Assembly: GCA_964469335.1 (NCBI GenBank)
Contig: CAYXYK010000003.1
Location: 3,315 to 67,314 of the forward strand
Reading direction: 5' to 3'
DNA from: an uncultured Candidatus Saccharibacteria bacterium
Lineage (GTDB): Bacteria > Patescibacteriota > Minisyncoccia > Phycocordibacterales > UBA6899
Length of the DNA stretch: 64,000 nucleotides
In this document: positions 1-64,000 of the stretch, in pieces
Layout: every line of letters begins with the position of its first letter
How positions within the stretch are numbered: the first letter of the stretch is position 1
Position numbers and translations under genes: made by a program
Notes under the pieces: generated by a model
The model's database searches: none
The model's input: the letters and a program-made list of their open reading frames with translations, nothing else
What the model was told of the DNA's origin: nothing

Positions 1-785
1 TGAAGCGAAAGTCGAACGGTGAAACGTGGCGCGACAAGAAGGGGCTATCATTCATCGACCCAGGCTCGACAGAATACTGGCAATATATGATAGATCTTGG
101 AAAGGCTTCGCATGGCGTCGGCTTTGACGAGATAAATTATGATTATATCCGTTACCCGTCCGACGGAGACATGAGCGATGCTGTATATCTCCGCTCAGCA
201 TCTTCAACGAAGCCGGAAATGATGAAGAAGTTCTATGTGTACCTCGGGAAAGGGATGCGCGAGGTGGGAATCCCGATCTCTGCGGACCTGTTCGGAATGA
301 CCACGACGAACACCGATGATCTCGGTATCGGTCAGGTGCTCGAGAACGCGCTACCTAATTTCGACTATGTCGCGCCGATGGTGTATCCGTCGCACTATCC
401 TCCGAATTTCAACGGATGGAAAGATCCCAACATGGTTCCATATGCACTCATCAAATTCGTAATGACACGAGCAGTCGAGCGCGCAAATGAGCTTGAGGCG
501 AAAGAAGCGGGATTCGTGAAGTCGACCAGTACTCCGACGTTCGAGCCGACAGGGAAATATGCTGATCGGCTACGTCCCTGGTTACAGGATTTCGACTACG
601 GCAAGGTGTATACAGAGGCAGACGTGCGTGCGCAGATCAAGGCCACCAATGATGCAGGGCTTGATTCGTGGATGATGTGGGACCCTTCCAATAAATATAC
701 CCCGAGTGCCTATGATACCGAGGCACCCGCTCCTTCTCTTGCGACGACAACACTCCCGATTTCACCAGCAAGTATAGCCCCATAA
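1..785 (+). CDS. 5'-truncated putative glycoside hydrolase (DUF4015/TM1410-like TIM-barrel family)
   Basis: The reading frame is open from window position 3 and runs into the listed ORF (87..785). Motif GFDEINYDYIRYP is typical of the putative glycosyl hydrolase PF13200-like family. The 5' end lies outside the window. Confidence 0.5.
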   Translation, partial: KRKSNGETWRDKKGLSFIDPGSTEYWQYMIDLGKASHGVGFDEINYDYIRYPSDGDMSDAVYLRSASSTKPEMMKKFYVYLGKGMREVGIPISADLFGMTTTNTDDLGIGQVLENALPNFDYVAPMVYPSHYPPNFNGWKDPNMVPYALIKFVMTRAVERANELEAKEAGFVKSTSTPTFEPTGKYADRLRPWLQDFDYGKVYTEADVRAQIKATNDAGLDSWMMWDPSNKYTPSAYDTEAPAPSLATTTLPISPASIAP

Positions 786-800
786 CCAGAACATCGAACA

Positions 801-1757
801 ATGGCAGAGCAAATGACTAATAAGCGTGCGGTAGTGCTCTTCATGCTGATTATCCCGTTTTTGACCGAGCTTCTGAGCGGGAACATTCCGATGCCTACGT
901 TCGCGAATCCTGTCGTATTCGGGTTCCTTCTTGTTGCGTATAGCATCCCTGCACTGCTTATTCGTGAACTATATATCCGTCGGCAAATGGGTCTCTATGG
1001 ACTTTTCGTACTTGGTCTCGCTTATGGGGTGTTCAATGAGGGAGTGGCAGCAAGGACCATACTGCAGACTGGAGAGATGCTCTCATTTCATGACTATTCG
1101 ACGTTGGGTTTCAATGTCCCTTGGGCTATTCTGATCGTACCGTGGCACGCGTTCTTCGCCATCGTCTATCCGATCATACTCGTCCATACTCTTTTCCCGG
1201 AACAATCGAAACAACGATGGCTTTCGCATAGATCAATGGTCGTTCTCGGTGTCGCCCCAGTTATACTCGGAAGTCTCTCGTATTTCAGCACTGATAGGTT
1301 CCCCCAGACACCCGTCGTTTATTTACTTGCCTGCTGGTTGCTGGTCATCTTCTTCGCGCTTCTTTCGCTCAAAGTGCCGCAAGGGCCAGTCCTCGATGTT
1401 GCAACAAGGACGGTTCCATCTCAGGCGAGATTCTTTGTAATCGGTATTCTGTTCGCAGTGGTCCAATTGCTTTCTTTCATCTGGGGTGAGGCCCGACTTC
1501 CGATCGTCGCACATCTCGTACTTGTGAGTATTCCGTTCATTGTGTTGGTCCGCTTACTGAATAAAATGACTTCTGTCGATGGGCGAACGCTGGGTTTAAT
1601 AGGGGTAGGGCATTATTCAGTCTGGGCACTCCTCATGTCTTTTATCGTTGGCGCGTCGGGCGGGGTCATCGTTCTTTTTGGTGCAGTGCTGGTGTGGCTA
1701 CTTCTCGCACTCTTGTGGTGGGTGCTTTCTCGTCAAAGAGTGAAGGAGTCTGCATGA
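801..1757 (+). CDS. polytopic integral membrane protein, function unknown
   Basis: 318 aa ORF with many hydrophobic helices (LFMLIIPFL, VVFGFLLVAY, VLVWLLLALLWWVL). No recognisable catalytic motif. Confidence 0.6.
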   Translation: MAEQMTNKRAVVLFMLIIPFLTELLSGNIPMPTFANPVVFGFLLVAYSIPALLIRELYIRRQMGLYGLFVLGLAYGVFNEGVAARTILQTGEMLSFHDYSTLGFNVPWAILIVPWHAFFAIVYPIILVHTLFPEQSKQRWLSHRSMVVLGVAPVILGSLSYFSTDRFPQTPVVYLLACWLLVIFFALLSLKVPQGPVLDVATRTVPSQARFFVIGILFAVVQLLSFIWGEARLPIVAHLVLVSIPFIVLVRLLNKMTSVDGRTLGLIGVGHYSVWALLMSFIVGASGGVIVLFGAVLVWLLLALLWWVLSRQRVKESA

Positions 1758-1808
1758 AAGGGAGTAGAGTTTGCCCCAAAATGGCCCTATAAAGCCCCAT
1801 ATTTTGGC

Positions 1809-1837
1809 TTGCCCCGATTGACGGGGCGGGGTATAGT
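1809..1837 (+). promoter_or_regulatory. putative sigma70-like promoter (TTGCCC-17-TATAGT) for the high-GC cassette gene
   Basis: TTGCCC at 1809-1814, 17-nt spacer, TATAGT at 1832-1837. GAGGAG Shine-Dalgarno sits about 8 nt before the ATG at 1890. Confidence 0.3.
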
Positions 1838-1889
1838 GTGGTCCGACCTTTTTGCTCTTTTTCCAACCCAACGAGGAGTCATACTCAAC

Positions 1890-3110
1890 ATGGAACCTTC
1901 TTATTTCACTCCCTCCGAGCTACGCTCGGCGAGCTTTCGTGCCTGGGTGGCGGAGCTCTATCAGCGCACACCCAAGTTTCTTGGCACCATGGCAGCCATC
2001 CCACACGAGGGGAGCTGGTACGTGCCTGCCTCAACCAACGATGACCATGTGTTCGTCCGTCGCAATGACGAAGCGATCACGTACGTCAATTCCTGCGGTC
2101 ATCTGCGGCTCAAGATCCGTCCGACCGGAAAGATCTTCGGCGGTGAGGCGTATCCGCGCCAAGGACGAATGGATGATCGGGAGCTCAAGGCGAAGGTGAT
2201 CGTTTGTCCGTGGCACCAACGTGCTCATCGTGTCGACAGCGGCGAATTCATCGCCAAGTCGGGCGAAGTGAAGGAGTGTCGTTCTCTGCGCAAAGTGGAG
2301 ACCGTCCGTCGCGGCGATCTCATCTTTGAAGCGGCTGACGGCAGTCTGCCGACGTTCGAAGGGCTCACCGCGAGCTCGACGTTCGCTGCACTCGGGATCA
2401 AGCCACTCGAACTTCCGAAGCATTTCGTGCTCCACAGGACCTGTGTCTACGACGAGAAGATGGACGCCGTCACTGGCGCCGCCAACTTCGACGAAGATGC
2501 GCATGTCAGGTGGACGCACAAGAACACGTTCGCTCATGTGTACGACATGCGTACGCTCACGATCGAAGTCTACGATCTCGCCTCCGCGGCGCAGTTCGTC
2601 GGCTGGTCGAAGGAAGGTGCCGCAAATCCTTCGGAGAAGTACAAGCGTTTGCGAGAACTCATCTTGAAACGTACGTGTGGCAAGGACCCCGCGTTCGGCG
2701 TGATCTGGTACCGCATGGGCCCTTTCACCACCGGTGAGCGTTTCTCGGTCGGTACTTCTCCGGACGACCACATCGCAGTGATCAGTTCCTTCGTTCCGAA
2801 GCCTGACGGCATCGGGTCGATGAACATCGTCGAGTACTACGTGCCGCCGCAGCTTGCGGAGGATGTGGAATTCATGGAGGCGTTCTTCGCCGCCTACGAC
2901 GAGACTGCATTCGAGGATCGCGAACTCTGCCTTGCTGCGGAAGAGGGCTACGACGCGATGATCCGCGCCGGACACGGCTCGGATCCGGTGATCGCATCGG
3001 GTGCGGATGAGGAGCGGTGTCTCCAGAACTACTACCAGTACTTGCGAATGCTCCAGCTGCGCTATCCGGTCAACTCCGTACGTCCGGTGCCAGAACTCGC
3101 AGTCGCCTGA
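1890..3110 (+). CDS. hypothetical protein (406 aa) in higher-GC cassette
   Basis: Long ORF. I prefer the internal ATG at 1890, which is preceded by aacGAGGAGtc, over the track start at 1809. No motif recognised. GC is about 58-60%, against about 49% in flanking glycosyltransferase genes. Confidence 0.55.
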   Translation: MEPSYFTPSELRSASFRAWVAELYQRTPKFLGTMAAIPHEGSWYVPASTNDDHVFVRRNDEAITYVNSCGHLRLKIRPTGKIFGGEAYPRQGRMDDRELKAKVIVCPWHQRAHRVDSGEFIAKSGEVKECRSLRKVETVRRGDLIFEAADGSLPTFEGLTASSTFAALGIKPLELPKHFVLHRTCVYDEKMDAVTGAANFDEDAHVRWTHKNTFAHVYDMRTLTIEVYDLASAAQFVGWSKEGAANPSEKYKRLRELILKRTCGKDPAFGVIWYRMGPFTTGERFSVGTSPDDHIAVISSFVPKPDGIGSMNIVEYYVPPQLAEDVEFMEAFFAAYDETAFEDRELCLAAEEGYDAMIRAGHGSDPVIASGADEERCLQNYYQYLRMLQLRYPVNSVRPVPELAVA

Positions 3111-3131
3111 CCTGGCTTGGGTCCATCATCA

Positions 3132-3163
3132 CACTCGAACGAGCGATCGTTCGAGTGTTTTTT
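3132..3163 (+). terminator. rho-independent terminator
   Basis: Perfect 11-bp stem CACTCGAACGA / TCGTTCGAGTG with loop GCGA, followed by TTTTTT. It lies 22 nt after the stop at 3110. Confidence 0.7.
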
Positions 3164-3221
3164 ATTCCCGCGTTCTTTGGTTGTTCTTTTAAACAACGGA
3201 TTGGTTTATAATGGTTGCAGT

Positions 3222-5273
3222 ATGTCCGATTTACCGAACAGTGGAGACAAGATAACGTATTTCGCCGAGACCGATTATCGCTCGCGGCGGATCAAGTTTG
3301 GTATCCGAGACGAGGACCGAGCGCGCCACATGTATGTCATCGGTAAGACAGGCATGGGAAAATCGACACTCCTCGAGAATCTCGCTATCCAAGACATTCA
3401 GAACGGGGAAGGAATCTGCTTCATCGATCCGCACGGTGGTACCGCAGAGACACTCCTCTCGTATGTCCCCGAGCATCGTATCAAGGATGTGATCTATTTC
3501 GCACCGTTCGATCAGGAGTTCCCGGTCGGTCTCAATGTGATGGAGGACCTCGGTCGTGACAAACGCCCCCTGGTCGTCTCCGGACTCATGGGTGCGTTCA
3601 AGAAAGTGTGGGTGGACGCGTGGAGTGCACGCATGGAATATATCTTGAACAATGCAATGCTTGCACTCATGGAGACTCCCGGCTCGACGCTGCTCGGAGT
3701 GAATCGTATGTTCGCCGACAAGGATTATCGTGCGATGATCGTCGCCAATGTCACTGATCCGTCGGTGCGCGCATTCTGGGTGGATGAGTATGCAAAGTAC
3801 TCCGATAAATTCGCGACCGAAGCAACTGCCGCCATTCAGAACAAGGTCGGTCAATTCGCTGCAAACCCGCTGATCCGAAACATGGTCGGGCAACCGAAGT
3901 CGACATTCGATATCCGCAAGGTCATGGATGAGAAGAAGATCTTTATCGTCAATCTCTCTAAGGGACGCATGGGAGAAGGGAACGCAAATCTCGTCGGCTC
4001 GATGCTCATCACCAAGATCTACCTTGCTGCCATGAGTCGCGCGGACGTCGGACCCGAAGCAGTGAAGTCGCTCCCACCATTCTACCTCTATGTCGATGAG
4101 TTCCAGTCATTCGCAAATGAATCGTTCGCGGATATCCTCTCCGAGGCACGTAAATACAAACTTTCACTTACGATCGCGCATCAGTATATCGAGCAGATGT
4201 CGGACGAAGTCCGGGCCGCGGTGTTCGGCAACGTTGGTACGATGATCGCATTCCGTGTCGGTTCATATGATGCCGAAGTCCTGGAGAAAGAATTCGCTCC
4301 GGTGTTCATCTCGGAAGATATCGTCAATCTCGGATTCGCCCAGGTATATCTCAAGCTGATGATCAAGGGGATCGGCTCTCCGCCTTTTTCCGCAACAACC
4401 ATCAATAGGCCGAAGATGCCCGCAGTGACCTACGCGAATGAAGTGATCGCTGCATCACGGGCACAGTTTGCGCTTCCTCGTGAGCAAGTTGAAAATGATA
4501 TCAAGAAATGGCACGAGCCCGTTCCTCCACAGCCGCGTGACCCGAATGCTCCGCAGGTGCCTGAGACGCGCAAGTATGCTCCTGGTACAAGGCCGCCCCC
4601 GAGACCCGCTTCGGCACAGTACGTTGAAATGGGGAGAGAGCCCGCACGAGAGAACAGAGTGGATGCCGAACGGCCGTCGCTCCCGCGTCCGCCGAGCGAT
4701 CGAATATTGCCGCCCGCCAGCGCAGCTTATGCACCAAGACCCCAACCAAGACAGCCAGAAGTACATCAGCCGTTCAAGATGGAGTTCGCAGAGCTGGTGA
4801 AAAAAGACGTTCCTTCGCAAGAGGTGTCGGCTGCCCCGCCTTCAGTACTTCCAGTACAAGCTGAGCGACGTCATGCATCTCCTGAAGCGCCAGTGCGCGT
4901 ACATGGAGAGCGCTCCCCCGCAAAAGAGGGAAGCGCCCCGCTTTCGATGCTCAAAACCAATCCTAAAAAAGACAAGGGACCTTCAGAACAAAACCTTTCA
5001 TCACTCCGTGACGCACTTTCGGCGGTACTAGTACAAAAAGAGGAAAAGAAAGCCCCTGAGGTTACTGTGCCTACCCAAGCGACTCCGGCAGCCACACAAG
5101 CACAACGAGTCGTGCAGGCACCACCCTCGGAGGTAAAAACAGCGACGCCCACACAGTCACCATCAATGGCGCAGCCTCCACCGTCCCGTGCACCCTTGCT
5201 TGATTCGCCGTTCACTCCTCCGCCACCCACTGAGATCCCGGAAGATGTGCTCAAGAAGGTATTGGCGGATTGA
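3222..5273 (+). CDS. VirD4/TraD/TrwB-like (DUF87/HerA-like) P-loop ATPase with long C-terminal Pro/Ala/Gln-rich disordered tail
   Basis: Walker A VIGKTGMGKST. Walker B-like FYLYVDEFQSF. TIAHQYIEQM resembles the coupling-protein Q-motif. The last roughly 260 aa are low-complexity (PVPPQPRDPNAPQVPETRKYAPGTRPPPRPAS...). I chose the start at the ATG 3222 (MSDLPNSG) rather than 3117; TATAAT at 3207-3212 lies just upstream. Confidence 0.55.
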   Translation: MSDLPNSGDKITYFAETDYRSRRIKFGIRDEDRARHMYVIGKTGMGKSTLLENLAIQDIQNGEGICFIDPHGGTAETLLSYVPEHRIKDVIYFAPFDQEFPVGLNVMEDLGRDKRPLVVSGLMGAFKKVWVDAWSARMEYILNNAMLALMETPGSTLLGVNRMFADKDYRAMIVANVTDPSVRAFWVDEYAKYSDKFATEATAAIQNKVGQFAANPLIRNMVGQPKSTFDIRKVMDEKKIFIVNLSKGRMGEGNANLVGSMLITKIYLAAMSRADVGPEAVKSLPPFYLYVDEFQSFANESFADILSEARKYKLSLTIAHQYIEQMSDEVRAAVFGNVGTMIAFRVGSYDAEVLEKEFAPVFISEDIVNLGFAQVYLKLMIKGIGSPPFSATTINRPKMPAVTYANEVIAASRAQFALPREQVENDIKKWHEPVPPQPRDPNAPQVPETRKYAPGTRPPPRPASAQYVEMGREPARENRVDAERPSLPRPPSDRILPPASAAYAPRPQPRQPEVHQPFKMEFAELVKKDVPSQEVSAAPPSVLPVQAERRHASPEAPVRVHGERSPAKEGSAPLSMLKTNPKKDKGPSEQNLSSLRDALSAVLVQKEEKKAPEVTVPTQATPAATQAQRVVQAPPSEVKTATPTQSPSMAQPPPSRAPLLDSPFTPPPPTEIPEDVLKKVLAD

Positions 5274-5310
5274 ACCAGCATTGTTTTTTTGTAGACAGAA
5301 TTATCCCGGG

Positions 5311-5338
5311 TTGACTGTCTTACGAAGAACGATAATAT
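5311..5338 (+). promoter_or_regulatory. putative sigma70-like promoter TTGACT-16-TAATAT
   Basis: TTGACT at 5311-5316 and TAATAT at 5333-5338. The start codon cluster at 5345/5357/5360 lies immediately downstream, with AAGGAA at 5348-5353. Confidence 0.35.
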
Positions 5339-5344
5339 GCCAGT

Positions 5345-6241
5345 ATGAAGGAACTCATGATGGCGTTTTCTATTACCGCGCTATTTTTTGCGCATTCTGC
5401 TTTTGCGGCAGTCGTCGTGAATGAGATCGCATGGATGGGAAGTGCCTCTTCAAGCGCGGATGAGTGGATCGAACTCCACAACGACAGTACGAACATGCAA
5501 GACCTGACCGGGTGGAAGATCACCGGCAAAGGTGGTGCAAATATCGCACTACTCTCCGGGAGTATTCCTCCGAACGGATATTTCCTGGTCGAGCGAAGTG
5601 ACGATGGCACCGTGCCGGAAGTCAAAGCAGATCTCGTTGTCTCATTCGGAAAGGGGATATCCAACGACGGCGAGACGCTGAAACTCGTCGACGGGGGAGG
5701 AAATACCGTCGACACTGTCATCGGGGGAAAGAACTGGAGCAAGATCGGCGGAGATAAAACATCGAAACAGACACCCCAACGTACCCCCTCCGGTTGGATC
5801 ACTGCCCCCGCCACACCGCGAGCTTCGAATAAGACACCTTCCGTCGCTAGTGAAATCGCCGCTCCGGTTACAAAAACAAGAGTCGCTCAACCTGTGAAAG
5901 TTGCAAACGCCGAGACGCTCAAAGAAGAGAATGTGTGGCCCGCAAAACCTGCTATCCCGCCGATAAGAGCAGTTGCGGAAGAGAAGAAGAGTGGAGGGAA
6001 TAACCAGATCATATCGACCAGTTCAGTCAGCGCGAATGTCCTCTGGCAGCGCGGGAAGAATGCAGATGCAGAGAAACGAGCATGGGCATGGATGATCGTC
6101 GCCGTACTCTTGGTCATCGCGGCATCGCTCATCATCATGCGGGCGAATGTCTATGAGCCGACTGAGGCTGACAAATACGCGATCATTGAGGACATCATCG
6201 AGGGGAAGGATGATGCCAATGACCGTCTCAGCGACTACTAG
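5345..6241 (+). CDS. secreted/membrane-anchored lamin-tail-domain (LTD) protein
   Basis: N-terminal signal peptide (AFSITALFFAHSAFA). The VVNEIAWMGS...DEWIELHN...GWKI motif block is typical of PF00932 LTD. There is a Thr/Pro/Ala-rich linker and a C-terminal TM helix (AWAWMIVAVLLVIAASLIIM). The true start may be ATG 5357/5360, which follows an AAGGAA Shine-Dalgarno. Confidence 0.65.
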   Translation: MKELMMAFSITALFFAHSAFAAVVVNEIAWMGSASSSADEWIELHNDSTNMQDLTGWKITGKGGANIALLSGSIPPNGYFLVERSDDGTVPEVKADLVVSFGKGISNDGETLKLVDGGGNTVDTVIGGKNWSKIGGDKTSKQTPQRTPSGWITAPATPRASNKTPSVASEIAAPVTKTRVAQPVKVANAETLKEENVWPAKPAIPPIRAVAEEKKSGGNNQIISTSSVSANVLWQRGKNADAEKRAWAWMIVAVLLVIAASLIIMRANVYEPTEADKYAIIEDIIEGKDDANDRLSDY

Positions 6242-6291
6242 TTTCGCTGAGCCACCTTTTTCTTTGTAGGCGGTTATACTATAGTGACGCT

Positions 6292-7743
6292 ATGCTAAAA
6301 GGGAAATTGATACTCGTGACCGGCGGCGCTGGCTTCGTTGGCACACGTTTGTGTGCGCGCCTACATGCAGACGGGAACCGTGTCATTTCCCTTGATAACT
6401 ATTTCGCGGGGAGCAGAGACAACCACGTCCCCGGTGTCGAGTATCGAGAGGGCCACACGAAGGATATCGCAAAGCATGTCACTGAGGTTCCAGACATCAT
6501 TTTTCATCTCGGGGAATATTCGCGAGTAGAACAAAGTCTCCTTGAGCCCGATATCGTTCATGACCTGAATACGCTTGGCACAAAAGGAGTGCTCGAGTTC
6601 TGGCAAACACACAAGATGAAACTCGTGTATGCCGGTTCGTCGACCAAATTCGGCGATGATGGGAAGAATCGAGAGGCATCTCCATATGCTCATACGAAGG
6701 CGGAGAACTCCGAGCTGGTGAAAAGGATCGGTGACGAGCAGGGACTTCCGTATGCGATAACCTATTTCTATAACGTGTACGGACCGGGAGAGCGCGCAGG
6801 TGTCTACGGCACGCTGATAGAGAATTTCAAACAGCAATACGTACGAGGTGCCCCACTGACCGTCACGCTTCCCGGTACTCAAGTGAGGAATTTCACTCAT
6901 GTCGACGACATCGTTGACGGGCTTGTGCTCGTGGGGGAGAAGGGAAGCGGGGATGAGTTCGGACTCGGTAATGATACGAATTATTCTATCCTTGATGTCG
7001 CGAAGATGTTCGGGACAGATGTACTGATGCTTCCGGAGCGTCGCGGCAACCGCATGCAGTCCGGCCTTGATACTTCGAAAAGTCGAGCGCTTGGGTGGAG
7101 TGCGAAGCGCTCGCTCAAAGAGTACCTCGAAGAATTCGTGAATTCTCACCCTCGTGGCAAAGAACTTGAGAAACGCATATTACTCTTCTCCACTACGTTC
7201 TATCCTGTTTCCGGCCCAGCAGAAGAAGCGCTCCTTGCGCTTGCTCGCGCGCTCCCGGGAGTGCACTTCGATGTCGTTACTACCGCTTTTTCCTCGGGTG
7301 CAAAGAGTGCGGCACACCCATTACCAAATATCGTTGTGCACCGACTTGGGATAGGGCATAAGACTGACAAATTCTTGCTTCCATTTTTGGGCTACAAAAA
7401 AGCGCGTGAATTACACGATACCCATTCATATTTGTTCGCGTGGGGGTTGATGGCGAGCTATGGGTCACTCGCCGCGATACTCCTTCGGCGTATGGTCGGG
7501 CTGCCGCTCCTCATCACGCTCGCAGATCAGAATTTTGAAGATGTTCCTGCGTTACGACGTAACTTGCTCGCGTTAATTCTCACCGGCGCTGATCAAGTAT
7601 ACGGAGGGGACAGTACTCAGGAAGAACATGCATCGACCCTCAGTCGCGGAAAACTGAAACGCCACTCGATCGGAGACGGTGATGCATTCGCGAATCAACT
7701 CCGTTTCGTCTACTCCGACTTCGCCAATAAGCAGCGCAATTAG
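6292..7743 (+). CDS. fusion protein: NAD-dependent sugar epimerase/dehydratase (SDR) plus C-terminal GT4-type glycosyltransferase N-domain only
   Basis: N-terminal LVTGGAGFVGTRL Rossmann motif, with YAHTK resembling the SDR YxxxK motif. The C-terminal roughly 170 aa (RILLFSTTFYPVSGPAEEALLAL...IVVHRLGIG...GLPLLITLADQNFEDVP) is paralogous to the N-terminal half of the GT4 at 8616. The GT C-terminal catalytic half is absent. Confidence 0.7.
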   Translation: MLKGKLILVTGGAGFVGTRLCARLHADGNRVISLDNYFAGSRDNHVPGVEYREGHTKDIAKHVTEVPDIIFHLGEYSRVEQSLLEPDIVHDLNTLGTKGVLEFWQTHKMKLVYAGSSTKFGDDGKNREASPYAHTKAENSELVKRIGDEQGLPYAITYFYNVYGPGERAGVYGTLIENFKQQYVRGAPLTVTLPGTQVRNFTHVDDIVDGLVLVGEKGSGDEFGLGNDTNYSILDVAKMFGTDVLMLPERRGNRMQSGLDTSKSRALGWSAKRSLKEYLEEFVNSHPRGKELEKRILLFSTTFYPVSGPAEEALLALARALPGVHFDVVTTAFSSGAKSAAHPLPNIVVHRLGIGHKTDKFLLPFLGYKKARELHDTHSYLFAWGLMASYGSLAAILLRRMVGLPLLITLADQNFEDVPALRRNLLALILTGADQVYGGDSTQEEHASTLSRGKLKRHSIGDGDAFANQLRFVYSDFANKQRN

Positions 7744-7756
7744 CCAGAATTTGGTA

Positions 7757-7786
7757 TTGGACAGAATCTAGTATTTGTGCTACAAT
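7757..7786 (+). promoter_or_regulatory. putative sigma70-like promoter TTGGAC-18-TACAAT
   Basis: TTGGAC at 7757-7762 and TACAAT at 7781-7786. AAGGG Shine-Dalgarno lies 6 nt before the ATG at 7831. Confidence 0.4.
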
Positions 7787-7830
7787 TTGGATTGGTAGTT
7801 TTTTCAACCTACGCCATGGAAGGGCGAAAA

Positions 7831-8529
7831 ATGAGTGCAACTGTTCCACTTTCCAGTACCACCCACAAGCCTGGGTGGATTCTCACAGTCAACGGCACCG
7901 AATTGCCTCCCGAAACCGAGTGGCAAGTGAACTCCAAGTTCGGTTCAGTGGAGACCGCTGTCGTTCTCGATAGCAATGGCAAACCGGTGTTCGACCGGCC
8001 TGCCTACCGCGAAGCCCCGAACGTCAACCTGGTCGTCTGGGGGCGCAACCGCGCCGGAGAGGTGAAGATCGCAGTGCTGCGCCAGCCGCGTCCGCATGCT
8101 GATGACCCGACGCAAGCCATGGCGCTCCGCAATCGGGCGATCATCTTCGGCCAAACCCCGATGGGGTTCGCCGAGAAGATCCTCGGTGAGAGTATCGAAG
8201 AGACGGCACGGCGCGAGACGGGCGAAGAGACCGGCGCGACGGTGGTGGTGGGGATCGAACGCCCGAGCTATCCGTGGCACAATCCCAACCCAACCTTCGT
8301 CGCCACCTGGAGCGATCTCGTGTTCGTGCAAGTAGACCTCGAACGTGTCGAAGCACTCAGGTCGACGCGCGACGAGCCGATCTTCTCGGCAGAGTTCATT
8401 TCTCCGGCGGAACTGATCCGGCGCGTGAAGCTCGGCGAAGACGACCACGGCGCCAAGTACCGCATGTGCACCTCGAACTCGGTCTGGTTCATCTTCTTCT
8501 GTGTCCACCCGGAACTGTTCGTTGCCTGA
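7831..8529 (+). CDS. NUDIX hydrolase (higher-GC cassette)
   Basis: Nudix box GESIEETARRETGEETG (Gx5Ex7REUxEExGU-like). I chose the start at ATG 7831 (MSATVPL), which has an AAGGG Shine-Dalgarno, rather than 7777. GC is clearly higher than neighbours. Confidence 0.65.
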   Translation: MSATVPLSSTTHKPGWILTVNGTELPPETEWQVNSKFGSVETAVVLDSNGKPVFDRPAYREAPNVNLVVWGRNRAGEVKIAVLRQPRPHADDPTQAMALRNRAIIFGQTPMGFAEKILGESIEETARRETGEETGATVVVGIERPSYPWHNPNPTFVATWSDLVFVQVDLERVEALRSTRDEPIFSAEFISPAELIRRVKLGEDDHGAKYRMCTSNSVWFIFFCVHPELFVA

Positions 8530-8539
8530 CGGCACGTAC

Positions 8540-8579
8540 GACCCGGAGCGTTACCTCAACGCTCCGGGTCATCTTTTTT
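8540..8579 (+). terminator. rho-independent terminator
   Basis: GACCCGGAGCGTT-acctc-AACGCTCCGGGTC is a perfect 13-bp stem, followed by ATCTTTTTTCTT. Confidence 0.7.
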
Positions 8580-8615
8580 CTTGCCCGAGCAAGGGGGGCT
8601 TGGTAGCATGAATCA

Positions 8616-9821
8616 ATGAAAAAAGTACTGATATTCTCCCTCGCATATTTTCCGAAACACGTCGGCGGGGCAGAAGTTGCGATCAAGGAGATCGTCGAGC
8701 GCATCCCAAAAGAGGAGATCGAATTCCATATGGTCACTTTACGATTCGATTCAACACTTCCTGCTATTGAAAACGTGGGGGGGATCCTTGTTCATCGCAT
8801 CGGGTTCACAAAGCCGAACCCTGGCATGGGAGATCTGCGCAAATTCCCGCTCCATTTGAATAAATTCCTCTATCAATTCTATGCACCGCTCGTCGCATGG
8901 AAGCTCGATCGGAAATATCACTATAATGGTGCATGGGCGATGATGGCACATTCATGTGGAGTGCCAACCACCATTTTCAACATCCTTTCAGGAGTGCCGT
9001 ACCTTCTTACACTCCAAGAAGGTGACCCGATCCCATACATCATGAAGAAGGCACGACCTGTGTATCCGCTGTTTATTCGCGCATTCAGAAAAGCGAAAGT
9101 GATCCAAGCAATCTCGACCTATCTTGCCACATGGGCGAAAGACATGGGTTTCAAGGGCCCGATCGAAGTCGTACCGAATGCAGTCAACACCGAACATTTC
9201 TCTCAAGAATTCCCCCAAAACGAGCTCGATGCCTTGAAAAAGGAACTCGGGAAGAAGGAGGGAGAGAAATATATCATCACCACGTCCCGTCTTGTCACCA
9301 AGAATGCGGTCGACATCGTCATCCGTGCGATGAAACTGCTTCCCCCGAACGTCACATTCCTTATCCTTGGCATCGGTCCGGACGAGGAGATGCTCAAGCA
9401 GCTTGCGAAGGATCAGGGTGTGGAGTCGCGCGTACGCTTTCTCGGGCAGAAAGGTCATGCTGAACTTCCTAAGTATCTGAAGATCTCAGATGTGTTCACA
9501 AGACCGTCACGCTCGGAAGGGATGGGGAATTCATTCGTCGAGGCGATGGCAGCGAAGATTCCTGTGGTCGCCACTGCGGAAGGTGGAATCACGGATTTCC
9601 TGTTCGATCCCGAGATCAATCCTGAAAAAAAACCGACCGGCCTCTTTGCGAAGACTGCTGATTTCGAGGATACCGCAATGAGACTCAAGCGTTTTCTCGA
9701 TGACACGGCACTCCGTGATCGCTGTATCGAGAATGCTTACGCCCTGGTCATGGCTCAGTACGACTGGGATCTGATAGCCAAGAATATGCGTGAAAAGGTG
9801 TTCGCAAAACTCTTCGCATAA
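8616..9821 (+). CDS. GT4 family glycosyltransferase
   Basis: GT-B fold with C-terminal EGMGNSFVEAMAAKIPVVATAEGG (the E-x7-E motif of retaining GT4). Confidence 0.8.
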   Translation: MKKVLIFSLAYFPKHVGGAEVAIKEIVERIPKEEIEFHMVTLRFDSTLPAIENVGGILVHRIGFTKPNPGMGDLRKFPLHLNKFLYQFYAPLVAWKLDRKYHYNGAWAMMAHSCGVPTTIFNILSGVPYLLTLQEGDPIPYIMKKARPVYPLFIRAFRKAKVIQAISTYLATWAKDMGFKGPIEVVPNAVNTEHFSQEFPQNELDALKKELGKKEGEKYIITTSRLVTKNAVDIVIRAMKLLPPNVTFLILGIGPDEEMLKQLAKDQGVESRVRFLGQKGHAELPKYLKISDVFTRPSRSEGMGNSFVEAMAAKIPVVATAEGGITDFLFDPEINPEKKPTGLFAKTADFEDTAMRLKRFLDDTALRDRCIENAYALVMAQYDWDLIAKNMREKVFAKLFA

Positions 9822-9854
9822 CACCTTCTTCTGGTGTAGGATGTTGATATTCCT

Positions 9855-10961
9855 ATGAGATTACTCATTGCCACACCACTCTATCCGCCCGACGACGGTG
9901 GGCCGGCGACATATGCGAAACTTCTCGAAACAGCACTCCCTGCAAAAGGGATAACCGCGAGCGTTGTCTCGTTCAGTAACTATCGGCATTTACAAAAAGG
10001 GATTAGTCACCTCTCTTACACTTGGGCTCTTTTTTGCGCAGCAAAAAAAGCGGATATCATCCTGGCTCTCGACCCAGTCTCGGTCGGATTGCCGGCGCTT
10101 ATTGTTTCATATCTCAGGAGAAAGCCGCTCATCCTCAAAATGGTAGGAGACTACGCATGGGAGCAGGGGACACAGCGCTTCGGAGTGAAGGAGAATCTAG
10201 ATGAATTCGTGAAGCGAAATGACTATCCGAGCGCTGTTCGCACTCTCCGAGCGGTCGAAAAACAAGTTGCTGAACGTGCTGAGCAAGTTATCGTTCCGAG
10301 CGAATATCTGAAAGGTATCGTGATGGCATGGGGGATACCGGGCGAGAAGATCTCGGTAGTCTACAATGCATTCAACTCAGACCTACCTACCGCTTCAAAG
10401 GAAGTGCTACGCAAGAAATTCAATTACGGTCATCCAGTCATCATCTCGGTCGGGCGGATGGTGCCGTGGAAAGGCTTCAAGGGTTTGATGGATGCGGCGG
10501 CACCGCTTGTAGAGGAATTCCCTAGACTTACGCTTGAGATTGTCGGGAGCGGTGACCGTGGCGAGTATGAATCATATGCCAAAGAAAAAGGATATGAGTT
10601 CGTACATTTCTCTCCCAATCAATCACATGATGAGATCCTTTCGCGCATCAAGGCGGCAGACTGCTTCGCGCTCAATACCGGATATGAAGGGCTCTCGCAT
10701 CTCCTCCTCGAGGCGATGGCGGTCGAGACACCGATCGTGACGACTCATGTCGGAGGCAACACCGAGCTTTTGACCGGAGAGCGCGGAGTGCTGCTTCCAT
10801 ACAATGATATCGCTGCGATCACAAAAGCATTGCGCGATACACTTACTGACAAAAAGAAGGCACAAGAGATGGCATCGCGAGCGGGGGAGTATGTACAAGG
10901 ATTCACCGAGCCGCATATGCTAGAATCCCTAGTGTCACTACTCAATACCGTAAAGATATGA
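9855..10961 (+). CDS. GT4 family glycosyltransferase
   Basis: MRLLIATPLYPPDDGGPATYA N-terminus and EGLSHLLLEAMAVETPIVTTHVGGNTE E-x7-E motif. Confidence 0.8.
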   Translation: MRLLIATPLYPPDDGGPATYAKLLETALPAKGITASVVSFSNYRHLQKGISHLSYTWALFCAAKKADIILALDPVSVGLPALIVSYLRRKPLILKMVGDYAWEQGTQRFGVKENLDEFVKRNDYPSAVRTLRAVEKQVAERAEQVIVPSEYLKGIVMAWGIPGEKISVVYNAFNSDLPTASKEVLRKKFNYGHPVIISVGRMVPWKGFKGLMDAAAPLVEEFPRLTLEIVGSGDRGEYESYAKEKGYEFVHFSPNQSHDEILSRIKAADCFALNTGYEGLSHLLLEAMAVETPIVTTHVGGNTELLTGERGVLLPYNDIAAITKALRDTLTDKKKAQEMASRAGEYVQGFTEPHMLESLVSLLNTVKI

Positions 10962-12160
10962 AACTCCTGATGTACTCAACCGACCGGGCACTCTTTGATG
11001 AGGAGTCACCTGTGCGCGCCAGACTTCTTGAACAGGCGAATCTCGCCACCACACTCGATGTGGTCGTATTCACTCCGCGAGGTGAAAAATTCAAACAGTT
11101 CAAGCTTGGTCGCAAACTCACCATACATCCGACCACATCGTCGTCGAAGTTCTCGTATTTGTCTGATGCATATAAGCTTGGCAAAAGCATTCTTGAGAAC
11201 GCAGAGGATAAGAGTAAGTGGCTCATCACCACTCAGGATCCATTCCTGACCGGAGCTATTGGCTTTTTTCTCTCACGAAAATTCTCCATACCACTTCATC
11301 TCCAGCTTCATACCGACCCATGGAGCCGTGAGTGGCGAGCGGAACGTCTGCGCAATAAATTCGAGCTACTCATCGCCTCATTCCTGCTCACCCGTGCAGA
11401 CGGTGTACGAGTGGTATCACAGCGAGTGAGGGCTTCTGTGCTTTCCCTCGGAGTGACACCTGACAAGATCACTCGTGTGCCGATCTGGGTGGATACGAAG
11501 ATGTTCAGGGAGGGTATCCCGAATTTCGATCTACATCGTACCTATCCTGAATTCTCGAACATCATTCTCTCCATCGGAAGATTGCAACCAGAGAAGAATT
11601 ATACGAAACTCATCAAGGTGTTCGCGCACATCTCACGTGTTCATAGTGATGCGATGCTCATCATCGTCGGTTCGGGTCCCGAACGTGAGCGATTGGTGAA
11701 TCTTTCCCGAACACTCGGTATCGACAAGGCGGTCGTGATCCTACCTTGGGCACGTGACGTCGTTTCGTATTATAAGACTTCCGACATCTATGTGCAGCCG
11801 TCACTCTATGAAGGTTGGTGCCTCACAGCTATCGAAGCGATGTCGGCTGGGACTCCCGTTGTCATGACCGACGTTGGCTGTGCAGGCGAAGTGGTCAGGA
11901 ACGAAGAAACAGGGCTGGTGGTCCCCACTCAAAGTGAGGAGGCACTCACACTTGCGCTGAACAGACTAATCGAGGATAGTACCCTGCGGGCAACATTGTC
12001 CCTCGCTGGGAAGGAAGAGAGTAAACGGCTTGCCACTAAAGAAGAGACGCTGGCGTTATATAAACAAAGCTGGGAAAAAGCATTCGGCAAGAAGGAAACG
12101 AAACATCCAACGAAAAAGAAAACAACTGAACGTGGAACAAAAACAAAAAAGAAATCCTAG
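10958..12160 (+). CDS. GT4 family glycosyltransferase with Lys-rich C-terminal tail
   Basis: EGWCLTAIEAMSAGTPVVMTDVGCAGEVV motif. Its 4-nt start overlaps the previous stop (ATGA). The C-terminus is KKETKHPTKKKTTERGTKTKKKS. Confidence 0.8.
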   Translation: MKLLMYSTDRALFDEESPVRARLLEQANLATTLDVVVFTPRGEKFKQFKLGRKLTIHPTTSSSKFSYLSDAYKLGKSILENAEDKSKWLITTQDPFLTGAIGFFLSRKFSIPLHLQLHTDPWSREWRAERLRNKFELLIASFLLTRADGVRVVSQRVRASVLSLGVTPDKITRVPIWVDTKMFREGIPNFDLHRTYPEFSNIILSIGRLQPEKNYTKLIKVFAHISRVHSDAMLIIVGSGPERERLVNLSRTLGIDKAVVILPWARDVVSYYKTSDIYVQPSLYEGWCLTAIEAMSAGTPVVMTDVGCAGEVVRNEETGLVVPTQSEEALTLALNRLIEDSTLRATLSLAGKEESKRLATKEETLALYKQSWEKAFGKKETKHPTKKKTTERGTKTKKKS

Positions 12161-12167
12161 AATTGTC

Positions 12168-13127
12168 GTGATCGGAGGGGGTACCGGAACTTTTACCGTG
12201 CTTTCCGGACTCAAACATTACCCGGTAGACCTTACCGCTGTGGTAACGATGGCGGACGACGGGGGCTCGACCGGAGTACTACGTGATGAGTTCGGTGTAC
12301 TTCCGCCAGGGGATGTGCGACAGTGTTTGGTGGCACTTGCAGATGAGGATCTCCTCATGCGTAAACTCTTCAATCATCGCTATGACAGAGGTTCACTCAA
12401 GGGGCATAGCTTCGGCAATATCTTCATCTCGACACTCGAACAGGTTGCGGGGAGTATCGATAAAGCGATCGATGTCGCCGCGAATATCCTGAATGTCCGC
12501 GGGCGTGTCGTTCCCGTCACGCTCGACCAGATCGCGCTGCACGCAGAACTCAATAACGGCAAGATACTCAATGGTGAGAGTGCGCTCATGGAGTATCAGC
12601 TGGTTTCCAAGTATGGGATCAAGAAGATATATCTCGACCCAGCAGGAAAGGCGAATCCGAAAGCACTCAAGGCAGTCGCAGAAGCGGATCTCATTGTTGT
12701 CGGGCCAGGAAAGCTCTATACATCGATACTGCCGAACTTCCTTGTTAAAGGCGTTCCGCGCGCTTTTGCACGTTCGAAAGCCAAGAAAGTGTTCATTGCG
12801 AACCTGATGAGTCAGCAGGGACATACCGATAATTTCTCCGTTTGTGATTATGTCGAAGTGCTTGAAGCATATATAGGAAAGCATGTATTCGACACCATTC
12901 TTTTCAATACCAAGAAACCCCCTCAAGCATTGGTACGCCGCTATGCTGATGAGGGTGAGCCGGTCGTCTGCACTGAGGAATGTAAGAAGAGTGGTTATGA
13001 ACTTGTCGGGAAAGACCTGCTTGCAGAGGGGATAGCGAACACGCCAAAGAAAGACCTGCTCCGCCGCACGCTCATTCGGCACGATTCCGACAAGCTTGCG
13101 AAGGCGATAATCAAGCTTCTGGGATAG
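12168..13127 (+). CDS. yvcK: YvcK/CofD-like (UPF0052, gluconeogenesis-factor / UDP-GlcNAc-binding) family protein
   Basis: IVVIGGGTGTFTVLSGLKHYPVDLTAVVTMADDGGSTGVLRDEFGVLPPGDVRQCLVAL matches the YvcK family signature. The start is uncertain. The track ATG at 12030 gives a Lys/Arg-rich extension that overlaps 130 nt of the upstream gene in an A-rich stretch. I prefer the GTG at 12168, just after the upstream stop. Confidence 0.7.
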   Translation: MIGGGTGTFTVLSGLKHYPVDLTAVVTMADDGGSTGVLRDEFGVLPPGDVRQCLVALADEDLLMRKLFNHRYDRGSLKGHSFGNIFISTLEQVAGSIDKAIDVAANILNVRGRVVPVTLDQIALHAELNNGKILNGESALMEYQLVSKYGIKKIYLDPAGKANPKALKAVAEADLIVVGPGKLYTSILPNFLVKGVPRAFARSKAKKVFIANLMSQQGHTDNFSVCDYVEVLEAYIGKHVFDTILFNTKKPPQALVRRYADEGEPVVCTEECKKSGYELVGKDLLAEGIANTPKKDLLRRTLIRHDSDKLAKAIIKLLG

Positions 13128-13156
13128 TTGACAATATCTTAATTATCTGCTACTAT
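13128..13156 (+). promoter_or_regulatory. putative sigma70-like promoter TTGACA-17-TACTAT heading high-GC cassette 3
   Basis: A consensus -35 TTGACA at 13128-13133 and TACTAT at 13151-13156. It is followed by a leader of about 150 nt before the small ORF at 13317. Confidence 0.4.
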
Positions 13157-13316
13157 ATTTTCATATCGTTCTTTGATTCATACCCCTTTCCGACTTTACT
13201 TTGTCGGTCAGGCTCAACTCTGTGATGAGAAGAACTCTCAAATACGCTCGCAAGAGACGTAATCCGTCCACGAAGTGGGCATGTGCTAGTGTGCTTTCAC
13301 CAAAGGAGAAATATCC

Positions 13317-13496
13317 ATGGAATGGGTTCTCGTGATCTTTCTGCTGGTCCAAGGCCAATCGGCTGCGATCGGCAAGATCGAAGGTTTCCCAACCGAACAG
13401 GCATGTAACGATGCTTGGAACAAGATTCTCAAGGATCGGGCACAGGCAGGCCAGGCTGGGTCTTGGCTAAACCTGAGCTGTGTGCGAAAGAAATAG
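13317..13496 (+). CDS. small (59 aa) putative secreted/membrane peptide with two Cys, not in the ORF track
   Basis: ATG at 13317 is preceded by AAAGGAGAA (GGAG at 13305-8, spacing 8). Translation is MEWVLVIFLLVQGQSAAIGKIEGFPTEQACNDAWNKILKDRAQAGQAGSWLNLSCVRKK*, with stop TAG at 13494-6. It has a hydrophobic N-terminus resembling a signal peptide. Its 59 codons are just below the 60-aa track cutoff. Confidence 0.5.
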   Translation: MEWVLVIFLLVQGQSAAIGKIEGFPTEQACNDAWNKILKDRAQAGQAGSWLNLSCVRKK

Positions 13497-13594
13497 CATA
13501 CCAACAAAAGACGTTTTCAAGGATTTGTGCAGTATGCACGAATAGTCGTATCCATACCATTGGATGCATCACCCCACTATCAAGGAGAAGAGGA

Positions 13595-14500
13595 ATGCAA
13601 CTCAAGAAACACGAAGACCGTCTCGCGGTCGTCATTCGCACGTTCCAAGCGGGCGCACGCGTCGCTGGCAGCAACAAGGAGTGGAATCCCGTGACGTTCG
13701 AAAAGAGCGTGCGCGACCCTCTCTCAGCGTTGATCGACTCGGCACCACCTTCGCTTGCTCGCGTCATCATCGTTTCCTGTGGTGACAACAACTCGCCGTT
13801 GCGGGAGATGGTCGACGCCGAAGGGAAGACCCCGACGATGCGCGCAGTGCAGCAGGCGTTCCCGGAGGAGATCGCGCGTGGTTTCATCAAGGCCGTGCTC
13901 GATCCGAACTGGGGCAAGAATGCCGGAAGTGCATCGGCGCTCAATGTCGGCTGGCGTGCCGCTTCTGACGACGGCGACATCAACCTCGTCTTGTCGTGGA
14001 ACCCGGACTTCCACTTGCCCGGGCACACGCTCGCCGCCGGACTCGAGCACATGCGCCGTTACTTCCTGCCGATCTGCGGCTTCTACCGAGAAGGCTGGTA
14101 CCAACGATTCCAGTGGAACATGTTCCAGAACACCGCCACCATCTACAAGATGGAGTTCCTCAAGGAGCATGGCGGCTTCTCTCCGCGTTGCGATGGTAAT
14201 GCTGACGAGACGGTCGACGTAGGCGGTACCCCGGTGCGCCTCGCCGGCATGGATGACTTCTACGCTTATCTCACGGCAATGAAGCACATCGGCGCTGCGG
14301 TCCCTTGGGGGATGTACGGCGTGATGAAGGCATCCGATTGGGAGATCGAATTCGCCGATGACCCGCTGAAGCAGAAGATGTTCGACGAGAAGGTTCGTCG
14401 TCAACTCGTCGTGATGCAAGCCTGGGCGAAGGAGATCTTCCCGGATGTCCCGTTCTGGACCTTGATCGCCGAGATCTTCCAGATGCTGCGGCAAGCCTGA
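13595..14500 (+). CDS. hypothetical protein, possibly GT-A-fold (GT2-like) glycosyltransferase
   Basis: I chose the start at ATG 13595 (MQLKKHEDRLAVVIRTF), which follows AAGGAGAAGAGG, rather than 13415. The weak GT-A-like pattern is LAVVIRTF...ALNVGWRAASDDGDINLVLSWNPD. It lies in the high-GC cassette. Confidence 0.5.
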   Translation: MQLKKHEDRLAVVIRTFQAGARVAGSNKEWNPVTFEKSVRDPLSALIDSAPPSLARVIIVSCGDNNSPLREMVDAEGKTPTMRAVQQAFPEEIARGFIKAVLDPNWGKNAGSASALNVGWRAASDDGDINLVLSWNPDFHLPGHTLAAGLEHMRRYFLPICGFYREGWYQRFQWNMFQNTATIYKMEFLKEHGGFSPRCDGNADETVDVGGTPVRLAGMDDFYAYLTAMKHIGAAVPWGMYGVMKASDWEIEFADDPLKQKMFDEKVRRQLVVMQAWAKEIFPDVPFWTLIAEIFQMLRQA

Positions 14501-14562
14501 GTTCCAACCATACCCGAGTGGAGCGATTCCGCTTGGGACTTCAACTGAAGGAGAGCAGATAT

Positions 14563-15045
14563 ATGATCTCACACGACAAGCAGGAAGAACTCTACCGCTT
14601 CGTGGCAAGCCGCTTCGGCATGAACGACAAGCCCAGGCTGCATCTCACCGGACTCTTCACCACCGGTGGGTGCAATGGGCAAGCGGTGATCGAAGCCGGC
14701 TACAACATCGGGTATGTTGCAAGGCAGCTCACCGATGGGGAAATGCCGGACGGCGACGCACTCGAGGCGGTGTACGAGAAGCTCAGTGCACCGTTCGCGA
14801 ACTACCAGCCGGTCGGGCACGACTCGTACTGGGAGGAAGATGCCTACCATGCGAATGCCCTCCACATCCTCCGGGTGCACAAGGAGCTCATCTTCCGCAT
14901 CGCACGCGAGCTCTGGGACCTTTTCCCGGAGATCCACCAGCGGTTCGGCGAGCATGCTCCCGGAATGGAACCGGCAACCTTCTTCCGTGAGCACATGGGT
15001 GGCTTCGCTTTCCAGTGGGTCGAGCTCGATCGGGGTAAGAAATAG
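14563..15045 (+). CDS. hypothetical protein (160 aa)
   Basis: ATG 14563 follows AAGGAGAG. No motif recognised. It is the last gene of the high-GC cassette. Confidence 0.55.
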   Translation: MISHDKQEELYRFVASRFGMNDKPRLHLTGLFTTGGCNGQAVIEAGYNIGYVARQLTDGEMPDGDALEAVYEKLSAPFANYQPVGHDSYWEEDAYHANALHILRVHKELIFRIARELWDLFPEIHQRFGEHAPGMEPATFFREHMGGFAFQWVELDRGKK

Positions 15046-15081
15046 CACGCACCCAAGCTCGATGCGCGCTTCGTTCTTTTG

Positions 15082-15114
15082 AAACCTCATGAGGAAACTC
15101 ATGGGGTTTTTGTT
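15082..15114 (+). terminator. rho-independent terminator
   Basis: AAACCTCATGAG-gaaa-CTCATGGGGTTT forms an 11-bp stem with one G-U pair, followed by TTTTTGTT. Confidence 0.55.
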
Positions 15115-15125
15115 ATACTGTTTCT

Positions 15126-16070
15126 ATGGACGATACAGAGCGCGATGCACTGAAACTACTCGAACGTAACCGCGTTGGGGCGCTTTTACGCGTATACGCA
15201 TATACGCCCGAAGCAGTTGATTTCCAGATAAATTCTGCGATGCAGGCACTGCGCAGACTGTTGGTACTTCGCACAGGAGGAAGGCAGACATTCAATCGTA
15301 TCGACTTTCTTGTATCGAGCGACCCTGACTTTGAAGACACCGACTGCGGACTCATGACAGAACGGCTGCGTGATGCAGTTCGGTCGGAATTCCCGGATGC
15401 ACCGGTGAATGTGTCCGAAATAAAGAAAGGAGACATCTACTGCATGCTGCTCAATTATGGTGTTGCCAACCAACTCGAGGATCGTATCGCATACTCTATG
15501 ATCATTTCCCATGCCGCATCGAGCTACGCGACAGCGGAGACGGTCAACGGTCTCCTCGCAGCGATGTACAACAAGGCACGGGTCGCTGGAGTTGCTATCA
15601 ATGAGCTTGCGCCGCTTGTCTCACGCGGGCTATTGATGAACACATTCATCATGTGGCACAACAAAAGCCTGATGACGATCGGCGGATTCGATCTCATTGC
15701 CGCTAAGCCTGCACTTGTCCATGCCCACACCAGAGAGAAAGTGAAGGGATGGAGTGACAAGAAAGCCGAGCGGCACGGAGACGGCAATGTCGAATACCAC
15801 GTCGCTGGCTGCGAAGAGATCATTCCGCTCACTCGATTTGTGCGATTTTTCGGTAAGTGTCTCCAAGTTGTTGAGCCAGTCGGGACAGAGATGGAATGGG
15901 TCGAACCCGATATGGAAAAGGATAGCAGAGCATACCATCGACATCTTGCAAAACTTGCGACCAAAGTGGAGCGCCAAAAACGTATGGCTGCTACCCAAGG
16001 GGTCGATCTCGAGTTCATACAGAGGGGGCTGATGGATGCCAATATAGACAAGGAATCCGGAAGTATATAA
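15126..16070 (+). CDS. hypothetical protein (314 aa)
   Basis: Long ORF with no motif recognised. The ATG lies 6 nt after TGTTATACT, an extended -10-like element, so the mRNA may be leaderless. Confidence 0.55.
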   Translation: MDDTERDALKLLERNRVGALLRVYAYTPEAVDFQINSAMQALRRLLVLRTGGRQTFNRIDFLVSSDPDFEDTDCGLMTERLRDAVRSEFPDAPVNVSEIKKGDIYCMLLNYGVANQLEDRIAYSMIISHAASSYATAETVNGLLAAMYNKARVAGVAINELAPLVSRGLLMNTFIMWHNKSLMTIGGFDLIAAKPALVHAHTREKVKGWSDKKAERHGDGNVEYHVAGCEEIIPLTRFVRFFGKCLQVVEPVGTEMEWVEPDMEKDSRAYHRHLAKLATKVERQKRMAATQGVDLEFIQRGLMDANIDKESGSI

Positions 16071-16089
16071 TATTGCCCTCACAAGACAT

Positions 16090-17052
16090 ATGAAAATTCT
16101 CATCACAGGCATCGGAGGAGCGATCGGTTCACATGTCGCAGAAGCGCTCTTGGCGCGTAACGACGAAGTCATTGGCATCGACAATCTTGATCCGTACTAC
16201 GATCCGCGCATCAAACAGCTCAACATCAAAGATGTCGAGCAAGCAGGGGGCAAGGTGGTGATCGCGGACATCAACACACACGACCTCAGTACTTTCGGTG
16301 ACGTTGATGCGATACTCCACTTCGCAGCGCAGCCCGGAATTTCCGCAGGTACGAGTTTTGACCACTATGTGAAAAATAATATCAGCTCGACCCATAAACT
16401 ACTCAGTTATGCACTTGCAAAGCCTGATCTTAAAGCATTCGTGCATATTTCGACATCGTCGGTGTATGGAACGACAGCAATGGGAAGTGAGGAAGAACTC
16501 CCTCGTCCGACTTCACCCTATGGTGTCACCAAACTCGCTGCAGAACAGCTCGCACTCTCAAAATTCCGCAGTGACAAGCTCCCGGTCACGGCACTCCGCC
16601 TTTTTTCGGTATTCGGTCCACGCGAGCGCCCCGAGAAGCTCTACCACAAACTCATCCATGCCATCGAGACAGGGAACACTTTCCCACTCCACGAAGGCAG
16701 CGAGAAGCATCTGCGTAGCTTCACCTACATCGATGACATCGTTGACGGTGTCACTCGCGCACTGGATCGTATCGATAAGGCACAGGGTGAGATCATCAAT
16801 ATCGGCACCGAAGAGTTACGCACTACCGGTGATGGGATCGCTATTATCGAACGCATCACCGGGGTGAAGGCCCCGCTCACAAAGAGCCCTCCTCGCTACG
16901 GTGATCAACGGGAGACCCACGCAAAGATCGCAAAAGCGAAGGATCTACTCGGCTTCACCCCAAAGGTGACCCTCGAAGAGGGACTCAAGCGTCAGTATCA
17001 GTGGCATAAGGAGAAGCTTCTTCCCCACCTCGAACGCGACGAACAAAAATAG
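16090..17052 (+). CDS. NAD-dependent nucleotide-sugar epimerase (SDR, UDP-glucuronate/UDP-glucose 4-epimerase-like)
   Basis: ILITGIGGAIGSHVAEAL Rossmann motif. HISTSSVYG and YGVTKLAAEQL give the SxnYxxxK catalytic pattern of extended SDR epimerases. Confidence 0.8.
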   Translation: MKILITGIGGAIGSHVAEALLARNDEVIGIDNLDPYYDPRIKQLNIKDVEQAGGKVVIADINTHDLSTFGDVDAILHFAAQPGISAGTSFDHYVKNNISSTHKLLSYALAKPDLKAFVHISTSSVYGTTAMGSEEELPRPTSPYGVTKLAAEQLALSKFRSDKLPVTALRLFSVFGPRERPEKLYHKLIHAIETGNTFPLHEGSEKHLRSFTYIDDIVDGVTRALDRIDKAQGEIINIGTEELRTTGDGIAIIERITGVKAPLTKSPPRYGDQRETHAKIAKAKDLLGFTPKVTLEEGLKRQYQWHKEKLLPHLERDEQK

Positions 17053-17256
17053 CGGACTCCTTCGTTGCGGGTCCCAAGTGCTCGCTCAACGTACTCCGAG
17101 TACGTCTCACTGCGCACTTTACCCGCGTCTCGGATTCCATCTATTTTTGTTCGTCTTTTAATTGCTGCGTTTAAAGTTGCGAGCGGGGGACTACTCTGTT
17201 ATCGTACGGGGATTATCGTCGCGTGACTTTTTTGAAATTCCGCAGTTATTACATAT

Positions 17257-18192
17257 ATGGAAAAAACAATAGGATTCATCGGGCAGGGTTGGATCGGGAA
17301 GAACCTCGCGGACAATTTCGAGCGACGTGGGTATAAGACCGTACGCTATGCCAAAGAGAAGCCGTATGACGCGAACCTCGAGAAACTCAAGAATGCAGAT
17401 ATCATCTTCATCGCGGTGCCGACCCCTACGACGCCGGAAGGATTCGACGACAGTATCCTACGTAGTGCGATCAAACTTGCGAAACCCGGACAAACAGTCG
17501 TCATCAAGTCAACGGTACTTCCTGGAACAACGGACAGCATCGCAGACGAGAATCCCGGGGTCTTCATCATGCATTCGCCTGAATTCTTGCGCGAGATGTC
17601 GGTGAAAAAAGATATCGAAAAGCCCGAGCGCAACATCATCGGGATCCCCACTCGATACAAAGATGATCCTGAGTGGAGAAAGCGTGCGGAAGAGGTACTC
17701 GCGGTGATACCGAACGCCCCATACGAAGTGATCTGCAGCGCACCTGAGGCTGAACTCACTAAATACGGCGGGAATAATTTCTTCTACGTGAAGGTGGTGT
17801 ATATGAACATGCTCTACGAACTCGCCCAGCACCACGGGGCATCCTGGGATGTGGTTGCGAAAAATATGGTCGCAGATTCGCGCATCGGCGCATCGCACAT
17901 GCAACCGGTCCATCAGATCGCGCATCTCGACAACGGTGTGCCCGGACGCGGGGCAGGTGGACACTGCTTCCTCAAGGATTTTGCCGCGTTACGATTCCAT
18001 TATGAAGAGAAGTTTCCCGATCACTCCCATATGCATTCACTTCTGCGCTCCTTCGAGGCGACGAATAATTATCTCCTCAAGTCGACCAACAAAGACAAAG
18101 AGCTCCTTCTTGGTGTGTATGGAGAGGATGTCCTTTGTGTCTGCAAGATCACCGATAAATCGAGTGTGTGCGTCTGTGGTGTGAATAAATAA
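17257..18192 (+). CDS. short UDP-glucose/GDP-mannose 6-dehydrogenase-family protein (paralog 1)
   Basis: IGFIGQGWIGKN NAD-binding N-terminus. GAGGHCFLKD matches the catalytic-Cys motif GGxCFxKD of the nucleotide-sugar dehydrogenase family. At only 311 aa it is shorter than canonical three-domain enzymes. Confidence 0.7.
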   Translation: MEKTIGFIGQGWIGKNLADNFERRGYKTVRYAKEKPYDANLEKLKNADIIFIAVPTPTTPEGFDDSILRSAIKLAKPGQTVVIKSTVLPGTTDSIADENPGVFIMHSPEFLREMSVKKDIEKPERNIIGIPTRYKDDPEWRKRAEEVLAVIPNAPYEVICSAPEAELTKYGGNNFFYVKVVYMNMLYELAQHHGASWDVVAKNMVADSRIGASHMQPVHQIAHLDNGVPGRGAGGHCFLKDFAALRFHYEEKFPDHSHMHSLLRSFEATNNYLLKSTNKDKELLLGVYGEDVLCVCKITDKSSVCVCGVNK

Positions 18193-18197
18193 TAGCT

Positions 18198-19049
18198 ATG
18201 GATACCAAAAGCATCACGATAGGCGTCATCGGGCAAGGATACGTCGGCAAGAATTATGCCGATAATTTCGAGGATAGGGGTTTTGTGGTGGTGCGGTACA
18301 GTCTCGACCTGGTGCATGCAGCGAATAAGTCGAAGATACCGCAAGCGGATCTCGTCATCATCGCCGTCCCGACTCCGACGAAGAACGGCGCGTTCGATGA
18401 TTCGCTCGTGCGTGACGCACTCAGCGGCCTTCGTAAGGGACAGATTGTGGTCATCAAGTCGACGATACAGAAGGGGACAACCGACAAGCTGCAACAAGAC
18501 CACATGCATCTTGTTCTCATGCATGTTCCGGAATTTTTACGCGAAGCGTACGCGCGTGAGGATGTCGATTTTCCTTCCCGTAACATCATCGGGCTCGGTG
18601 CCGACACTCCCGCGCATCATGAAGCGGCGAAACTTGTCGAAGAAATCTTCCCAAAGGCGAAGCACACCATGAAGGTCCCTGCGGTTGACGCGGAATTCAT
18701 CAAATACACTCATAACACGATGGGGGTGATGATGATCGTGTATACCAATCTTCTCTATGATCTTGCGCGCGAGCATGGGGTCGAATGGGAGTCGGTCAAA
18801 GACGCCATCCTGCATAACCCTTGGTTTCCCGAGAAATATCTTGACCCCATCCACAAGGATGGGCGCGGAGCGGGCGGCAGCTGTTTCATCAAAGACTTTG
18901 CCGCGCTTGTTGAATCGTATCAAGCACGACTACCGAATGACAAAGAGGGGATCGAACTCCTGCAGGCGATCGCAAAGAAGAATAATCGACTCTTGCGAGA
19001 CACAGGGAAAAGCATACCCATCCTCAACGAAGTCTACGGAGATGAGTAA
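18198..19049 (+). CDS. short UDP-sugar 6-dehydrogenase-family protein (paralog 2, tandem)
   Basis: IGVIGQGYVGKN and GAGGSCFIKD motifs. It is collinear with and clearly homologous to the upstream gene (both carry VVIKST...PEFLRE...NIIG). Confidence 0.7.
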   Translation: MDTKSITIGVIGQGYVGKNYADNFEDRGFVVVRYSLDLVHAANKSKIPQADLVIIAVPTPTKNGAFDDSLVRDALSGLRKGQIVVIKSTIQKGTTDKLQQDHMHLVLMHVPEFLREAYAREDVDFPSRNIIGLGADTPAHHEAAKLVEEIFPKAKHTMKVPAVDAEFIKYTHNTMGVMMIVYTNLLYDLAREHGVEWESVKDAILHNPWFPEKYLDPIHKDGRGAGGSCFIKDFAALVESYQARLPNDKEGIELLQAIAKKNNRLLRDTGKSIPILNEVYGDE

Positions 19050-19068
19050 AGATGCCCAAAAGGCATTT

Positions 19069-19767
19069 TTATTTTTTGCGGGCGATCACGAGGATGTTCT
19101 GTTCACCTGAGCCGCTCGAGCGTGATGCAATCTCACTCCCGACGACTTCGAATCCGTTCTTCTCAAGTAGTCGACGCAATCCTCGCTCAGTGAACGCATG
19201 CAGGTAGCGGGCATGACGCTCTTTGCCGAAGGTGTGCATTATGTCGCCGAGGTCGAGCGGTGAAAGGAAAAGCATACTGCGCAGGGAAGAGAGCAAAAGT
19301 TTCCCCAAGTAACGCGGGCGCCAGAGATACCACGAAGTGATAATGAGAGTGTTTCCGGGATGCAGTACTCGTGCCGCTTCGCGAATGAACTCACCGCGAA
19401 GTCTGCGACTGGGAACATGATGAATGACGGCAAATGAATAAGCGATATCGAACGAATTGTTAGGGAAGGGGAGCTTGGTTGCGTCTCCTTCCGTGAAGTT
19501 AACCCCAGGGTGTTTCTTTTTTGCTTCATCAAGAAGTCCTCTCGAGTTGTCGAGGCCGGTGTAAATTGTCTGTCTTTCTTTGATGACATCATAAAATCTG
19601 CCGTTGCCGCAGCCAATGTCGAGGACTTTCATTCCGGGGGTAGCGTGTTCGCCGAGAAAAGTGAGTTCTTCCCAGAATCTTGCCCGTGAAGATGAGAATT
19701 CTTCGGACATCCTGTTGTACGAATGTTTGTTCTCATCAAGTAGCTTCGCTGCAGCACCTGTTCTCAT
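19069..19767 (-). CDS. class I SAM-dependent methyltransferase
   Basis: Motif I VLDIGCGNGRF and DIAYSFAVIHHV. The start is either Met at 19767 or the upstream Met at 19827. Confidence 0.7.
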   Translation of the reverse strand: MRTGAAAKLLDENKHSYNRMSEEFSSSRARFWEELTFLGEHATPGMKVLDIGCGNGRFYDVIKERQTIYTGLDNSRGLLDEAKKKHPGVNFTEGDATKLPFPNNSFDIAYSFAVIHHVPSRRLRGEFIREAARVLHPGNTLIITSWYLWRPRYLGKLLLSSLRSMLFLSPLDLGDIMHTFGKERHARYLHAFTERGLRRLLEKNGFEVVGSEIASRSSGSGEQNILVIARKK

Positions 19768-19870
19768 TGGTTCAAAGTGTAACACCATCGCGAACAGGCA
19801 AGAAATAGCAGACCTTGTGATTGCCACTGTGTCAATTACCCACCTGCTCGGAGTTTGCTACGCTCTACTG

Positions 19871-21535
19871 ATGCTGTTTGCGAACATCAAGAACGACCAA
19901 GATGTCGAAAAGCTCAAGAAGTACATCATCAAGGACAAGATACTGTCTGAGCGGCTTTTGGCTGTCAGGAAGAGGATGAAATACCCTCGTGACGGGGTCC
20001 GCCATGAGCATGACGGCAAAACGCTCCCGATGCCTACGAAGGCCGAACTTCTCGAGCTCTACAAAGAGTTACGTGAAGAGGGAAGTGAACTCGTGAACGA
20101 AGAAACACTGCTCGCACTTCGGAAAATAAAGACCAAGTCGAACTCGGGGGTGGCAGTCGTCTCGCTCCTCACTAAACCGTTCGCATGTCCCGGTCGATGT
20201 ACCTACTGTCCGACCGAGGTGAATATGCCGAAGAGTTACCTCTCGAAAGAGCCTGCCGCCGCGCGTGCGCTTCTCAATGATTTCGATCCATATCTGCAGA
20301 TCACCAATCGTTTGCGAGCACTCGAGATGAACGGACATCCGATCGACAAGATCGAGATGATCGTCATCGGGGGAACTTGGAGTTTCTACCATCCGAATTA
20401 TCAGGAAGAATTCTTGATCGGATGTTATCGCGCATGCAACGATTACAACTCCGGAAATGACTCACGTAATGAGCAGTATGAAGATAGACTCGAGTATCTG
20501 CTCGAACTACAGGATAGGAACGAACATGCGGTGTCTCGTATCATCGGGCTCTCGATCGAGACACGCCCCGACTACATCACGGATTTCGAGATCAAACGCC
20601 TCCGCGCACTCGGGGTGACCAAAGTAGAGATAGGGGTACAACATCTCGACGACGAAGTGCTCAAGCTCACCAAGCGTGACATGAAAATAGAGCGAGTGAA
20701 GCGCGCGACAGAACTCCTCCGCAATGCGGGATTCAAGATGGTGTACCACATGATGCCGAACCTTCCCGGCTCTACTCCGGAACGTGATATCAGTATGTTT
20801 GATGAGCTGTTCTCGGGTGAAGACTTCCAGCCTGACATGCTCAAGATCTATCCGTGCATGGTGCTCGAACACAGTGAGCTGTATGACATCTGGAAGGAAG
20901 GTGGATTCACTGCATATACCGACGAGCAACTGATCGAGGTGATGCGCGAGGAGAAAAAGCGCGTACCTTTGTATGTGCGCATCTTGCGCGTCTATCGTGA
21001 TATCCCCGCGTCATACATCAAATCCGGAAGCACCATATCAAACCTGCGTCAGGTGATGGATGACGATATGCGCGAGAACCACTGGCAGTGTCAATGCATC
21101 CGCTGTCGCGAGATCCGCGAAGGCTCATATGACCCGGAGGAATTCGAGCTCCGCAATAAGACCTTCCGCACGAAGTCGGGAACAGAGATGTTCCTCTCAT
21201 TCGAGCACAAGAGCGAGCGTAAACTTGCGTCATTCACCCGTCTTCGACTCCCTGATGAGCTTGGTGCACATGCGCCACTCCCTGTGCTCGAGGGGGCCGC
21301 GCTCATCCGAGAACTGCATACCTACGGAAGACACACGAAAGTCGGAGGGGAAGGGAAACAGAGCCAGCATGTCGGGTTCGGGAGGAAGCTTCTCGCCGAG
21401 GCAGAGCGCATCGCAAAAGAGCAAGGATACAAGAAACTTGCTGTCATCTCCGGTATCGGGGTACGCGAGTATTATCGCAAGCTCGGGTATACGCTCGAGG
21501 GGACGTATATGATCAAGCAGCTCGTTCAGGGATAA
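19871..21535 (+). CDS. elp3: Elp3-family radical-SAM/GNAT protein (tRNA wobble-uridine modification, ELP3/KAT9 homolog)
   Basis: Radical-SAM cysteine cluster CPGRCTYCP, plus ETRPDY, HMMPNLP and IRELHTYG blocks. The C-terminal GNAT region QHVGFGRKLLAEAERIAKEQGYKKLAVISGIGVREYYRKLGY is collinear with eukaryotic/archaeal Elp3. I chose the ATG at 19871, because the track start at 19604 would overlap the convergent minus-strand methyltransferase. Confidence 0.85.
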   Translation: MLFANIKNDQDVEKLKKYIIKDKILSERLLAVRKRMKYPRDGVRHEHDGKTLPMPTKAELLELYKELREEGSELVNEETLLALRKIKTKSNSGVAVVSLLTKPFACPGRCTYCPTEVNMPKSYLSKEPAAARALLNDFDPYLQITNRLRALEMNGHPIDKIEMIVIGGTWSFYHPNYQEEFLIGCYRACNDYNSGNDSRNEQYEDRLEYLLELQDRNEHAVSRIIGLSIETRPDYITDFEIKRLRALGVTKVEIGVQHLDDEVLKLTKRDMKIERVKRATELLRNAGFKMVYHMMPNLPGSTPERDISMFDELFSGEDFQPDMLKIYPCMVLEHSELYDIWKEGGFTAYTDEQLIEVMREEKKRVPLYVRILRVYRDIPASYIKSGSTISNLRQVMDDDMRENHWQCQCIRCREIREGSYDPEEFELRNKTFRTKSGTEMFLSFEHKSERKLASFTRLRLPDELGAHAPLPVLEGAALIRELHTYGRHTKVGGEGKQSQHVGFGRKLLAEAERIAKEQGYKKLAVISGIGVREYYRKLGYTLEGTYMIKQLVQG

Positions 21536-21557
21536 ATATTTCTGGTATACTTTGCGC

Positions 21558-22205
21558 ATGGAAAAAGACCCTCGTATCGAAAAGAGATTCGCTAGTGTCG
21601 CGGCATCGACCACCTTCCGGAACATCATCGCCGCACATGACCTCGACAAAAAGTCGGTACTCGATATCGGCTGCTCATACGGCGAATTTCTCGCCTGTTT
21701 CGGTGAGGGTAGTATGGGTGTGTCTATCTCGCCGGACGAGGCGGCATATGGTCGCGCTCGCGGACTGGAAATACATGAAGGGAACATCGAAGACCCCGCT
21801 TTCTCATTAGCAAAGCGATTCGACGTGATATTCGCCAATAATATCTTCGAGCACTTGCTCGCACCGCACACATTCTTGATCACCATCAAGAAATTCTTGA
21901 AACCGGATGGAATACTCATTCTTGGAGTCCCGTGTATTCCGAAGATCGTGTCGCTGATGCGAATAGGGAAGTTCAGGGGTGCACTTGCGACGGGGCATAT
22001 CAATTTCTTCACCAGGGAGACCTTGATCGAGTCGGTCAAGCATGGAGGATGGGATATCAGTGCGGTACGAGGATATCATTTCGCATCTCGTTTCCTCGAC
22101 ATGCTGCTCGATCCGATCTATCCGCATTTCTATATCACCGCGACTGAAGATCATGGATTCGCATATCCCGAAAAACGCCGGAAAGAGCTTGAGGGATATA
22201 AATAG
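21558..22205 (+). CDS. class I SAM-dependent methyltransferase
   Basis: VLDIGCSYGEF motif I and the FDVIFANNIFEHL block. The ATG lies 7 nt after TGGTATACT, an extended -10-like element. Confidence 0.7.
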   Translation: MEKDPRIEKRFASVAASTTFRNIIAAHDLDKKSVLDIGCSYGEFLACFGEGSMGVSISPDEAAYGRARGLEIHEGNIEDPAFSLAKRFDVIFANNIFEHLLAPHTFLITIKKFLKPDGILILGVPCIPKIVSLMRIGKFRGALATGHINFFTRETLIESVKHGGWDISAVRGYHFASRFLDMLLDPIYPHFYITATEDHGFAYPEKRRKELEGYK

Positions 22206-22318
22206 ACACAATGACCTCGTCATACGATGAAAAACTGTGACGAAAGCCTTAAAAATAAGGTTATCATTCGCATATGCGTCAATCCTCCGCAACAGGGATC
22301 CATGGTAAAATCATAACC

Positions 22319-22750
22319 ATGTTCTCATCGCTTCATGCGCTTATACTTCGGCACGGGCAGTTTCTCCGGTTCCTGATTTCCGGCGGGACCGCATTCCTCG
22401 CCAATCTGGTACTCATCTACCTCTTTACCGACATGCTCCATGTCTGGTACCTGCTGTCGTCAGTTTTTGCGTTCGTCGGAGCATTCGTGGTGAGTTTCTC
22501 GCTTCAGAAGTTCTGGACGTTCAAGAATAGAGAAGTCGATCGGATGTCGGCACAATTGGGACTTTCGCTCATGACCGCGCTCTTCAACCTCGGAGTGAAT
22601 ACCGCTTTGATGTACCTCCTCGTAGAGTATGCGCATCTGCATTACCTCACTGCGGTGGTGTGTACGACAGGGATCATCGCCATTGAGACATTCTTCGTAT
22701 ATAAATACATCATCTTCTCACCCTCCAGTTCTAATGTCTCACATGTATGA
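22319..22750 (+). CDS. GtrA-family small membrane protein (polyprenol-sugar translocation accessory)
   Basis: A protein of about 140 aa with 4 TM helices and FLRFLISGGTAFLANLVLIYLF, typical of PF04138. Start chosen at ATG 22319. Confidence 0.65.
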   Translation: MFSSLHALILRHGQFLRFLISGGTAFLANLVLIYLFTDMLHVWYLLSSVFAFVGAFVVSFSLQKFWTFKNREVDRMSAQLGLSLMTALFNLGVNTALMYLLVEYAHLHYLTAVVCTTGIIAIETFFVYKYIIFSPSSSNVSHV

Positions 22751-23802
22751 GATTGCTCATTCTCACACAGTCGCTCGATCGGAACGACAAGGTGCTCGGG
22801 TTCTTCCATTCATGGGTGGAAGCATTCGCGAAGGAGTGTGAACAGGTGACCGTCATCGCGCTTCGGGTGGGCGCATGCGAACTTCCGAATAATGTCCGGG
22901 TGTTGTCACTCGGCAAAGAAGAAGGAGTATCTCGCATGAAATATCTCTCGCGTTTCTTCCGATACATCGTCCGAGAACGAAATGCCTACGATACGGTGTT
23001 CGTGCATATGAACCCTATCTATATCGTGCTCGGAGGCATCTTCTGGAAGTTGGCGGGAAAGAAGGTCGCCCTCTGGTACACTCACCGCGAGGTCGACTGG
23101 AAGCTCAGACTTGGAGTAATTGGAGCCGATAAGATATTCTCTTCAGCAAAGGAGAGTTTTCGGGTGGAGACGCCTAAAGTGCAGTTCATGGGTCATGGTA
23201 TCGACGTACGATTCTGGGGGTCGATCACTCCTGAGGAGAACAAGAAGGTGTTCACGATACTCCAGGTCGGTCGCATCACTCCGATCAAACATTGTGAAGT
23301 ACTTATCGAAGCTGCCGCTTACCTCAAACAGCACGGCAAGCGGGAATTCAAAGTGATATTTCTCGGTGATCCGGCGGTCGCGAGCGACGATGAGTATTTC
23401 GCAGGGCTTCGCAGTGATGTCGAGGAAAAAGGCTTGATAAGCGAGGTGATATTCGCCGGGGGCGGAACTCCGATCGAGGTACGCAACCAATACCGCGCAG
23501 CGCATGTTACGATAAATATGCTTCCGACCGGGGGGCTGGATAAGGTCGTACTTGAGTCGCTCGCAGCCGGAGTGCCAGCACTCACCAGCAATCAGGCATG
23601 GAGACCACTCTTTGGCGAGCATGCAGGCACATTCGTGCTGCCAGAGCTCAACCCGGAGAGCGGCTCGCAGCTTGGGTCGCAGTTGGTACTTCTTTCCGAG
23701 CACGACATTCCACTCGAGACACGGCGAGCACTCAAGGCGAAGGTGGAGCGGGACGCAAGTCACGAGGCCCTGGTGCGAAAGATGGTCGCAATACTTTCAT
23801 GA
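22747..23802 (+). CDS. GT4-like glycosyltransferase
   Basis: GT-B architecture with the C-terminal block ESLAAGVPALTSNQAWRPLFGEHAGTFV. It overlaps the previous stop by 4 nt. Confidence 0.7.
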   Translation: MRLLILTQSLDRNDKVLGFFHSWVEAFAKECEQVTVIALRVGACELPNNVRVLSLGKEEGVSRMKYLSRFFRYIVRERNAYDTVFVHMNPIYIVLGGIFWKLAGKKVALWYTHREVDWKLRLGVIGADKIFSSAKESFRVETPKVQFMGHGIDVRFWGSITPEENKKVFTILQVGRITPIKHCEVLIEAAAYLKQHGKREFKVIFLGDPAVASDDEYFAGLRSDVEEKGLISEVIFAGGGTPIEVRNQYRAAHVTINMLPTGGLDKVVLESLAAGVPALTSNQAWRPLFGEHAGTFVLPELNPESGSQLGSQLVLLSEHDIPLETRRALKAKVERDASHEALVRKMVAILS

Positions 23803-24419
23803 GTAAACAAGTAGACAAGATCGCATATCGTTTCGAACATTACTGCGGACTCGACCGTTGGTCGAGTTACTATTACCAACTGCGTGAACTGCTCGCGCTC
23901 TCGCCGAAGAGCGTTCTCGAGGTAGGGAAGGGCGACGGGGTGATCGGACACTATCTCAGCGCGAATACGGATGTCTCGTATCGCTCGCTCGACATCGCTG
24001 AAGATCTCATGCCGGACATCGTCGGGGAGATCGAACATATCCCGCTTCCTGATGCCTCGGTCGATATCGCGGCAGCGTTCGAGGTGCTCGAACATCTGCC
24101 GTTCGAGCGATTCACATCCGGTCTCCGTGAGCTCGGTCGTGTCGCAAAGCATAAGGTCATCATCAGTCTCCCACACTATGGTCCATCGCTTCGGTTCTCG
24201 TTCAAGTTGCCGTTCCTCGTTGAGAAGAAGTTCGCATGGAAGATTCCGCATCATCCGACTCACACCTTTAATGGTGAGCACTATTGGGAGATCGGCAAGA
24301 AAGGATACGAGCTCGGTGTAGTGCGAAATGCGATCGAGAATGAATTCGTCATAGAAAAGGAATTCGTTCCGTTCGAGAATCAGTACCACCACTTTTTCAT
24401 ACTCCGCAAAAAAACATGA
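23799..24419 (+). CDS. class I SAM-dependent methyltransferase
   Basis: VLEVGKGDGVIGHYL motif I, plus SVDIAAAFEVLEHLPFERF. The start at 23799 overlaps the upstream stop (ATGA). Confidence 0.7.
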   Translation: MSKQVDKIAYRFEHYCGLDRWSSYYYQLRELLALSPKSVLEVGKGDGVIGHYLSANTDVSYRSLDIAEDLMPDIVGEIEHIPLPDASVDIAAAFEVLEHLPFERFTSGLRELGRVAKHKVIISLPHYGPSLRFSFKLPFLVEKKFAWKIPHHPTHTFNGEHYWEIGKKGYELGVVRNAIENEFVIEKEFVPFENQYHHFFILRKKT

Positions 24420-25180
24420 GATCTATCCTGAAGAACATATTTTTTCGCATAGCCTCGATATTCCCACAACAGATGACTGACCGTGCGGCTATCCTGATGT
24501 ACCACTCGGTCACACCCGAGAGAGAATATTACTTTTCCGTCACGCCCGAAGAATTCGAAGCACAGATGGACTATCTTGTGAAAGAAGGGAAGAAGGTGAT
24601 ACCACTTCGGACTTTGGTGGAAAAAATGAAACGGAACGAGCAGCTCAGGGGAGAGATCGTGCTCACGTTCGATGACGGCTACAAGGACAACTACACAAGT
24701 GCGTTTCCGATACTGAAACGACTCGGACTCCCCGCGACGATCTTCATCACCACCGATCTGATCGGAGGGGTCGACGGGCGCAGAATACCGATGCTTTCCG
24801 AACAGGAAATAAAGGAGATGCACGAATCTGGACTGATCGACATCGAGCCACATTCGATGACTCATCCGAAACTCGCCAAGCAAACTGTTGAAGATACGAA
24901 AAAAGAGCTCGAAGGTTCAAAGCAAGTGCTAGAGCAGTTGCTCGGAAAGACATGTGACCTTTTTGCATACCCGTATGGGTCATTCAGCGATACGACAGTC
25001 GAGGTCACTCGTTCACTCGGATTCGATGCGGCTGTCACAGTGGTCGAGGGGACGGTCAGAACGGGGGATGACCTACTCATACTCAAGCGCAATTCGATCG
25101 ATCAGCTCACTACTTGGGCACAGTTCCTCGGTAAGGTGTCGCGGACCATCGATCGTTATCATTCACTGAAAGGATCATGA
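24416..25180 (+). CDS. polysaccharide deacetylase (CE4/NodB-homology domain)
   Basis: LTFDDGYKDNYTSAFPILKRLGLPATIFITTDLIGG and HSMTHPKL give the NodB motifs TFDDG and H-x4-H. Confidence 0.8.
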   Translation: MRSILKNIFFRIASIFPQQMTDRAAILMYHSVTPEREYYFSVTPEEFEAQMDYLVKEGKKVIPLRTLVEKMKRNEQLRGEIVLTFDDGYKDNYTSAFPILKRLGLPATIFITTDLIGGVDGRRIPMLSEQEIKEMHESGLIDIEPHSMTHPKLAKQTVEDTKKELEGSKQVLEQLLGKTCDLFAYPYGSFSDTTVEVTRSLGFDAAVTVVEGTVRTGDDLLILKRNSIDQLTTWAQFLGKVSRTIDRYHSLKGS

Positions 25181-25821
25181 AGAAATCATTCGTCAAACAA
25201 GCGATAGCAGGAAAATCGATCGGACGCATACTGTTTAATGAAAAGGTCGCAGAATACTGCGGTGACCTTCACGGACGGGTGATCGACCTCGGGGGAGGTG
25301 TCTCTCCGGGATATCGGACACTGCTCTCAACGGAGACCGAACTCGTCACGACCGAGTTATCGAGCGAGAAAGGTGCGGATATCGTCGTCGACCTCAATAA
25401 GGTGCTTCCGTTCGAGAGCGGAAGTATCACGACCTTCTTCTGTTTCAATGTACTCTATATCCTCGAGGATCGCATCGCATCGCTCTCCGAGATGCATCGC
25501 TCGCTCACAAAGGGAGGGACACTCTTCCTCTCTTCACCGTTCATCACGAACGAGATGCCAGAGCCACATGACTATGTCAGACTGACGAAAGAAGGGCTCC
25601 TTCGAGAACTGGAGATCGCGGGTTTCACCGACGCCATTCTTTCTCCGTATGGGGAACGAGGAAGTGCCGCTATTTATCTTCTCGACCCGATACTGCGTTT
25701 TCCCTTCATCAGGCTGCCATTCTATCTGCTCGGACTCCTCATCGACCGCATACTACCGAAGAGGATCATCGAACAGCACCCCGCCCCGATCGGGTATTTC
25801 GTGATAGCAAAGAAAACATGA
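25177..25821 (+). CDS. class I SAM-dependent methyltransferase
   Basis: VIDLGGGVSPGY motif I and the SLTKGGTLFLSSPF block. Confidence 0.6.
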   Translation: MKKSFVKQAIAGKSIGRILFNEKVAEYCGDLHGRVIDLGGGVSPGYRTLLSTETELVTTELSSEKGADIVVDLNKVLPFESGSITTFFCFNVLYILEDRIASLSEMHRSLTKGGTLFLSSPFITNEMPEPHDYVRLTKEGLLRELEIAGFTDAILSPYGERGSAAIYLLDPILRFPFIRLPFYLLGLLIDRILPKRIIEQHPAPIGYFVIAKKT

Positions 25822-26936
25822 AACTTCTCTATATTGCGAACATAAGACTTCCGACAGAAAAAGCTCACGGTGTACAGATCATGGAGATGGCGAGCGCGTT
25901 CTCTCAACATGGTGCCGATGTGGAACTCGTCGTGCCGAAACGCAAGAACCGGATCGAGGGTGATCCGTTCGATTTCTACCGGATCAAAAAGACATTTCCT
26001 GTGACGCGACTTTTCACATGGGACCTCATCTCGCTCGGACGGGCCGGCTTCATGGTCGAGTCATTGACCTTCTCTGTCGCAGCCCTCGTCTATGCTCTTC
26101 GGAGTGATGCTGACGTGATCTATTCACGCGACGAATTCTTTCTCTTCCTTCTCTCGTTCTTCGGGAAGGAATATGTCTACGAACCGCACATCGGCAAATG
26201 GCACTATATCGTGAAGAGGGCGATGGTCGGTGCAATGCTTGTGACACCTATCACTCAAGGATTGAAAGATTTTTTCATGAGGAAGGGAGTTCCCGAAGGA
26301 AGGATGCTTGTCGCACCGGACGGAGTCAATTTGAAACGATTCACTCATGCAGAAGGGAAGGCAGCCTCACGTCATCGCCTTGGCCTTCCAGAAGACAAGA
26401 AGATCGTACTCTATTCAGGACACCTCTATGCCCGAAAAGGAGCGCAGACACTTGCAGAGGCGGCAGCGCAATTCGATGAAGATACAGTGGTTGTATTCGT
26501 CGGAGGGACCGATACGGATATCGCCGACTTCAAGAAGAAATATGGTGCAACGAAGAACATCATGGTGCTCGGGCACAAACCACACGAAGACATCCCGTAT
26601 TATCTTTCGGCCGTTGACGTACTCGTCCTCCCTAACAGCGCAAAAAGTGAAGATTCCCGACTCTATACTTCACCAATGAAGCTCTTCGAATATATGGCCT
26701 CAGGTGTCCCGATCGTCGCCTCGGACATCCCCAGTTTGAAGGAGATACTTGATGAGACGAATGCGGTCTTAGTTGCGCCTGATGCGCCCCATCTGCTAGC
26801 AAGTGGAATTCAATCGATACTCATGGATAACAAATCTGGTGAAACACTAGCAAAAAATGCACGACATTCGGTAGAAAACTATTCTTGGGAGAAAAGGGCA
26901 GCAATGATACTTAAAGAAATACACGAAAGGGGGTAG
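25818..26936 (+). CDS. GT4 family glycosyltransferase
   Basis: FEYMASGVPIVASDIPSLKEIL E-x7-E block, and KIVLYSGHLYARKG. Confidence 0.8.
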   Translation: MKLLYIANIRLPTEKAHGVQIMEMASAFSQHGADVELVVPKRKNRIEGDPFDFYRIKKTFPVTRLFTWDLISLGRAGFMVESLTFSVAALVYALRSDADVIYSRDEFFLFLLSFFGKEYVYEPHIGKWHYIVKRAMVGAMLVTPITQGLKDFFMRKGVPEGRMLVAPDGVNLKRFTHAEGKAASRHRLGLPEDKKIVLYSGHLYARKGAQTLAEAAAQFDEDTVVVFVGGTDTDIADFKKKYGATKNIMVLGHKPHEDIPYYLSAVDVLVLPNSAKSEDSRLYTSPMKLFEYMASGVPIVASDIPSLKEILDETNAVLVAPDAPHLLASGIQSILMDNKSGETLAKNARHSVENYSWEKRAAMILKEIHERG

Positions 26937-27015
26937 TTGTGGTATTGCGCTATAGCCAACGACTTCGTTTATTCGGCGCGTTGCTCAATGGGATACTCGT
27001 TGCTATGATTGGCGG

Positions 27016-27984
27016 ATGAAACAGGGGAGCATCTCATTGGTCGTTCCGGCATACAATGAAGCCTTGAATTTACCCATTTTCTATGAGCGGGTCACTTCCG
27101 TACTCAAGAAAATCGGAAGAGACTATGAGATCGTTGTCGTCGACGATGGTTCCAAGGACAACAGTTTTGCTGTGCTTTCCGATCTTGCCACAAAAGATAA
27201 TAGACTCAAAGTCATCTGTTTTCGTCACAATTTCGGACAAACAGCAGCACTGTCAGCCGGCATTGAAGCTGCGAACGGGGATGTCATCATCCTGATCGAT
27301 AGCGATCTTGAGAATGATCCGGAAGATATCAATACAATCATCAATAAGATGGATGAGGGGTACGATGTTGTTTCTGGTTGGAGAAAAAATCGCTGGAAGG
27401 GTCAGTTCCTTACTCGTAAGATACCGTCACTTGCAGCGAATAGCCTCATCTCGAAAGTCACCGGAGTGAAACTCAATGATTTCGGCTGCACGCTCAAGGG
27501 TTATCGCAGGGACGTGATCAAGAACATCATGCTTTACGGTGAGATGCACCGCTTCATACCAGCATATGCAAAAAAGCAGGGCGCGCGGATCGGAGAAGTA
27601 GAAGTTCGCTTTGCGCCTCGAATACACGGAAAAAGTAATTATGGGTTTTCGCGTTTATTGCGTGTCCTTCCTGATCTCCTGCTGCTTAAGTTCTTGGAGA
27701 AGTACATGAATCGCCCGATGCACTTTTTTGCCTACGCGGGATTTTGGTCATTTCTCTTTGCATTCGTTACTGTTGCAACCGCAATAGTATTGCGATTTAC
27801 AATGGGGATTAGCTTGATCCAAACACCGCTCCCAACACTTGCAGGAGTGCTCCTCATCATAGGTACGCAGTTCTTCCTCATGGGTATCATTGCAGAGATG
27901 ATGATGCGAACGTACTACGAGTCGCAGAGCAAGCGTCCATACACGATAAAGGAGAGCATCAATATTCAAAGTGAACTTTCGTAG
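27016..27984 (+). CDS. GT2 polyprenol-phosphate glycosyltransferase (GtrB/ArnC/DPM1-like) with C-terminal TM helices
   Basis: ISLVVPAYNEALNL...YEIVVVDDGSKDNS...ILIDSDLENDP gives the DxD motif. It has two C-terminal TM helices. Confidence 0.8.
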   Translation: MKQGSISLVVPAYNEALNLPIFYERVTSVLKKIGRDYEIVVVDDGSKDNSFAVLSDLATKDNRLKVICFRHNFGQTAALSAGIEAANGDVIILIDSDLENDPEDINTIINKMDEGYDVVSGWRKNRWKGQFLTRKIPSLAANSLISKVTGVKLNDFGCTLKGYRRDVIKNIMLYGEMHRFIPAYAKKQGARIGEVEVRFAPRIHGKSNYGFSRLLRVLPDLLLLKFLEKYMNRPMHFFAYAGFWSFLFAFVTVATAIVLRFTMGISLIQTPLPTLAGVLLIIGTQFFLMGIIAEMMMRTYYESQSKRPYTIKESINIQSELS

Positions 27985-27987
27985 CCT

Positions 27988-29859
27988 ATGTGCGGCATAG
28001 CAGGATACATAGGGCAAGGAGATAGTAAGTCACTTGAGCAAATGATCTTCGCAATTCGTCATCGAGGCCCCGACAACAGCGGAGTTTGGGCAGGTGATGG
28101 GGTCGGGTTCGCACACGCACGACTCGCAATCATTGACCTCTCTCCTGCAGGGCAACAGCCGATGTGGGATGAAGATCATAAGACAGTCATCATATTCAAT
28201 GGGGAGATATACAATTTTCGTGAGCTTCGTGATGAATGTGTGAAGGACGGGTATGCTTTTCGCGGACACTCAGACACCGAGGTGATATTGGCATTATATA
28301 AAAAACATGGCGACGCCTGTATTGAACGCTTGAACGGGATGTTTGCGATCGCGCTCTATGACACGAAGACGAAGTCACTACTTCTTGCTCGTGATCGTAC
28401 AGGGAAGAAGCCTCTTTATTATGGAGTGTGGAACGACACTCTTGTCTTCGGCTCTGAGCCAAAAGCATTATTCGCGCATGCTGCAGTGAGAAAGGAGATA
28501 AATGCCGATGCGGTCGAAGCATATCTTGCTCTTGATTATGTGCCAACACCACTCTCGATATATAAGGATATGTATAAATTGGCGCCTGCTACGATTCTCA
28601 CATACAAAGACGGAGTGATATCAACCAGAGTATTCTGGCATTCATCAGGAGAAAGCTCGATGCAAAACATAGAGGATGCGATTCTCGAACTGGATCGGCG
28701 CTTCGCAAAAGCTGTCGAATCAAGGCTGGTGTCCGATGTTCCGCTCGGAGTGTTTCTCTCCGGCGGCATCGATAGTTCTGCTGTGGCATACTATGCTGCG
28801 AAAGCGAAGAAAGAGCCGATCCACACATTCTCTATCGGTTTCGACGAGGCATCATTCGATGAGTCGGTGTATGCGAAGCAGATCGCACTTCATGTTAAGA
28901 GCGAACACCACCACAAGGTACTCACCGGAGAGGACTCACTTCGAGTCATTCCAAAGGTATTCGCTCAGCTTGATGAACCGATGGCTGACGCATCAATAAT
29001 CCCGACCTATCTGCTTTCTGAGTTTACGCGGGAGCATGTAACTGTTGCGCTCGGAGGAGATGGGGGAGACGAGTTGTTTGGTGGGTATCAGACATTTCAG
29101 GCCGAGAAGATCCATCAATACCTCACTATGTTTCCTTCCGGGCTAGCGGAGAAAGTGCTCAAAGGAGTTGCGGGCATCATTCCCAGAAGTAATAGCTACA
29201 TGAGCAATGAATTCAAGTTACGCAAGTTCATTGAAGGGATGAATGAAGAGAATATGGCAAGGCGTCACCTTGTGTGGACGGGTACATTCAATGACGCTGA
29301 GCGCAAGCGTCTTCTGCTTCCAGATATACGTGCCGTACAAAAACGTGCCGATCCACTCGAGACAGGAGTGGCACAGTTCAATTCTTCACCTGCGAGTGAT
29401 CCGCATAATAAATTACTTTGGATGTATCAGCGAACTTTCATGATGGACCAAGTGATGGTCAAGGTCGATCGCGCGAGTATGTATAATGCGCTTGAAACTC
29501 GCGCACCATTTCTTGATACGGATGTCGTTGAATTCGCGAACTCGCTTCCGTACCACTTCAAACTCAAGAATTTTTCTGGAAAACATGTTCTCAAGTTCAT
29601 GCTCCGAGGGAAGATACCGGACCAAATCATCGATCGGACGAAAAAAGGATTCGGAGTTCCTGTCGGTGCATGGCTACGCGGACCACTCAGAGAATGGGGA
29701 GAGATGTTGCTTTCTGAGGAGAATATCAACGCGAGTGGAGTATTTGCCCCTGAATATATTCGCGAATTATGGACGGAGCACCAATCTGGAAAGCGTGATC
29801 ACCGCAAACGATTGTGGAATATACTGGTCTTTCTCGAGTGGAAAAAGCGATTTTCTTAG
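27988..29859 (+). CDS. asnB: asparagine synthetase (glutamine-hydrolysing) family amidotransferase
   Basis: N-terminal MCGIAGY (Ntn Cys2) and PP-loop SGGIDSS. Confidence 0.85.
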   Translation: MCGIAGYIGQGDSKSLEQMIFAIRHRGPDNSGVWAGDGVGFAHARLAIIDLSPAGQQPMWDEDHKTVIIFNGEIYNFRELRDECVKDGYAFRGHSDTEVILALYKKHGDACIERLNGMFAIALYDTKTKSLLLARDRTGKKPLYYGVWNDTLVFGSEPKALFAHAAVRKEINADAVEAYLALDYVPTPLSIYKDMYKLAPATILTYKDGVISTRVFWHSSGESSMQNIEDAILELDRRFAKAVESRLVSDVPLGVFLSGGIDSSAVAYYAAKAKKEPIHTFSIGFDEASFDESVYAKQIALHVKSEHHHKVLTGEDSLRVIPKVFAQLDEPMADASIIPTYLLSEFTREHVTVALGGDGGDELFGGYQTFQAEKIHQYLTMFPSGLAEKVLKGVAGIIPRSNSYMSNEFKLRKFIEGMNEENMARRHLVWTGTFNDAERKRLLLPDIRAVQKRADPLETGVAQFNSSPASDPHNKLLWMYQRTFMMDQVMVKVDRASMYNALETRAPFLDTDVVEFANSLPYHFKLKNFSGKHVLKFMLRGKIPDQIIDRTKKGFGVPVGAWLRGPLREWGEMLLSEENINASGVFAPEYIRELWTEHQSGKRDHRKRLWNILVFLEWKKRFS

Positions 29860-29975
29860 TGCACTTTGCCGTGATATCTCTCGGTTGGAGCGTCTAAGAA
29901 GTCATAAAATGCTTCCTCCTCGTTCGTCGCAGTAAGGTTGTGAGCGTCGGACATAATTGCTACACTAGGACAACT

Positions 29976-30557
29976 ATGTCGGGAAACACCCCCAAAAAGC
30001 TTAATCTTGGCTGCGGAGAAGACCAAAAAGAAGGCTATATCAATGTCGATTGGTCTCCACTTGCAAAGCCAGACGTCGTCCATGACCTCAATAAGCTTCC
30101 GTATCCCTTCGAGGATAATTCGATCGACCTGATCGAGGCATTCCATGTGCTCGAGCATCTTGATACGCCTTTTGCGATCATGAAGGAATTCCACCGCATT
30201 CTAAAAGTAGGGGGGAAGCTTCACGTAAAAGTTCCCCACTTCAGTCGCGGATTCACTCACGCAGAACATGCACACGGATTTGACGTGACTTTCCCGCTCT
30301 ACTTCAATAAGAATTTCACAAAGTCCGGGTATTATGGAGTACCTCTCGATCTTACCTCCATGCGACTCTCATGGCTGGCGTTCTTCCACCTCCTGCCGTT
30401 CATGGGCTATGGTCCCCTCATGATCAGTATCTTGCGAGGGGTGAATGCAGTCATCTCATTCATCGCGAACATCTCGCCGGCATTCACCAGCAGGATCTGG
30501 TGCTTCTGGGTCGGCGGTTTCGATGAGATCGAATTCGTGTTTACTAAATCAGAGTAA
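29976..30557 (+). CDS. class I SAM-dependent methyltransferase (type 11)
   Basis: LNLGCGEDQKEGYINVD and IEAFHVLEHL. Start chosen at ATG 29976, which follows AGGA. Confidence 0.7.
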   Translation: MSGNTPKKLNLGCGEDQKEGYINVDWSPLAKPDVVHDLNKLPYPFEDNSIDLIEAFHVLEHLDTPFAIMKEFHRILKVGGKLHVKVPHFSRGFTHAEHAHGFDVTFPLYFNKNFTKSGYYGVPLDLTSMRLSWLAFFHLLPFMGYGPLMISILRGVNAVISFIANISPAFTSRIWCFWVGGFDEIEFVFTKSE

Positions 30558-30565
30558 TAGTCGTT

Positions 30566-31333
30566 ATGTCATCACAGCACCGATTCGGCTATGAGTGGGA
30601 TAAGTACTCTTGGGTAAGTGAAAATTACGAAGGACAGTTTCGTAATTGGACCACTCCGTATATCCCAGAAGATTGGAAAGGGAAGAAAGTGCTCGATGTC
30701 GGATGTGGGATGGGTCGCAACAGTTATTGGCCGATGAAGTGGGGCGCATCATCTGTCACTGCATTCGATTATGACGAGCGTTCAGTCGCTCGCGCAAAAG
30801 AGACGCTCAAGGAATTCAAGGACGCGAATGTGCTGTATAAGAGTGTGTACGAGATCGACTGGAAGGATGAATTCGATATCACGTTCTCGATCGGAGTCAT
30901 CCATCACCTCAAAGACCCGAAGCTTGCCGTTGCGAATATGGTAAAAGCGCTTCGTCCAGGTGGGAAACTCCTTATTTGGGTATATGGTTATGAAGGAAAC
31001 GAATGGATTGTTCGTTATGTTGACCCTATACGACTCAATATCACTTCGAAACTACCGCTTCCCCTTGTTCATTTTTTGTCATATTTCTGCTCTGTGCCGC
31101 TTTATTTATACGTGAAATATGGGAACCCAAAGAGCGGGTATCTCAAGCAACTTGCAACATTCGATCTCTGGCATATTCATAGTATCGTCTTCGATCAGCT
31201 TATCCCGGACGTTGCGAATTACTGGAAAAAAGACGAAGTTCGCGGGCTTGTGGACGGTCTTGCAGTTGCGGAAGTAGATGTGTCCGCGCCGCCGAATAAT
31301 TCGGGGTGGATACTTCGTGCGACGAAGAAATGA
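30566..31333 (+). CDS. class I SAM-dependent methyltransferase
   Basis: VLDVGCGMGRNS motif I and LRPGGKLLIWVYG. Confidence 0.7.
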   Translation: MSSQHRFGYEWDKYSWVSENYEGQFRNWTTPYIPEDWKGKKVLDVGCGMGRNSYWPMKWGASSVTAFDYDERSVARAKETLKEFKDANVLYKSVYEIDWKDEFDITFSIGVIHHLKDPKLAVANMVKALRPGGKLLIWVYGYEGNEWIVRYVDPIRLNITSKLPLPLVHFLSYFCSVPLYLYVKYGNPKSGYLKQLATFDLWHIHSIVFDQLIPDVANYWKKDEVRGLVDGLAVAEVDVSAPPNNSGWILRATKK

Positions 31334-31334
31334 T

Positions 31335-32036
31335 ATGGAAAAGCAAACGATCGATAATTTCGACCTGCGTAACTTCTTCAAGCGTTGGCCGAGCGCTTAC
31401 TATTTCATCGGGACAGTCTTCGGTCCGATGATGTTTTCTGGGCTTTCTTCCAAAGGATTCCTTTCAAAGTATCAAATTGAAGGTAAAACCCTCAATCTTG
31501 GTTCTGGTCCGAGAGTGCTCGGAAGCGAAGTCGAGAACGTAGATATCCATCCTTATCCCGGAGTAGTCATCGTAGCTGACATTGCAAAAGTGCCTCTTCA
31601 AAACGGCTCGGTCTCCCGGATCATTTGCGACAACGTCCTTGAGCATGTCAGTGATGTCAACGGTGCAGTGAAAGAAATAGAGCGACTCCTCGCATCTGGG
31701 GGATTAGTGTATGTCGCACTCCCGTTCATCTATCCATTTCACTCGTCTCCGTATGATCGTAGGCGCTATACCAAGCAAGGACTAGAAGAACTATTCTCAG
31801 GATTTGATATCGTTGAAAGCGGGGTTCGTGCAGGTCCATTTTCCGCCTTGACCGTTTACCTGAACCATCTTTTTGCGTTCATCTTTTCATTCGGATCTGC
31901 TCGCCTCGCCTCACTTTTAGTGAATGTGGTCATGTTCGTAACATTCCCGATCAAGCTGCTCGACATCATCTTCAGTTACTGGCCGCGTGCGGACGAACTT
32001 GCCGCTGTCATTTATTTTGTAGGAAGAAAGAAATGA
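31335..32036 (+). CDS. class I SAM-dependent methyltransferase
   Basis: LNLGSGPRVLGSEVENVD and CDNVLEHVSD...LASGGLVYVALPF. Start ATG 31335 lies right after the upstream stop. Confidence 0.65.
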   Translation: MEKQTIDNFDLRNFFKRWPSAYYFIGTVFGPMMFSGLSSKGFLSKYQIEGKTLNLGSGPRVLGSEVENVDIHPYPGVVIVADIAKVPLQNGSVSRIICDNVLEHVSDVNGAVKEIERLLASGGLVYVALPFIYPFHSSPYDRRRYTKQGLEELFSGFDIVESGVRAGPFSALTVYLNHLFAFIFSFGSARLASLLVNVVMFVTFPIKLLDIIFSYWPRADELAAVIYFVGRKK

Positions 32037-33790
32037 ACGCGGTCATGCTTGCGCAACGGTTGCGCGCCAAATCCTTCGTGCTCTTCTTCGCACTGCTTGT
32101 CGGGGTGCTTTCCGTGCTTCCGCAATTCCTTGCACCGATGGCGCTCGGAAAAGACTACAAAGGTATCCAATTCTTCTATCTTGACGATGAGGACATTTAC
32201 CGTGCTCGTATCCACGAGATACTCGACGGCTATGGCAGAGTAGCATCACCGTATGTCTACGAATACAAAGAGGTCAAAACGGTCGTGCCACCGATCAACG
32301 AGTATCTCTACGCGGGGATAGCACTCATATTCGGACTTTCCGGAGCGATCGTCCTCAGTAAGTTCCTTCTTCCGATGCTACTGTTCCTTCTGGTCTATCT
32401 ACTTGTCACTCGACTCATTGACCGAGAGGATGAAGATGATGCAATGTGGAGCGGTATCGCCTCGGGACTTCTCGTGACCCTTGGCTATGATCTTGTCGAT
32501 TATCGCACCGTCTTCGATATCATCAGGAATGGGACCGACATCGAGCACCTTCTGGTTTGGACAAGATTGGTCAACCCAATCACTGGCGCACTCGTGTTCT
32601 TCTCGTTCTTGCTTGCACTATGGGCGGTCTTCGCTCGTGGGGGGCGAGCGAACATCGCAGTCGCGGCAACATTGCTCGCCGTCTCAGTGGGCTATTTCTT
32701 CTCGTTCGGCATCGCCGCCTCAACGCTTGGTGTGCTGATGCTCATCGGCCTTCTTCGCAAAGACATGCTGTCACTCAAGCGTCTCGGAGCGGTATTGGGA
32801 CTCTCGCTCCTCTTGCAACTGCCGTACTGGGTCTCAACGCTCTCCTCGATGGGAGGAACAGCGGGGAAGGTGACGGCACTGCGGAACGGGATGTTCTTCA
32901 CCCATGAATTCATCCTCAATAAGGTGCTCCTTTTCGTAACGGTGATCGTCTTCGGCGCCTTCCTCTATGCGCTGCGAACAAAGATCATATCGGCGGGCAA
33001 CAAATCAGCGCAATTCCTCCTCGCACTCATCCTCGCATGCTGGGTCGTGTTCAATCAGCAAGTGCTCACTGGGAGGGAAATATGGCCGTCGCACTTCGTG
33101 CAATACACTATCCCGATAGCGTTCATCGCGCTTCTCTATGTCGCATTCATCGTCATTCGGCCGAAGCTGCCGCGGCTATGGTTCTCATTCATCATGCTCG
33201 CCGTGCTCGTGTCCGTGTCGTGGGGAGTGTTCAGCGCCCTCAGCTATCGTTATGTGCTCGCTGATTTTCGTGACGCTCAAGGACAAGCTGCGCTCATCGA
33301 TTGGCTTAATCGGAACGGTGAAAAAGATTCCGTCGTGCTGATCAAAGAGTATGACGAGCCGCTCGAGCGGAATATCCCTGCGTATACGCACAGCAATGTT
33401 TACAGTACGACATATGGGTTCTTCGGTATCACCCCCGAACGCATCAAACACAACTTCTACATCCGCTTGCGCCTTCTCGGGATCGATGCAAACACACTCG
33501 CCGCATATCTCGATACCCACGAGGATGAAGTACGCGGGTACTTCTTCGAAGACTGGAGTCAGATGTTCGGGCACGGCAAGGACGCTTGGCTCACCGAAAA
33601 AGAAGCACAGATATCGGATGAATACATGGAGTTCCTTCGCGGCGACCTCAAACAGCAGCTTACGAAGTATCGGCTAGACTACCTCGTTTCGAAACAGAGG
33701 ATCATCGATCCGTTCCTCGCTGAACTGCCGGGGCTCAAGCTCATCGCTACACCGGGTGCATACTTCGTATATTCCTTCGCACATCAATAG
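32033..33790 (+). CDS. large polytopic membrane protein, possible GT-C-fold glycosyltransferase/polymerase
   Basis: About 12 predicted TM helices, then a soluble domain of about 160 aa. There is an acidic DDED motif in the first extracytoplasmic loop (FFYLDDEDIYRARIHE). It is adjacent to GtrA/GtrB-like genes. The assignment is tentative. Confidence 0.45.
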   Translation: MNAVMLAQRLRAKSFVLFFALLVGVLSVLPQFLAPMALGKDYKGIQFFYLDDEDIYRARIHEILDGYGRVASPYVYEYKEVKTVVPPINEYLYAGIALIFGLSGAIVLSKFLLPMLLFLLVYLLVTRLIDREDEDDAMWSGIASGLLVTLGYDLVDYRTVFDIIRNGTDIEHLLVWTRLVNPITGALVFFSFLLALWAVFARGGRANIAVAATLLAVSVGYFFSFGIAASTLGVLMLIGLLRKDMLSLKRLGAVLGLSLLLQLPYWVSTLSSMGGTAGKVTALRNGMFFTHEFILNKVLLFVTVIVFGAFLYALRTKIISAGNKSAQFLLALILACWVVFNQQVLTGREIWPSHFVQYTIPIAFIALLYVAFIVIRPKLPRLWFSFIMLAVLVSVSWGVFSALSYRYVLADFRDAQGQAALIDWLNRNGEKDSVVLIKEYDEPLERNIPAYTHSNVYSTTYGFFGITPERIKHNFYIRLRLLGIDANTLAAYLDTHEDEVRGYFFEDWSQMFGHGKDAWLTEKEAQISDEYMEFLRGDLKQQLTKYRLDYLVSKQRIIDPFLAELPGLKLIATPGAYFVYSFAHQ

Positions 33791-33878
33791 AATGCACGAG
33801 TGATACATATTCGACCCATGGTCAAGCTACCTTTTTGTCCCGAAATCGGTTGTATGTTACATTGAGCGTTATCGTTTT

Positions 33879-35564
33879 ATGACTACAACAGAGCAGCAAA
33901 CACAGACTTCTTCAGACGAGAAAGTCGTCATCGTCGGATTCGGATGGGTGGGGCAGGCGAATGCGCTTGCGCTGGTCCAAATGGGCTACAAGGTCTATTC
34001 CTACGACGTATTACCCCCTAAGCAGCATTACAGCGGCGCAGAAAAGCATCTCTACGAGAAGATCATTCAACTCAAGGGTCCGCTCGAAGTGGACGGCGAG
34101 AAGACCTCGTACATGGTCTGTGTCGGCGACCGTGTCGACGAAGAGGGAAGACAGGACATCGTGTTCATCAAGCAGGCGCTCGAGTCGCTACGCAATGCGA
34201 AAGGTGTGGTGATCCTTCGTTCGACCATCGTCCCGAAGTCGCTCGATGATCTTCATTTCGATCTCTATATTCCGGAATTCCTGCATGAGAAGTTCGCCAT
34301 CCAAGAATGTATCCGTCCGTACTATTTCGTGCTCGGCTCGGGGACGAAGGGAAGGGAGGTCGCACTGCCGTCGTATGTGCTCTTGTGGCAGGAACGCGCA
34401 GACAAGGTCTTCTCAGGGACCTATACCGAAGCTTCGTTCATCAAGTATTACTCCAACATGTGGAATGCCGTCCGTATCGCATTCGTCAACGAACTCGGTG
34501 ATGTCATAGCAAAGAATTCAACGAGTGAACATCCGTCGGAAGATGCCGAGAGAGTGATCAATTTCCTGTTCGAAGGGAAGAGCTACCTTCGCTACGGAAA
34601 AGGTTTTGGTGGACACTGTCTTCCGAAGGACATGCGTGCGTTCCTTGCTGCATACAAGGATGAACACCATACGGAGATCCTCTCCGGAACGTATCTTTCC
34701 AATGAAGCTCATGCCAAGTTCGAGCGTGAGCACAATACGTCGCTTCCCGAGTGGTACTCAGCGTGGAACTATGACAGCATCGTCGACCACCAGAAGAAAG
34801 CCGTCACGCTATTCATAAGGAAGATCTATCACTCTCCACCCGTCACGTTCATTCGGCACTTCTTCAAGCCCGCGGTGGTGTTCGGTGAGCGTTTCGTTCC
34901 GCCGCGCACGAAAGAAGAGCAGCGACGGGTGTGGGAGGAGAAGGCAAAAGAGAATGCCCGCTACTACGTGAACCAAAAGACGAGAAGCGCTGAGTTCGTC
35001 GACGAGTCCGAGATACAAGAGACAGGTAAGGAGGATTTCGAGCGACTCATCCTTGGCGACAAGAAACTGATCGACCGACTTCCGGGGGAGAGGAAGAAGC
35101 TGGTGGTACTCGATATCGGCTCCGGGATAGGGCGCATGACCGAGATGTTCGCAGGAGAATTCGGACAAGTGCACGGTATCGACATCTCGCCGACGATGGT
35201 CGAGATCGCTCGCCGAAGACTCGGTACGCTTCCGAACGTGTCGTTCAAGGAATCCGAAGGTGACAGTGTGCCGTACGGAGACAATACTTTTGATCTGATC
35301 TTCTCGTATCTCGTATTCCAGCATATCGATGACATCGCGACACTCGAGCGGTACATGAACGAGATCCGTCGTACGCTCAAGCCGAAGGGTGTCGCAAAAA
35401 TACAGCTGCGGAGCGGACTCGGAGTCAGGCGTTGGGTATGGTCCTACGGAGTGCCGTTCTCGCAGGAAAGCGCGGCGCGCCTCGCTGAGGAGGCAGGATT
35501 ACAAGTGCTCAACAATGAAGTTGAAGATACGAAATTCCTCTGGCTGATCGTCAGAAGACCATAA
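33879..35564 (+). CDS. fusion: short UDP-sugar 6-dehydrogenase-family domain (paralog 3) plus C-terminal class I SAM methyltransferase
   Basis: N-terminal VVIVGFGWVGQAN and GFGGHCLPKD (GGxCxxKD motif). The C-terminus has VLDIGSGIGRMTEMF motif I and LIFSYLVFQHI. Confidence 0.7.
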   Translation: MTTTEQQTQTSSDEKVVIVGFGWVGQANALALVQMGYKVYSYDVLPPKQHYSGAEKHLYEKIIQLKGPLEVDGEKTSYMVCVGDRVDEEGRQDIVFIKQALESLRNAKGVVILRSTIVPKSLDDLHFDLYIPEFLHEKFAIQECIRPYYFVLGSGTKGREVALPSYVLLWQERADKVFSGTYTEASFIKYYSNMWNAVRIAFVNELGDVIAKNSTSEHPSEDAERVINFLFEGKSYLRYGKGFGGHCLPKDMRAFLAAYKDEHHTEILSGTYLSNEAHAKFEREHNTSLPEWYSAWNYDSIVDHQKKAVTLFIRKIYHSPPVTFIRHFFKPAVVFGERFVPPRTKEEQRRVWEEKAKENARYYVNQKTRSAEFVDESEIQETGKEDFERLILGDKKLIDRLPGERKKLVVLDIGSGIGRMTEMFAGEFGQVHGIDISPTMVEIARRRLGTLPNVSFKESEGDSVPYGDNTFDLIFSYLVFQHIDDIATLERYMNEIRRTLKPKGVAKIQLRSGLGVRRWVWSYGVPFSQESAARLAEEAGLQVLNNEVEDTKFLWLIVRRP

Positions 35565-35566
35565 TC

Positions 35567-36676
35567 ATGAACAACAAAAAAGTACTCATCACCGGCGGAG
35601 CAGGGTTTGTCGGTTACCATCTTTCAAAACGACTCGCAAAAAAGGGTTATGAGATCGTCATTGCAGACAATTTCTTCCGCAGCGATGACGACGCAGACCT
35701 TAAGGAGTTGCTTGCACTTCCGAATGTCACATTGCGCAAACTCGATCTCACCGATAAAGCAGCCTGGGATGAAGTAGGTGAGGGATATGACTACGTGTAT
35801 CATCTTGCCAGCATCAACGGTACGAAGCTTTTCTATGAGATCCCGCATGAGGTACTGCGCATCGGTGTCGCGACGACGATGAACGTCCTCGAGTGGTTCC
35901 ATTCGAAGAACAATAAACCGAACGCGAAGATCCTCTATACTTCATCGAATGAAGCATATGCGGGTGCACTCGAGCATTTCAATCAGCTTCCTATTCCGAC
36001 CCCCGAAGACGTCGCACTCGTGATCATCGATCCGTATAACCCGCGTTGGTCCTATGCCGGACAGAAACTCATCGGAGAACAGTTCTTCATCCACTACGCG
36101 AAGGCATATGACTTCAGGATGTCGATCGTACGTCCGCACAATTTCTATGGTCCACGGGAGGGATATCATCATGTCATTCCGGAAGTCGCCGAACGTATCA
36201 AACAGCGGGTTGACCCATTCCCAATCTATGGATCGGACGATACCCGTTCATTCTGCTATATCGATGATGCGGTAGAAGCTATGGACATGGTGATGGAATC
36301 GGAAAAGACCGACGGGGGAACTTATCATATCGGCTCCGATGAAGAGACCGTGATCAGTGACCTGATCGACACCATGTTCGACATCATGGGATGGCATCCG
36401 ACGAAACTCGATCTCAAGCCGTCTCCCAAGGGGAGCGTGAAGAGGCGTCTTCCAAGCGTAGAAAAGTTGAAGCGCGACACCGGATGGAGTGCGAAAGTCG
36501 GAATCAAGGAGGGACTCAAGAACACCATCGAATGGTATGAGAAGAATCCGAGCAGACTCCGCATCTGCAGTTCATGTGGCGGAAAGATGGAGGTGGTCAC
36601 TGTCGAAGGAGAGACTGCACATACCAAAGCCGCGATCTATCGCTGTGTGAAATGCGGCAGAAATGAGAAAGAATAG
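35567..36676 (+). CDS. NAD-dependent sugar epimerase/dehydratase (SDR) with C-terminal CxxC..CxxC zinc ribbon
   Basis: VLITGGAGFVGYHL Rossmann motif. TSSNEAYA...YAGQK gives the S/YxxxK pattern. The C-terminus CSSCGGKMEVV...CVKCG carries four Cys. Confidence 0.75.
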   Translation: MNNKKVLITGGAGFVGYHLSKRLAKKGYEIVIADNFFRSDDDADLKELLALPNVTLRKLDLTDKAAWDEVGEGYDYVYHLASINGTKLFYEIPHEVLRIGVATTMNVLEWFHSKNNKPNAKILYTSSNEAYAGALEHFNQLPIPTPEDVALVIIDPYNPRWSYAGQKLIGEQFFIHYAKAYDFRMSIVRPHNFYGPREGYHHVIPEVAERIKQRVDPFPIYGSDDTRSFCYIDDAVEAMDMVMESEKTDGGTYHIGSDEETVISDLIDTMFDIMGWHPTKLDLKPSPKGSVKRRLPSVEKLKRDTGWSAKVGIKEGLKNTIEWYEKNPSRLRICSSCGGKMEVVTVEGETAHTKAAIYRCVKCGRNEKE

Positions 36677-36688
36677 TCTCCCCTAAGA

Positions 36689-37786
36689 CTACTTGAGTCC
36701 GGCGTAGAATGCTTTAATTTCCTTGCATACTCGCAAGATGTCCTTGTCGGAGAGTGTGAACGCCGAAGGGAGCCATAGCGACGCGGGGGACATGTGGGTC
36801 GAATTGGGGAAATTCTTGTCTGATTTTTTGTATGCCAATTGGCGGTGGATCGGATACCAGTATTTACGACTGTCGATATTGTGGGCGCGGAGAAGCTTCT
36901 CAAGAGCGTCGCGATGGATGGTCGCGATATCGGTCCACTGCGGCACTCCGCCTGCTTGGGAGGGGAATATGTAGATATCACCGACTCCTTGGAGCTCCTT
37001 GGCGTAAATGGCGTAATTTCGCTTCATACGCTCGACTCTCTTGCCGAGGTGGGTGAGTTGTCCTAATCCGACTCCCGCCTGCAGGTCGGTCATTTTGAGG
37101 TTGTAACCGATGGTGTTATGGAGGTCGTCGCCGCCGGTGCCGCGGATAGGGCGACCTTGGTCCTTGAGAGGCCGCAGTGCTTCATAGATCTTCTTGTCAT
37201 TGGTGACCACTACGCCGCCTTGTCCCGTGGAGATGGTCTTGTTCGGAGAGAACGAGAAGCATCCTGCATTTCCCCAAAGTCCGAGATATTTTCCTTTGTA
37301 TTTTGAAAGCAACGCCTCAGCAGCATCCTCGACGACGATGAGTTTATGCTTCTTCGCGATCTTGAGGATATTCGTCATGTCCGCAGCGCGACCGGTGACG
37401 TGAACCGGAACGATGGCGCGAGTCTTCTTGGTAATCGCCTTCTCGATCGCATCAGTACTTATGGTGAGGGTGTTCGGATCGACGTCGACAAGGACAGGTG
37501 TCGCTCCAAGGAGGTCAACGGCGTTCGCGGTCGCAATGAAGGTGATGTCGGGAACGAGTACTTCGTCGCCGCGAGAGACTCCAGCTGCCTTGAGTGCGAG
37601 GAAGATGGCGATGGTGCAGTTATTCGTCGCGATCGCGTACTTCACTCCGAGGAGCTTCTTGATCTCTTCCTCGAATCGAGTGACCAAAGGGCCCTCGTTG
37701 ACGTAGTTATTGTCGAGTGCACTTTTCACGAAGCGATGGTCTTCTTTCTCGATGTGCGGCTGCCACCAGGGGATTCTTTTTTCCAT
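36689..37786 (-). CDS. DegT/DnrJ/EryC1/StrS-family PLP-dependent sugar aminotransferase
   Basis: WWQPHIEKEDHRFVKSALDNNYVNEGPLVTRFE N-terminus. The segment GCFSFSPNKTISTGQGG contains the conserved PLP-lysine. Confidence 0.85.
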   Translation of the reverse strand: MEKRIPWWQPHIEKEDHRFVKSALDNNYVNEGPLVTRFEEEIKKLLGVKYAIATNNCTIAIFLALKAAGVSRGDEVLVPDITFIATANAVDLLGATPVLVDVDPNTLTISTDAIEKAITKKTRAIVPVHVTGRAADMTNILKIAKKHKLIVVEDAAEALLSKYKGKYLGLWGNAGCFSFSPNKTISTGQGGVVVTNDKKIYEALRPLKDQGRPIRGTGGDDLHNTIGYNLKMTDLQAGVGLGQLTHLGKRVERMKRNYAIYAKELQGVGDIYIFPSQAGGVPQWTDIATIHRDALEKLLRAHNIDSRKYWYPIHRQLAYKKSDKNFPNSTHMSPASLWLPSAFTLSDKDILRVCKEIKAFYAGLK

Positions 37787-37794
37787 GAATGAGA

Positions 37795-39042
37795 TTAGTT
37801 ATCAATGATACGAGGAGTAGGGAGTGGCATGATGAACTTGCCCTTGTAGCCGAGCTTGCGGTAGATCCGCATCAATTCTTCGCCGATGTGCCATGACAGG
37901 ATGAGCGCATATGACGGCTGCTCCTTGAATATCTGTTCTTCGTCGACGACGGGGATGTGCGTTCCGGGAGTGTAGAGCCCGATCTTCGGTGAACCTTTCT
38001 TCTCACCGGCATACGAAACGAGGTGTGTGTTGATCTTGGTGAACCCGAGAAGTGTGTTGGAGCGTGCCGCGCTCGAAACTCCGGCGATGGTCGCGCCGGT
38101 CTTCTTGACCGAGAGGAGGAGTGCGAGGAGGTCGTTCTTCGCGGAGATGACGCGCTCGCCGAATGCACGAAGGGTCTTCGTGTCATAGAGACCAAGAGCC
38201 TCTTCTTCCTTGAGGATCTCCGCCACCCGTGCAGCCGGCTTGTGTGTTCCGGTCTTCATGTAGACGCGAATAGAGCCGCCTGCCGCATCAATGTGTTCGG
38301 CGTCGACAATGGACATGCCCGCATCCTTGGCGAGTCGCATAAGCGGCTTGAGCGCGTAGAAACGCAAATGTTCGTGGTAGACGGTATCGAATTCGAGTTT
38401 CTCGACGATGTCAGCAAGATACTGTGACTCAGAAACGAACACGCTGTCCTTTCCCATCATCGCTTTGACGGCACGGATGAGTTTCGGTGTGTCGTCGATG
38501 TGTGCGAACACATTGGTCGCGGTGATGACCTTGGCCTTGCCGTGCTTTGCTACTACTTTCTTCGCACTCGCAAGGGTGAAGAATTCTTCGTAGGTTTTGA
38601 TGCCGTTCTTGTTCGCGACACGTGCCGCGCGGGTGGGCTCGACTCCGACAACCTTCATCCCGCGTCGTTTGAACGAAGAAAGAAGTGTTCCGTCGTTCGA
38701 TCCGATGTCGACGATAAGATCACCGTCTACATAGCTCCCGTTTGCCTTGAGTGTCTCGGCGAGCGACTCGAAATTGCGGATGAGCATGTTGGTAAGTCCG
38801 GTACGATACGGGTAGTGGGGAGGGAAGACGAGTTTCGGGTCAACGACATAGTCGAGCTGGACGAGTCCGCATTTCTCGCAGCGCACGAGGTTCAAGGGGT
38901 AGGTCGTCTCTTCTTCGTGGAGCTCCTTTTGGGTGCGATAGTTCTGCACGATAGGCTGATGGCCGAGATCGAGAATACCCTTGAGGTTATCATTGCCGCA
39001 AATCTGGCATTTGCTGACGTGACCGTATGCGTTCTTCTTCAT
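37795..39042 (-). CDS. sugar C-methyltransferase-like SAM methyltransferase (N-terminal Zn-ribbon + Methyltransf_13/14 architecture)
   Basis: N-terminal CQICGN...CEKCGLVQL zinc-binding motif. There is a central VDIGSNDGTLL SAM motif and a long C-terminal domain. This architecture is typical of TylC3/NovU-type C-methyltransferases. Confidence 0.7.
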   Translation of the reverse strand: MKKNAYGHVSKCQICGNDNLKGILDLGHQPIVQNYRTQKELHEEETTYPLNLVRCEKCGLVQLDYVVDPKLVFPPHYPYRTGLTNMLIRNFESLAETLKANGSYVDGDLIVDIGSNDGTLLSSFKRRGMKVVGVEPTRAARVANKNGIKTYEEFFTLASAKKVVAKHGKAKVITATNVFAHIDDTPKLIRAVKAMMGKDSVFVSESQYLADIVEKLEFDTVYHEHLRFYALKPLMRLAKDAGMSIVDAEHIDAAGGSIRVYMKTGTHKPAARVAEILKEEEALGLYDTKTLRAFGERVISAKNDLLALLLSVKKTGATIAGVSSAARSNTLLGFTKINTHLVSYAGEKKGSPKIGLYTPGTHIPVVDEEQIFKEQPSYALILSWHIGEELMRIYRKLGYKGKFIMPLPTPRIIDN

Positions 39043-39086
39043 CGTAGTGTGCGTGTAAAAAATCTATTAAGTTCATTATTTATAAC

Positions 39087-39899
39087 CTACTTTCCCTCAT
39101 TCGGGTTGCGCGAATCGTCGTTTTCCTGCTTAAAACCTGAAAAGTATTTTTCGTCAACAATGAGCATGTGCTTATCTCCGATAGTGAAGTCCGCAGGAGG
39201 GAACGGTTCGAACGTCATGGCACGGATGAAACGCTCAATGGTCTTGCCATCCCAATTCCAGTCTATCTTGCCGTCTCCCGGAAGCCCTTTCGGATAGTAG
39301 GTCGCTTCGCTCTCGTTCTGTGGGGTTGAAACGATCTTCTTGCCTGCGACAAGATCCGCCACAAGGGCGGTGAACAGTGTCGTTCCGGCCTGCGTGAATT
39401 TGTCGTACAGCGTTCTCCCGGTGTCAGTTTCCGTGATAGGGAAACGTTCTTGTGCGACGATCGGCCCGCTATCGAGTCCTTCATCCATGAAGTGGAGGGT
39501 CGCTCCGGTCTCTTTTTCGTTGTTGAAGAGTGCGTGTACAGTAGAGAATCTTCCGCGATATTTCGGGAGCAGTGCGGGGTGGATGTTGAAGGTGCCAAGC
39601 GTGGGGATATCGAGCACTTCTTTCGGGATGATCTGCATCCCGCCGATACAGAAGATATGGTCCGGTTTCGCGTCCCTGATCATGGAAACCACCTCTTCGT
39701 CCCGGACTTTTTTCCCGGTAATGACCGTGATGTCATGTTCCCTGGCAACACGGACCAAGGACTCGTGCCAGGAGTCGACCCCTTCGTCATCGAGGTTTGC
39801 GACCACGAACTCCGGGGGAATGTTCTCAGCGACAAGAATGCGGAGTGCATTGACCCCGATCTGCTTCCCGCCGATGAATACGCTTCGTATGTGCTCCAT
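39087..39899 (-). CDS. formyltransferase (Fmt/ArnA-N-like; probable sugar N-formyltransferase)
   Basis: FNIHPALLPKYRG is the formyl-transferase signature (HxxLLPxxRG). The N-terminal segment VFIGGKQIGVNALRIL is a nucleotide-binding fold. Confidence 0.8.
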   Translation of the reverse strand: MEHIRSVFIGGKQIGVNALRILVAENIPPEFVVANLDDEGVDSWHESLVRVAREHDITVITGKKVRDEEVVSMIRDAKPDHIFCIGGMQIIPKEVLDIPTLGTFNIHPALLPKYRGRFSTVHALFNNEKETGATLHFMDEGLDSGPIVAQERFPITETDTGRTLYDKFTQAGTTLFTALVADLVAGKKIVSTPQNESEATYYPKGLPGDGKIDWNWDGKTIERFIRAMTFEPFPPADFTIGDKHMLIVDEKYFSGFKQENDDSRNPNEGK

Positions 39900-39981
39900 G
39901 TTATTATTCGATTATCACATTGTAATCCAATCCACCTTCGACGGTGGGGCGGAGATTCAGTTACAGTATATCCACTATGTC

Positions 39982-41187
39982 ATGAAAATCTACTTCATCA
40001 CCTCAAAACTCAATTTCTTCAAATCCGGAGGCTCCATCGAAGAGTTCGACCTGATGATGCGCACATTGGTCGCCGACGGGCATCAAGTCGTGTGCGTCAC
40101 GACCTTTGCCGAGGACAATGATATCCAGACCGAACTGCCGTACACCGTCGTCGTCGAGGACATTCCATGGAGAAGCGTCTACAATCTCCAGCGCGGGGTG
40201 TATCGGATCATGAAAAAATATGAGCATGATGCAGACTTCTTCCACGTAGACGGACATCTTTTCCTGTACGGAGCAGGATGTTATCGCAGAATGGGCGGGA
40301 AAGTCCCGGTGTCCGCGTTCTTTAACCGTGAGCTCGGATTCTTCCCGGCAGACCGTTCGACACTGCTTGCAGCAAAGCAGGTTTCGCTTCCAAGGAAGAT
40401 CAAAAAGATACTCCGTGACACACTCGAGAGGACGCTCGGTATGTATCTTGCACGCGCGATCGACCTTCGCTCGTTCATCAGTCCGATGTATCAAAAGATG
40501 TACGAACGAAGTGGGCTTCATGACAACGGACGCCATTTCGTGATGGGTGATCCGATCGACTTTCCGCTCCTGATGAGTAAGAATCAGATCACGGAACAGA
40601 GTTATGTCTCGCGGACTGACCATGAAGGGCCGGTCCAACTCTTCTTCTCAAGTCGAATGGCTCCAGGGAAGGGGTTCGACCTCATTCTTGCGGGCTTCGC
40701 ACGGGTGAAGGATAAAGAACGTTACCGATTGATCCTAGGCGGGACGGGGCCTGAAGAGGCGGCGATACACAAGATGGCGGAAGAGCTCGACATCATGAGA
40801 TACATCACCTTTCCGGGGTGGATGACCCGGGATGATCTCTACGCGGCATACAAGAAGGCGGATGTCTTCATTCAAATAGGATGGAGACCGGAGGGGACTT
40901 CGATCTCGCTGCTCTATGCGATGGCATTCGGCCTACCTTCGATAGTCCCGAAAGAGAGCGGACTCGCCTGGCAAGCCGGCGGTTCGGCGCTTCATATCAC
41001 CAACGGCGATCACGACTCGGTCGCACGAGCGATCGAACAGCTCGGGACGGATGCTGCGCTTCGTAAAAAACTCTCCGGCGAATGTTTCGTCCGTCTTGCC
41101 GATGAACAGATGGATCACAAAAAGGTGATTGCGAAGTGGGAGCGAGAGATGCGCTCCATCAGCGAAGGAACGAAAAGCGCATCTTGA
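39982..41187 (+). CDS. GT4-like glycosyltransferase
   Basis: EGTSISLLYAMAFGLPSIVPKESG E-x7-E-like block. I chose the ATG at 39982 (MKIYFITSKLNFF). The upstream part of the track ORF overlaps the minus-strand formyltransferase. Confidence 0.7.
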   Translation: MKIYFITSKLNFFKSGGSIEEFDLMMRTLVADGHQVVCVTTFAEDNDIQTELPYTVVVEDIPWRSVYNLQRGVYRIMKKYEHDADFFHVDGHLFLYGAGCYRRMGGKVPVSAFFNRELGFFPADRSTLLAAKQVSLPRKIKKILRDTLERTLGMYLARAIDLRSFISPMYQKMYERSGLHDNGRHFVMGDPIDFPLLMSKNQITEQSYVSRTDHEGPVQLFFSSRMAPGKGFDLILAGFARVKDKERYRLILGGTGPEEAAIHKMAEELDIMRYITFPGWMTRDDLYAAYKKADVFIQIGWRPEGTSISLLYAMAFGLPSIVPKESGLAWQAGGSALHITNGDHDSVARAIEQLGTDAALRKKLSGECFVRLADEQMDHKKVIAKWEREMRSISEGTKSAS

Positions 41188-42694
41188 ATCGGTCGACGAA
41201 CGACATGCCGATGATCCGCAGGGTCGGGTATGGGCCTTTCTTCGCGAATCGGTATGTCAGATACATCGTATAGAGATATCCGAGTGAGATGACCCCTCCG
41301 AGAAAAAGGAATCCGAGTGTCGTGTTGAAGACCGGGTAGCGAAGGAAGAAGAGCGAGACAAGAAGCGGGGCCGCCGTCGCAATAACGACCGAGAGCACTG
41401 TCTCCGCGATCTTCGGGAGTGAGAGCTGCACGAGTCTGTGTAGGTGAAATACCGAATATGCGCCTGCGACGAGTGAGCTCGCCGCCATCGCGTACGCTGC
41501 TCCGGTGATGCCGTACAAGGGGGTGAGAAACAGTAATGCGGTGATCAGTACGATGACATAGAGTACCCCCGCAGTGAATTGGATACGCGGCTTCCCGAGC
41601 GCGTTCAAGACCGGTGCTGTGAGCGTCACTGTGAGGATGTCGATGGTCGCCGCGATGGTGAGGATCTTCAGGTTCTCCGCGATCGCGATCCATTTGTCTC
41701 CGAGCAGGATGAGCACAAGTCTGTCACCAGCAACCAAGATAGCGACCAAGAAGGGGAATGCGACCACGAAGATGACCTCGAAGCTCTTGCTCCAACCTTC
41801 GCGCACATGTGCAAGAGACTCCTGTACGCGGGAGTATGCGGCGAAACTGATCTTGTTGATCAGGCTCACGACTGGTGAAGTTGGAGCGTTCGCGAGGCCT
41901 TTTGCCTTGGTGAAGAGACCGACTGAGGTCGGGTCGGTGAAGCGAGCGACGATCGAGTCTTCCAGCGTGCGAGCGAGTTGTCCGAACAACTGCTGTCCGA
42001 AGATCCACTGGCTGTAGGGGAGGAGCTCCCTGAGTTTCCTGAACTTGAAATCGAAATGTGGACGGTAGTCATTCAGGAGGTAGGTCGAACCGATGTTCAT
42101 CGTCACCGAAAGTACGCTCGCAAGAAAGAGTGCCCAGTACGTGTGGAAAAGCATCGCACCACCCACAGAAACGAAAAATGATGTCGCTGAACCGGAAAGG
42201 TCACGCAGAAAGACCTTCTTGAAATCGAGATTCTTGAAAAAATATATCTGTCCGATGTTGCTCCATCCCGGAATGAAGAGCAGGAATCCGCTCATCTGAA
42301 ACAGTAGCGTTGCTTCTTCCGCATGAAAGAACGAGGCGAACAACGGTCCAAGCAATATCACGACGGCGAAGAGCAATATCGAGCGAATGACATTGAATGT
42401 CCATATCGCATTGAGGTACTTTTTCTCTTCCCCGTCCTTCTTTTGGATGAGTGCGTTCTCGAACGATAGGCTTGTGCATGCGTCGATGAGATTCGGGATG
42501 ATGGCTGCAATCGCGATGAGACCGAAATCCGCAGGGGTCAATAGTCGTGCAGTGATGAAGAAGGTGCCGTAGCCGAAGAACTTCTGCGAAATCGTGTTGA
42601 CCACAGACCAATGTCCTGCCAAAAGAGAAAGCCCGAGCGTGTTCTTGCTCTTATTCAAAAAGGCTTCTTTTTCAGATGAGTCCTCGTTGTTCAT
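41159..42694 (-). CDS. Wzx-like oligosaccharide flippase (MOP/polysaccharide biosynthesis protein family)
   Basis: 511 aa with about 12-14 TM helices and a typical PF01943/PF13440 layout (LLTPADFGLIAIA...). It converges on, and overlaps by 29 nt, the GT4 at 39982..41187. Confidence 0.75.
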   Translation of the reverse strand: MNNEDSSEKEAFLNKSKNTLGLSLLAGHWSVVNTISQKFFGYGTFFITARLLTPADFGLIAIAAIIPNLIDACTSLSFENALIQKKDGEEKKYLNAIWTFNVIRSILLFAVVILLGPLFASFFHAEEATLLFQMSGFLLFIPGWSNIGQIYFFKNLDFKKVFLRDLSGSATSFFVSVGGAMLFHTYWALFLASVLSVTMNIGSTYLLNDYRPHFDFKFRKLRELLPYSQWIFGQQLFGQLARTLEDSIVARFTDPTSVGLFTKAKGLANAPTSPVVSLINKISFAAYSRVQESLAHVREGWSKSFEVIFVVAFPFLVAILVAGDRLVLILLGDKWIAIAENLKILTIAATIDILTVTLTAPVLNALGKPRIQFTAGVLYVIVLITALLFLTPLYGITGAAYAMAASSLVAGAYSVFHLHRLVQLSLPKIAETVLSVVIATAAPLLVSLFFLRYPVFNTTLGFLFLGGVISLGYLYTMYLTYRFAKKGPYPTLRIIGMSFVDRFKMRFSFLR

Positions 42695-44199
42695 TTATTT
42701 TTTTGCAAATCGAGTTTTTTTGTCAGCGCTTCAGAAAGTTTTTTGATACCTTCATCGTTCCTGATCTCTTCGTAAGAATCGGAGTTGACCCATAGGTGGA
42801 TGTAGTCACCCGGTATGGATTCTTCAAGAAGTGCTGACACGAAATCCACGAGCGATTTTTCGTTGTGTTTCCAGTCTTGCAGTTGTTCTTTTATGAGATA
42901 AGGCAGTTCTTCATAACCGCGACAGCGTTTCACTCCAGGAACATCATTATAAAATACATCGCCAAAAGTTATAACCGGTTTTTTCAAGAGTATTGATTCC
43001 CAACCGCCCGACCCCGTTATTGTTAAGGTAATTTTTGTATTTTTCAGCAGCTCACTCCCGTTCAGATCCGGTCTTATGAGTTTAATATTCGGCACCTTGA
43101 GGATCTCTTTGTAAAAATCTCTTGTTCGGTATCCGACCATTCCGGGGTGTTCTTTGACGTAAAGAAACATGTCGATCGGAAGTGCTCTCGCTACAGCTTT
43201 CACGACCTGGGCTTGGTCAGTGTAATATGGAGCGTATAGTAGGGTCGACATTTCAGGGTCATAATGAAGAGGGAAGTAAGCGTAATTCTCGTTCGCTTGA
43301 ATATCACTGTAGAGATCGGAATATCCAATAAGACCTCGAGTTTTCCTTTTTAACTTGTCCCACATCAGCCACCAGATCAGCACGTCCGTATAGTCACGAT
43401 CATCTTTGCGAAGATCGCTTAGCAGTGTCTTTGAGTGCCACACAATGCTCTTTATAAGTTTTTCCGGTTTGAGAAATTCGATGTTTGCCTTGCGAAGTGC
43501 TTGATTATTGAAGGTGGGAGCCGCTTCTTTTCGATACGGCATCGGTCGGTCCCGGAATTGTACGACGTATTCTTTCGCGGCCTCCGCTTCCGGAGAGACT
43601 CTGCCTGTCGAGATCTCTTCAAAATACTTTTTCACCCAAGTAAAATTCTTGTAGTCCTCAGAAAAAACCATCTTGTTCCCAATTCGGGCAAGTTCGAGTG
43701 TGATGCACTGTATCCCGCGTTTCTTTGCGATGAAGTAGAGTAGTGAACTTCCGACCGATCCGATGACCGAGATGACGAGTGCATCAGGCTTCTCCTTGTC
43801 GAGGAATGCGATAATCGCTTTTGCGGTGACCTGTACGCGGAGGAGTATATCTTCGTAAGAAAGTGACGGATGGTTAAAGGGGTATTCGCGCACTAATTGT
43901 CCGTTCATTATCACGCGGTCTACGTAGAGATGCGGCCAGAGGTTCGGTATCCCGTACTCCTTCTCGATCCGGGCGAGATACTCATAGTCGATGACTTCAT
44001 CTTTGATGCGCTTGTGGATATCTTCTTCAAGAAGGAGAGCGGTGTAGTCGATGTCTTTCTGTGATTTGAGGAAATCAAGGCTCGGACGCATGCCGACGAA
44101 GGCGCAGAATTCTGTTTCCGGATGGAGTTCCTTAATGTGGGTCGCCATGGCGTGACCGATCATGGCCCAGCGGCGTTGTAGGAAGAAGCATACTTTCAT
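42691..44199 (-). CDS. capsule-polysaccharide-biosynthesis (KpsC/KpsS, PF05159-like) family protein
   Basis: 502 aa. The C-terminal block FLYVKEHPGMVGY...ITLTITGSGGWESILLKKPVITFGDVFY matches the HP...tinSt.G.EA...gkPv pattern of that family. Tentative. Confidence 0.45.
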   Translation of the reverse strand: MKVCFFLQRRWAMIGHAMATHIKELHPETEFCAFVGMRPSLDFLKSQKDIDYTALLLEEDIHKRIKDEVIDYEYLARIEKEYGIPNLWPHLYVDRVIMNGQLVREYPFNHPSLSYEDILLRVQVTAKAIIAFLDKEKPDALVISVIGSVGSSLLYFIAKKRGIQCITLELARIGNKMVFSEDYKNFTWVKKYFEEISTGRVSPEAEAAKEYVVQFRDRPMPYRKEAAPTFNNQALRKANIEFLKPEKLIKSIVWHSKTLLSDLRKDDRDYTDVLIWWLMWDKLKRKTRGLIGYSDLYSDIQANENYAYFPLHYDPEMSTLLYAPYYTDQAQVVKAVARALPIDMFLYVKEHPGMVGYRTRDFYKEILKVPNIKLIRPDLNGSELLKNTKITLTITGSGGWESILLKKPVITFGDVFYNDVPGVKRCRGYEELPYLIKEQLQDWKHNEKSLVDFVSALLEESIPGDYIHLWVNSDSYEEIRNDEGIKKLSEALTKKLDLQKNK

Positions 44200-44294
44200 G
44201 CGGGTGGGATAGTTGGAGTTTAGCGGGAAATATCCTATAACCTTAGCATGCGAAAGGGTGCCGCTCCAGTACCCGCGTATGCTATCATAGGCCT

Positions 44295-45053
44295 ATGTAT
44301 AACGGGAAAAACCTCAAAATAGTCGCAACAATAGAGGCACGAATGACCTCTTCACGCCTTCCTGGGAAGGTGCTCCTTCCTATCGGGGGAGTTCCGGCAC
44401 TTGAGATGCTTGTCACAAGACTGAGACGGAGTAAGTACCTCGACGGCATCTGTGTCGCCACCACCGTGAACGAAGATGATGAGCCGATCGTGCAATTGAC
44501 GGAGAGACTTGGTGTCTCGAATTTCCGCGGGAGTGAGAGTGATGTACTCTCTCGGGTGCTCGGCGCTGCGCGGTCGATGTCTGCAGATATCATCGTCGAG
44601 ATCACCGGCGACTGCCCGTTCGTAGACCCTCTCCTGGTCGATCGCGCTGTCGAAGAGTTCTTTACGCACGAGGTCGATTATGCGTCGAATACCATCACTG
44701 CGACCTATGCCAACGGATTCGATGTGCAAGTGTTCCCGACAGCGATACTTGCTGAGGTGGACTCGCTGACACAGGACCCAGTTGATCGTACACATGTCTC
44801 ATACTATATCTATATGCATCCGGAGAAATATCGACTGCATAATTGGGTCGCGGATGCGGAAAGTCACGGCCCGGAACTCCGTATGACCCTCGATGAGGAT
44901 TCCGACTATCAAGCACTCCAGAGTGTCGCGGCAGCACTACTCCCCATTGATCCGAATTTCTCGGCGAAAGATGTGACGCAATATCTACGCGTACATCCAG
45001 AAGTGGTTGCACTGAATGCGAATGTGAGACAAAAAGAAGCAAATGAGCTATAA
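44295..45053 (+). CDS. SpsF-type (CTP_transf_3) cytidylyltransferase, paralog A
   Basis: KIVATIEARMTSSRLPGKVL matches the N-terminal signature of SpsF/acylneuraminate-cytidylyltransferase-family enzymes. Confidence 0.75.
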   Translation: MYNGKNLKIVATIEARMTSSRLPGKVLLPIGGVPALEMLVTRLRRSKYLDGICVATTVNEDDEPIVQLTERLGVSNFRGSESDVLSRVLGAARSMSADIIVEITGDCPFVDPLLVDRAVEEFFTHEVDYASNTITATYANGFDVQVFPTAILAEVDSLTQDPVDRTHVSYYIYMHPEKYRLHNWVADAESHGPELRMTLDEDSDYQALQSVAAALLPIDPNFSAKDVTQYLRVHPEVVALNANVRQKEANEL

Positions 45054-45165
45054 ACATCATCCATCAGCACCTCGTCTGCAGCGTTCCGGGGCCCCCGCGC
45101 CTCGTCACCGTACTCAAAGTACGGCTCCGTCGTCGCGCACCCCGCGCCTTGCATCCAAGATACTG

Positions 45166-46155
45166 ATGAATAATGTTTTGAAAAAGAAAGTTTATCGGAC
45201 TGTGATCATCGGGGCAGGACGCATCGCATCAACGTTCGATACACCTTCTTCGCGCCATGTCCTCACGCATGCGCATGCGATCACTGCGAATCCCAACTTC
45301 ACACTCCTCGCGATGAGTGATGTCGACGAGGTCCGCGGAAAGAAAGAGTCGAAGAAATGGGACTGTGTGTTCTTCACTGACACCGAACTGATGCTCGAGA
45401 GCGTGAAGCCCGACGTCGTCGTCATCGCATCTCCAGATTCGCTACATACCGAGCATCTTCTTCTCGCACTCCGGCATGGCCCTAAGCTCATCATTTGCGA
45501 AAAGCCCGTGGTCGCGAAGAAGGCTGAGATGGCAATGCTTGAACAGGCATTCAGAGGGTCAAAGGCCGCAGTGATCGTGAACTTCTCTCGACGTTTCGAT
45601 GCATCGGTGGGCGAGCTGCGTGATCTTCTCAGAAAAGGGAAATACGGGAAGATCATTTCAGCGAACGGGGTTTACACCAATGGAGTATTGCATAACGGCT
45701 CACATCTTTTCGACCTTGCCCGTTTCCTGTTCGGAGAAGTAAAAAGTGTACGCGGATATTCAGGTGTCCCTGATCACAATAAGGGAGATCCGAGTGTCTC
45801 CGGGTTCGCAACATTTCAGGATTGTCCCGAGTTTACCCTTATGACAGGAGACGAACGCCAATATGCGATATTCGAGCTAGAGATCATTACCGAAAAGAAG
45901 CGCATCCGATTCGAGAATTTCGGGCAGGAAATGGTAACACAGGATGTCGTACGCGATCCGATTTTCAAAGGATTCAAGGCCCTGTCAAAGCGAAAGGTGA
46001 CGATGACCAAGTTGGTGGACGCGATGCCGGAACTGTATCGTCACGCAGCAGAAGTCTTAAACAAGAAGAAGTCATCACGATCGTCACTTGCTGACGCGAT
46101 GAAGACCCAGGCGGCATGTTTCCGATTACTCGAAAGTATCACATCAAAAAAATAA
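45166..46155 (+). CDS. Gfo/Idh/MocA-family NAD(P)-dependent oxidoreductase
   Basis: YRTVIIGAGRIAS Rossmann motif and the IICEKPV block. I chose the ATG at 45166. The track start at 45043 adds a low-complexity Pro/Ser/Arg extension. Confidence 0.7.
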   Translation: MNNVLKKKVYRTVIIGAGRIASTFDTPSSRHVLTHAHAITANPNFTLLAMSDVDEVRGKKESKKWDCVFFTDTELMLESVKPDVVVIASPDSLHTEHLLLALRHGPKLIICEKPVVAKKAEMAMLEQAFRGSKAAVIVNFSRRFDASVGELRDLLRKGKYGKIISANGVYTNGVLHNGSHLFDLARFLFGEVKSVRGYSGVPDHNKGDPSVSGFATFQDCPEFTLMTGDERQYAIFELEIITEKKRIRFENFGQEMVTQDVVRDPIFKGFKALSKRKVTMTKLVDAMPELYRHAAEVLNKKKSSRSSLADAMKTQAACFRLLESITSKK

Positions 46156-46156
46156 T

Positions 46157-47467
46157 ATGGCGAAGCTTGCGATCAATGGGGGTGAACCAGTGCGTGCAAA
46201 GGACAGGCTCTTTCCCGCATACAACGGTATCGGTGAAGAAGAGAAAAATGCGGCGATGCGTGTGCTCAACTCCGGAGTGCTGTCGAAATATCTCGGGTGC
46301 TGGGATCCGGACTTCTATGGCGGTGCAGAGGTGCAGGCATTCGAGAAAGAGTGGGCAGTCAGATTCGGAGTGAAGCATGCGGTCGCGATGAACTCGGCGA
46401 CCTCGGGACTCATCGCGGCGGTCGGTGCACTCAATATCGAACCAGGTGACGAGATCATCGTCTCACCGTATTCGATGTGTGCCTCCGCGACCGTGCCACT
46501 CTGGTATGGTGCAGTACCGGTATTCGCGGATATCGAGCCGGAATATTTCTGCCTCGACCCGAAGTCAGTCGAAGCGGCCATCACTCCTCGCACCAAAGCG
46601 ATCATCGTCGTCGATATCTTCGGACAGCCATACGATGCGGATGCGATCAATGCGATCGCGAAGAAACATGGTATTGCGGTCATCGAGGATGCGGCACAGG
46701 TGCCAGGTGCATTCTATAAAGGACGCGCGGCAGGAACACTTGCCGACATCGGCGTGTATTCGCTCAACTACCACAAGCACATTCATACCGGAGAGGGGAC
46801 ACTCGTCGTCACCAATGATGACAAGCTCGCCGAGCGGCTGCAGCTCATCCGCAATCATGCCGAAGCGGTGGTCGAAGATAAGGGAGTATCTGACCTCACC
46901 AACATGGTCGGGCAGAACTATCGGCTCACTGAGATACAGGCGGCGATAGGGCGTGAGCAGCTCAAGAAGCTCGACAAACTGGTGAAGGAGCGTCAGGAGA
47001 ATTGCGCATACATCGCCGAGCACTGTCAGGACATGCCCGGTTTCCGTCCTGCGAAACTTCGCCCTGATTCGACCCATGTGTTCTATCAGCACCCATTCCT
47101 TTTCGATGAAACAGTTGTCGGTGTGTCGCGAGCGAAGTTCGTTGATGCGATCCGTGCTGAACTACCCGCTACACTGCTGCGCGAATCAGACGGTCCGCTG
47201 ATTTCCGGCGGTTACGTGAAGCCCATTTACCTGATGCCGATATTCGCGAAACAGATCGCATTCGGCACGAAGGGATACCCGTTCAAGTCCGAGTTTTACA
47301 AAGGAAAGACAAGGTACGAGAAGGGCATGTGTCCTGTCGTGGAAAATTTGCACGAGAAAGGATACGTTTCCCATGAGATGATGCGCCCAGGTATGACGAA
47401 GAGCGATCTCGATGATGTGATCGCGGCATTTCACAAGGTGTATGAGAATCGTAGTGAGATAATTTAA
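46157..47467 (+). CDS. DegT/DnrJ/EryC1/StrS-family PLP-dependent aminotransferase (long form)
   Basis: The segment SLNYHKHIHTGEG contains the PLP-Lys. The overall layout is DegT-family. Confidence 0.85.
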   Translation: MAKLAINGGEPVRAKDRLFPAYNGIGEEEKNAAMRVLNSGVLSKYLGCWDPDFYGGAEVQAFEKEWAVRFGVKHAVAMNSATSGLIAAVGALNIEPGDEIIVSPYSMCASATVPLWYGAVPVFADIEPEYFCLDPKSVEAAITPRTKAIIVVDIFGQPYDADAINAIAKKHGIAVIEDAAQVPGAFYKGRAAGTLADIGVYSLNYHKHIHTGEGTLVVTNDDKLAERLQLIRNHAEAVVEDKGVSDLTNMVGQNYRLTEIQAAIGREQLKKLDKLVKERQENCAYIAEHCQDMPGFRPAKLRPDSTHVFYQHPFLFDETVVGVSRAKFVDAIRAELPATLLRESDGPLISGGYVKPIYLMPIFAKQIAFGTKGYPFKSEFYKGKTRYEKGMCPVVENLHEKGYVSHEMMRPGMTKSDLDDVIAAFHKVYENRSEII

Positions 47468-47476
47468 ACTAAATCC

Positions 47477-48544
47477 ATGCAGAGAAAAACATTCGCAAAA
47501 GTTGCCTATCAGAAACACCCCGATGCTACCGGTGAGCGTATTGCCGCATCCCTCATGAACGGGGAAACGAAAGCGAGCAAGCAGGATGTGGAGATCGCAG
47601 AAGAGATCCTGAGGGTCCACGAATACCTCAAGAAGGAATCAGTGGCTACCGGAGAGTGGAAATGGATCAATGACAATAAGCGTGCAGGATATATGAAAGC
47701 ACTGAACGGAGGAGATAAGTTCATGCTTGCTGAATATCTCGCGAACATGTTCCGACGCGATGCCGCATATGGGATCATCACCGGCGACTACGAGGGGATC
47801 CAAAAGAAAGAACAACAGTTCGAGCTTGAGAATCAAGTGCTACTCGATCTTGATGTCCTCGCTGAGTTCGACGGCTCAACCGAAATGAAAACGAAGTGGC
47901 TCAAAGATCATTCCAAGTGCGGAAATCCATTCGGTTACCTGACCCAAAAGAATGAGCTCATCATCGCGGATGCTCCGCGTCATGTGTATTTCGCCAACAG
48001 ACTGCTCGGGCTGCTTGCTGATGCCAAGATCACAGCACCGACCGTTCTCGAGATCGGTGGCGGTTATGGTGGGCTGTGTCTTGAGACCATCCGTCGTGCG
48101 AAGTTCAAGAAGTTCCAATATATCGATTGTGATCTTCCCGAAACACTCTATATGGCGTACTTCTTCCTGAAGAAGGCACTCCCCAAAGGCACACGCATCG
48201 AATGGGCACTTGAGAAAGTACCGAATGCAGACGTCGTGCTCTTGCCTGCGCAGAAAAAACATCTCATCAAAAAAGCCGATCTAATGTTCAATGCGAACAG
48301 TCTCTCTGAGATGGGAAAACAGACTGTTTGGGAATACATCGCACTGCTACACAGACTCAAGCCGACCTATTTCTATCACCAGAACAGCAATTATGTGCTT
48401 TTCCCTGATTCCGTTCGTCACATCGAAGTGATCGCCTCAGAATTCCCAATTAAAGAAGCACTCTACAAGAAAGTATCGATGTCGCTCGTTCCTTGGCAGG
48501 GTGCAGGGGGGCGATATCGCGAGTATCTCTATAAAAAGAAATAA
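47477..48544 (+). CDS. putative SAM-dependent methyltransferase (sugar O-methyltransferase-like)
   Basis: Glycine-rich VLEIGGGYGGLCL motif I-like segment. The rest is unrecognised. Confidence 0.45.
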   Translation: MQRKTFAKVAYQKHPDATGERIAASLMNGETKASKQDVEIAEEILRVHEYLKKESVATGEWKWINDNKRAGYMKALNGGDKFMLAEYLANMFRRDAAYGIITGDYEGIQKKEQQFELENQVLLDLDVLAEFDGSTEMKTKWLKDHSKCGNPFGYLTQKNELIIADAPRHVYFANRLLGLLADAKITAPTVLEIGGGYGGLCLETIRRAKFKKFQYIDCDLPETLYMAYFFLKKALPKGTRIEWALEKVPNADVVLLPAQKKHLIKKADLMFNANSLSEMGKQTVWEYIALLHRLKPTYFYHQNSNYVLFPDSVRHIEVIASEFPIKEALYKKVSMSLVPWQGAGGRYREYLYKKK

Positions 48545-48546
48545 CC

Positions 48547-49212
48547 ATGGCACAAGAAAAAATATTTTTACAGAAAGAGGGAGACGCGTATTTCTCTCGG
48601 AACAAGAGCGATCTGGTCGACGGGAAATTCCCTGACCCGGTACTCTACCTCGTCTCTCAATACGGCATCAAGGCGAAGAAAGTACTCGATATCGGCTGTT
48701 CGAACGGAAGCAAGCTAGCTGCCATACTCGAAGCCTGCGGAGGAAAGGGAACCGGAGTCGAACCCGGGGCAAAAGCCATAGCAGACGGAAAAAAACGTTT
48801 CCCGAAGATCGACTTCAGGCGCGGTGTCGTGTCGGAGCTTCCGGTGAAGGGTACATTCGACCTCGTTACACTCATGTATGTGATGCACTGGGTCTCTCGT
48901 GGGGACCTGCTTAAGGCTGTTTCAGAGATCGATCGGGTGGTCTCGGATGGAGGGTATCTCATCATCGGCGACTTCGACCCGAACACTCCTGCGATGAGGA
49001 GGTATCACCATCTACCCAGTGATGAGGTATACACGTATAAACAAGACTATGCAGCGATATTCGCAGCAACACAGATATACCAACGCATCGCCCAGATGTC
49101 GTTCACGCATGCCGCGAACACCTTTGCTCCGGATCTTCATGGGGGGAACCGCGGAGTCGTGACGCTTTTACGAAAAGACCTCACCGGCAGATATCTTCGT
49201 GAAGATAAATGA
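48547..49212 (+). CDS. class I SAM-dependent methyltransferase (small, resembles nonulosonic-acid-cluster-associated methylases)
   Basis: VLDIGCSNGSKL motif I and LMYVMHWV...DGGYLIIGDFDP. Confidence 0.65.
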   Translation: MAQEKIFLQKEGDAYFSRNKSDLVDGKFPDPVLYLVSQYGIKAKKVLDIGCSNGSKLAAILEACGGKGTGVEPGAKAIADGKKRFPKIDFRRGVVSELPVKGTFDLVTLMYVMHWVSRGDLLKAVSEIDRVVSDGGYLIIGDFDPNTPAMRRYHHLPSDEVYTYKQDYAAIFAATQIYQRIAQMSFTHAANTFAPDLHGGNRGVVTLLRKDLTGRYLREDK

Positions 49213-50114
49213 GTAAAAGCGAACAAAAAGAGACACTCGTTTTCGCGCATGACGCAGGAGGAGCGGAGATCATCGCCGCCTATGTAGCGGCACATCCCGA
49301 GAAACCGTTCGCGTGCTATGTTGCCGGACCAGCAGTAAAAATCTTCGAGCGCCAGCGTGTTCCGGCAAGGAAGATTGATATAGTAAAGCAGGTAATTGAA
49401 GCGACAGTAGAAAAGCAACATGACGCGGCGCTTGTGCTTCTGGGTACCGGCTGGATGACGAAGATGGAAGCGTGGGCGCTTCACGCTGCTAAACAGAGAG
49501 GAATGAAGACCGCGTGCTACCTCGAGTCTTGGGTCAACTATCGTGAACGTTTCGGCTATCCTGAAAAAACATGGAAGGAGCGACTTCCTATCGAGATATG
49601 GGTCGGGGATGCATACGCGCAGACTCTCGCAGAGAAACTCTTTCCAGGTTCGCAGCGAATACGCTATGTACCCAATCAATACTTCAAACAGATCAAATTG
49701 CGCGCAAAGGAGATCCGTAGCACGGTGCCGCGAGGAAAGGGGATACTCTTTCTTTCGGACGCTGTCCCAGGTGTCGAGCGTTCACTCGAGAAGCTACTCC
49801 AATATGTCGCAAAGGAGCTGCCTGAGGAAACAGTACGTGTGAGCTTCCATCCGGCTGACCCGTCTGACCGATATGATGCCGTTATCGAGAAGTATGCAGA
49901 CATGGTTTCAGTGAATAAGGCAAAGGAAAAGGACATTGTCCGCAACCTTCTCTCAGCTCGGCTCGTTGTAGGAGCTGAGACGGTCGCACTCGTGGTTTCG
50001 GCGCTGCTTGGAATGCCGACCGTGTGTATTCTGTCAAAGAAAAGTCAGCGCAAGCTTCCACATCCAGGAATCCTTTATGTCAGAAACATGAAAGAAGCCG
50101 CTAACTTGATTTAA
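49209..50114 (+). CDS. hypothetical GT-B-like protein, candidate PseG/SpsG-like nucleotide-sugar hydrolase
   Basis: The two-lobe pattern (LVFAHDAGGAEII...GILFLSDAV...LLSARLVVGAETVALVVSALLGMPTVCIL) is reminiscent of GT28-C/PseG. Tentative. Confidence 0.35.
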   Translation: MSKSEQKETLVFAHDAGGAEIIAAYVAAHPEKPFACYVAGPAVKIFERQRVPARKIDIVKQVIEATVEKQHDAALVLLGTGWMTKMEAWALHAAKQRGMKTACYLESWVNYRERFGYPEKTWKERLPIEIWVGDAYAQTLAEKLFPGSQRIRYVPNQYFKQIKLRAKEIRSTVPRGKGILFLSDAVPGVERSLEKLLQYVAKELPEETVRVSFHPADPSDRYDAVIEKYADMVSVNKAKEKDIVRNLLSARLVVGAETVALVVSALLGMPTVCILSKKSQRKLPHPGILYVRNMKEAANLI

Positions 50115-50155
50115 GCGAAGAAGGTGAGTACTATTGGAACACTAACATTTTGCCT

Positions 50156-51172
50156 ATGAAGGAAATCGATATTTTAGCAGGGAAAACCGTCCTCATTACC
50201 GGAGGAACTGGATCATTCGGAAAGAATTTCACCAAACATATTCTTGCCAATTCGAAACTAAAGAAACTCATCATCTTCTCCCGCGATGAGCTCAAGCAGT
50301 CAATGATGGAGAATGAGATCAAGGACGATCGTCTGCGCTTCTTTCTCGGTGACGTGCGTGACCTTCCTCGTCTAGAGCGCGCGTTCCATGGTGTTGATAT
50401 CGTCGTCCATGCTGCGGCACTCAAACAGGTTCCTGCGCTTGAGTATAATCCGTTCGAAGCCGTGAAGACCAACATCATGGGCAGCCAGAACATCATCGAC
50501 GCAGCCATAGATAACAATGTGCAGCAGGTCGTGCTCGTCTCGACAGACAAGGCAGCGATGCCGGTCAATCTCTATGGTTCGACCAAACTCTGTGCGGAGA
50601 AACTGATGACCGCGGCGAACTCATACGGAGGAGGGAACACCCGCTTCTCGGTGGTCCGCTACGGCAATGTAGTTGGTAGTCGCGGCAGTATCGTCGAGAC
50701 ACTAATCAAGAACCGTGATGCGAAGGTGGTGCATGTCACTGATGAGCGAATGACCCGTTTTTGGATCAATCTCGAGCAGGCTTTTGATATCGTCCTCTTC
50801 GCACTCACACATATGGACGGAGGAGAGATATTCATCCCGAAGGCGCCTTCAATGAAACTCACCGACCTATTCGATATCATCGTCCCAGAGGCAAAACGCA
50901 ATATCATCGGCATCCGCCCTGGAGAGAAGCTTCATGAGGTGTTGCTCACCCGAGAAGAAGCCCGCCATGCGGTCGATTTCGGCGACTACTATGTCGTCCT
51001 CCCGGAGAAGCACCCTCATCTCCACGACTCGACCCGTGGGCAAAAGTTCATGAAGCCCGGCAGTGCGCTCGGAGACGACTTCCATTTCTCCAGCGAAACG
51101 AATGAGAAACAGATGTCAAAAGAGCAGCTCCTTACTATTGTAAAGAATATCGAGAAACTAATTACCGGATAA
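50156..51172 (+). CDS. PseB/CapD/FlaA1-family UDP-GlcNAc 4,6-dehydratase
   Basis: LAGKTVLITGGTGSFGKNF, then IFSRDE...DVRD, VVHAAALK and YGSTK are hallmarks of the Polysacc_synt_2 (PseB/LegB) family. Confidence 0.85.
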   Translation: MKEIDILAGKTVLITGGTGSFGKNFTKHILANSKLKKLIIFSRDELKQSMMENEIKDDRLRFFLGDVRDLPRLERAFHGVDIVVHAAALKQVPALEYNPFEAVKTNIMGSQNIIDAAIDNNVQQVVLVSTDKAAMPVNLYGSTKLCAEKLMTAANSYGGGNTRFSVVRYGNVVGSRGSIVETLIKNRDAKVVHVTDERMTRFWINLEQAFDIVLFALTHMDGGEIFIPKAPSMKLTDLFDIIVPEAKRNIIGIRPGEKLHEVLLTREEARHAVDFGDYYVVLPEKHPHLHDSTRGQKFMKPGSALGDDFHFSSETNEKQMSKEQLLTIVKNIEKLITG

Positions 51173-51223
51173 GTTGGTGTAAAGTGTTTGTCGAAAAATG
51201 CTGTCACGATCTAAACAAATCCA

Positions 51224-52168
51224 ATGGAAAGCGAAACAAGAAAAAAAATTGAAAAGTATCCGACGCTTTGTAAGACATTCTTATACATCGAAAAGAATTC
51301 TGTTTTTTATAAGAATATCTTTGAGGCAAGCGTAACTATTCCGATTGACTACAGTACCGCAGAGCGTATTTGCTCCGACGCACTTCTCATGTGTTCCGGA
51401 GACTGGGAGGAATACACCAAGAGATTAAGAAATCTTTTTGAAATCAATTACGAGTTTCTTCAGTTACAGGATTTTCTCGAAAAGAATCGAAGATACCTTT
51501 ATACTTCATTCAAGGAGGTCGAAGAGAATGTGTTCAAAAAAGAGCGCACGAGTGGACTAGAAGGAGTCGAGTACCTCTGGGGAGTTTACTTCACAAACGT
51601 TTTTTGGGTGACACACCATCTGGCATTCATGTTCTTTATCGAGGAATTTGCGCGAAAATCACCCCTAAATGGAGTATGTCTTGAAGCGCCCACCGGGTCA
51701 GGAATCTTCCTTTCAAATTTTCTTGATGAACGTCCTCTGTGGAATGCTGAGAGCGTTGATATCAGCGAAACATCCAAGAGCTTTGCTACGAATCTTCACA
51801 ACATAAAACACACATCAGAACATGTCCGATTGTTGAATCAAGACATCTATAAATACACCAGCGATAAAAAATTCGACCGCATCATCAGTATGGAGTTCAT
51901 CGAGCACGTCGAAGATCCTGTTTCAATACTGAAAATATTGAAAAATTTACTTGCAGATGATGGTAAAATCTTCCTCACTACCGTTGCGTGGGCTGCGTTC
52001 ATAGATCATATCTATCTATACAAAAGTGCCGATGAGATCAGGGCTCATATTGCTGAAAGCGGGCTTCGTATCGAAAAGGAGTTGGTACAGAATATTTTCC
52101 CTAAGGATAAGGGGCGAACAGAAAACCGCGAAGTCGCGCTGAACTACTCTGCGATTCTTGTAAAATAA
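51224..52168 (+). CDS. class I SAM-dependent methyltransferase (C-terminal MT domain)
   Basis: VCLEAPTGSGIF motif I and FDRIISMEFIEHVEDP...DGKIFLTT. It is the first gene of the low-GC (about 40%) segment. Confidence 0.6.
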   Translation: MESETRKKIEKYPTLCKTFLYIEKNSVFYKNIFEASVTIPIDYSTAERICSDALLMCSGDWEEYTKRLRNLFEINYEFLQLQDFLEKNRRYLYTSFKEVEENVFKKERTSGLEGVEYLWGVYFTNVFWVTHHLAFMFFIEEFARKSPLNGVCLEAPTGSGIFLSNFLDERPLWNAESVDISETSKSFATNLHNIKHTSEHVRLLNQDIYKYTSDKKFDRIISMEFIEHVEDPVSILKILKNLLADDGKIFLTTVAWAAFIDHIYLYKSADEIRAHIAESGLRIEKELVQNIFPKDKGRTENREVALNYSAILVK

Positions 52169-52181
52169 TTCGATTGTAATT

Positions 52182-52958
52182 ATGACAAAAGAGTTGGTGG
52201 ACCTAAAAAGTGCCTATACAGCAGCGGGACTTGTAAAAGGAGATACTGTTTTTATTCATGCTAATCTCCTCTCATTCGGACTGGTGAGTCATGGCAAAAA
52301 AGGATTCGTTGAGTATTTCCTCTCACCACTTCTCGATATCATCGGCGATACGGGAACAATCGCCGTGCTTACATATACGTTTAGTTATGCACCTGGAAAA
52401 ATACCTTTCGTATATGAGACGAGTCCATCAGAGGCAGGGATGTTCACTGAACATATTCGCAATATGGCTGGTGCAATCAGGTCGTTTCACCCGCTCTGTT
52501 CAGTCGTTGCATTTGGTCCTCAAGCTGCAGCAATCGCTGACGTAAGCACTCGTTCGGCATTTGGATGGGGGTCTCCTTTCCATGTGCTACATCAACTAAA
52601 GGCAAAATGTCTGTATATCGGAATGACGGCGGGGCAGTCGTGCACATTCCTTCATTATGTCGAGCAAATGTATGGCGTTTCCCACTGCTACAACAAAGCA
52701 TTTTTCCATCCTGCGTACAGAGATGGTCAACTGGTCGAAGGTCCGTTTCTAGTCTATCTAAGAAACCGCAAGTCAGATGAGTATGACTTTTCTTCGTTCG
52801 AAAAAGAGATGAAAAAAAGGGGTCATATTTCAGAACAAAAGCATCGTGGAGGAATGATACAAACAATGAACTTCACGGACGTGTTCGCTGTAGGAATGGA
52901 AATGCTTCAGAACGATACGTGTGCATTTTTAAAGTCACCTTTTTATGTCACAGAATGA
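52182..52958 (+). CDS. AAC(3)-family (Antibiotic_NAT, PF02522) N-acyltransferase
   Basis: GDTVFIHANLLSFG...GDTGTIAVLTYT matches the conserved N-terminal blocks of aminoglycoside-3-N-acetyltransferase-like enzymes. Confidence 0.65.
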   Translation: MTKELVDLKSAYTAAGLVKGDTVFIHANLLSFGLVSHGKKGFVEYFLSPLLDIIGDTGTIAVLTYTFSYAPGKIPFVYETSPSEAGMFTEHIRNMAGAIRSFHPLCSVVAFGPQAAAIADVSTRSAFGWGSPFHVLHQLKAKCLYIGMTAGQSCTFLHYVEQMYGVSHCYNKAFFHPAYRDGQLVEGPFLVYLRNRKSDEYDFSSFEKEMKKRGHISEQKHRGGMIQTMNFTDVFAVGMEMLQNDTCAFLKSPFYVTE

Positions 52959-52977
52959 AGTAGATATGACACAAAAC

Positions 52978-53328
52978 ATGAACATAGATGGCGTGGGGAT
53001 CGATATCGTAGAAGTATCTCGATTCGAAGAGTTGATTGGGAAAGAAGAGCCACATCTTATCTCAAAACTGTTCACACCCCATGAACAAGAGTACTGTTTT
53101 TCCTTCAAAAATCCGGCGGTTCATTTCGCGGGGACATTCGCTGCAAAGGAGGCTGCGCACAAAGCCTGTGGGGATCGTTCTGTTGCACTCGAATCAATAG
53201 AAGTGCGTAGACTCGAAACAGGGAAGCCCGAAATCTGGATCAAGGGAAGCCGCTCGAATTCATTACTCGTCTCGATATCACATACAGATGATACTGCCTG
53301 TGCGATATCATACTTTCGTTCCATATGA
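52978..53328 (+). CDS. acpS: holo-ACP synthase (4'-phosphopantetheinyl transferase, AcpS-type)
   Basis: MNIDGVGIDIVEVSRF...FTPHEQEYC...KEAAHKA layout is typical of AcpS. The start is either 52966 or 52978. Confidence 0.7.
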   Translation: MNIDGVGIDIVEVSRFEELIGKEEPHLISKLFTPHEQEYCFSFKNPAVHFAGTFAAKEAAHKACGDRSVALESIEVRRLETGKPEIWIKGSRSNSLLVSISHTDDTACAISYFRSI

Positions 53329-54362
53329 AAAAATGTATTGTTCTTGATCTTGATAATACCCTCTGGGGAGGTGTCGTCGGAGAAGACGGCGTAAACGGTG
53401 TTGCGCTCTCACTTTCTGGCCCGGGCGCTGACTTTGTCGCCTTTCAGCAAGCTCTCCTCGATCTGTACAATCGGGGCATCATTCTTGCAATTAACAGCGC
53501 AAATAATCCAAATGATGCGCTTTCTGTCATTCGGAATAACCCAAACATGATTCTGAAGGAACAACATTTTGCCGCAATGCGTATCAACTGGGATGATAAA
53601 GTCTCAAACATAAAAGACATAGCAAAAGAGCTGAACATCGGTCTTGACTCCATGGTATTCCTCGATGATAGCGCAATTAACCGTGAGGCGATGAGAAGTT
53701 TTCTCCCCAAAGTTGAGACTCCTGAATTGCCAATCGACCCAAAAGAATATACGACTTTTCTCCTCGGACTTCCGTATTTTGTGACGAACGCCGTTACTGA
53801 CGAGGATAAAATGAGAGGGAGCATGTATGTGACCGAAAGGCTTCGTCTGGAGACAGAGAAGTCATTTGCGAATAGAGCGGACTTTTTGAAGAGCCTAGAT
53901 ATAAAAGTGAAGATATTCAATGATCCGGGCATCGCTTTGAGTCGGCTTGCTCAAATGACCGAAAAAACCAATCAATTCAATACCAATAAGATGCCCATGA
54001 ATGAAGACGAAGTTCGCGAATTCGCCGAAGACGCCCAGAAGGAAGTATTCTATGCTTCTGCCTCCGATCGATTCGGCGACCATGGTATCATTGCATTAGC
54101 GTTCATCAGTAAAGATATGAGCAATTGGCAAATCGATCCGATGCTGATGAGCTGTAGGGTGATCGGGCGCGGGATCGAAGATGCGTTTCTGTGGGGAATC
54201 GCCAAGGAGGCGAAGAAACAAGGAGCAGAAACAATCTCGGCAAATTTTGTCCAAAGTGAGAAGAATTTGCCGGCGAGAACATTCATTGAGCGCTGTTTTG
54301 GTGAAAAACGAAAAACGGAAGTTATCAATATTACTAAGCCTGATTGGATCACAATCATATGA
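53325..54362 (+). CDS. FkbH-like HAD-superfamily (subfamily IIIC) protein
   Basis: CIVLDLDNTLWGGVVGEDG is the FkbH/HAD-IIIC signature. In polyketide pathways FkbH-like enzymes load a glycolytic 3-carbon unit onto an ACP. Confidence 0.75.
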   Translation: MKKCIVLDLDNTLWGGVVGEDGVNGVALSLSGPGADFVAFQQALLDLYNRGIILAINSANNPNDALSVIRNNPNMILKEQHFAAMRINWDDKVSNIKDIAKELNIGLDSMVFLDDSAINREAMRSFLPKVETPELPIDPKEYTTFLLGLPYFVTNAVTDEDKMRGSMYVTERLRLETEKSFANRADFLKSLDIKVKIFNDPGIALSRLAQMTEKTNQFNTNKMPMNEDEVREFAEDAQKEVFYASASDRFGDHGIIALAFISKDMSNWQIDPMLMSCRVIGRGIEDAFLWGIAKEAKKQGAETISANFVQSEKNLPARTFIERCFGEKRKTEVINITKPDWITII

Positions 54363-54583
54363 AAACATTCAACAAGATAGTCTCAGAGCATTTTACTCTT
54401 GCAGAGAACGAAGTGACCGATGCACTCACTATGCATGATATACCAGGATGGGATTCAATGAATTTCCTACTTCTTATCGCGGACATTGAGAAAGAATTCG
54501 GTATGACGTTCACAATGGATGAAGTGCTCTCGTTCAATTCACTTGGCGATATTAGGAAGGTTCTCGAAGCGAAGGGGAAGTAA
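54359..54583 (+). CDS. acyl carrier protein
   Basis: About 75 aa with the GWDSMNFLLL motif (DSx, the phosphopantetheine-attachment serine). The start overlaps the upstream stop (ATGA). Confidence 0.75.
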   Translation: MKTFNKIVSEHFTLAENEVTDALTMHDIPGWDSMNFLLLIADIEKEFGMTFTMDEVLSFNSLGDIRKVLEAKGK

Positions 54584-54584
54584 C

Positions 54585-55013
54585 ATGAGTGATGTCATCC
54601 CCAAAGATAAGTCTATCCATGAGCTTAATCTTGGTGATTCGGTTTCTTTCGAGAAGATAATTACCGACGAAGACGTTTCTGTTTTCTCGAAATTGAGTGG
54701 AGACTTCAACCCCCTCCATACAGATGCTTCATACGCAGAGTTAACTCCCTTCAGAGAAAGGGTGGTTTTTGGGATGTTGCTCGGGGCATATGTCTCGCGA
54801 CTGATCGGGATGGAACTTCCAGGCACTCGTGCACTCATTTTGAAAGAATCACTTGAATTCAAAAAACCTGTGCATATTGGAGATACGATCACTGTTACTG
54901 GGAAGATCGTTTCGAAGAGTGAGTCAGTCGGACTCATTGAAGTGGGAGTATCGATTACTGTCAAAGGTGAGATAACCACTCAGGGCTCAGTTCATGTTCG
55001 AGTAAGATCATAA
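54585..55013 (+). CDS. MaoC-like (hot-dog fold) dehydratase
   Basis: SGDFNPLHTD is the MaoC dehydratase signature. GGGGAAG Shine-Dalgarno lies before the ATG. Confidence 0.75.
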   Translation: MSDVIPKDKSIHELNLGDSVSFEKIITDEDVSVFSKLSGDFNPLHTDASYAELTPFRERVVFGMLLGAYVSRLIGMELPGTRALILKESLEFKKPVHIGDTITVTGKIVSKSESVGLIEVGVSITVKGEITTQGSVHVRVRS

Positions 55014-55016
55014 CCC

Positions 55017-55733
55017 ATGACAGAAAACAACAATAAACCTCTTTTAATCATCTCTGGCGGAACCGGTTATCTGGGTAGCATTATATCCTCACGATTTATT
55101 GAACATGGCTGGAAAGTTGCAACTCTCGGACGTACCCCAACCGCTGATTCCGCTTTGTCGTACTTATGTGATGTTACCGATGAAGAGAGCATAAAAAGTA
55201 CCATCCAGCAGATCGCAGAAACACATGGACGAATTGATGCATGCATTCATGCCGCGACGCTGCCCGTTGACGCAAAGACACCACTGCTTTCCTCCTCGGT
55301 CGAATCATTCGACGCGCAGGTCGCAGTTGCAGCACGTGGAGCATTCTTGTTGGCAAAGAGCGTGGTCCCTCTCATGGCTCATGACTCTGCGTTTATCGGA
55401 GTCACTTCTGCGCTCATCGAACCAAATGTAGTTTTGTCTCCAACGGGAGCTTATATATCTGCAAAGTATGCATTGCGCGGGTTTCTCCGGTCACTTGCAG
55501 CAGAGGTGGCAAGTAAGGGGGTGCGTGTTTACGCTGTCGCTCCGGGTTTTCTTCCCGGAGGGCTGAATAAGGGTCTTCCTGATGCAATAATCAAGTTTCT
55601 AGGCAAAAAAAGTGGTGCAGGGGACTCAACCCCTGAAGATGTTGCTGACGTCGTTTTAAAGATATGTACTGAACCAGCATTCTACGCATCGGGCTCTTCG
55701 ATTTCCATACCAGGCGGGATTTCTCCTCTCTAG
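55017..55733 (+). CDS. SDR-family oxidoreductase (3-oxoacyl-ACP reductase-like)
   Basis: LLIISGGTGYLGSII cofactor motif and YISAKYALRGF (YxxxK). Confidence 0.75.
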   Translation: MTENNNKPLLIISGGTGYLGSIISSRFIEHGWKVATLGRTPTADSALSYLCDVTDEESIKSTIQQIAETHGRIDACIHAATLPVDAKTPLLSSSVESFDAQVAVAARGAFLLAKSVVPLMAHDSAFIGVTSALIEPNVVLSPTGAYISAKYALRGFLRSLAAEVASKGVRVYAVAPGFLPGGLNKGLPDAIIKFLGKKSGAGDSTPEDVADVVLKICTEPAFYASGSSISIPGGISPL

Positions 55734-55928
55734 AATTTCCAAAAAACGAAGCGGGTTAAGTATATTAACCTTAGTGGGGGCACTTTTGGTTGGTAATTTC
55801 TTGAAACTATTCTTCATATAATTCTCATTAAAATCAGAGATAATTTTGTTATACACTTAATTTCTCACTCTTGTGGGTAATAGGTGAGGTCGATTAATGA
55901 GTTTCTCATTAGTAATTACCTTAATAAA

Positions 55929-57299
55929 ATGAAAAAAATAATAATTGGGTTTCTAAGTTTTTTGTTCATAATGTTACTTTCCCCAGTTCATGTTTTTGCA
56001 GCTATTACTTCTGACACCGGCGCAGCGTACACTGCATGTGTTAGTGGAACAACGTGTTCCTATTCGTATACAGTGGGAGCAATAACGGACCCTCTGCTTG
56101 TGTGCAGTAATAGCAACTTCAATGACGCTGATCCCGGTGCTGTGACCATGACCTATGGTGGCGTGAGCATGACACAAATTGGATCCAACCAATCCAAAAC
56201 AAGTGTCCCTGGGACATCCTATATGCAGACCTTCTACCTTGCGGGGGCAGCAACAGGAACACATACGCTTGCTATCACCACTACGAATTCTCAGAGCAAC
56301 GGTTTTTATGCACACTGTGTCTCTTACGGCGGAGTCAATCAAAGCACACCAATTGAAGCATACACTCAGCAGGTTGATGTGAATGTGGCAGTGAACACTG
56401 ATATTCCTGCTACTGTCACTACTCTTACAGATGGTGCATGGGTGGGGATGATGGCAACAGATGTCTATGCTCGCACTGTCGTAGCTGGAGCCAGTACGAC
56501 CAAAATCACAGGCTGCTCAGATGCGCAGGCCGACTGTTTTGACACAAATGGACCTGTTAGCCCGGCAGGGAATAGAACACTCAATGTGAAATACACAAAT
56601 GGCACCCTTGACTCCTTCATAATCACGGCGTACGCGATCAAGCCAGTGGAAGTTTATCGTGACACCGGCGCAGCGTACACTGCATGTGTTAGTGGAACAA
56701 CGTGTTCCTATTCGTATACAGTGGGAGCAATAACGGACCCTCTGCTTGTGTGCAGTAATAGCAACTTCAATGACGCTGATCCCGGTGCTGTGACCATGAC
56801 CTATGGTGGCGTGAGCATGACACAAATTGGATCCAACCAATCCAAAACAAGTGTCCCTGGGACATCCTATATGCAGACCTTCTACCTTGCGGGGGCAGCA
56901 ACAGGAACACATACGCTTGCTATCACCACTACGAATTCTCAGAGCAACGGTTTTTATGCACACTGTGTCTCTTACGGCGGAGTCAATCAAAGCACACCAA
57001 TTGAAGCATACACTCAGCAGGTTGATGTGAATGTGGCAGTGAACACTGATATTCCTGCTACTGTCACTACTCTTACAGATGGTGCATGGGTGGGGATGAT
57101 GGCAACAGATGTCTATGCTCGCACTGTCGTAGCTGGAGCCAGTACGACCAAAATCACAGGCTGCTCAGATGCGCAGGCCGACTGTTTTGACACAAATGGA
57201 CCTGTTAGCCCGGCAGGGAATAGAACACTCAATGTGAAATACACAAATGGCACCCTTGACTCCTTCATAATCACGGCGTACGCGATCAAGCCAGCCTAG
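55929..57299 (+). CDS. secreted protein composed of two identical 216-aa tandem modules
   Basis: Signal peptide MKKIIIGFLSFLFIMLLSPVHVFA. The module DTGAAYTACVSGTTCSY...ITAYAIKP occurs twice, rich in Thr/Ser/Gly/Cys. There is an AT-rich promoter region upstream. Confidence 0.7.
   Translation: MKKIIIGFLSFLFIMLLSPVHVFAAITSDTGAAYTACVSGTTCSYSYTVGAITDPLLVCSNSNFNDADPGAVTMTYGGVSMTQIGSNQSKTSVPGTSYMQTFYLAGAATGTHTLAITTTNSQSNGFYAHCVSYGGVNQSTPIEAYTQQVDVNVAVNTDIPATVTTLTDGAWVGMMATDVYARTVVAGASTTKITGCSDAQADCFDTNGPVSPAGNRTLNVKYTNGTLDSFIITAYAIKPVEVYRDTGAAYTACVSGTTCSYSYTVGAITDPLLVCSNSNFNDADPGAVTMTYGGVSMTQIGSNQSKTSVPGTSYMQTFYLAGAATGTHTLAITTTNSQSNGFYAHCVSYGGVNQSTPIEAYTQQVDVNVAVNTDIPATVTTLTDGAWVGMMATDVYARTVVAGASTTKITGCSDAQADCFDTNGPVSPAGNRTLNVKYTNGTLDSFIITAYAIKPA
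56013..57294. repeat. perfect tandem direct repeat, 2 x about 634 bp at 648-bp period, inside the CDS
   Basis: 56013-56646 is identical to 56661-57294. Both + and - strand spurious ORFs recur with identical translations at a 648-bp offset (56179 vs 56827; 55974 vs about 56622). Confidence 0.9.
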
Positions 57300-57321
57300 C
57301 CTTGGAGTTTTATTGGCAAAA

Positions 57322-57351
57322 AAGAATGCCCCATCGAGGGCATTCTTTTCG
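57322..57351 (+). terminator. rho-independent terminator (bidirectional-looking)
   Basis: AGAATGCCC-catcga-GGGCATTCT is a 9-bp stem, flanked by AAAAAA upstream and TTTTC downstream. Confidence 0.7.
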
Positions 57352-57443
57352 CTACGTTTCGCTAATTGCGGAAGTTATGAGTATGTGTAGAATAGAGTGG
57401 ATGTAGTTTTATTTAATCAAACTCACTTAGTGAAAGGACAGAT

Positions 57444-58511
57444 ATGACAACGCGCTTCTCCAAAACATTCAAAGTCGGCGACCGACTCGTCGGCGAGGGC
57501 CAGCCGGCACTCGTCATTGCTGACCTCGGCGGTAATTTCGACGGAAGTATCGAAAAGGCAAAGAAATTGGCAAAGCAGGTGAAGGATGCAGGCGGCGATG
57601 TGGTGAAGATCCAGAGTTTCCTCGCTGACAAGATCGTTTCCGGAAAAGGCTTCGCTTCGATGAAGCTCAAGGGCGTGCACGGCAGCTGGGGAAAGCCTGT
57701 CGAAGAAGTGTTCAAGTCAGCTGAGTTCCCACGCGAGTGGCACAAGGAGTTCTTCGATTACTGTAAGGAGATAGGCATTCTCGCCACTTCGAGTCCGTAT
57801 GATTATGAAGCAGTAGATATTTTGGACGAGGCAGGTGTGCCGTTCTACAAGATCGGTTCCGGTGACATCACCTGGCTCGAGATGATCGAGTACATCGCAA
57901 AGAAAGGGAAGCCCGTCGTCCTCGCGACCGGCGCAGCGACCCTTTCAGAAGTCGATGAGGCGCTCAAGGTGATCGAGTCGACCGGCAACAAGGAGATCGC
58001 ACTTCTTCAGTGCATCACCAACTATCCGTCCAAGGTCGAGAGCGCGAACATCAAAGTAATGGATACCTACAAGACTGCCTTCGACATCATGGTAGGGTAC
58101 TCTGATCACACCTACTCTGACACTGTCGTACTTGGTGCGGTCGCTCGCGGAGCAAAGGTGATCGAGAAACATTTCACCGACAGCAAGAAGAACGCAGGCC
58201 CTGATCATCCCCACTCGATGGAACCGCAGCAGTTCGCCGATATGATGGTACGTATCCGTGACATGGAGGCCGCTCTTGGATCGAGCAGGAAAGAGGTCGT
58301 CGCAGAAGAATCGGAGACTGTCGTCGTCCAGCGCCGCTCCCTCTATGCGTCGGCGGATATCAAGAAAGGCGAGAAGGTCGGTGTCGAGCGTATCATCGAG
58401 CTTCGTCCTGCGCTCGGGATATATCCGAAATATAAGAAGCAGGTAGGAGGACTCACCGCGGCGAAGGATATTAAGAAAGGGGAGGCTATCTACTGGGACT
58501 CCTTAGCATAA
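57444..58511 (+). CDS. NeuB-family nonulosonic-acid synthase (sialic/pseudaminic/legionaminic acid synthase-like)
   Basis: N-terminal TIM-barrel block LVIADLGGNFDGSIEKAKKLAKQVKDAGGDVVKIQSF. The C-terminal SAF domain is ...RRSLYASADIKKGEKV. AAAGGA Shine-Dalgarno precedes the ATG. Confidence 0.85.
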   Translation: MTTRFSKTFKVGDRLVGEGQPALVIADLGGNFDGSIEKAKKLAKQVKDAGGDVVKIQSFLADKIVSGKGFASMKLKGVHGSWGKPVEEVFKSAEFPREWHKEFFDYCKEIGILATSSPYDYEAVDILDEAGVPFYKIGSGDITWLEMIEYIAKKGKPVVLATGAATLSEVDEALKVIESTGNKEIALLQCITNYPSKVESANIKVMDTYKTAFDIMVGYSDHTYSDTVVLGAVARGAKVIEKHFTDSKKNAGPDHPHSMEPQQFADMMVRIRDMEAALGSSRKEVVAEESETVVVQRRSLYASADIKKGEKVGVERIIELRPALGIYPKYKKQVGGLTAAKDIKKGEAIYWDSLA

Positions 58512-58689
58512 AACGTTCACATTTGGCGGATTACTCAGCCTTCCATCAGCAGACTTGGAAGCAGTACGACTCGTACAGCTTCGCGAGCACAGCATCGGTC
58601 CTAGCCTTCGTACTCCGCTCAAATCTGAGCGTTTAACGGTCACAGCATTTCATATATATTTTGAAGTCTGTAATCCAATAGAAATAAAA

Positions 58690-59277
58690 ATGGATGAACG
58701 AGAAAAATTCGTTGAATTACTTTCGCAGCATCAGCCGAAAAAAGCTGATGTGATCGTACTTCTGGCCGGCGACCGATATCACCGTGTGAAAAAAGTCGCC
58801 GATCTCTATCATGGAGGATATGCTCCAAAGGTCGCGGTAACTTCGAGCGCAGACAACTGGGACTATGGGTCACTTCCGTCGAGTAAGCTCGTTCCTGAGC
58901 TTATTACACTTGAGATCCCGAACGAACACATCGTATGGGAAGAGACCGGACCACATACTCGTGCCGAAGCGGACTCAACGCTGCGAATGGCAAAAGAACA
59001 CGGCTGGAAGTCGCTCATTCTCGTCACAACCGAATATCACTCATATCGAGCCTTCCTCACATGGCTCAAAGCGATGCATGACAATGGTGCTGACATCGAA
59101 CTCAGCGTCGCCGCTGTTCAGGACTTCCCGGATTTCTACAATGAGACCCGAGAGGACGCGCTCATCCGTGAGTTCCAGAAGATTGCGCTCTATGGCGAAA
59201 AAGGAGACATTGCTTCGTACAAGGACGGCATCACCTATCTTTCGAGGGAGACCACTCATGTTAGTATAGATCCATGA
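58690..59277 (+). CDS. DUF218 (YdcF/ElyC/SanA-like) domain protein
   Basis: ADVIVLLAGDRYHRV...ILVTTEYHSYRAF pattern is typical of DUF218. Start chosen at ATG 58690. Confidence 0.55.
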   Translation: MDEREKFVELLSQHQPKKADVIVLLAGDRYHRVKKVADLYHGGYAPKVAVTSSADNWDYGSLPSSKLVPELITLEIPNEHIVWEETGPHTRAEADSTLRMAKEHGWKSLILVTTEYHSYRAFLTWLKAMHDNGADIELSVAAVQDFPDFYNETREDALIREFQKIALYGEKGDIASYKDGITYLSRETTHVSIDP

Positions 59278-59606
59278 GTGACGAACCGAACACATTGACC
59301 GAAGCGGAAGAGAAGGCGATGGTTGGTATCCTCTACAATCATCTCGCTTTTGCTACGACGATGGAGATGTTCGGTGAGCTAGGTGAGGGAGGCGTGACGC
59401 GCATCGAAAATCTGCGGGCGACACTCACGAAGCTACTGAGGAAATATGACCTCGCAACAGCGCTCCCTAAGGAGACCTTTCTACTCTTAGGCCTCACCGA
59501 ATTCCTCGCCAGTGAAGACCTGAAGACTTGGAGTATGCTCGAAACTAATAAGCATATGCAGAATCGTGCGAAATACTTTATTACGAAACTGGAGCAAAAG
59601 AAATGA
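59274..59606 (+). CDS. hypothetical protein (110 aa)
   Basis: ORF translationally coupled to flanking genes. No motif recognised. Confidence 0.45.
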   Translation: MSDEPNTLTEAEEKAMVGILYNHLAFATTMEMFGELGEGGVTRIENLRATLTKLLRKYDLATALPKETFLLLGLTEFLASEDLKTWSMLETNKHMQNRAKYFITKLEQKK

Positions 59607-59607
59607 T

Positions 59608-60246
59608 ATGAAATGGCAAGATGCAAAGATCATAATGGGAAAGCACTTCATCGGGCCCGATGAACTTTCCGCTGTTTCCGATGAACTCGGGATCAAAGAA
59701 GTCGTCGGAGCGCCAAACGTTCCGTATGACGAAAAGACGTTGAGCAAATTGGCGAAGGACTATCTATTGATACTCGGAGTTCCTAAAACGAAGCACGGGA
59801 CTCCACTCACACTTACTGCACTGCGCTCACGTTATGGTGTCGACCCGAACATCTCTGAACCGTGTCTCTACAATCAGGACTGGTACCTTAACGAGAAGTT
59901 CGCGAATACAACAACACTCAAGTCGCGCTGGTATCTTGTCCGCAAGAATGTCCTCAAGGAATCGCGTAGTGTTCGTCCTGACATCACCCTCAAGAAACTC
60001 AAGAAAGGAGAGGATTTCCCGACAGCGATACTCGCCACATTCACGTTCTTCGCTTACTACAATCTGACCGGTGGGCAGTTGCTCTGGAAACATGATTTCA
60101 TCTGGTGTAGCGACAAGGACAAGAACGGTGACAGGATATATGTCGGCAGATATCATGACCCGAAGAAAGTGAACAAGAACGGATTCAACATTCATCGTCA
60201 TCTTTCGCTCCGCTCTGTACATGCTGCGACCATCGTGCGGATATAA
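59608..60246 (+). CDS. hypothetical protein (212 aa)
   Basis: ATG 59608 lies immediately after the upstream stop. No motif recognised. Confidence 0.45.
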   Translation: MKWQDAKIIMGKHFIGPDELSAVSDELGIKEVVGAPNVPYDEKTLSKLAKDYLLILGVPKTKHGTPLTLTALRSRYGVDPNISEPCLYNQDWYLNEKFANTTTLKSRWYLVRKNVLKESRSVRPDITLKKLKKGEDFPTAILATFTFFAYYNLTGGQLLWKHDFIWCSDKDKNGDRIYVGRYHDPKKVNKNGFNIHRHLSLRSVHAATIVRI

Positions 60247-60263
60247 GCGTTATCATTCTCGAT

Positions 60264-61592
60264 ATGAAAAAAACACGACAACTCAAGACAGGAAAGTCGC
60301 AACGACTTTGGAAAGAAGCAAAGAAGGTCATCCCCGGCGGCTCACAGCTGCTTTCGAAGCGTGCTGAGATGGCACTTCCCGAACTCTGGCCGGCATATTT
60401 CTCCAAAGCAAAAGGAGTCGAGGTGACAGACCTCGATGGGAACACGTATATCGATATGACCCATATGTCGGTCGGCTCCTGTACGCTCGGCTATCGTGAC
60501 CCCGACGTGAATAGTGCGGTGAAAAAAGCAATCGATAAGGGCACGATGACAACACTCAATGCACCAGAGGAAGTAGAGCTTGCGAGCGTGCTCCTGAAAC
60601 TCCATCCATGGGCTGGCATGGTCCGCTACGCACGTGCAGGAGGCGAAGCGATGTCGATAGCGATCCGTATCGCACGCGCAGCCTCAGGGAGAGATAAGGT
60701 TGCCTTCTGTGGCTATCATGGCTGGCATGATTGGTATCTTTCGACCAATCTCTCGTCGGCCAAGAATCTCGACGGGCAGCACCTGTCAGGGCTATCGACT
60801 GTCGGAGTGCCGAAACACCTTGCTGATACTGCACTCCCGTTCCACTACAACCGTATCGACGAACTGGAAGAGATACTCCGGCAGAACGATGTCGGTGTCA
60901 TAGTGATGGAGACCATCCGTCACCAGGAACCGAAAGATGACTTTCTTCAAAAAGTCCGCGCGCTCGCGACCAAGCATAATTGCGTGCTCGTCTTTGACGA
61001 GATATCCGCGGGATTCCGACTTACACTCGGCGGAGCACACCTACTCTATGGCGTGGACCCTGATATCGCAGTGTTCAGTAAAGCGATATCGAACGGCTAC
61101 CCGATGTCAGCGATCATCGGTAGGAGCGAGGTGATGGATGTAGCGCAGGAGAGTTTCATCTCGAGTACTTACTGGACCGAGCGGGTCGGGCTCGTCGCCG
61201 CACTTGCGACCATCGACAAGATGAAAAAAAAGAATGTCTCCCGCCACCTCGAAAAGATCGGAACACTCATCGAGAAAGGCTGGATCGCCGCAGCAAAGAA
61301 ACATGGTCTCACTATCGAAACTGAAGGACCGATGTGTCTTGTGTCGCTGGCATTCAAATATCCGAACGCGCAGGAAGTGAAGACGCTGTTCACTCAGGAG
61401 ATGCTCCGCAGGGGATTTCTCGCAGGTCTTTCGGTGTATGTGAGTTACGCGCACAAGGAACTCCATGTGAAAAAATATATGAAAGCGATCGATGAGGTCT
61501 TTGCCATCCTTGCGCTAGCTATCGCAGAAGGGAACGTCAAGGAGCTGCTTGAGGGGCCTGTGGCACATTCTGGCTTCGCTCGCCTTACTTAA
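60264..61592 (+). CDS. class-III PLP-dependent aminotransferase (glutamate-1-semialdehyde aminomutase-like)
   Basis: VLVFDEISAGFR...GVDPDIAVFSKAISNGYPMSAIIG contains the class-III PLP-Lys block. Confidence 0.8.
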   Translation: MKKTRQLKTGKSQRLWKEAKKVIPGGSQLLSKRAEMALPELWPAYFSKAKGVEVTDLDGNTYIDMTHMSVGSCTLGYRDPDVNSAVKKAIDKGTMTTLNAPEEVELASVLLKLHPWAGMVRYARAGGEAMSIAIRIARAASGRDKVAFCGYHGWHDWYLSTNLSSAKNLDGQHLSGLSTVGVPKHLADTALPFHYNRIDELEEILRQNDVGVIVMETIRHQEPKDDFLQKVRALATKHNCVLVFDEISAGFRLTLGGAHLLYGVDPDIAVFSKAISNGYPMSAIIGRSEVMDVAQESFISSTYWTERVGLVAALATIDKMKKKNVSRHLEKIGTLIEKGWIAAAKKHGLTIETEGPMCLVSLAFKYPNAQEVKTLFTQEMLRRGFLAGLSVYVSYAHKELHVKKYMKAIDEVFAILALAIAEGNVKELLEGPVAHSGFARLT

Positions 61593-61716
61593 GATTTTAT
61601 TTTTGGCGCACTACTCGTCTTTCCTTTTTCAGGTTCGGAGACAGTATATGCGAATACAGCCTCACGAACACTGAAAAAGTCCAACACTTCGTATTGCATC
61701 CAAAAAATAAAATCTT
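61591..61716 (+). repeat. nested inverted-repeat element (16/17-bp AT-rich outer arms plus 9-bp inner arms) in intergenic region
   Basis: AAGATTTTATTTTTGG at 61591-61606 pairs with CCAAAAAATAAAATCTT at 61700-61716. Inner CCTTTTTCAG at 61623-61632 pairs with CTGAAAAAG at 61671-61679. Confidence 0.4.
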
Positions 61717-61731
61717 TGCTATTATTCGTCC

Positions 61732-62493
61732 ATGACAAAAGTTGTTGCGATCATTCAAGCTCGGCTCGGCTCCACACGACTCCCTGGAAAGGTGCTCATG
61801 GAAGTGGAAGGGAAGACAGTCCTCGAACGTGTGGTCGAGCGTACCCGCCATGCAAAGAAAATAGACAGTGTCGTGGTCACGATGCCGACATCAGAACGTG
61901 ACGATACGCTCGCGAAATTCTGTGAAGAGAAAGGGATACCGTTCTACCGCGGGAAAGAAGAAGATCTGCTCGGGCAGTATGTTGCTGCAGCAGAAAAGGA
62001 ACATGCGACCCATATCGTGCGCATCACCGCCGATTGCCCGCTGATCGACCCTGAGATCATCGATCAGGCGATCGAGAGATTCTTCTCCGGTGAACTCGAC
62101 TATCTTTCGACCGGGCGTTTGGTGACAACATACCCTGATGGACTAGACACCGAAGTGTTCACTAAAGCTGCGTTGCTTCGTGCCGCGGATGAGGCGAAAC
62201 TCCCGAGTGAGCATGAACATGTCACTCCGTACATATGGAATCACCCCGAACTCTTCCGCATCGCTACGCTCGAATATGAGCGTGACCTTTCGACATTACG
62301 ATGGACCGTCGATGAACCGCGCGACCTCGAGTTCGTGCGTGCGGTCTATCACGAACTCGCCGGTAGGGACGTGTTCCCAATGAACGACGTTCTGGGCGTA
62401 CTCACCAAGAAACCTGAGCTCGGGAATATCAATTCGGATATCACACGGAATTCCGGATACTACAAATCATTGCGCGAAGAGAGAGGTGCGTAG
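61732..62493 (+). CDS. SpsF-type (CTP_transf_3) cytidylyltransferase, paralog B
   Basis: KVVAIIQARLGSTRLPGKVL N-terminal signature. It is collinear with the gene at 44295. Confidence 0.75.
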   Translation: MTKVVAIIQARLGSTRLPGKVLMEVEGKTVLERVVERTRHAKKIDSVVVTMPTSERDDTLAKFCEEKGIPFYRGKEEDLLGQYVAAAEKEHATHIVRITADCPLIDPEIIDQAIERFFSGELDYLSTGRLVTTYPDGLDTEVFTKAALLRAADEAKLPSEHEHVTPYIWNHPELFRIATLEYERDLSTLRWTVDEPRDLEFVRAVYHELAGRDVFPMNDVLGVLTKKPELGNINSDITRNSGYYKSLREERGA

Positions 62494-62504
62494 TCGTCGT
62501 CTTG

Positions 62505-63941
62505 TCAGGTCCTCTTGTAGATATCGTCGTATCTGACGATGTCATCTTCGCCAAGATATCCTCCGACTTGAGTCTCGATCATGACAAGGATCTCGCTTCC
62601 TGGATTGGTGAGTCGGTGTTTGTTACCCGCTTCTACAAACGCACCTTCATTTGTGTTCAGCAGTATTTCCTGTTCACCGTTGACTATCTTCGCGGTGCCG
62701 CTGACGATGACCCAATGTTCGCTACGGTGCTCATGCGACTGGAGTGAAAGTGATGCACCTGGCTTCACGACGATGCGTTTCAATTTGAAGCCAGCTCCTT
62801 CCTCAAGGATCGTGTATGTGCCCCATGGGCGGTGGACCGTGCGGTGATAGAGGTAGCCCTCGTGTCCTTTCTTTTTGAGATGTTCCGAGACCTTCTTCAC
62901 TTCCTGACTCCTGTCCTTGTGTGCGATCAGAAGTGCATCCGGGGTGTCGACGATGATCAGGTCCTCGATACCGATGGTGGCGGTGAGTCTATGCGGGGAA
63001 TTGATGTAGGTACCTCTGGTGTCGATAGTAAACACTTCTCCCTCGGTCCGGTTCTTCTCGTCGTTCTCAGGAGTCAGTTCAGACATGGACTTCCATGAGC
63101 CGATGTCCTTCCAGTCGAAATCCGCGGGAACAACCGCGACCTTTTCTGATCGCTCCATCATCGCGAGGTCGATAGATATGTCAGGAAGTTTCGAGAATGA
63201 ATCTGCGTGAAAACGCAGCGGTGATACCTCTAGGTCGGTCGCGTCGAAGACCGCTTGTGCGGCGAGCATGATGTCGGGAGCAACGATCCTCGCTTCGTTA
63301 AGGTAGGTTTCCGCTTCAAAACAGAATATCCCGGCATTCCAAAGGAACCTGCCACTTTCAATAAAACGCAACGCTGTGGATCTGTCGGGTTTTTCTGTGA
63401 ATCGTGCGACAAGATGTCCCTTCGTCCCTTCGACGCCCCCGCCGAGCTCGATGTAGCCATATCCGGTTTCTGGGTAGAGGGGAGTGATACCGAAGGTGAC
63501 GATATGACCGAGTGTCGCAAGCACAACCGCATCCTCCACTGAACGTTCGAATCCTTTCTGGTCCCCGATGAGATGATCAGCCGAGAGGAAAAGTAAAATC
63601 ACATCTTCTCCAAACTTCTTTTTCGCATAGAGTGTGGCGAGCTTCACCGCCGCAGCCGTATTCTTTCCATAGGGTTCCAAAAGATAGGAAATATTCACTC
63701 CGTCGATATCACTGTCTATGAAATGGTCCTGTGTGCGAAAGAACAGATCGTCCCGGGTGACAACGATCATCTCCGTCACCCCTGGGAGCGCCGCCCGTTT
63801 GAATGCCTTCACCAGCAGACTTTCGCCGTCCGGGAGGGAAATGAAGGGTTTCGGGCTCGCCTCACGAGAAAGTGGCCATAGGCGCGTACCGGAACCACCG
63901 GAGAGGATAACAGGAATGATGGTAGGTTTCGCCGAGGTCAT
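62505..63941 (-). CDS. manC: mannose-1-phosphate guanylyltransferase / mannose-6-phosphate isomerase (bifunctional, cupin C-terminus)
   Basis: IIPVILSGGSGTRLWPLSR nucleotidyltransferase motif. The C-terminal cupin is HRPWGTY...HEHRSEHWVIVSGTA. I chose the start at ATG 63941 rather than the track's TTG at 63977. Confidence 0.85.
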   Translation of the reverse strand: MTSAKPTIIPVILSGGSGTRLWPLSREASPKPFISLPDGESLLVKAFKRAALPGVTEMIVVTRDDLFFRTQDHFIDSDIDGVNISYLLEPYGKNTAAAVKLATLYAKKKFGEDVILLFLSADHLIGDQKGFERSVEDAVVLATLGHIVTFGITPLYPETGYGYIELGGGVEGTKGHLVARFTEKPDRSTALRFIESGRFLWNAGIFCFEAETYLNEARIVAPDIMLAAQAVFDATDLEVSPLRFHADSFSKLPDISIDLAMMERSEKVAVVPADFDWKDIGSWKSMSELTPENDEKNRTEGEVFTIDTRGTYINSPHRLTATIGIEDLIIVDTPDALLIAHKDRSQEVKKVSEHLKKKGHEGYLYHRTVHRPWGTYTILEEGAGFKLKRIVVKPGASLSLQSHEHRSEHWVIVSGTAKIVNGEQEILLNTNEGAFVEAGNKHRLTNPGSEILVMIETQVGGYLGEDDIVRYDDIYKRT

Positions 63942-64000
63942 GGAAGGATTGTTGTGGTTCAATAAATACCATAACAATCATCGGTTGTCATTGGTTGCAG

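Follow-up and report, generated by a model that had tools for sequence, protein, structure and literature searches.

The interval 51224-55733 of the 64,000-nucleotide stretch of DNA analysed here (the window) codes on its plus strand for a SAM methyltransferase, an AAC(3)-fold N-acyltransferase, an AcpS, an FkbH enzyme, an ACP, a MaoC dehydratase and an SDR reductase (Table 1). The initial annotation counted six genes in this cassette, which contains seven. Those that it named are all found on this strand where it had placed them, identified by family-profile matches of each ORF, and the motifs that it quoted, CIVLDLDNTLWGG, WDSM and DFNPLHTD, are all present in the cassette proteins. The gaps between the seven genes range from -4 to +13 bp, indicating translational coupling, and the genes probably constitute one operon. 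The cassette is situated between PseB and a NeuB/PseI-like synthase.

Table 1. Coordinates and family assignments of the cassette genes and of neighbouring features.
Feature	Position	Strand	Product and matches
Two CTP_transf_3 cytidylyltransferases	44295 and 61732		
DegT/PseC-like sugar aminotransferase	46157..47467	+	TIGR03588 PseC, E 6e-63, 213 bits, below cut-off 423.5
Conserved protein, no family	49209..50114	+	301 aa
PseB (inverting UDP-GlcNAc 4,6-dehydratase)	50156..51172	+	TIGR03589 equivalog, 437.9 bits vs cut-off 407.75
SAM-dependent methyltransferase	51224..52168	+	314 aa; Pfam Methyltransf_23, E 3.7e-14
AAC(3)-fold (Antibiotic_NAT) N-acyltransferase	52182..52958	+	258 aa; PF02522, E 1.6e-30
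AcpS-type 4'-phosphopantetheinyl transferase	52966..53328	+	120 aa; PF01648, E 1.8e-15; TIGR00556, 71 bits vs cut-off 45.35
Stand-alone FkbH-like enzyme	53325..54362	+	345 aa; TIGR01686, 296.5 bits vs cut-off 146.65
Dedicated ACP	54359..54583	+	74 aa; PP-binding, 27.1 bits vs cut-off 20.8; Ser33 in GWDSM
MaoC/PhaJ-type single hot-dog dehydratase	54585..55013	+	142 aa; PF01575, E 4.3e-18
Classical SDR ketoreductase	55017..55733	+	238 aa; adh_short_C2, E 5e-35; adh_short, E 1e-22
Secreted repeat protein	55929..57299	+	456 aa; signal peptide, then two near-identical 216-aa (648-bp) repeats
NeuB/PseI-family nonulosonic acid synthase	57444..58511	+	TIGR03569 312.9 bits, TIGR03586 304.3 bits, both sub-cut-off; PF03102 NeuB + SAF

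The genes around the cassette agree with its earlier placement in a nonulosonic-acid cluster: PseB, the PseC-like aminotransferase, the NeuB/PseI-like synthase and the two cytidylyltransferases surround it. The pathway is incomplete by HMM, the PseC and PseI matches scoring under their cut-offs. HMM searches of the window found no match to PseG or PseH, and a scan of its ORFs gave neither a GNAT PseH nor a DUF4910 de-N-acetylase. The sugar pathway that would provide the amine acceptor probably begins with PseB. The PseC-like aminotransferase is 70-73% identical to the gene found at the same position in related loci L030, L031, L037 and L038. The 301-aa protein has no Pfam or NCBIfam match, a profile search of PDB sequences gave no match either, and its single-sequence AF2 model has a pLDDT of 37. 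Its homologues (40-46% identity) are neighbours of the AAC(3)-like gene at L014, L031, L036-L039, L042 and L047, and at L030 and L041 they lie at another place in the cluster; the gene is directly upstream of the AAC(3)-like gene, or adjoins it, in most related loci. Speculatively, this protein may be the missing PseG-type step.

At 44.2% GC, compared with 50.9% overall, the cassette is the lowest 4.5-kb stretch of the window. Only 2% of segments of equal size reach so low a value, and the minimum of the window is at 51501. The GC discontinuity described in the initial annotation is therefore present, although the value of about 40% is not. GC3 is 0.40-0.48 in the cassette genes and 0.52-0.68 in flanking genes. 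Low values persist through the repeat protein gene (GC3 0.449), so that GC3 places the right-hand break at about 57.3 kb rather than at about 55.8 kb as had been proposed. The block was probably acquired by the host lineage through horizontal transfer from a lower-GC relative. The host is assigned to Patescibacteria (CPR) because the linked SecA is 78-79% identical to that of Candidatus Lloydbacteria. The 648-bp tandem repeat of the secreted protein gene has a perfect 300-nt register. Family searches with this protein, Pfam and NCBIfam among them, gave nothing above threshold, and no homologue was found in the related loci. Its gene, whose low GC3 is like that of the cassette, may have arrived together with it.

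The cassette proteins keep the motifs of their families. FkbH combines a HAD-IIIC phosphatase half with a C-terminal acyl-transfer half, and its D8-L-D10-N-T and S-C277-R motifs are invariant in homologues down to 28% identity; more than 7000 homologues are found at E < 1e-20. L055 and L066 have the ACP motif xWDS(L/M) in their carrier ORFs, as does a Maritalea MaoC::SDR::ACP protein in the ACP domain at its C terminus. The best solved relatives of MaoC, which carries the motif D40-F-N-P-L-H45, are the (R)-specific enoyl-CoA hydratases 5cpg and 1iq6 (E ~1e-19). The SDR features G14-G-T-G-Y-L-G20 and a Y146-x3-K150 pair with ketoreductase rather than FabI spacing, and is FabG-like but under all equivalog cut-offs. 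The longest form of the AcpS ORF starts at 52945, while independent assemblies adopt the 120-aa call. AcpS is found within the Patescibacteria-type cassettes L007-L019, L030, L031, L037-L039, L046 and L075 and is absent from those of Nitrospirota, Maritalea and Rahnella, a cassette AcpS being a feature of the CPR-type versions only.

The methyltransferase that heads the cassette has a class I domain at residues ~138-261, preceded by 137 amino acids without known family, and a weak match to BioC (malonyl-ACP O-MTase). In L018 and L019, two loci of the MBOAT type described below, homologues with 50-53% identity are flanked by FkbH and ACP, and one with 78% identity heads the same block in L030. 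The gene thus travels with acyl-building and not with sugar genes, and its product probably acts on an ACP-bound intermediate.

The AlphaFold2 model of the AAC(3)-like protein (pLDDT 93.7) has as best Foldseek matches AAC(3)-Xa/IIIa/IVa, BA2930, FrbF and YokD, with TM ~0.8, and the catalytic motif T155-F-L-H158-Y-V-E161 is conserved. Its NCBIfam AAC_3 score is 79.6 bits, the cut-off being 270, and it falls far under every NCBIfam resistance cut-off. This score, together with synteny with or fusion to FkbH, speaks against a true aminoglycoside resistance function, which the initial annotation had named among the readings that would overturn its own. All characterised Antibiotic_NAT enzymes in the PDB use acetyl-CoA, and we know of none that uses acyl-ACP. 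When the AAC(3)-like protein serves as query, every relative of at least 50% identity with enough flanking sequence adjoins the cassette, and relatives at 30% identity still adjoin FkbH and MaoC. A separate marine clade of AAC(3)-like proteins adjoins a carrier protein with a WDS motif and a DltA-like adenylating enzyme, making the pairing of this fold with a carrier recurrent.

A search of other genomes for the synteny pointed out in the initial annotation recovered AcpS-FkbH-ACP-MaoC-SDR in about 30 loci. CPR MAGs keep this order, and Nitrospirota keep FkbH-ACP-MaoC-SDR. Several of the genes are fused. MaoC::SDR fusions occur in L064-L066, and the cultured bacterium Maritalea myrionectae codes for Antibiotic_NAT::FkbH (819 aa) and MaoC::SDR::ACP (489 aa, GWDSL) between pseB and a DUF4910 gene plus a NeuB-family gene. 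In Rahnella an Antibiotic_NAT::FkbH fusion is followed by MaoC and SDR. Clustering of 23 loci identified SDR (20/23) and MaoC (17/23) as the most constant partners of FkbH/ACP. Conserved order and fusions bear out the self-contained module first proposed, and strongly support that AcpS-FkbH-ACP-MaoC-SDR and an outlet act as one predicted functional unit. The combination is widespread, in cultured bacteria too, and is not peculiar to the host genome.

Two types of outlet are distinguished. FkbH and MaoC occur together in 31 loci. An AAC(3)-like gene accompanies them in 18 of these and a DltB-like MBOAT (TIGR04091, E 1.7e-50) in nine, and no locus has both; the counts are biased because 35 of the loci were retrieved with the AAC(3)-like protein as query. 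Such mutual exclusion would be expected if one donor had two alternative outlets. PseB or NeuB is found in 12 of the 18 AAC(3)-type loci, and NeuB in one of the nine MBOAT-type loci.

The cassette resembles a polyketide synthase loading module. The trans-AT PKS of Streptomyces anulatus begins with MaoC-adh_short-FkbH-ACP-KS, and the cassette has the same MaoC, SDR, FkbH and ACP domains; its FkbH is 37% identical over 325 amino acids to the FkbH domain of the Streptomyces trans-AT PKS loading module. Since BLASTP detected no similarity at E < 1e-3 between the cassette SDR and the SDR domains of the Maritalea and Streptomyces fusions, their equivalence is based on domain family and position. The cassette would be the dissociated equivalent of the loading module, with an amine-directed off-loader replacing the PKS ketosynthase. 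In FR901464 biosynthesis DH*/KR* reportedly turn glyceryl-ACP into lactyl-ACP, and a D-lactate starter has been proposed for bryostatin BryA. 1,3-Bisphosphoglycerate is the source of pyruvoyl- or lactoyl-ACP starter units (PMC6162330).

The cassette is thus best read, with fair probability, as a self-standing assembly line in miniature, which would build a C3 acyl group on a private ACP and deliver it to an amino sugar of a pseudaminic-acid-like pathway, all the chemistry being deduced from homology and context. AcpS probably converts the apo-ACP to holo-ACP, and would do so by phosphopantetheinylation of the 74-aa protein at Ser33. FkbH would strip the 3-phosphate from 1,3-bisphosphoglycerate with its HAD motif (D8/D10) and pass the glyceryl group through Cys277 to holo-ACP. 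MaoC would take the C3 hydroxyl and the C2 proton off glyceryl-ACP, yielding enol-pyruvoyl-ACP that tautomerises to pyruvoyl-ACP. Using NAD(P)H, the SDR (Y146/K150) would then reduce the 2-oxo group of pyruvoyl-ACP, and the product would be lactyl-ACP (2-hydroxypropanoyl-ACP). The most economical guess for the methyltransferase, acting on an ACP-bound intermediate, is conversion of the 2-hydroxyl to give 2-methoxypropanoyl. The comparison of related loci favours the glycerate-derived C3 acyl group on ACP that had been envisaged.

The AAC(3)-fold enzyme (His158/Glu161) is the proposed off-loader, which would use acyl-S-ACP instead of acetyl-CoA to N-acylate the amine of a nucleotide sugar. This role, also put forward in the initial annotation, is consistent with the adjacency of its close relatives to the cassette, with the FkbH linkage at 30% identity and with its absence from MBOAT-type loci. 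The most likely acceptor in the window is the 4-amino group produced by PseB and the PseC-like aminotransferase, which would later be N7 of the nonulosonic acid. Replacement of PseH, as had been suggested, fits a window that has neither GNAT PseH nor DUF4910, but close relatives also carry a GNAT. L014 and L037-L039 have both GNAT and AAC(3)-like genes without a recognisable de-N-acetylase, and L031 likewise has a GNAT beside the AAC(3)-like gene; a model with one amine and a replaced PseH does not explain L014 and L037-L039.

The AAC(3)-like protein might instead be an acetyl-CoA-dependent N-acetyltransferase, a non-homologous substitute of PseH, with the ACP product going elsewhere, for example to a further transferase that would O-acylate the completed glycan. 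The solved members of the fold all bind CoA or acetyl-CoA, the window ORFs scanned include no other N-acetyltransferase for the 4-amino sugar, and the same cassette clearly serves the MBOAT outlet in nine loci. This assignment is nevertheless unlikely, given that Maritalea and Rahnella have the AAC(3)-like domain covalently fused to FkbH, that the linkage to FkbH survives to 30% identity, and that L031 and L037-L039 have a GNAT, so that the AAC(3)-like protein is not needed there as acetyltransferase. The two outlet types also never occur together, and the window has no other candidate outlet.

A different product of the proposed assembly line, of the glyceroyl or O-methylglyceroyl kind known from Campylobacter jejuni and Tannerella forsythia, with MaoC and SDR serving for epimerisation (oxidation and reduction) or editing, is quite unlikely. 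Pseudaminic acids with N-glyceroyl and di-O-methylglyceroyl groups are documented (PMC5378307, PMC3068675). FkbH by itself would give glyceryl-ACP, and three methyltransferases are found near the cassette (47477, 48547 and 51224). Against this stand the constancy of MaoC and SDR as FkbH/ACP partners, fused together and to ACP, the intact D-x-N-P-x-H of a MaoC/PhaJ enzyme, which makes it a dehydratase, and the likeness to the MaoC-SDR-FkbH-ACP loading module, of a type reported for lactate/pyruvate starters (PMC6162330). Among the options first listed, MaoC and SDR make lactyl, or a methylated derivative, likelier than glyceroyl.

Fatty-acid or 3-hydroxyacyl metabolism, in which ACP, AcpS, a FabG-like reductase and a PhaJ-like hydratase would form a 3-hydroxybutanoyl or similar group, is highly improbable. 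On this reading the FkbH-like protein would be only a phosphatase and its AAC(3)-like neighbour a true resistance enzyme. The best NCBIfam names for SDR and ACP are FabG and AcpP, both sub-threshold, and among the non-acetyl N-acyl groups of these sugars 3-hydroxybutanoyl is the most common. Synteny, however, largely refutes this assignment: no ketosynthase, malonyl-CoA:ACP transacylase or enoyl reductase is found in the cassette or in the about 30 related loci, so that the fatty-acid or polyketide partners considered in the initial annotation are not nearby. The host belongs to CPR bacteria, which to our knowledge are generally devoid of fatty-acid synthesis. The FkbH score is double the family cut-off and Cys277, invariant in homologues, is retained, and the low resistance-family score of the AAC(3)-like protein and its synteny with or fusion to FkbH apply here too.

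N-lactyl groups on Rha4N, Fuc3N and Pse are known but rare (PMC9912281), and the capsule of Psychrobacter marincola contains 5-N-[(R)-2-hydroxypropanoyl]-Pse (PMC7281560). Published work that speaks for the proposed assembly line also includes that on the flagellin locus of C. jejuni, whose product is Pse5(2,3-di-O-methylglyceroyl)7Ac and which has the FkbH-domain gene cj1302, the 'N-acetyltransferase' Cj1296/7 and the aminopeptidase-like Cj1295 (PMC3068675, PMC7099621). The literature search found no report on the genes for the P. marincola N-lactyl pseudaminic acid and no published characterisation of the cassette gene set. If the proposed assembly line is correct, the cassette would give a testable genetic basis for the rare N-lactyl and N-glyceroyl sugars.

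The interval between the PseB gene and the gene of a NeuB/PseI-family synthase holds seven genes on the same strand (see table), one more than the six counted in the initial annotation. They are closely packed, with successive intergenic distances of 13, 7, -4, -4, 1 and 3 bp in the 5' to 3' direction. Promoter- and terminator-like sites around the cassette are no commoner than in shuffled sequence and no operon boundary can be called from them. Profile searches of each reading frame matched all the families that had been named (FkbH, PP-binding, MaoC, SDR, AcpS and Antibiotic_NAT), on the + strand and with the catalytic motifs all present.

Genes and gene groups of the window discussed in the text
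Feature	Position	Strand	Family or match
VirD4/TraG-like coupling-protein homologue	3117-5273	+	weak DUF87, T4SS-DNA_transf and TraG-D_C matches
561-aa dehydrogenase-methyltransferase fusion	33879-35564	+	UDP-glucose/GDP-mannose dehydrogenase N-terminal and central domains; C-terminal class I methyltransferase
DegT-type aminotransferase, sugar C-methyltransferase, formyltransferase	36689-39899	-	Methyltransf_14/13 (C-methyltransferase)
Capsule_synth-family gene	42691-44199	-	Capsule_synth
Two cytidylyltransferases, an oxidoreductase and an aminotransferase	44295-46155, 60264-62493		CTP_transf_3; Gfo/Idh/MocA; class III (GSA-aminomutase-like)
301-aa protein	49209		no Pfam or NCBIfam family
PseB	50156-51172
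Class I SAM methyltransferase	51224-52168	+	Methyltransf_23
Antibiotic_NAT / AAC(3)-fold protein	52182-52958	+	PF02522, E 1.6e-30
AcpS	52966-53328	+	PF01648
FkbH, 345 aa	53325-54362	+	TIGR01686, 296.5 bits (cut-off 146.65)
ACP, 74 aa	54359-54583	+	PP-binding
MaoC/PhaJ dehydratase	54585-55013	+	PF01575
Classical SDR	55017-55733	+	adh_short_C2
456-aa signal-peptide repeat protein	55929-57299	+	no family above threshold
NeuB/PseI-family synthase	57444-58511

The FkbH match spans positions 3-317 of the 323 in the TIGR01686 profile. Its HAD motif D8-L-D10-N-T and the S276-C277-R278 segment are unchanged in 10 homologues with identity down to 28%, Cys277 being presumably the acyl-S-enzyme cysteine as in OzmB-type enzymes. 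The carrier protein scores 27.1 bits against PF00550 (cut-off 20.8) and has the phosphopantetheine-attachment serine Ser33 within a GWDSM motif (D32-S33-M); it falls under every AcpP equivalog cut-off and is thus not a housekeeping ACP. AcpS is recognized as a phosphopantetheinyl transferase by TIGR00556 (71 bits, cut-off 45.35) and is marginally short of the acpS equivalog TIGR00516 (59.6 versus 59.8). The MaoC protein (65.5 bits, PF01575 cut-off 27) keeps the catalytic motif D40-F-N-P-L-H45 and has PhaJ structures 5cpg and 1iq6 as closest relatives in the PDB. The SDR (adh_short 80.9 bits, cut-off 26.6) features GGTGYLG at residues 14-20 and Y146-I-S-A-K150, a Y-x3-K spacing of the ketoreductase and not of the FabI type, and is not a FabG equivalog (86.6 versus 297.75).

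Dehydratase, ketoreductase, FkbH and ACP are the components of the loading modules of polyketide synthases (PKS) that use lactate or pyruvate starters (bryostatin BryA, FR901464 and lankacidin type), and all four are found in the cassette as adjacent genes, with the dehydratase and the reductase drawn from the same Pfam families. The trans-AT PKS of Streptomyces anulatus starts with MaoC_dehydratas (9-99), adh_short (288-472), FkbH (716-1034) and PP-binding (1137-1202) domains followed by a ketosynthase; the window FkbH and MaoC proteins are 37% and 34% identical to the corresponding domains. In the FR901464 system the DH*/KR* pair has reportedly been shown to turn glyceryl-ACP into lactyl-ACP via pyruvoyl-ACP, a conversion that is said to have been proposed likewise for bryostatin. 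For lankacidin, 1,3-bisphosphoglycerate is given as the source of pyruvoyl- or lactoyl-ACP (PMC6162330). By analogy, the cassette FkbH would load 1,3-bisphosphoglycerate as glyceryl-S-ACP, MaoC would convert it to pyruvoyl-S-ACP and the SDR would reduce the latter to lactyl-S-ACP, from which the AAC(3)-fold enzyme would off-load the acyl group to a sugar amine. A lactyl-type group is more likely than glyceroyl. The parts differ from a PKS loading module in being separate small proteins with their own AcpS, in their location in a sugar cluster of a bacterium of the candidate phyla radiation (CPR), and in the proposed fate of the product, which would be transferred to an amine instead of being extended to a polyketide. 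On this comparison the cassette would work like a PKS loading module without being a PKS.

The methyltransferase is assigned to the acyl-building half since homologues (50-53% identity) lie between FkbH and ACP in two loci of the MBOAT type described below, while another, at 78% identity, heads an identical seven-gene block in a related locus, L030. It might act on the 2-hydroxyl (O-methylation) or on the 2-oxo intermediate (C-methylation). The methoxymalonyl-ACP pathway (FkbG-K) similarly uses FkbH, a discrete ACP, tailoring enzymes and an O-methyltransferase acting on an ACP-tethered C3 unit, and in the perosamine N-tetronate genes of Vibrio cholerae O1 (RfbK-O) an ACP-based donor N-acylates an O-antigen amino sugar. 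The cassette differs from both in tailoring with MaoC and SDR, not with FkbK/FkbI dehydrogenases or LuxC/E-like enzymes, and in the family of its transferase. We regard the overall mechanism, an acyl group built on the ACP and handed to a sugar amine, as rather probable, whereas the exact acyl group and acceptor nitrogen are tentative assignments whose chances lie at or somewhat under the even mark.

The carrier protein and FkbH could instead belong to a fatty-acid or polyketide pathway with partners elsewhere, as the initial annotation had considered. No ketosynthase was found in the cassette, in the scanned window ORFs or in related sugar-cluster loci. Ketosynthase, AT and ER are missing from every related locus, and the fatty-acid pathway was rejected on this ground; a chain of C4 or longer is unlikely since neither a ketosynthase nor a malonyl transferase occurs in any related sugar locus. 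To our knowledge CPR bacteria generally lack fatty-acid synthesis, so that the private ACP and AcpS are unlikely to be borrowed from lipid metabolism. The other alternative is a true aminoglycoside resistance enzyme unrelated to its neighbours. The AAC(3)-like protein passes PF02522 well (106.8 bits, cut-off 25) and its motif T-F-L-H158-Y-V-E161 aligns to T-x-L-H-x-x-E with H158 unchanged across the subfamily. Yet its best score against the NCBIfam resistance family NF033082 is 79.6 bits for a cut-off of 270, and it is far under all cut-offs of the AAC(3)-II, -IV, -VIII and -VIa models. These scores, together with synteny with FkbH and fusion to it, are the grounds for rejecting a resistance gene.

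As modelled by AlphaFold2 (pLDDT 93.7), the AAC(3)-like protein superimposes on AAC(3)-Xa, -IIIa and -IVa, BA2930, FrbF and YokD with TM values of 0.75-0.81. The window protein shares with this group the fold and the catalytic His/Glu motif, and it would likewise N-acylate a sugar-like amine; the substrate of FrbF is a CMP-linked amine. It is only ~20-23% identical to them, it lies inside a biosynthetic operon and in some genomes is fused to FkbH, and its proposed donor is an acyl-ACP whereas all solved relatives use acetyl-CoA. We infer that acyl-ACP would be the donor from the synteny, from the mutual exclusion of outlets (the enzymes proposed to take the acyl group off the ACP) and the fusions to FkbH described below, from the phosphopantetheine arm common to CoA and holo-ACP, and from a marine clade of AAC(3)-like proteins that also adjoins a carrier protein. 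Members of this clade (L048-L056, e.g. L055:3006-5735) are 35-40% identical to the window protein and neighbour a small carrier protein with the WDS motif and a DltA-like enzyme for amino-acid adenylation (TIGR01733, 316.9 bits), an indication that proteins of this branch of the fold are commonly associated with carrier proteins. The marine clade is a possible route to N-aminoacyl (e.g. D-alanyl) amino sugars; DUF4910 and formyltransferase genes are often close by.

Homologues of the window FkbH number more than 7000. A scan taking one genome per species returned 23 loci, of which the closest are all from Patescibacteria MAGs, followed by Nitrospirota and others; additional cassette loci were found through exact-protein look-ups. 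The commonest ORF families in clustering across the FkbH loci are FkbH, SDR, MaoC, ACP, PseB-like dehydratase and AcpS. Synteny in other genomes, proposed as a check in the initial annotation, is borne out by tblastn of the window proteins: AcpS-FkbH-ACP-MaoC-SDR recur in the same order in ~12 CPR loci, and FkbH-ACP-MaoC-SDR in the Nitrospirota loci. Relatives with CPR names form a tight subfamily with the AAC(3)-like protein (50-71% identity), and a metagenome scan with the subfamily alignment retrieved 35 loci. All relatives with at least 50% identity on contigs long enough to judge adjoin the cassette, and those at just 29-34% identity still adjoin FkbH and MaoC, often with NeuB.

Two architectures are found. 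In the first, an AAC(3)-like gene lies next to the core amid nonulosonic-acid genes, which include PseB, DegT aminotransferase, NeuB, DUF218 and the uncharacterized genes found in the window at 49209 and 59608. In the second, a DltB-like MBOAT (TIGR04091, E 1.7e-50) comes after the core together with a conserved, uncharacterized ~385-aa protein, and nonulosonic-acid genes are mostly missing. Among 31 loci with FkbH and MaoC, 18 have the AAC(3)-like gene, nine the MBOAT, none both and four neither; in the FkbH-retrieved loci only, the figures are 7, 9, 0 and 4, the sampling of loci being biased. Such exclusivity is what one expects for alternative outlets of one donor.

MBOAT-type cores are found in L008, L009, L013, L015-L019, L025 and L075 (e.g. 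L013:12465-15045), loci that look like a Dlt-type system which would decorate an extracytoplasmic polymer with a lactyl-type group in place of D-alanine. The pSymB plasmid of Sinorhizobium meliloti (L072:5043-10077) has an MBOAT, an uncharacterized protein, ACP and a 628-aa FkbH, and no MaoC or SDR. The Dlt system (DltA ligase, DltC carrier, DltB MBOAT and DltD) resembles the cassette in that a small dedicated carrier takes up an acyl group in the cytoplasm for delivery to a cell-surface polymer, and nine related loci pair the core with the DltB-like MBOAT and its ~385-aa partner. The window itself has no MBOAT homologue, which occurs only in sister loci; its outlet is a soluble AAC(3)-fold N-acyltransferase, its loader is FkbH, using a glycolytic intermediate without ATP-dependent adenylation, in place of DltA, and its acyl group is proposed to be a hydroxy acid instead of D-alanine.

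Gene fusions tie the components together. MaoC and SDR form one 358-aa protein in L064-L066. The cultured alphaproteobacterium Maritalea myrionectae HL2708#5 has, on its plasmid pHL2708Y3, a gene whose 819-aa product joins Antibiotic_NAT (26-240) to FkbH (467-787), and the next gene codes for a 489-aa MaoC (21-109)-SDR (156-340)-ACP protein with GWDSL at 443-447. Both genes lie between pseB and a DUF4910 gene with a NeuB-family gene, while a sialyltransferase and a cytidylyltransferase are found across the plasmid origin. In Rahnella sikkimica, where the cluster lacks nonulosonic-acid genes, an Antibiotic_NAT::FkbH fusion precedes MaoC and SDR. Through these fusions the carrier protein is linked with the dehydratase and the reductase, and the loader with the AAC(3)-like domain.

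The Rahnella plasmid segment (L074, 7189-14339) codes for a HAD hydrolase, Antibiotic_NAT::FkbH, MaoC, SDR, an ATP-grasp protein and an MFS transporter, with an aminotransferase and a CDP-alcohol phosphatidyltransferase upstream; this acyl module outside a nonulosonic-acid cluster perhaps serves small-molecule biosynthesis. Many FkbH homologues outside CPR (L020, L022-L024, L066, L071, L072) have 540-630 aa, with an extra ~200-260 aa at the amino terminus that belong to no Pfam family. In the Maritalea and Rahnella fusions, the same extension separates the AAC(3)-like part from FkbH. The sole solved relative is 3slr (BF1531), which spans an N-terminal domain and the HAD half.

The sugar pathway of the window is a divergent Pse-like one. 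Of the six equivalogs of the pseudaminic pathway (PseB, C, H, G, I, F) PseB passes its cut-off in the window (438 versus 408), PseC (213 versus 423.5), PseI (304 versus 340) and PseF (25.7 versus 205.7) score below theirs, and neither a GNAT PseH nor PseG is detected. Maritalea and 12 related loci have a DUF4910/DUF2172/HTH_47 protein alongside the AAC(3)-like gene; tblastn with the DUF4910 protein of the related locus L031 found no homologue in the window, and there is no amidase, GNAT or left-handed-helix acetyltransferase among its scanned ORFs. Most simply, the AAC(3)-like enzyme would stand in for PseH and acylate the 4-amino sugar, giving an N7 substituent. This assignment is not secure: the close relatives L014 and L037-L039 carry a GNAT as well, PseC and PseI are below cut-off with no recognizable PseG, and additional steps may be indicated by the Gfo/Idh/MocA oxidoreductase and by the presence of two aminotransferases and two cytidylyltransferases.

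Besides the PseB/PseC-like/NeuB core, the cluster has the two cytidylyltransferases, the oxidoreductase and the class III aminotransferase, together with DUF218 and two small uncharacterized genes that are kept in sister loci. The sugar made by the cluster is probably not plain pseudaminic acid. For the conserved 301-aa protein, a PseG-like role is a guess; it has no sequence match in the PDB with a 9-sequence profile, and its single-sequence structure model (pLDDT 37) is unusable.

DUF4910/DUF2172 proteins are presumably aminopeptidase-like, and we take Cj1295 of Campylobacter jejuni to be a DUF4910 member. Cj1295, described just as having an 'aminopeptidase-like domain', is needed for pseudaminic acid with an N5 di-O-methylglyceroyl group and was proposed to act in N5-acetyl removal; the 'N-acetyltransferase' gene Cj1296/7 adjoins it (PMC3068675) and the FkbH-domain gene cj1302 is nearby (PMC7099621). 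Compared by description, the Cj1295-Cj1304 locus of strain NCTC 11168, for Pse5(2,3-di-O-methylglyceroyl)7Ac, is like the cassette a nonulosonic-acid locus with an FkbH-domain gene and an 'N-acetyltransferase', and its aminopeptidase-like partner recalls the DUF4910/DUF2172 proteins of the 12 loci and Maritalea. Its annotation includes ACP and SAM methyltransferase genes, and it is not known to contain MaoC or SDR. In contrast to the product proposed here, that of C. jejuni keeps both glycerate oxygens and bears the acyl group on N5 after presumed de-N-acetylation, while the window has no DUF4910 partner; by this analogy, loci with DUF4910 may re-acylate N5. The C. jejuni pathway has been flagged genetically (PMC3068675) and we found no paper reconstituting it.

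The cassette has 44.2% GC, not the ~40% first estimated, against 50.9% for the window, and is its deepest 4.5-kb trough. GC3 is 0.40-0.48 compared with 0.52-0.68 in the flanks. The dip on which the initial annotation relied is thus confirmed but its right edge is not at 55.8 kb: low GC3 continues through the next gene, placing the break nearer 57.3 kb. An intrinsically low GC of cassette genes would explain the dip without any transfer; in 22 other loci, from hosts with 35% to 60% GC, cassette and flanks differ by a mean of +0.002, which dismisses this explanation, and a dip is found only in the window (-6.7 points) and L010 (-8.2). The closest block, L030 (FkbH 75%, methyltransferase 78%, AAC(3)-like 67% identity), holds the same seven genes in a differently arranged sugar cluster of ~46% GC. 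Acquisition as a unit from a lower-GC relative, the first part of which had been suggested from the sequence, is supported by the non-intrinsic dip and the L030 block, though not proven.

The gene following the cassette shares its low GC3 and codes for a signal-peptide protein with two near-identical 216-aa tandem repeats (648-bp period), 100% identical over a 300-nt stretch; no homologue was found in related loci. Five independent assemblies agree on this 456-aa product, which makes an assembly artefact unlikely. A second, smaller trough (42000-43500, GC 0.44-0.46) lies over the Capsule_synth-family gene, whose product is 52% identical to its L030 counterpart and 44% to that of a Parcubacteria MAG (L019).

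The whole 64-kb window is a glycan-biosynthesis region. Besides glycosyltransferases and numerous methyltransferases it codes for a radical-SAM enzyme, a homologue of asparagine synthase, a Wzx-type flippase, a Capsule_synth protein and a formyltransferase/aminotransferase/C-methyltransferase set. The cassette has no blastn match among plasmids, and no tRNA genes are found in the window. Identical proteins are present on several JGI metagenome contigs, in one of which the region runs on into MurB and SecA, the latter ~4 kb past the window end. This SecA is 78-79% identical to that of Candidatus Lloydbacteria and the other named matches are Paceibacteria/Patescibacteria, indicating that the host is a CPR bacterium. 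The aminotransferase of the formyltransferase set is 36% identical to the one at 46157, and the set suggests that the locus also makes an N-formylated, C-methylated amino sugar. The 561-aa dehydrogenase-methyltransferase is an unusual fusion, and the VirD4/TraG-like gene lies at the left edge of the glycan region.

FkbH loading, conversion to lactyl-ACP by a DH/KR pair, carrier-dependent acylation of surface polymers and the AAC(3) fold are each known in kind. What appears undescribed is their assembly: the parts of a PKS loading module as separate proteins, combined with an AAC(3)-fold or DltB-like outlet, placed in nonulosonic-acid clusters and common in CPR. A full-text literature search found no paper that characterizes this gene set. 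Synteny, fusions and the likeness to PKS modules support the view first taken of the cassette as an ACP-based C3 acyl module with AAC(3)-like transfer; beyond it, the data support a lactyl-type group over glyceroyl, a widespread module and two outlets.

Pseudaminic acid N-acylated with (R)-2-hydroxypropanoyl was reported from Psychrobacter marincola KMM 277T, in the form of Pse5(R-Lac)7Ac and as the first of its kind (PMC7281560), and a literature search found no report of its genes. N-lactyl also occurs on Rha4N and Fuc3N, with T. fructosivorans and S. litorea among the named producers of N-lactyl sugars (PMC9912281), and the genetic basis of the N-glyceroyl group on Pse of Tannerella forsythia has been described as 'a major challenge' (PMC5378307). 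Few of the enzymes adding non-acetyl N-acyl groups to bacterial sialic-acid-like sugars are known. Antigenicity, phage susceptibility and immune recognition all depend in part on such groups. A broader proposal, which we hold tentatively and give as a whole slightly less than an even chance, is that non-resistance AAC(3)-fold proteins are widespread, unrecognized carrier-protein-dependent N-acyltransferases that off-load small free-standing assembly lines to nucleotide-sugar amines. The lines would consist of FkbH-DH-KR (lactyl/glyceroyl) or a DltA-like adenylating enzyme (aminoacyl) and would account in general, at the genetic level, for the exotic N-acyl groups that pseudaminic and legionaminic acids carry. 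The outlets would be interchangeable, AAC(3)-like for cytoplasmic N-acylation and DltB-like MBOAT for a 'lactyl-Dlt' outside the membrane, and CPR would keep ACP and AcpS solely for cell-surface decoration.

The cassette offers a concrete route that can be reconstituted from ~6 small soluble proteins and a glycolytic intermediate, and M. myrionectae is a cultured carrier of the fused version, so that an open question of glycobiology becomes directly testable. A genomic rule follows: FkbH and ACP alone should give glyceroyl, and addition of MaoC and SDR should give lactyl. The AAC(3) fold would be extended to acyl-ACP donors, which bears on the origin of aminoglycoside-resistance enzymes. The polyketide loading module and the glycan-tailoring module are the same kit, fused in one case and unfused in the other. 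The cassette also gives a view of the surface-glycan chemistry of CPR bacteria, about whose biology very little has been learned.

Follow-up and report, generated by a model that had tools for sequence, protein, structure and literature searches.

The gene at 55929–57299 of the window (the whole stretch of 64,000 nucleotides analysed here) is probably best explained, taken as a whole, as the outcome of a real tandem duplication of a phage-tail-related module, with a bivalent extracellular binding protein as its product. The duplication is a known kind of event, found here in an uncurated family without a solved structure; the module has a phage-type fold but no phage gene is present at this locus.

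Gene organisation and genomic setting

Positions 56012–56646 are identical to positions 56660–57294 over 635 bp (635/635 nt, no mismatches), and such perfect identity over this length excludes a chance match. The start-to-start spacing of the two copies is 648 bp, or 216 codons, and the duplication is thus in frame; both copies lie within a single forward-strand open reading frame (ORF) that begins with ATG at 55929, ends with TAG at 57297–57299, and encodes 456 aa. The initial annotation of this stretch had already reported a perfect in-frame repeat with a 648-bp period, and only its extent (634 bp, starting at 56013) required adjustment to 635 bp starting at 56012. The features of the gene are as follows:

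55734–55928, + strand: AT-rich intergenic leader of 195 bp (GC 0.40 over 55600–56199)
55929–57299, + strand: ORF of 456 aa, comprising a signal peptide and two identical modules (identical protein, P0007)
55929–56000, + strand: predicted Sec signal peptide, MKKIIIGFLSFLFIMLLSPVHVFA, with cleavage predicted after VFA
56012–56646, + strand: repeat copy 1, the body of module 1 (211 aa), exactly identical to copy 2
56647–56659, + strand: 13-bp junction, TGGAAGTTTATCG, encoding the linker VEVYR together with flanking bases
56660–57294, + strand: repeat copy 2, the body of module 2 (211 aa), exactly identical to copy 1
57320–57349, + strand: terminator-like hairpin with a 12-bp perfect stem, AAAAGAAUGCCC/GGGCAUUCUUUU, about 20 nt past the stop codon

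In the encoded protein, the signal peptide is followed by AITS, module 1, the linker VEVYR, module 2, a terminal A, and the stop codon, which bears out the earlier description of two identical modules after a signal peptide (itself recognised from sequence). The signal peptide directly abuts module 1, with nothing between them. It has a KK n-region, a 17-residue hydrophobic core (mean Kyte–Doolittle value 2.6), and a cleavage-type motif (VFA), and its sequence lacks a lipobox Cys; we infer that the 456-aa protein is probably Sec-secreted. The mature protein is 16.5% Thr, 8.6% Ser, and 2.8% Cys, with six Cys per module. The C-terminus (…AYAIKPA) follows immediately upon module 2 and contains no LPXTG, no hydrophobic tail, and no anchor motif. 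The suggestions that the product is ‘phase-variable’ or ‘S-layer-like’ found no support: the protein has no anchor, no SLH domain, and no other surface-layer signature, and there are two copies only. Nor does Pfam place any further domain in the 456-aa protein, and no paralogue of the module was found elsewhere in the window. TRF reported no repeat, the longest TRF period being 500 bp versus the 648-bp period here. Identical spurious ORFs are present on both strands at the 648-bp offset, as previously described.

The gene has its own leader and its own terminator and hence looks like a separate transcription unit. A promoter scan of the leader yielded a single weak sigma-70-like site on the + strand (55903–55930), which at 9/12 scores no higher than shuffled sequences. 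The RNA fold of 57296–57365 has an energy of −22.1 kcal/mol (z = −2.8); a consensus terminator scan missed the hairpin at 57320–57349, the T run of which sits inside the stem.

The window is one long surface-glycan region, encoding GT4 glycosyltransferases, epimerases, dehydratases, a radical-SAM enzyme, methyltransferases, a flippase, and a capsule-synthesis-like protein. It also holds a PseB equivalog scoring above the cutoff (437.9 bits versus 407.75), DegT/PseC-like aminotransferases, two CMP-ulosonic-acid cytidylyltransferases, and ManC; no tRNA and no Rfam match were found in it. Directly upstream of the gene lies a cassette for an AAC(3)-like N-acyltransferase, a PPTase, an FkbH domain, an ACP, a MaoC protein, and an SDR, and a NeuB/PseI-like synthase is encoded at 57444–58511. 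These neighbour assignments confirm the placement of the gene between the acyl cassette and the NeuB-like synthase that had been given before. The immediate neighbours (ACP, MaoC, SDR, NeuB, and DUF218) are cellular in type, with no phage genes nearby. The two-module homologue P0003 is likewise encoded among sugar-nucleotide and glycosyltransferase genes; glycan loci account for only two of the six cellular-type contexts examined, the four other relatives that were looked up lying outside such loci.

Copy number and origin of the duplication

The gene recurs in 12 separately assembled JGI samples, with the identical 456-aa protein (P0007) on 11 contigs and a one-residue variant on one. These samples (33000453xx) constitute one sample series with essentially one strain and are biologically non-independent. 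A 260,761-bp NCBI contig encodes a 442-aa version whose start was called at an internal Met, and the in-frame junction is present in that record as well. Among the 10 JGI loci that were fetched (L002–L011; two further near-identical places are not shown), identity to the window is 99.95–100% over the shared stretch, and each of the 10 contains the junction exactly once. One of them (L002, sample 3300045372) carries the substitution A56757G (Asn to Asp) in copy 2 alone, a copy-specific difference that speaks for a real duplication but could also be strain variation threaded through the repeat loop.

Short-read assemblers cross a perfect repeat loop the minimum number of times. A unique, frame-keeping 13-bp filler cannot be an assembler's invention; reads that run from the end of one unit to the start of another must therefore exist, and at least two copies must be real. 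From the assembled sequences we consider at least two copies to be established, whereas exactly two is unproven from short-read assemblies. That the genome instead holds a single module, and that the second copy and the junction were made by the assembler, is highly improbable. Such an artefact would account for the zero divergence between the copies and for a 992-bp Logan contig (L001, from SRR31616030) that is 100% identical to the window and consists of the 5′ flank, a single unit (encoding a 226-aa protein), and the 3′ flank. It does not account for the junction, which is unique in the window, keeps the frame, and is shared by all 10 fetched loci and the NCBI record, nor for the relatives that carry the same sort of near-identical tandem modules; moreover, L001 is a short contig with unique sequence at either end, a sign of low coverage. 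We lean tentatively towards reading L001 as a true single-copy allele, either ancestral or derived by recombination between the repeats, and regard as fairly improbable that it represents a low-coverage graph that lost 43 junction k-mers.

The opposite error, a true gene with at least three identical modules that the assemblies reduced to a minimal loop traversal, is unlikely. At 635 bp, the perfect repeat is longer than short-read k-mers and than most inserts, and two relatives (P0013 and P0024) have three copies each, the P0013 array possibly being cut off by the start of its contig. Against such a collapsed array, a collection of 15 billion proteins contains no protein with more than two modules at ≥90% identity (the cluster comprises the 226-, 442-, and 456-aa forms only), and the junction occurs exactly once in the 10 fetched loci, although assembler behaviour shared among them may contribute to that count. 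In sum, the duplication looks real: an in-frame tandem duplication of a whole module, which is an ordinary kind of event.

The junction (56647–56659), carried by the sequence ATCAAGCCAGTGGAAGTTTATCGTGACACC, bears on how the duplication arose. Tandem duplication in a single simple step would insert no foreign bases, an expectation with which the 13-bp junction is at odds. It has no second occurrence, and hence no template copy, anywhere in the window, and it matches both the 13 bp before copy 1 and the 13 bp after copy 2 at only 4/13 positions. It does match positions 57303–57315 (TGGAGTTTTATTG), 8 bp beyond the end of copy 2, at 10/13 positions, with the similarity stopping exactly at the 13-bp limits; shuffled junctions reach 10/13 in 1.5% of trials within ≤30 bp of the gene and in 9% within ≤400 bp. 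The duplication would have come about by illegitimate or unequal recombination. In one possible course, a 656-bp unit that included the stop codon and 21 bp of 3′ flank was duplicated, an 8-bp deletion (CCTAGCCT, which contains TAG) then joined the frames, and three substitutions changed VEFYC to VEVYR. Such a two-step origin of the junction from the 3′ flank is moderately supported by these sequence matches. If it is true, the linker has changed while the 1,270 bp of repeat have not, which would argue for selective pressure on the linker, for homogenisation of the repeat units, or for both.

The identity of the two 635-bp copies could accordingly reflect either a recent event or recombination and gene conversion that homogenise them. 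Recombination between direct repeats yields copy variants, and one-, two-, and three-copy forms are expected at appreciable rates here; recombination between the 635-bp repeats would shift the copy number among one, two, and more. The earlier choice between a ‘recent duplication or artefact’ hence needs revision on both sides: a simple artefact is unlikely, given the junction in 12 JGI samples and the NCBI record, and an older, gene-conversion-homogenised duplication was omitted, to which the 13-bp junction and the switch in identity within a relative (L017) are pertinent. Under this third option, gene conversion keeps the module bodies identical, the first-strand/linker segment has escaped it, and zero divergence carries no date. 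We entertain it tentatively. The first Asp that the copies share is preceded by five wholly different residues (AITSD in copy 1 versus VEVYRD in copy 2), and both segments occupy the family's first-strand position (I/V-x-F/Y/W-D). In L017, the identity between copies 1 and 2 rises from about 60% in the first 135 nt to 100% in the following 540 nt at a sharp tract boundary, and if the junction is a derivative of the 3′ flank, it has acquired three substitutions while the 1,270 bp of repeat have acquired none. Conversely, the 10/13 match of the junction to 57303–57315 fits a recent two-step origin about equally well, no diverged two-module orthologue nearer than P0003 was found, and a single-copy form of the same strain may exist.

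The module family and its relationship to phage tail proteins

An exhaustive HMMER search with the module retrieved 632 50%-identity cluster representatives at E ≤ 1e-3 (50 at E ≤ 1e-10), most of them single-module proteins of 205–250 aa. The module of the window has no match above cutoff in Pfam or NCBIfam and none in PHROGs at E ≤ 0.01. Three other assignments were rejected. The Asp/Glu racemase family (PF01177) scores 27.3 bits versus a cutoff of 31, with no stretch passing, and is contradicted by the all-beta model described below; a faint, below-cutoff match to Inhibitor_I42 is contradicted by the same model; and the JGI name ‘alpha/beta hydrolase’ is wrong, as the module model is all beta, with no helix.

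Multi-module proteins were surveyed by HMM domain calling and pairwise alignment among the best 150 of the 632 hits. This survey returned 18 entries, three of which are versions of the window's own protein, and 15 distinct multi-module proteins in total. The inter-module identities are 25, 32, 33, 34, 37, 40, 40, 44, 47, 63, 80, 83, 90, 96–99, and 98–100%. Two proteins, P0024 (encoded at L017) and P0013, have three modules each. The L017 gene shows no nucleotide difference between copies 2 and 3 across the entire 675-nt period, and copy 1 joins them in identity for 540 nt after its divergent first 135 nt; the P0013 gene begins 89 bp into its contig. Module duplication is, as these alignments indicate, recurrent in the family and present at every stage of divergence, and this recurrence argues that the duplication in the window is real. 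The gene in the window would thus represent the youngest, or the most homogenised, stage of a recurrent process of birth and divergence.

If the duplication and the polymorphism of one versus two copies are real, the gene provides a clean natural whole-domain duplication at zero divergence, and the family displays the later stages as well (inter-module identity from 98% down to 25%). With all stages of divergence in one family, these proteins would form a useful series for the birth and divergence of multi-domain extracellular proteins. For annotators, the locus carries a warning that copy number here is untrustworthy from short reads and that the JGI hydrolase label is incorrect.

Modelling of the module with AlphaFold, as had been suggested in the initial annotation, gave a confident all-beta prediction: the AlphaFold2 model (from a six-sequence alignment) has 15 strands, with pLDDT 86.7 and pTM 0.86. 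In the two-module model (pLDDT 78.9, pTM 0.66), each module is predicted as an independent beta domain, and the linker VEVYR is placed in a beta strand. A Foldseek search of BFVD, a comparison with predicted models on both sides, returned 78 matches at E ≤ 1e-3. The best of these are proteins of uncultured Caudovirales (probability 1.0, TMq 0.72–0.78, rmsd 3.3–4.0 over about 220 columns), and models of the ‘minor tail protein’ of Mycobacterium and Gordonia phages match at TMq 0.49–0.73. In the PDB, no credible relative was found; the best Foldseek match is the PRD1 P3 coat protein (TMq 0.32, rmsd 14), and a profile search of PDB sequences with the module returned nothing at E ≤ 1. At these values, a relationship to jelly-roll capsid proteins is not claimed.

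Sequence comparison connects the family to phages through its distant members. P0035, P0047, P0058, and P0026 match phrog_2106, phrog_553, and phrog_382 (‘minor tail protein’) at 4e-6 to 2e-11, and relatives of P0047 are encoded in 46 IMG/VR viral contigs. At one locus (L021), a 569-aa protein begins with the module at its N-terminus and matches ‘tail protein and host specificity’ in its C-terminus; its gene adjoins tail-fibre and endolysin genes. The module of the window itself has no tblastn match in GenBank phage genomes and no relative in the IMG/VR scan, and P0047 likewise has no tblastn match in GenBank phages. In the absence of a direct viral sequence match for the window module, the phage link is transitive and structural. 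We conclude that the module belongs to a large uncurated family, another branch of which is, judging from its sequence matches and predicted fold, encoded within the block of tail and host-recognition genes of tailed phages. This large family has no Pfam, NCBIfam, or PDB representative and links phage host recognition with secreted proteins of uncultured bacteria, and it is therefore worth curating and solving structurally.

The window module and the phage minor tail modules (PHROG 2106, 553, and 382) thus share the same predicted fold (TMq up to 0.78, probability 1.0) and are bridged by sequence through family members; both are modular, fused to other domains, and present in multiple copies. 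They differ in that the window gene is situated in a cellular glycan-biosynthesis locus and encodes a Sec signal peptide, and in that its module falls in a Cys-containing sub-branch for which PHROGs, IMG/VR, and GenBank phages gave no direct sequence match. Members of this Cys-containing branch have signal peptides and are fused to fn3, to Ig_Rha78A_N, or, in P0011, to an SpvB/FG-GAP/RHS protein. BACON-like domains were also observed among the fusion partners of relatives.

Possible functions of the duplicated protein

The product would act as a bivalent extracellular binding protein, probably a glycan-binding one, and the doubling of the module would double its valency and hence its avidity. 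This reading draws on the analogy with phage receptor-binding modules and on the position of the gene in a surface-glycan locus of the pseudaminic-acid type. We infer that an extracellular binding protein, with a glycan as its probable ligand, is the most economical interpretation. Multivalent carbohydrate-binding modules (CBMs) and lectin repeats are all-beta and sandwich-like, and their tandem duplication raises avidity; fn3, Ig_Rha78A_N, BACON-like, and RHS/SpvB partners are typical of extracellular glycan-facing proteins. Like these repeats, the window module is predicted to be all beta and occurs in tandem, and its relatives include fusions with fn3, Ig_Rha78A_N, BACON-like, and RHS/SpvB partners; by contrast, neither sequence nor structure connects it to any CBM or lectin family in Pfam or the PDB.

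The initial annotation had proposed that the product might instead be the target of glycosylation. In its fuller form, this proposal holds that the protein is a surface-layer or sheath subunit, the Ser and Thr residues of which are decorated with an acylated pseudaminic-acid-like sugar, so that duplication doubles the number of acceptor sites. We consider it doubtful. A secreted mature protein with 25% Ser + Thr, encoded between an FkbH/ACP/MaoC/SDR cassette and a NeuB-like synthase, speaks for such a target, and the homologue P0003 resides in a glycan locus too. However, Pfam and NCBIfam reveal no similarity to flagellin, pilin, SLH, or S-layer proteins, and the window protein is in this respect unlike the flagellin, pilin, and S-layer acceptor classes known to be glycosylated with nonulosonic acids. 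A dedicated protein glycosyltransferase, of the Maf type or otherwise, was not identified adjacent to the gene, the Thr and Ser residues fall in beta strands of the predicted compact fold and not in a disordered linker, and the gene has a leader and a terminator of its own. Its GC3 (0.45) is near that of the acyl cassette (0.42–0.48) but well below that of NeuB (0.67). Homology, in sequence and in the predicted models, points to a phage host-recognition-type module, probably with a binding role, rather than to a glycosylation target.

The binding interpretation can be extended into a more specific and distinctly improbable scenario, in which the bacterium has co-opted a phage receptor-binding module as a self-encoded, secreted bivalent lectin for the acylated pseudaminic-acid-type glycan specified by the locus, with copy number tuned by recombination between DNA-identical units and this process recurring across a family of at least 632 clusters. 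If this were true, the lectin might, for example, coat or cross-link the cell's own surface, attach the cell to partner cells, or serve as a decoy that masks a phage receptor.

Tandem domain repeats that are identical at the DNA level are known from bacterial surface proteins, among them the ‘Periscope Proteins’ and similar proteins (Rib/alpha C, SasG, and the SHIRT domains of Sgo0707), in which recombination, driven by the high DNA identity, is expected to alter the number of copies (Whelan et al. 2021, PMC8201768). Like these, the window protein is secreted and built from tandem, DNA-identical whole folded domains (635/635 nt). Unlike them, it has only two copies and no C-terminal wall or membrane anchor, and it lacks a separate N-terminal ligand-binding head, the repeated module being the entire mature protein. 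Periscope Proteins vary in repeat number from strain to strain, and the corresponding observation here is of two copies in 12 JGI assemblies and one copy in a single Logan contig, a comparison limited in both directions by short reads. The window module, at about 211 aa, is larger than typical stalk domains.

Base composition and the acyl cassette

GC content falls to 0.40–0.49 across window positions 51200–57400, as against 0.50–0.54 on either side, and GC3 within this block is 0.42–0.48, compared with 0.62–0.67 for PseB and NeuB. Horizontal transfer may have brought this block into the nonulosonic-acid locus as an inserted cassette.

Low-GC block and acyl cassette (window coordinates)
51200–57400, low-GC block: methyltransferase, AAC(3)-like N-acyltransferase, PPTase, FkbH-domain protein, ACP, MaoC, SDR and the duplicated gene
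52182–55733, acyl cassette: FkbH-domain protein (TIGR01686 match, 296 bits), ACP, MaoC dehydratase, SDR, PPTase and AAC(3)-family acyltransferase

The acyl cassette adjoins the PseB, PseC-like and NeuB-like genes, an arrangement that suggests an unusual N-acyl decoration (glycerate-derived or hydroxyacyl), delivered by the ACP, on a sugar of the pseudaminic-acid type.

Contig breaks downstream of the duplicated gene

In three JGI metagenome contigs of the same strain, all of which carry the duplicated gene, the match to the window ends abruptly within or past the NeuB-like gene, at points equivalent to window positions 58313 (L005), 59155 (L006) and 58082 (L008). Past its break, L008 continues with 55 bp from window 57745–57799. 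The breaks lie just 3′ of the duplicated gene and reflect either structural differences between strains or contig ends that are chimeric.

Related multi-module genes

The gene for P0024, a three-module member of the family, lies at 8001–10058 of locus L017 (an ENA assembly), for which the contig name (contig_2295) hints at the use of a long-read assembler. Its second and third copies are 100% identical in DNA over 675 bp, and the differences in the first copy are confined to the first 135 nt; so sharp a boundary of identity suggests gene conversion.

P0003, a two-module homologue, is encoded in another glycan locus (L013), where a gene of the bAvd/23S_rRNA_IVP family is found ~5.5 kb away, at 8021–8404. 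This family includes a diversity-generating retroelement accessory protein.

Other genes of the glycan region

Further features of the glycan region (window coordinates)
3117–5273, HerA/VirD4/TraG-like ATPase, at the start of the region
5345–6241, Lamin-Tail-Domain protein, at the start of the region
17257–18192, short UDP-glucose/GDP-mannose dehydrogenase-like gene (311 aa)
18198–19049, adjacent short gene of the same kind (283 aa)
44295–45053, CMP-ulosonic-acid cytidylyltransferase
61732–62493, CMP-ulosonic-acid cytidylyltransferase

The presence of two separate cytidylyltransferase genes in one region points to the production of two activated sugars, ulosonic or nonulosonic. The two dehydrogenase-like genes are a tandem paralogue pair, both matching the profiles only from ~position 71 onward. 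The ATPase and Lamin-Tail-Domain protein genes are atypical among the biosynthetic genes that surround them.
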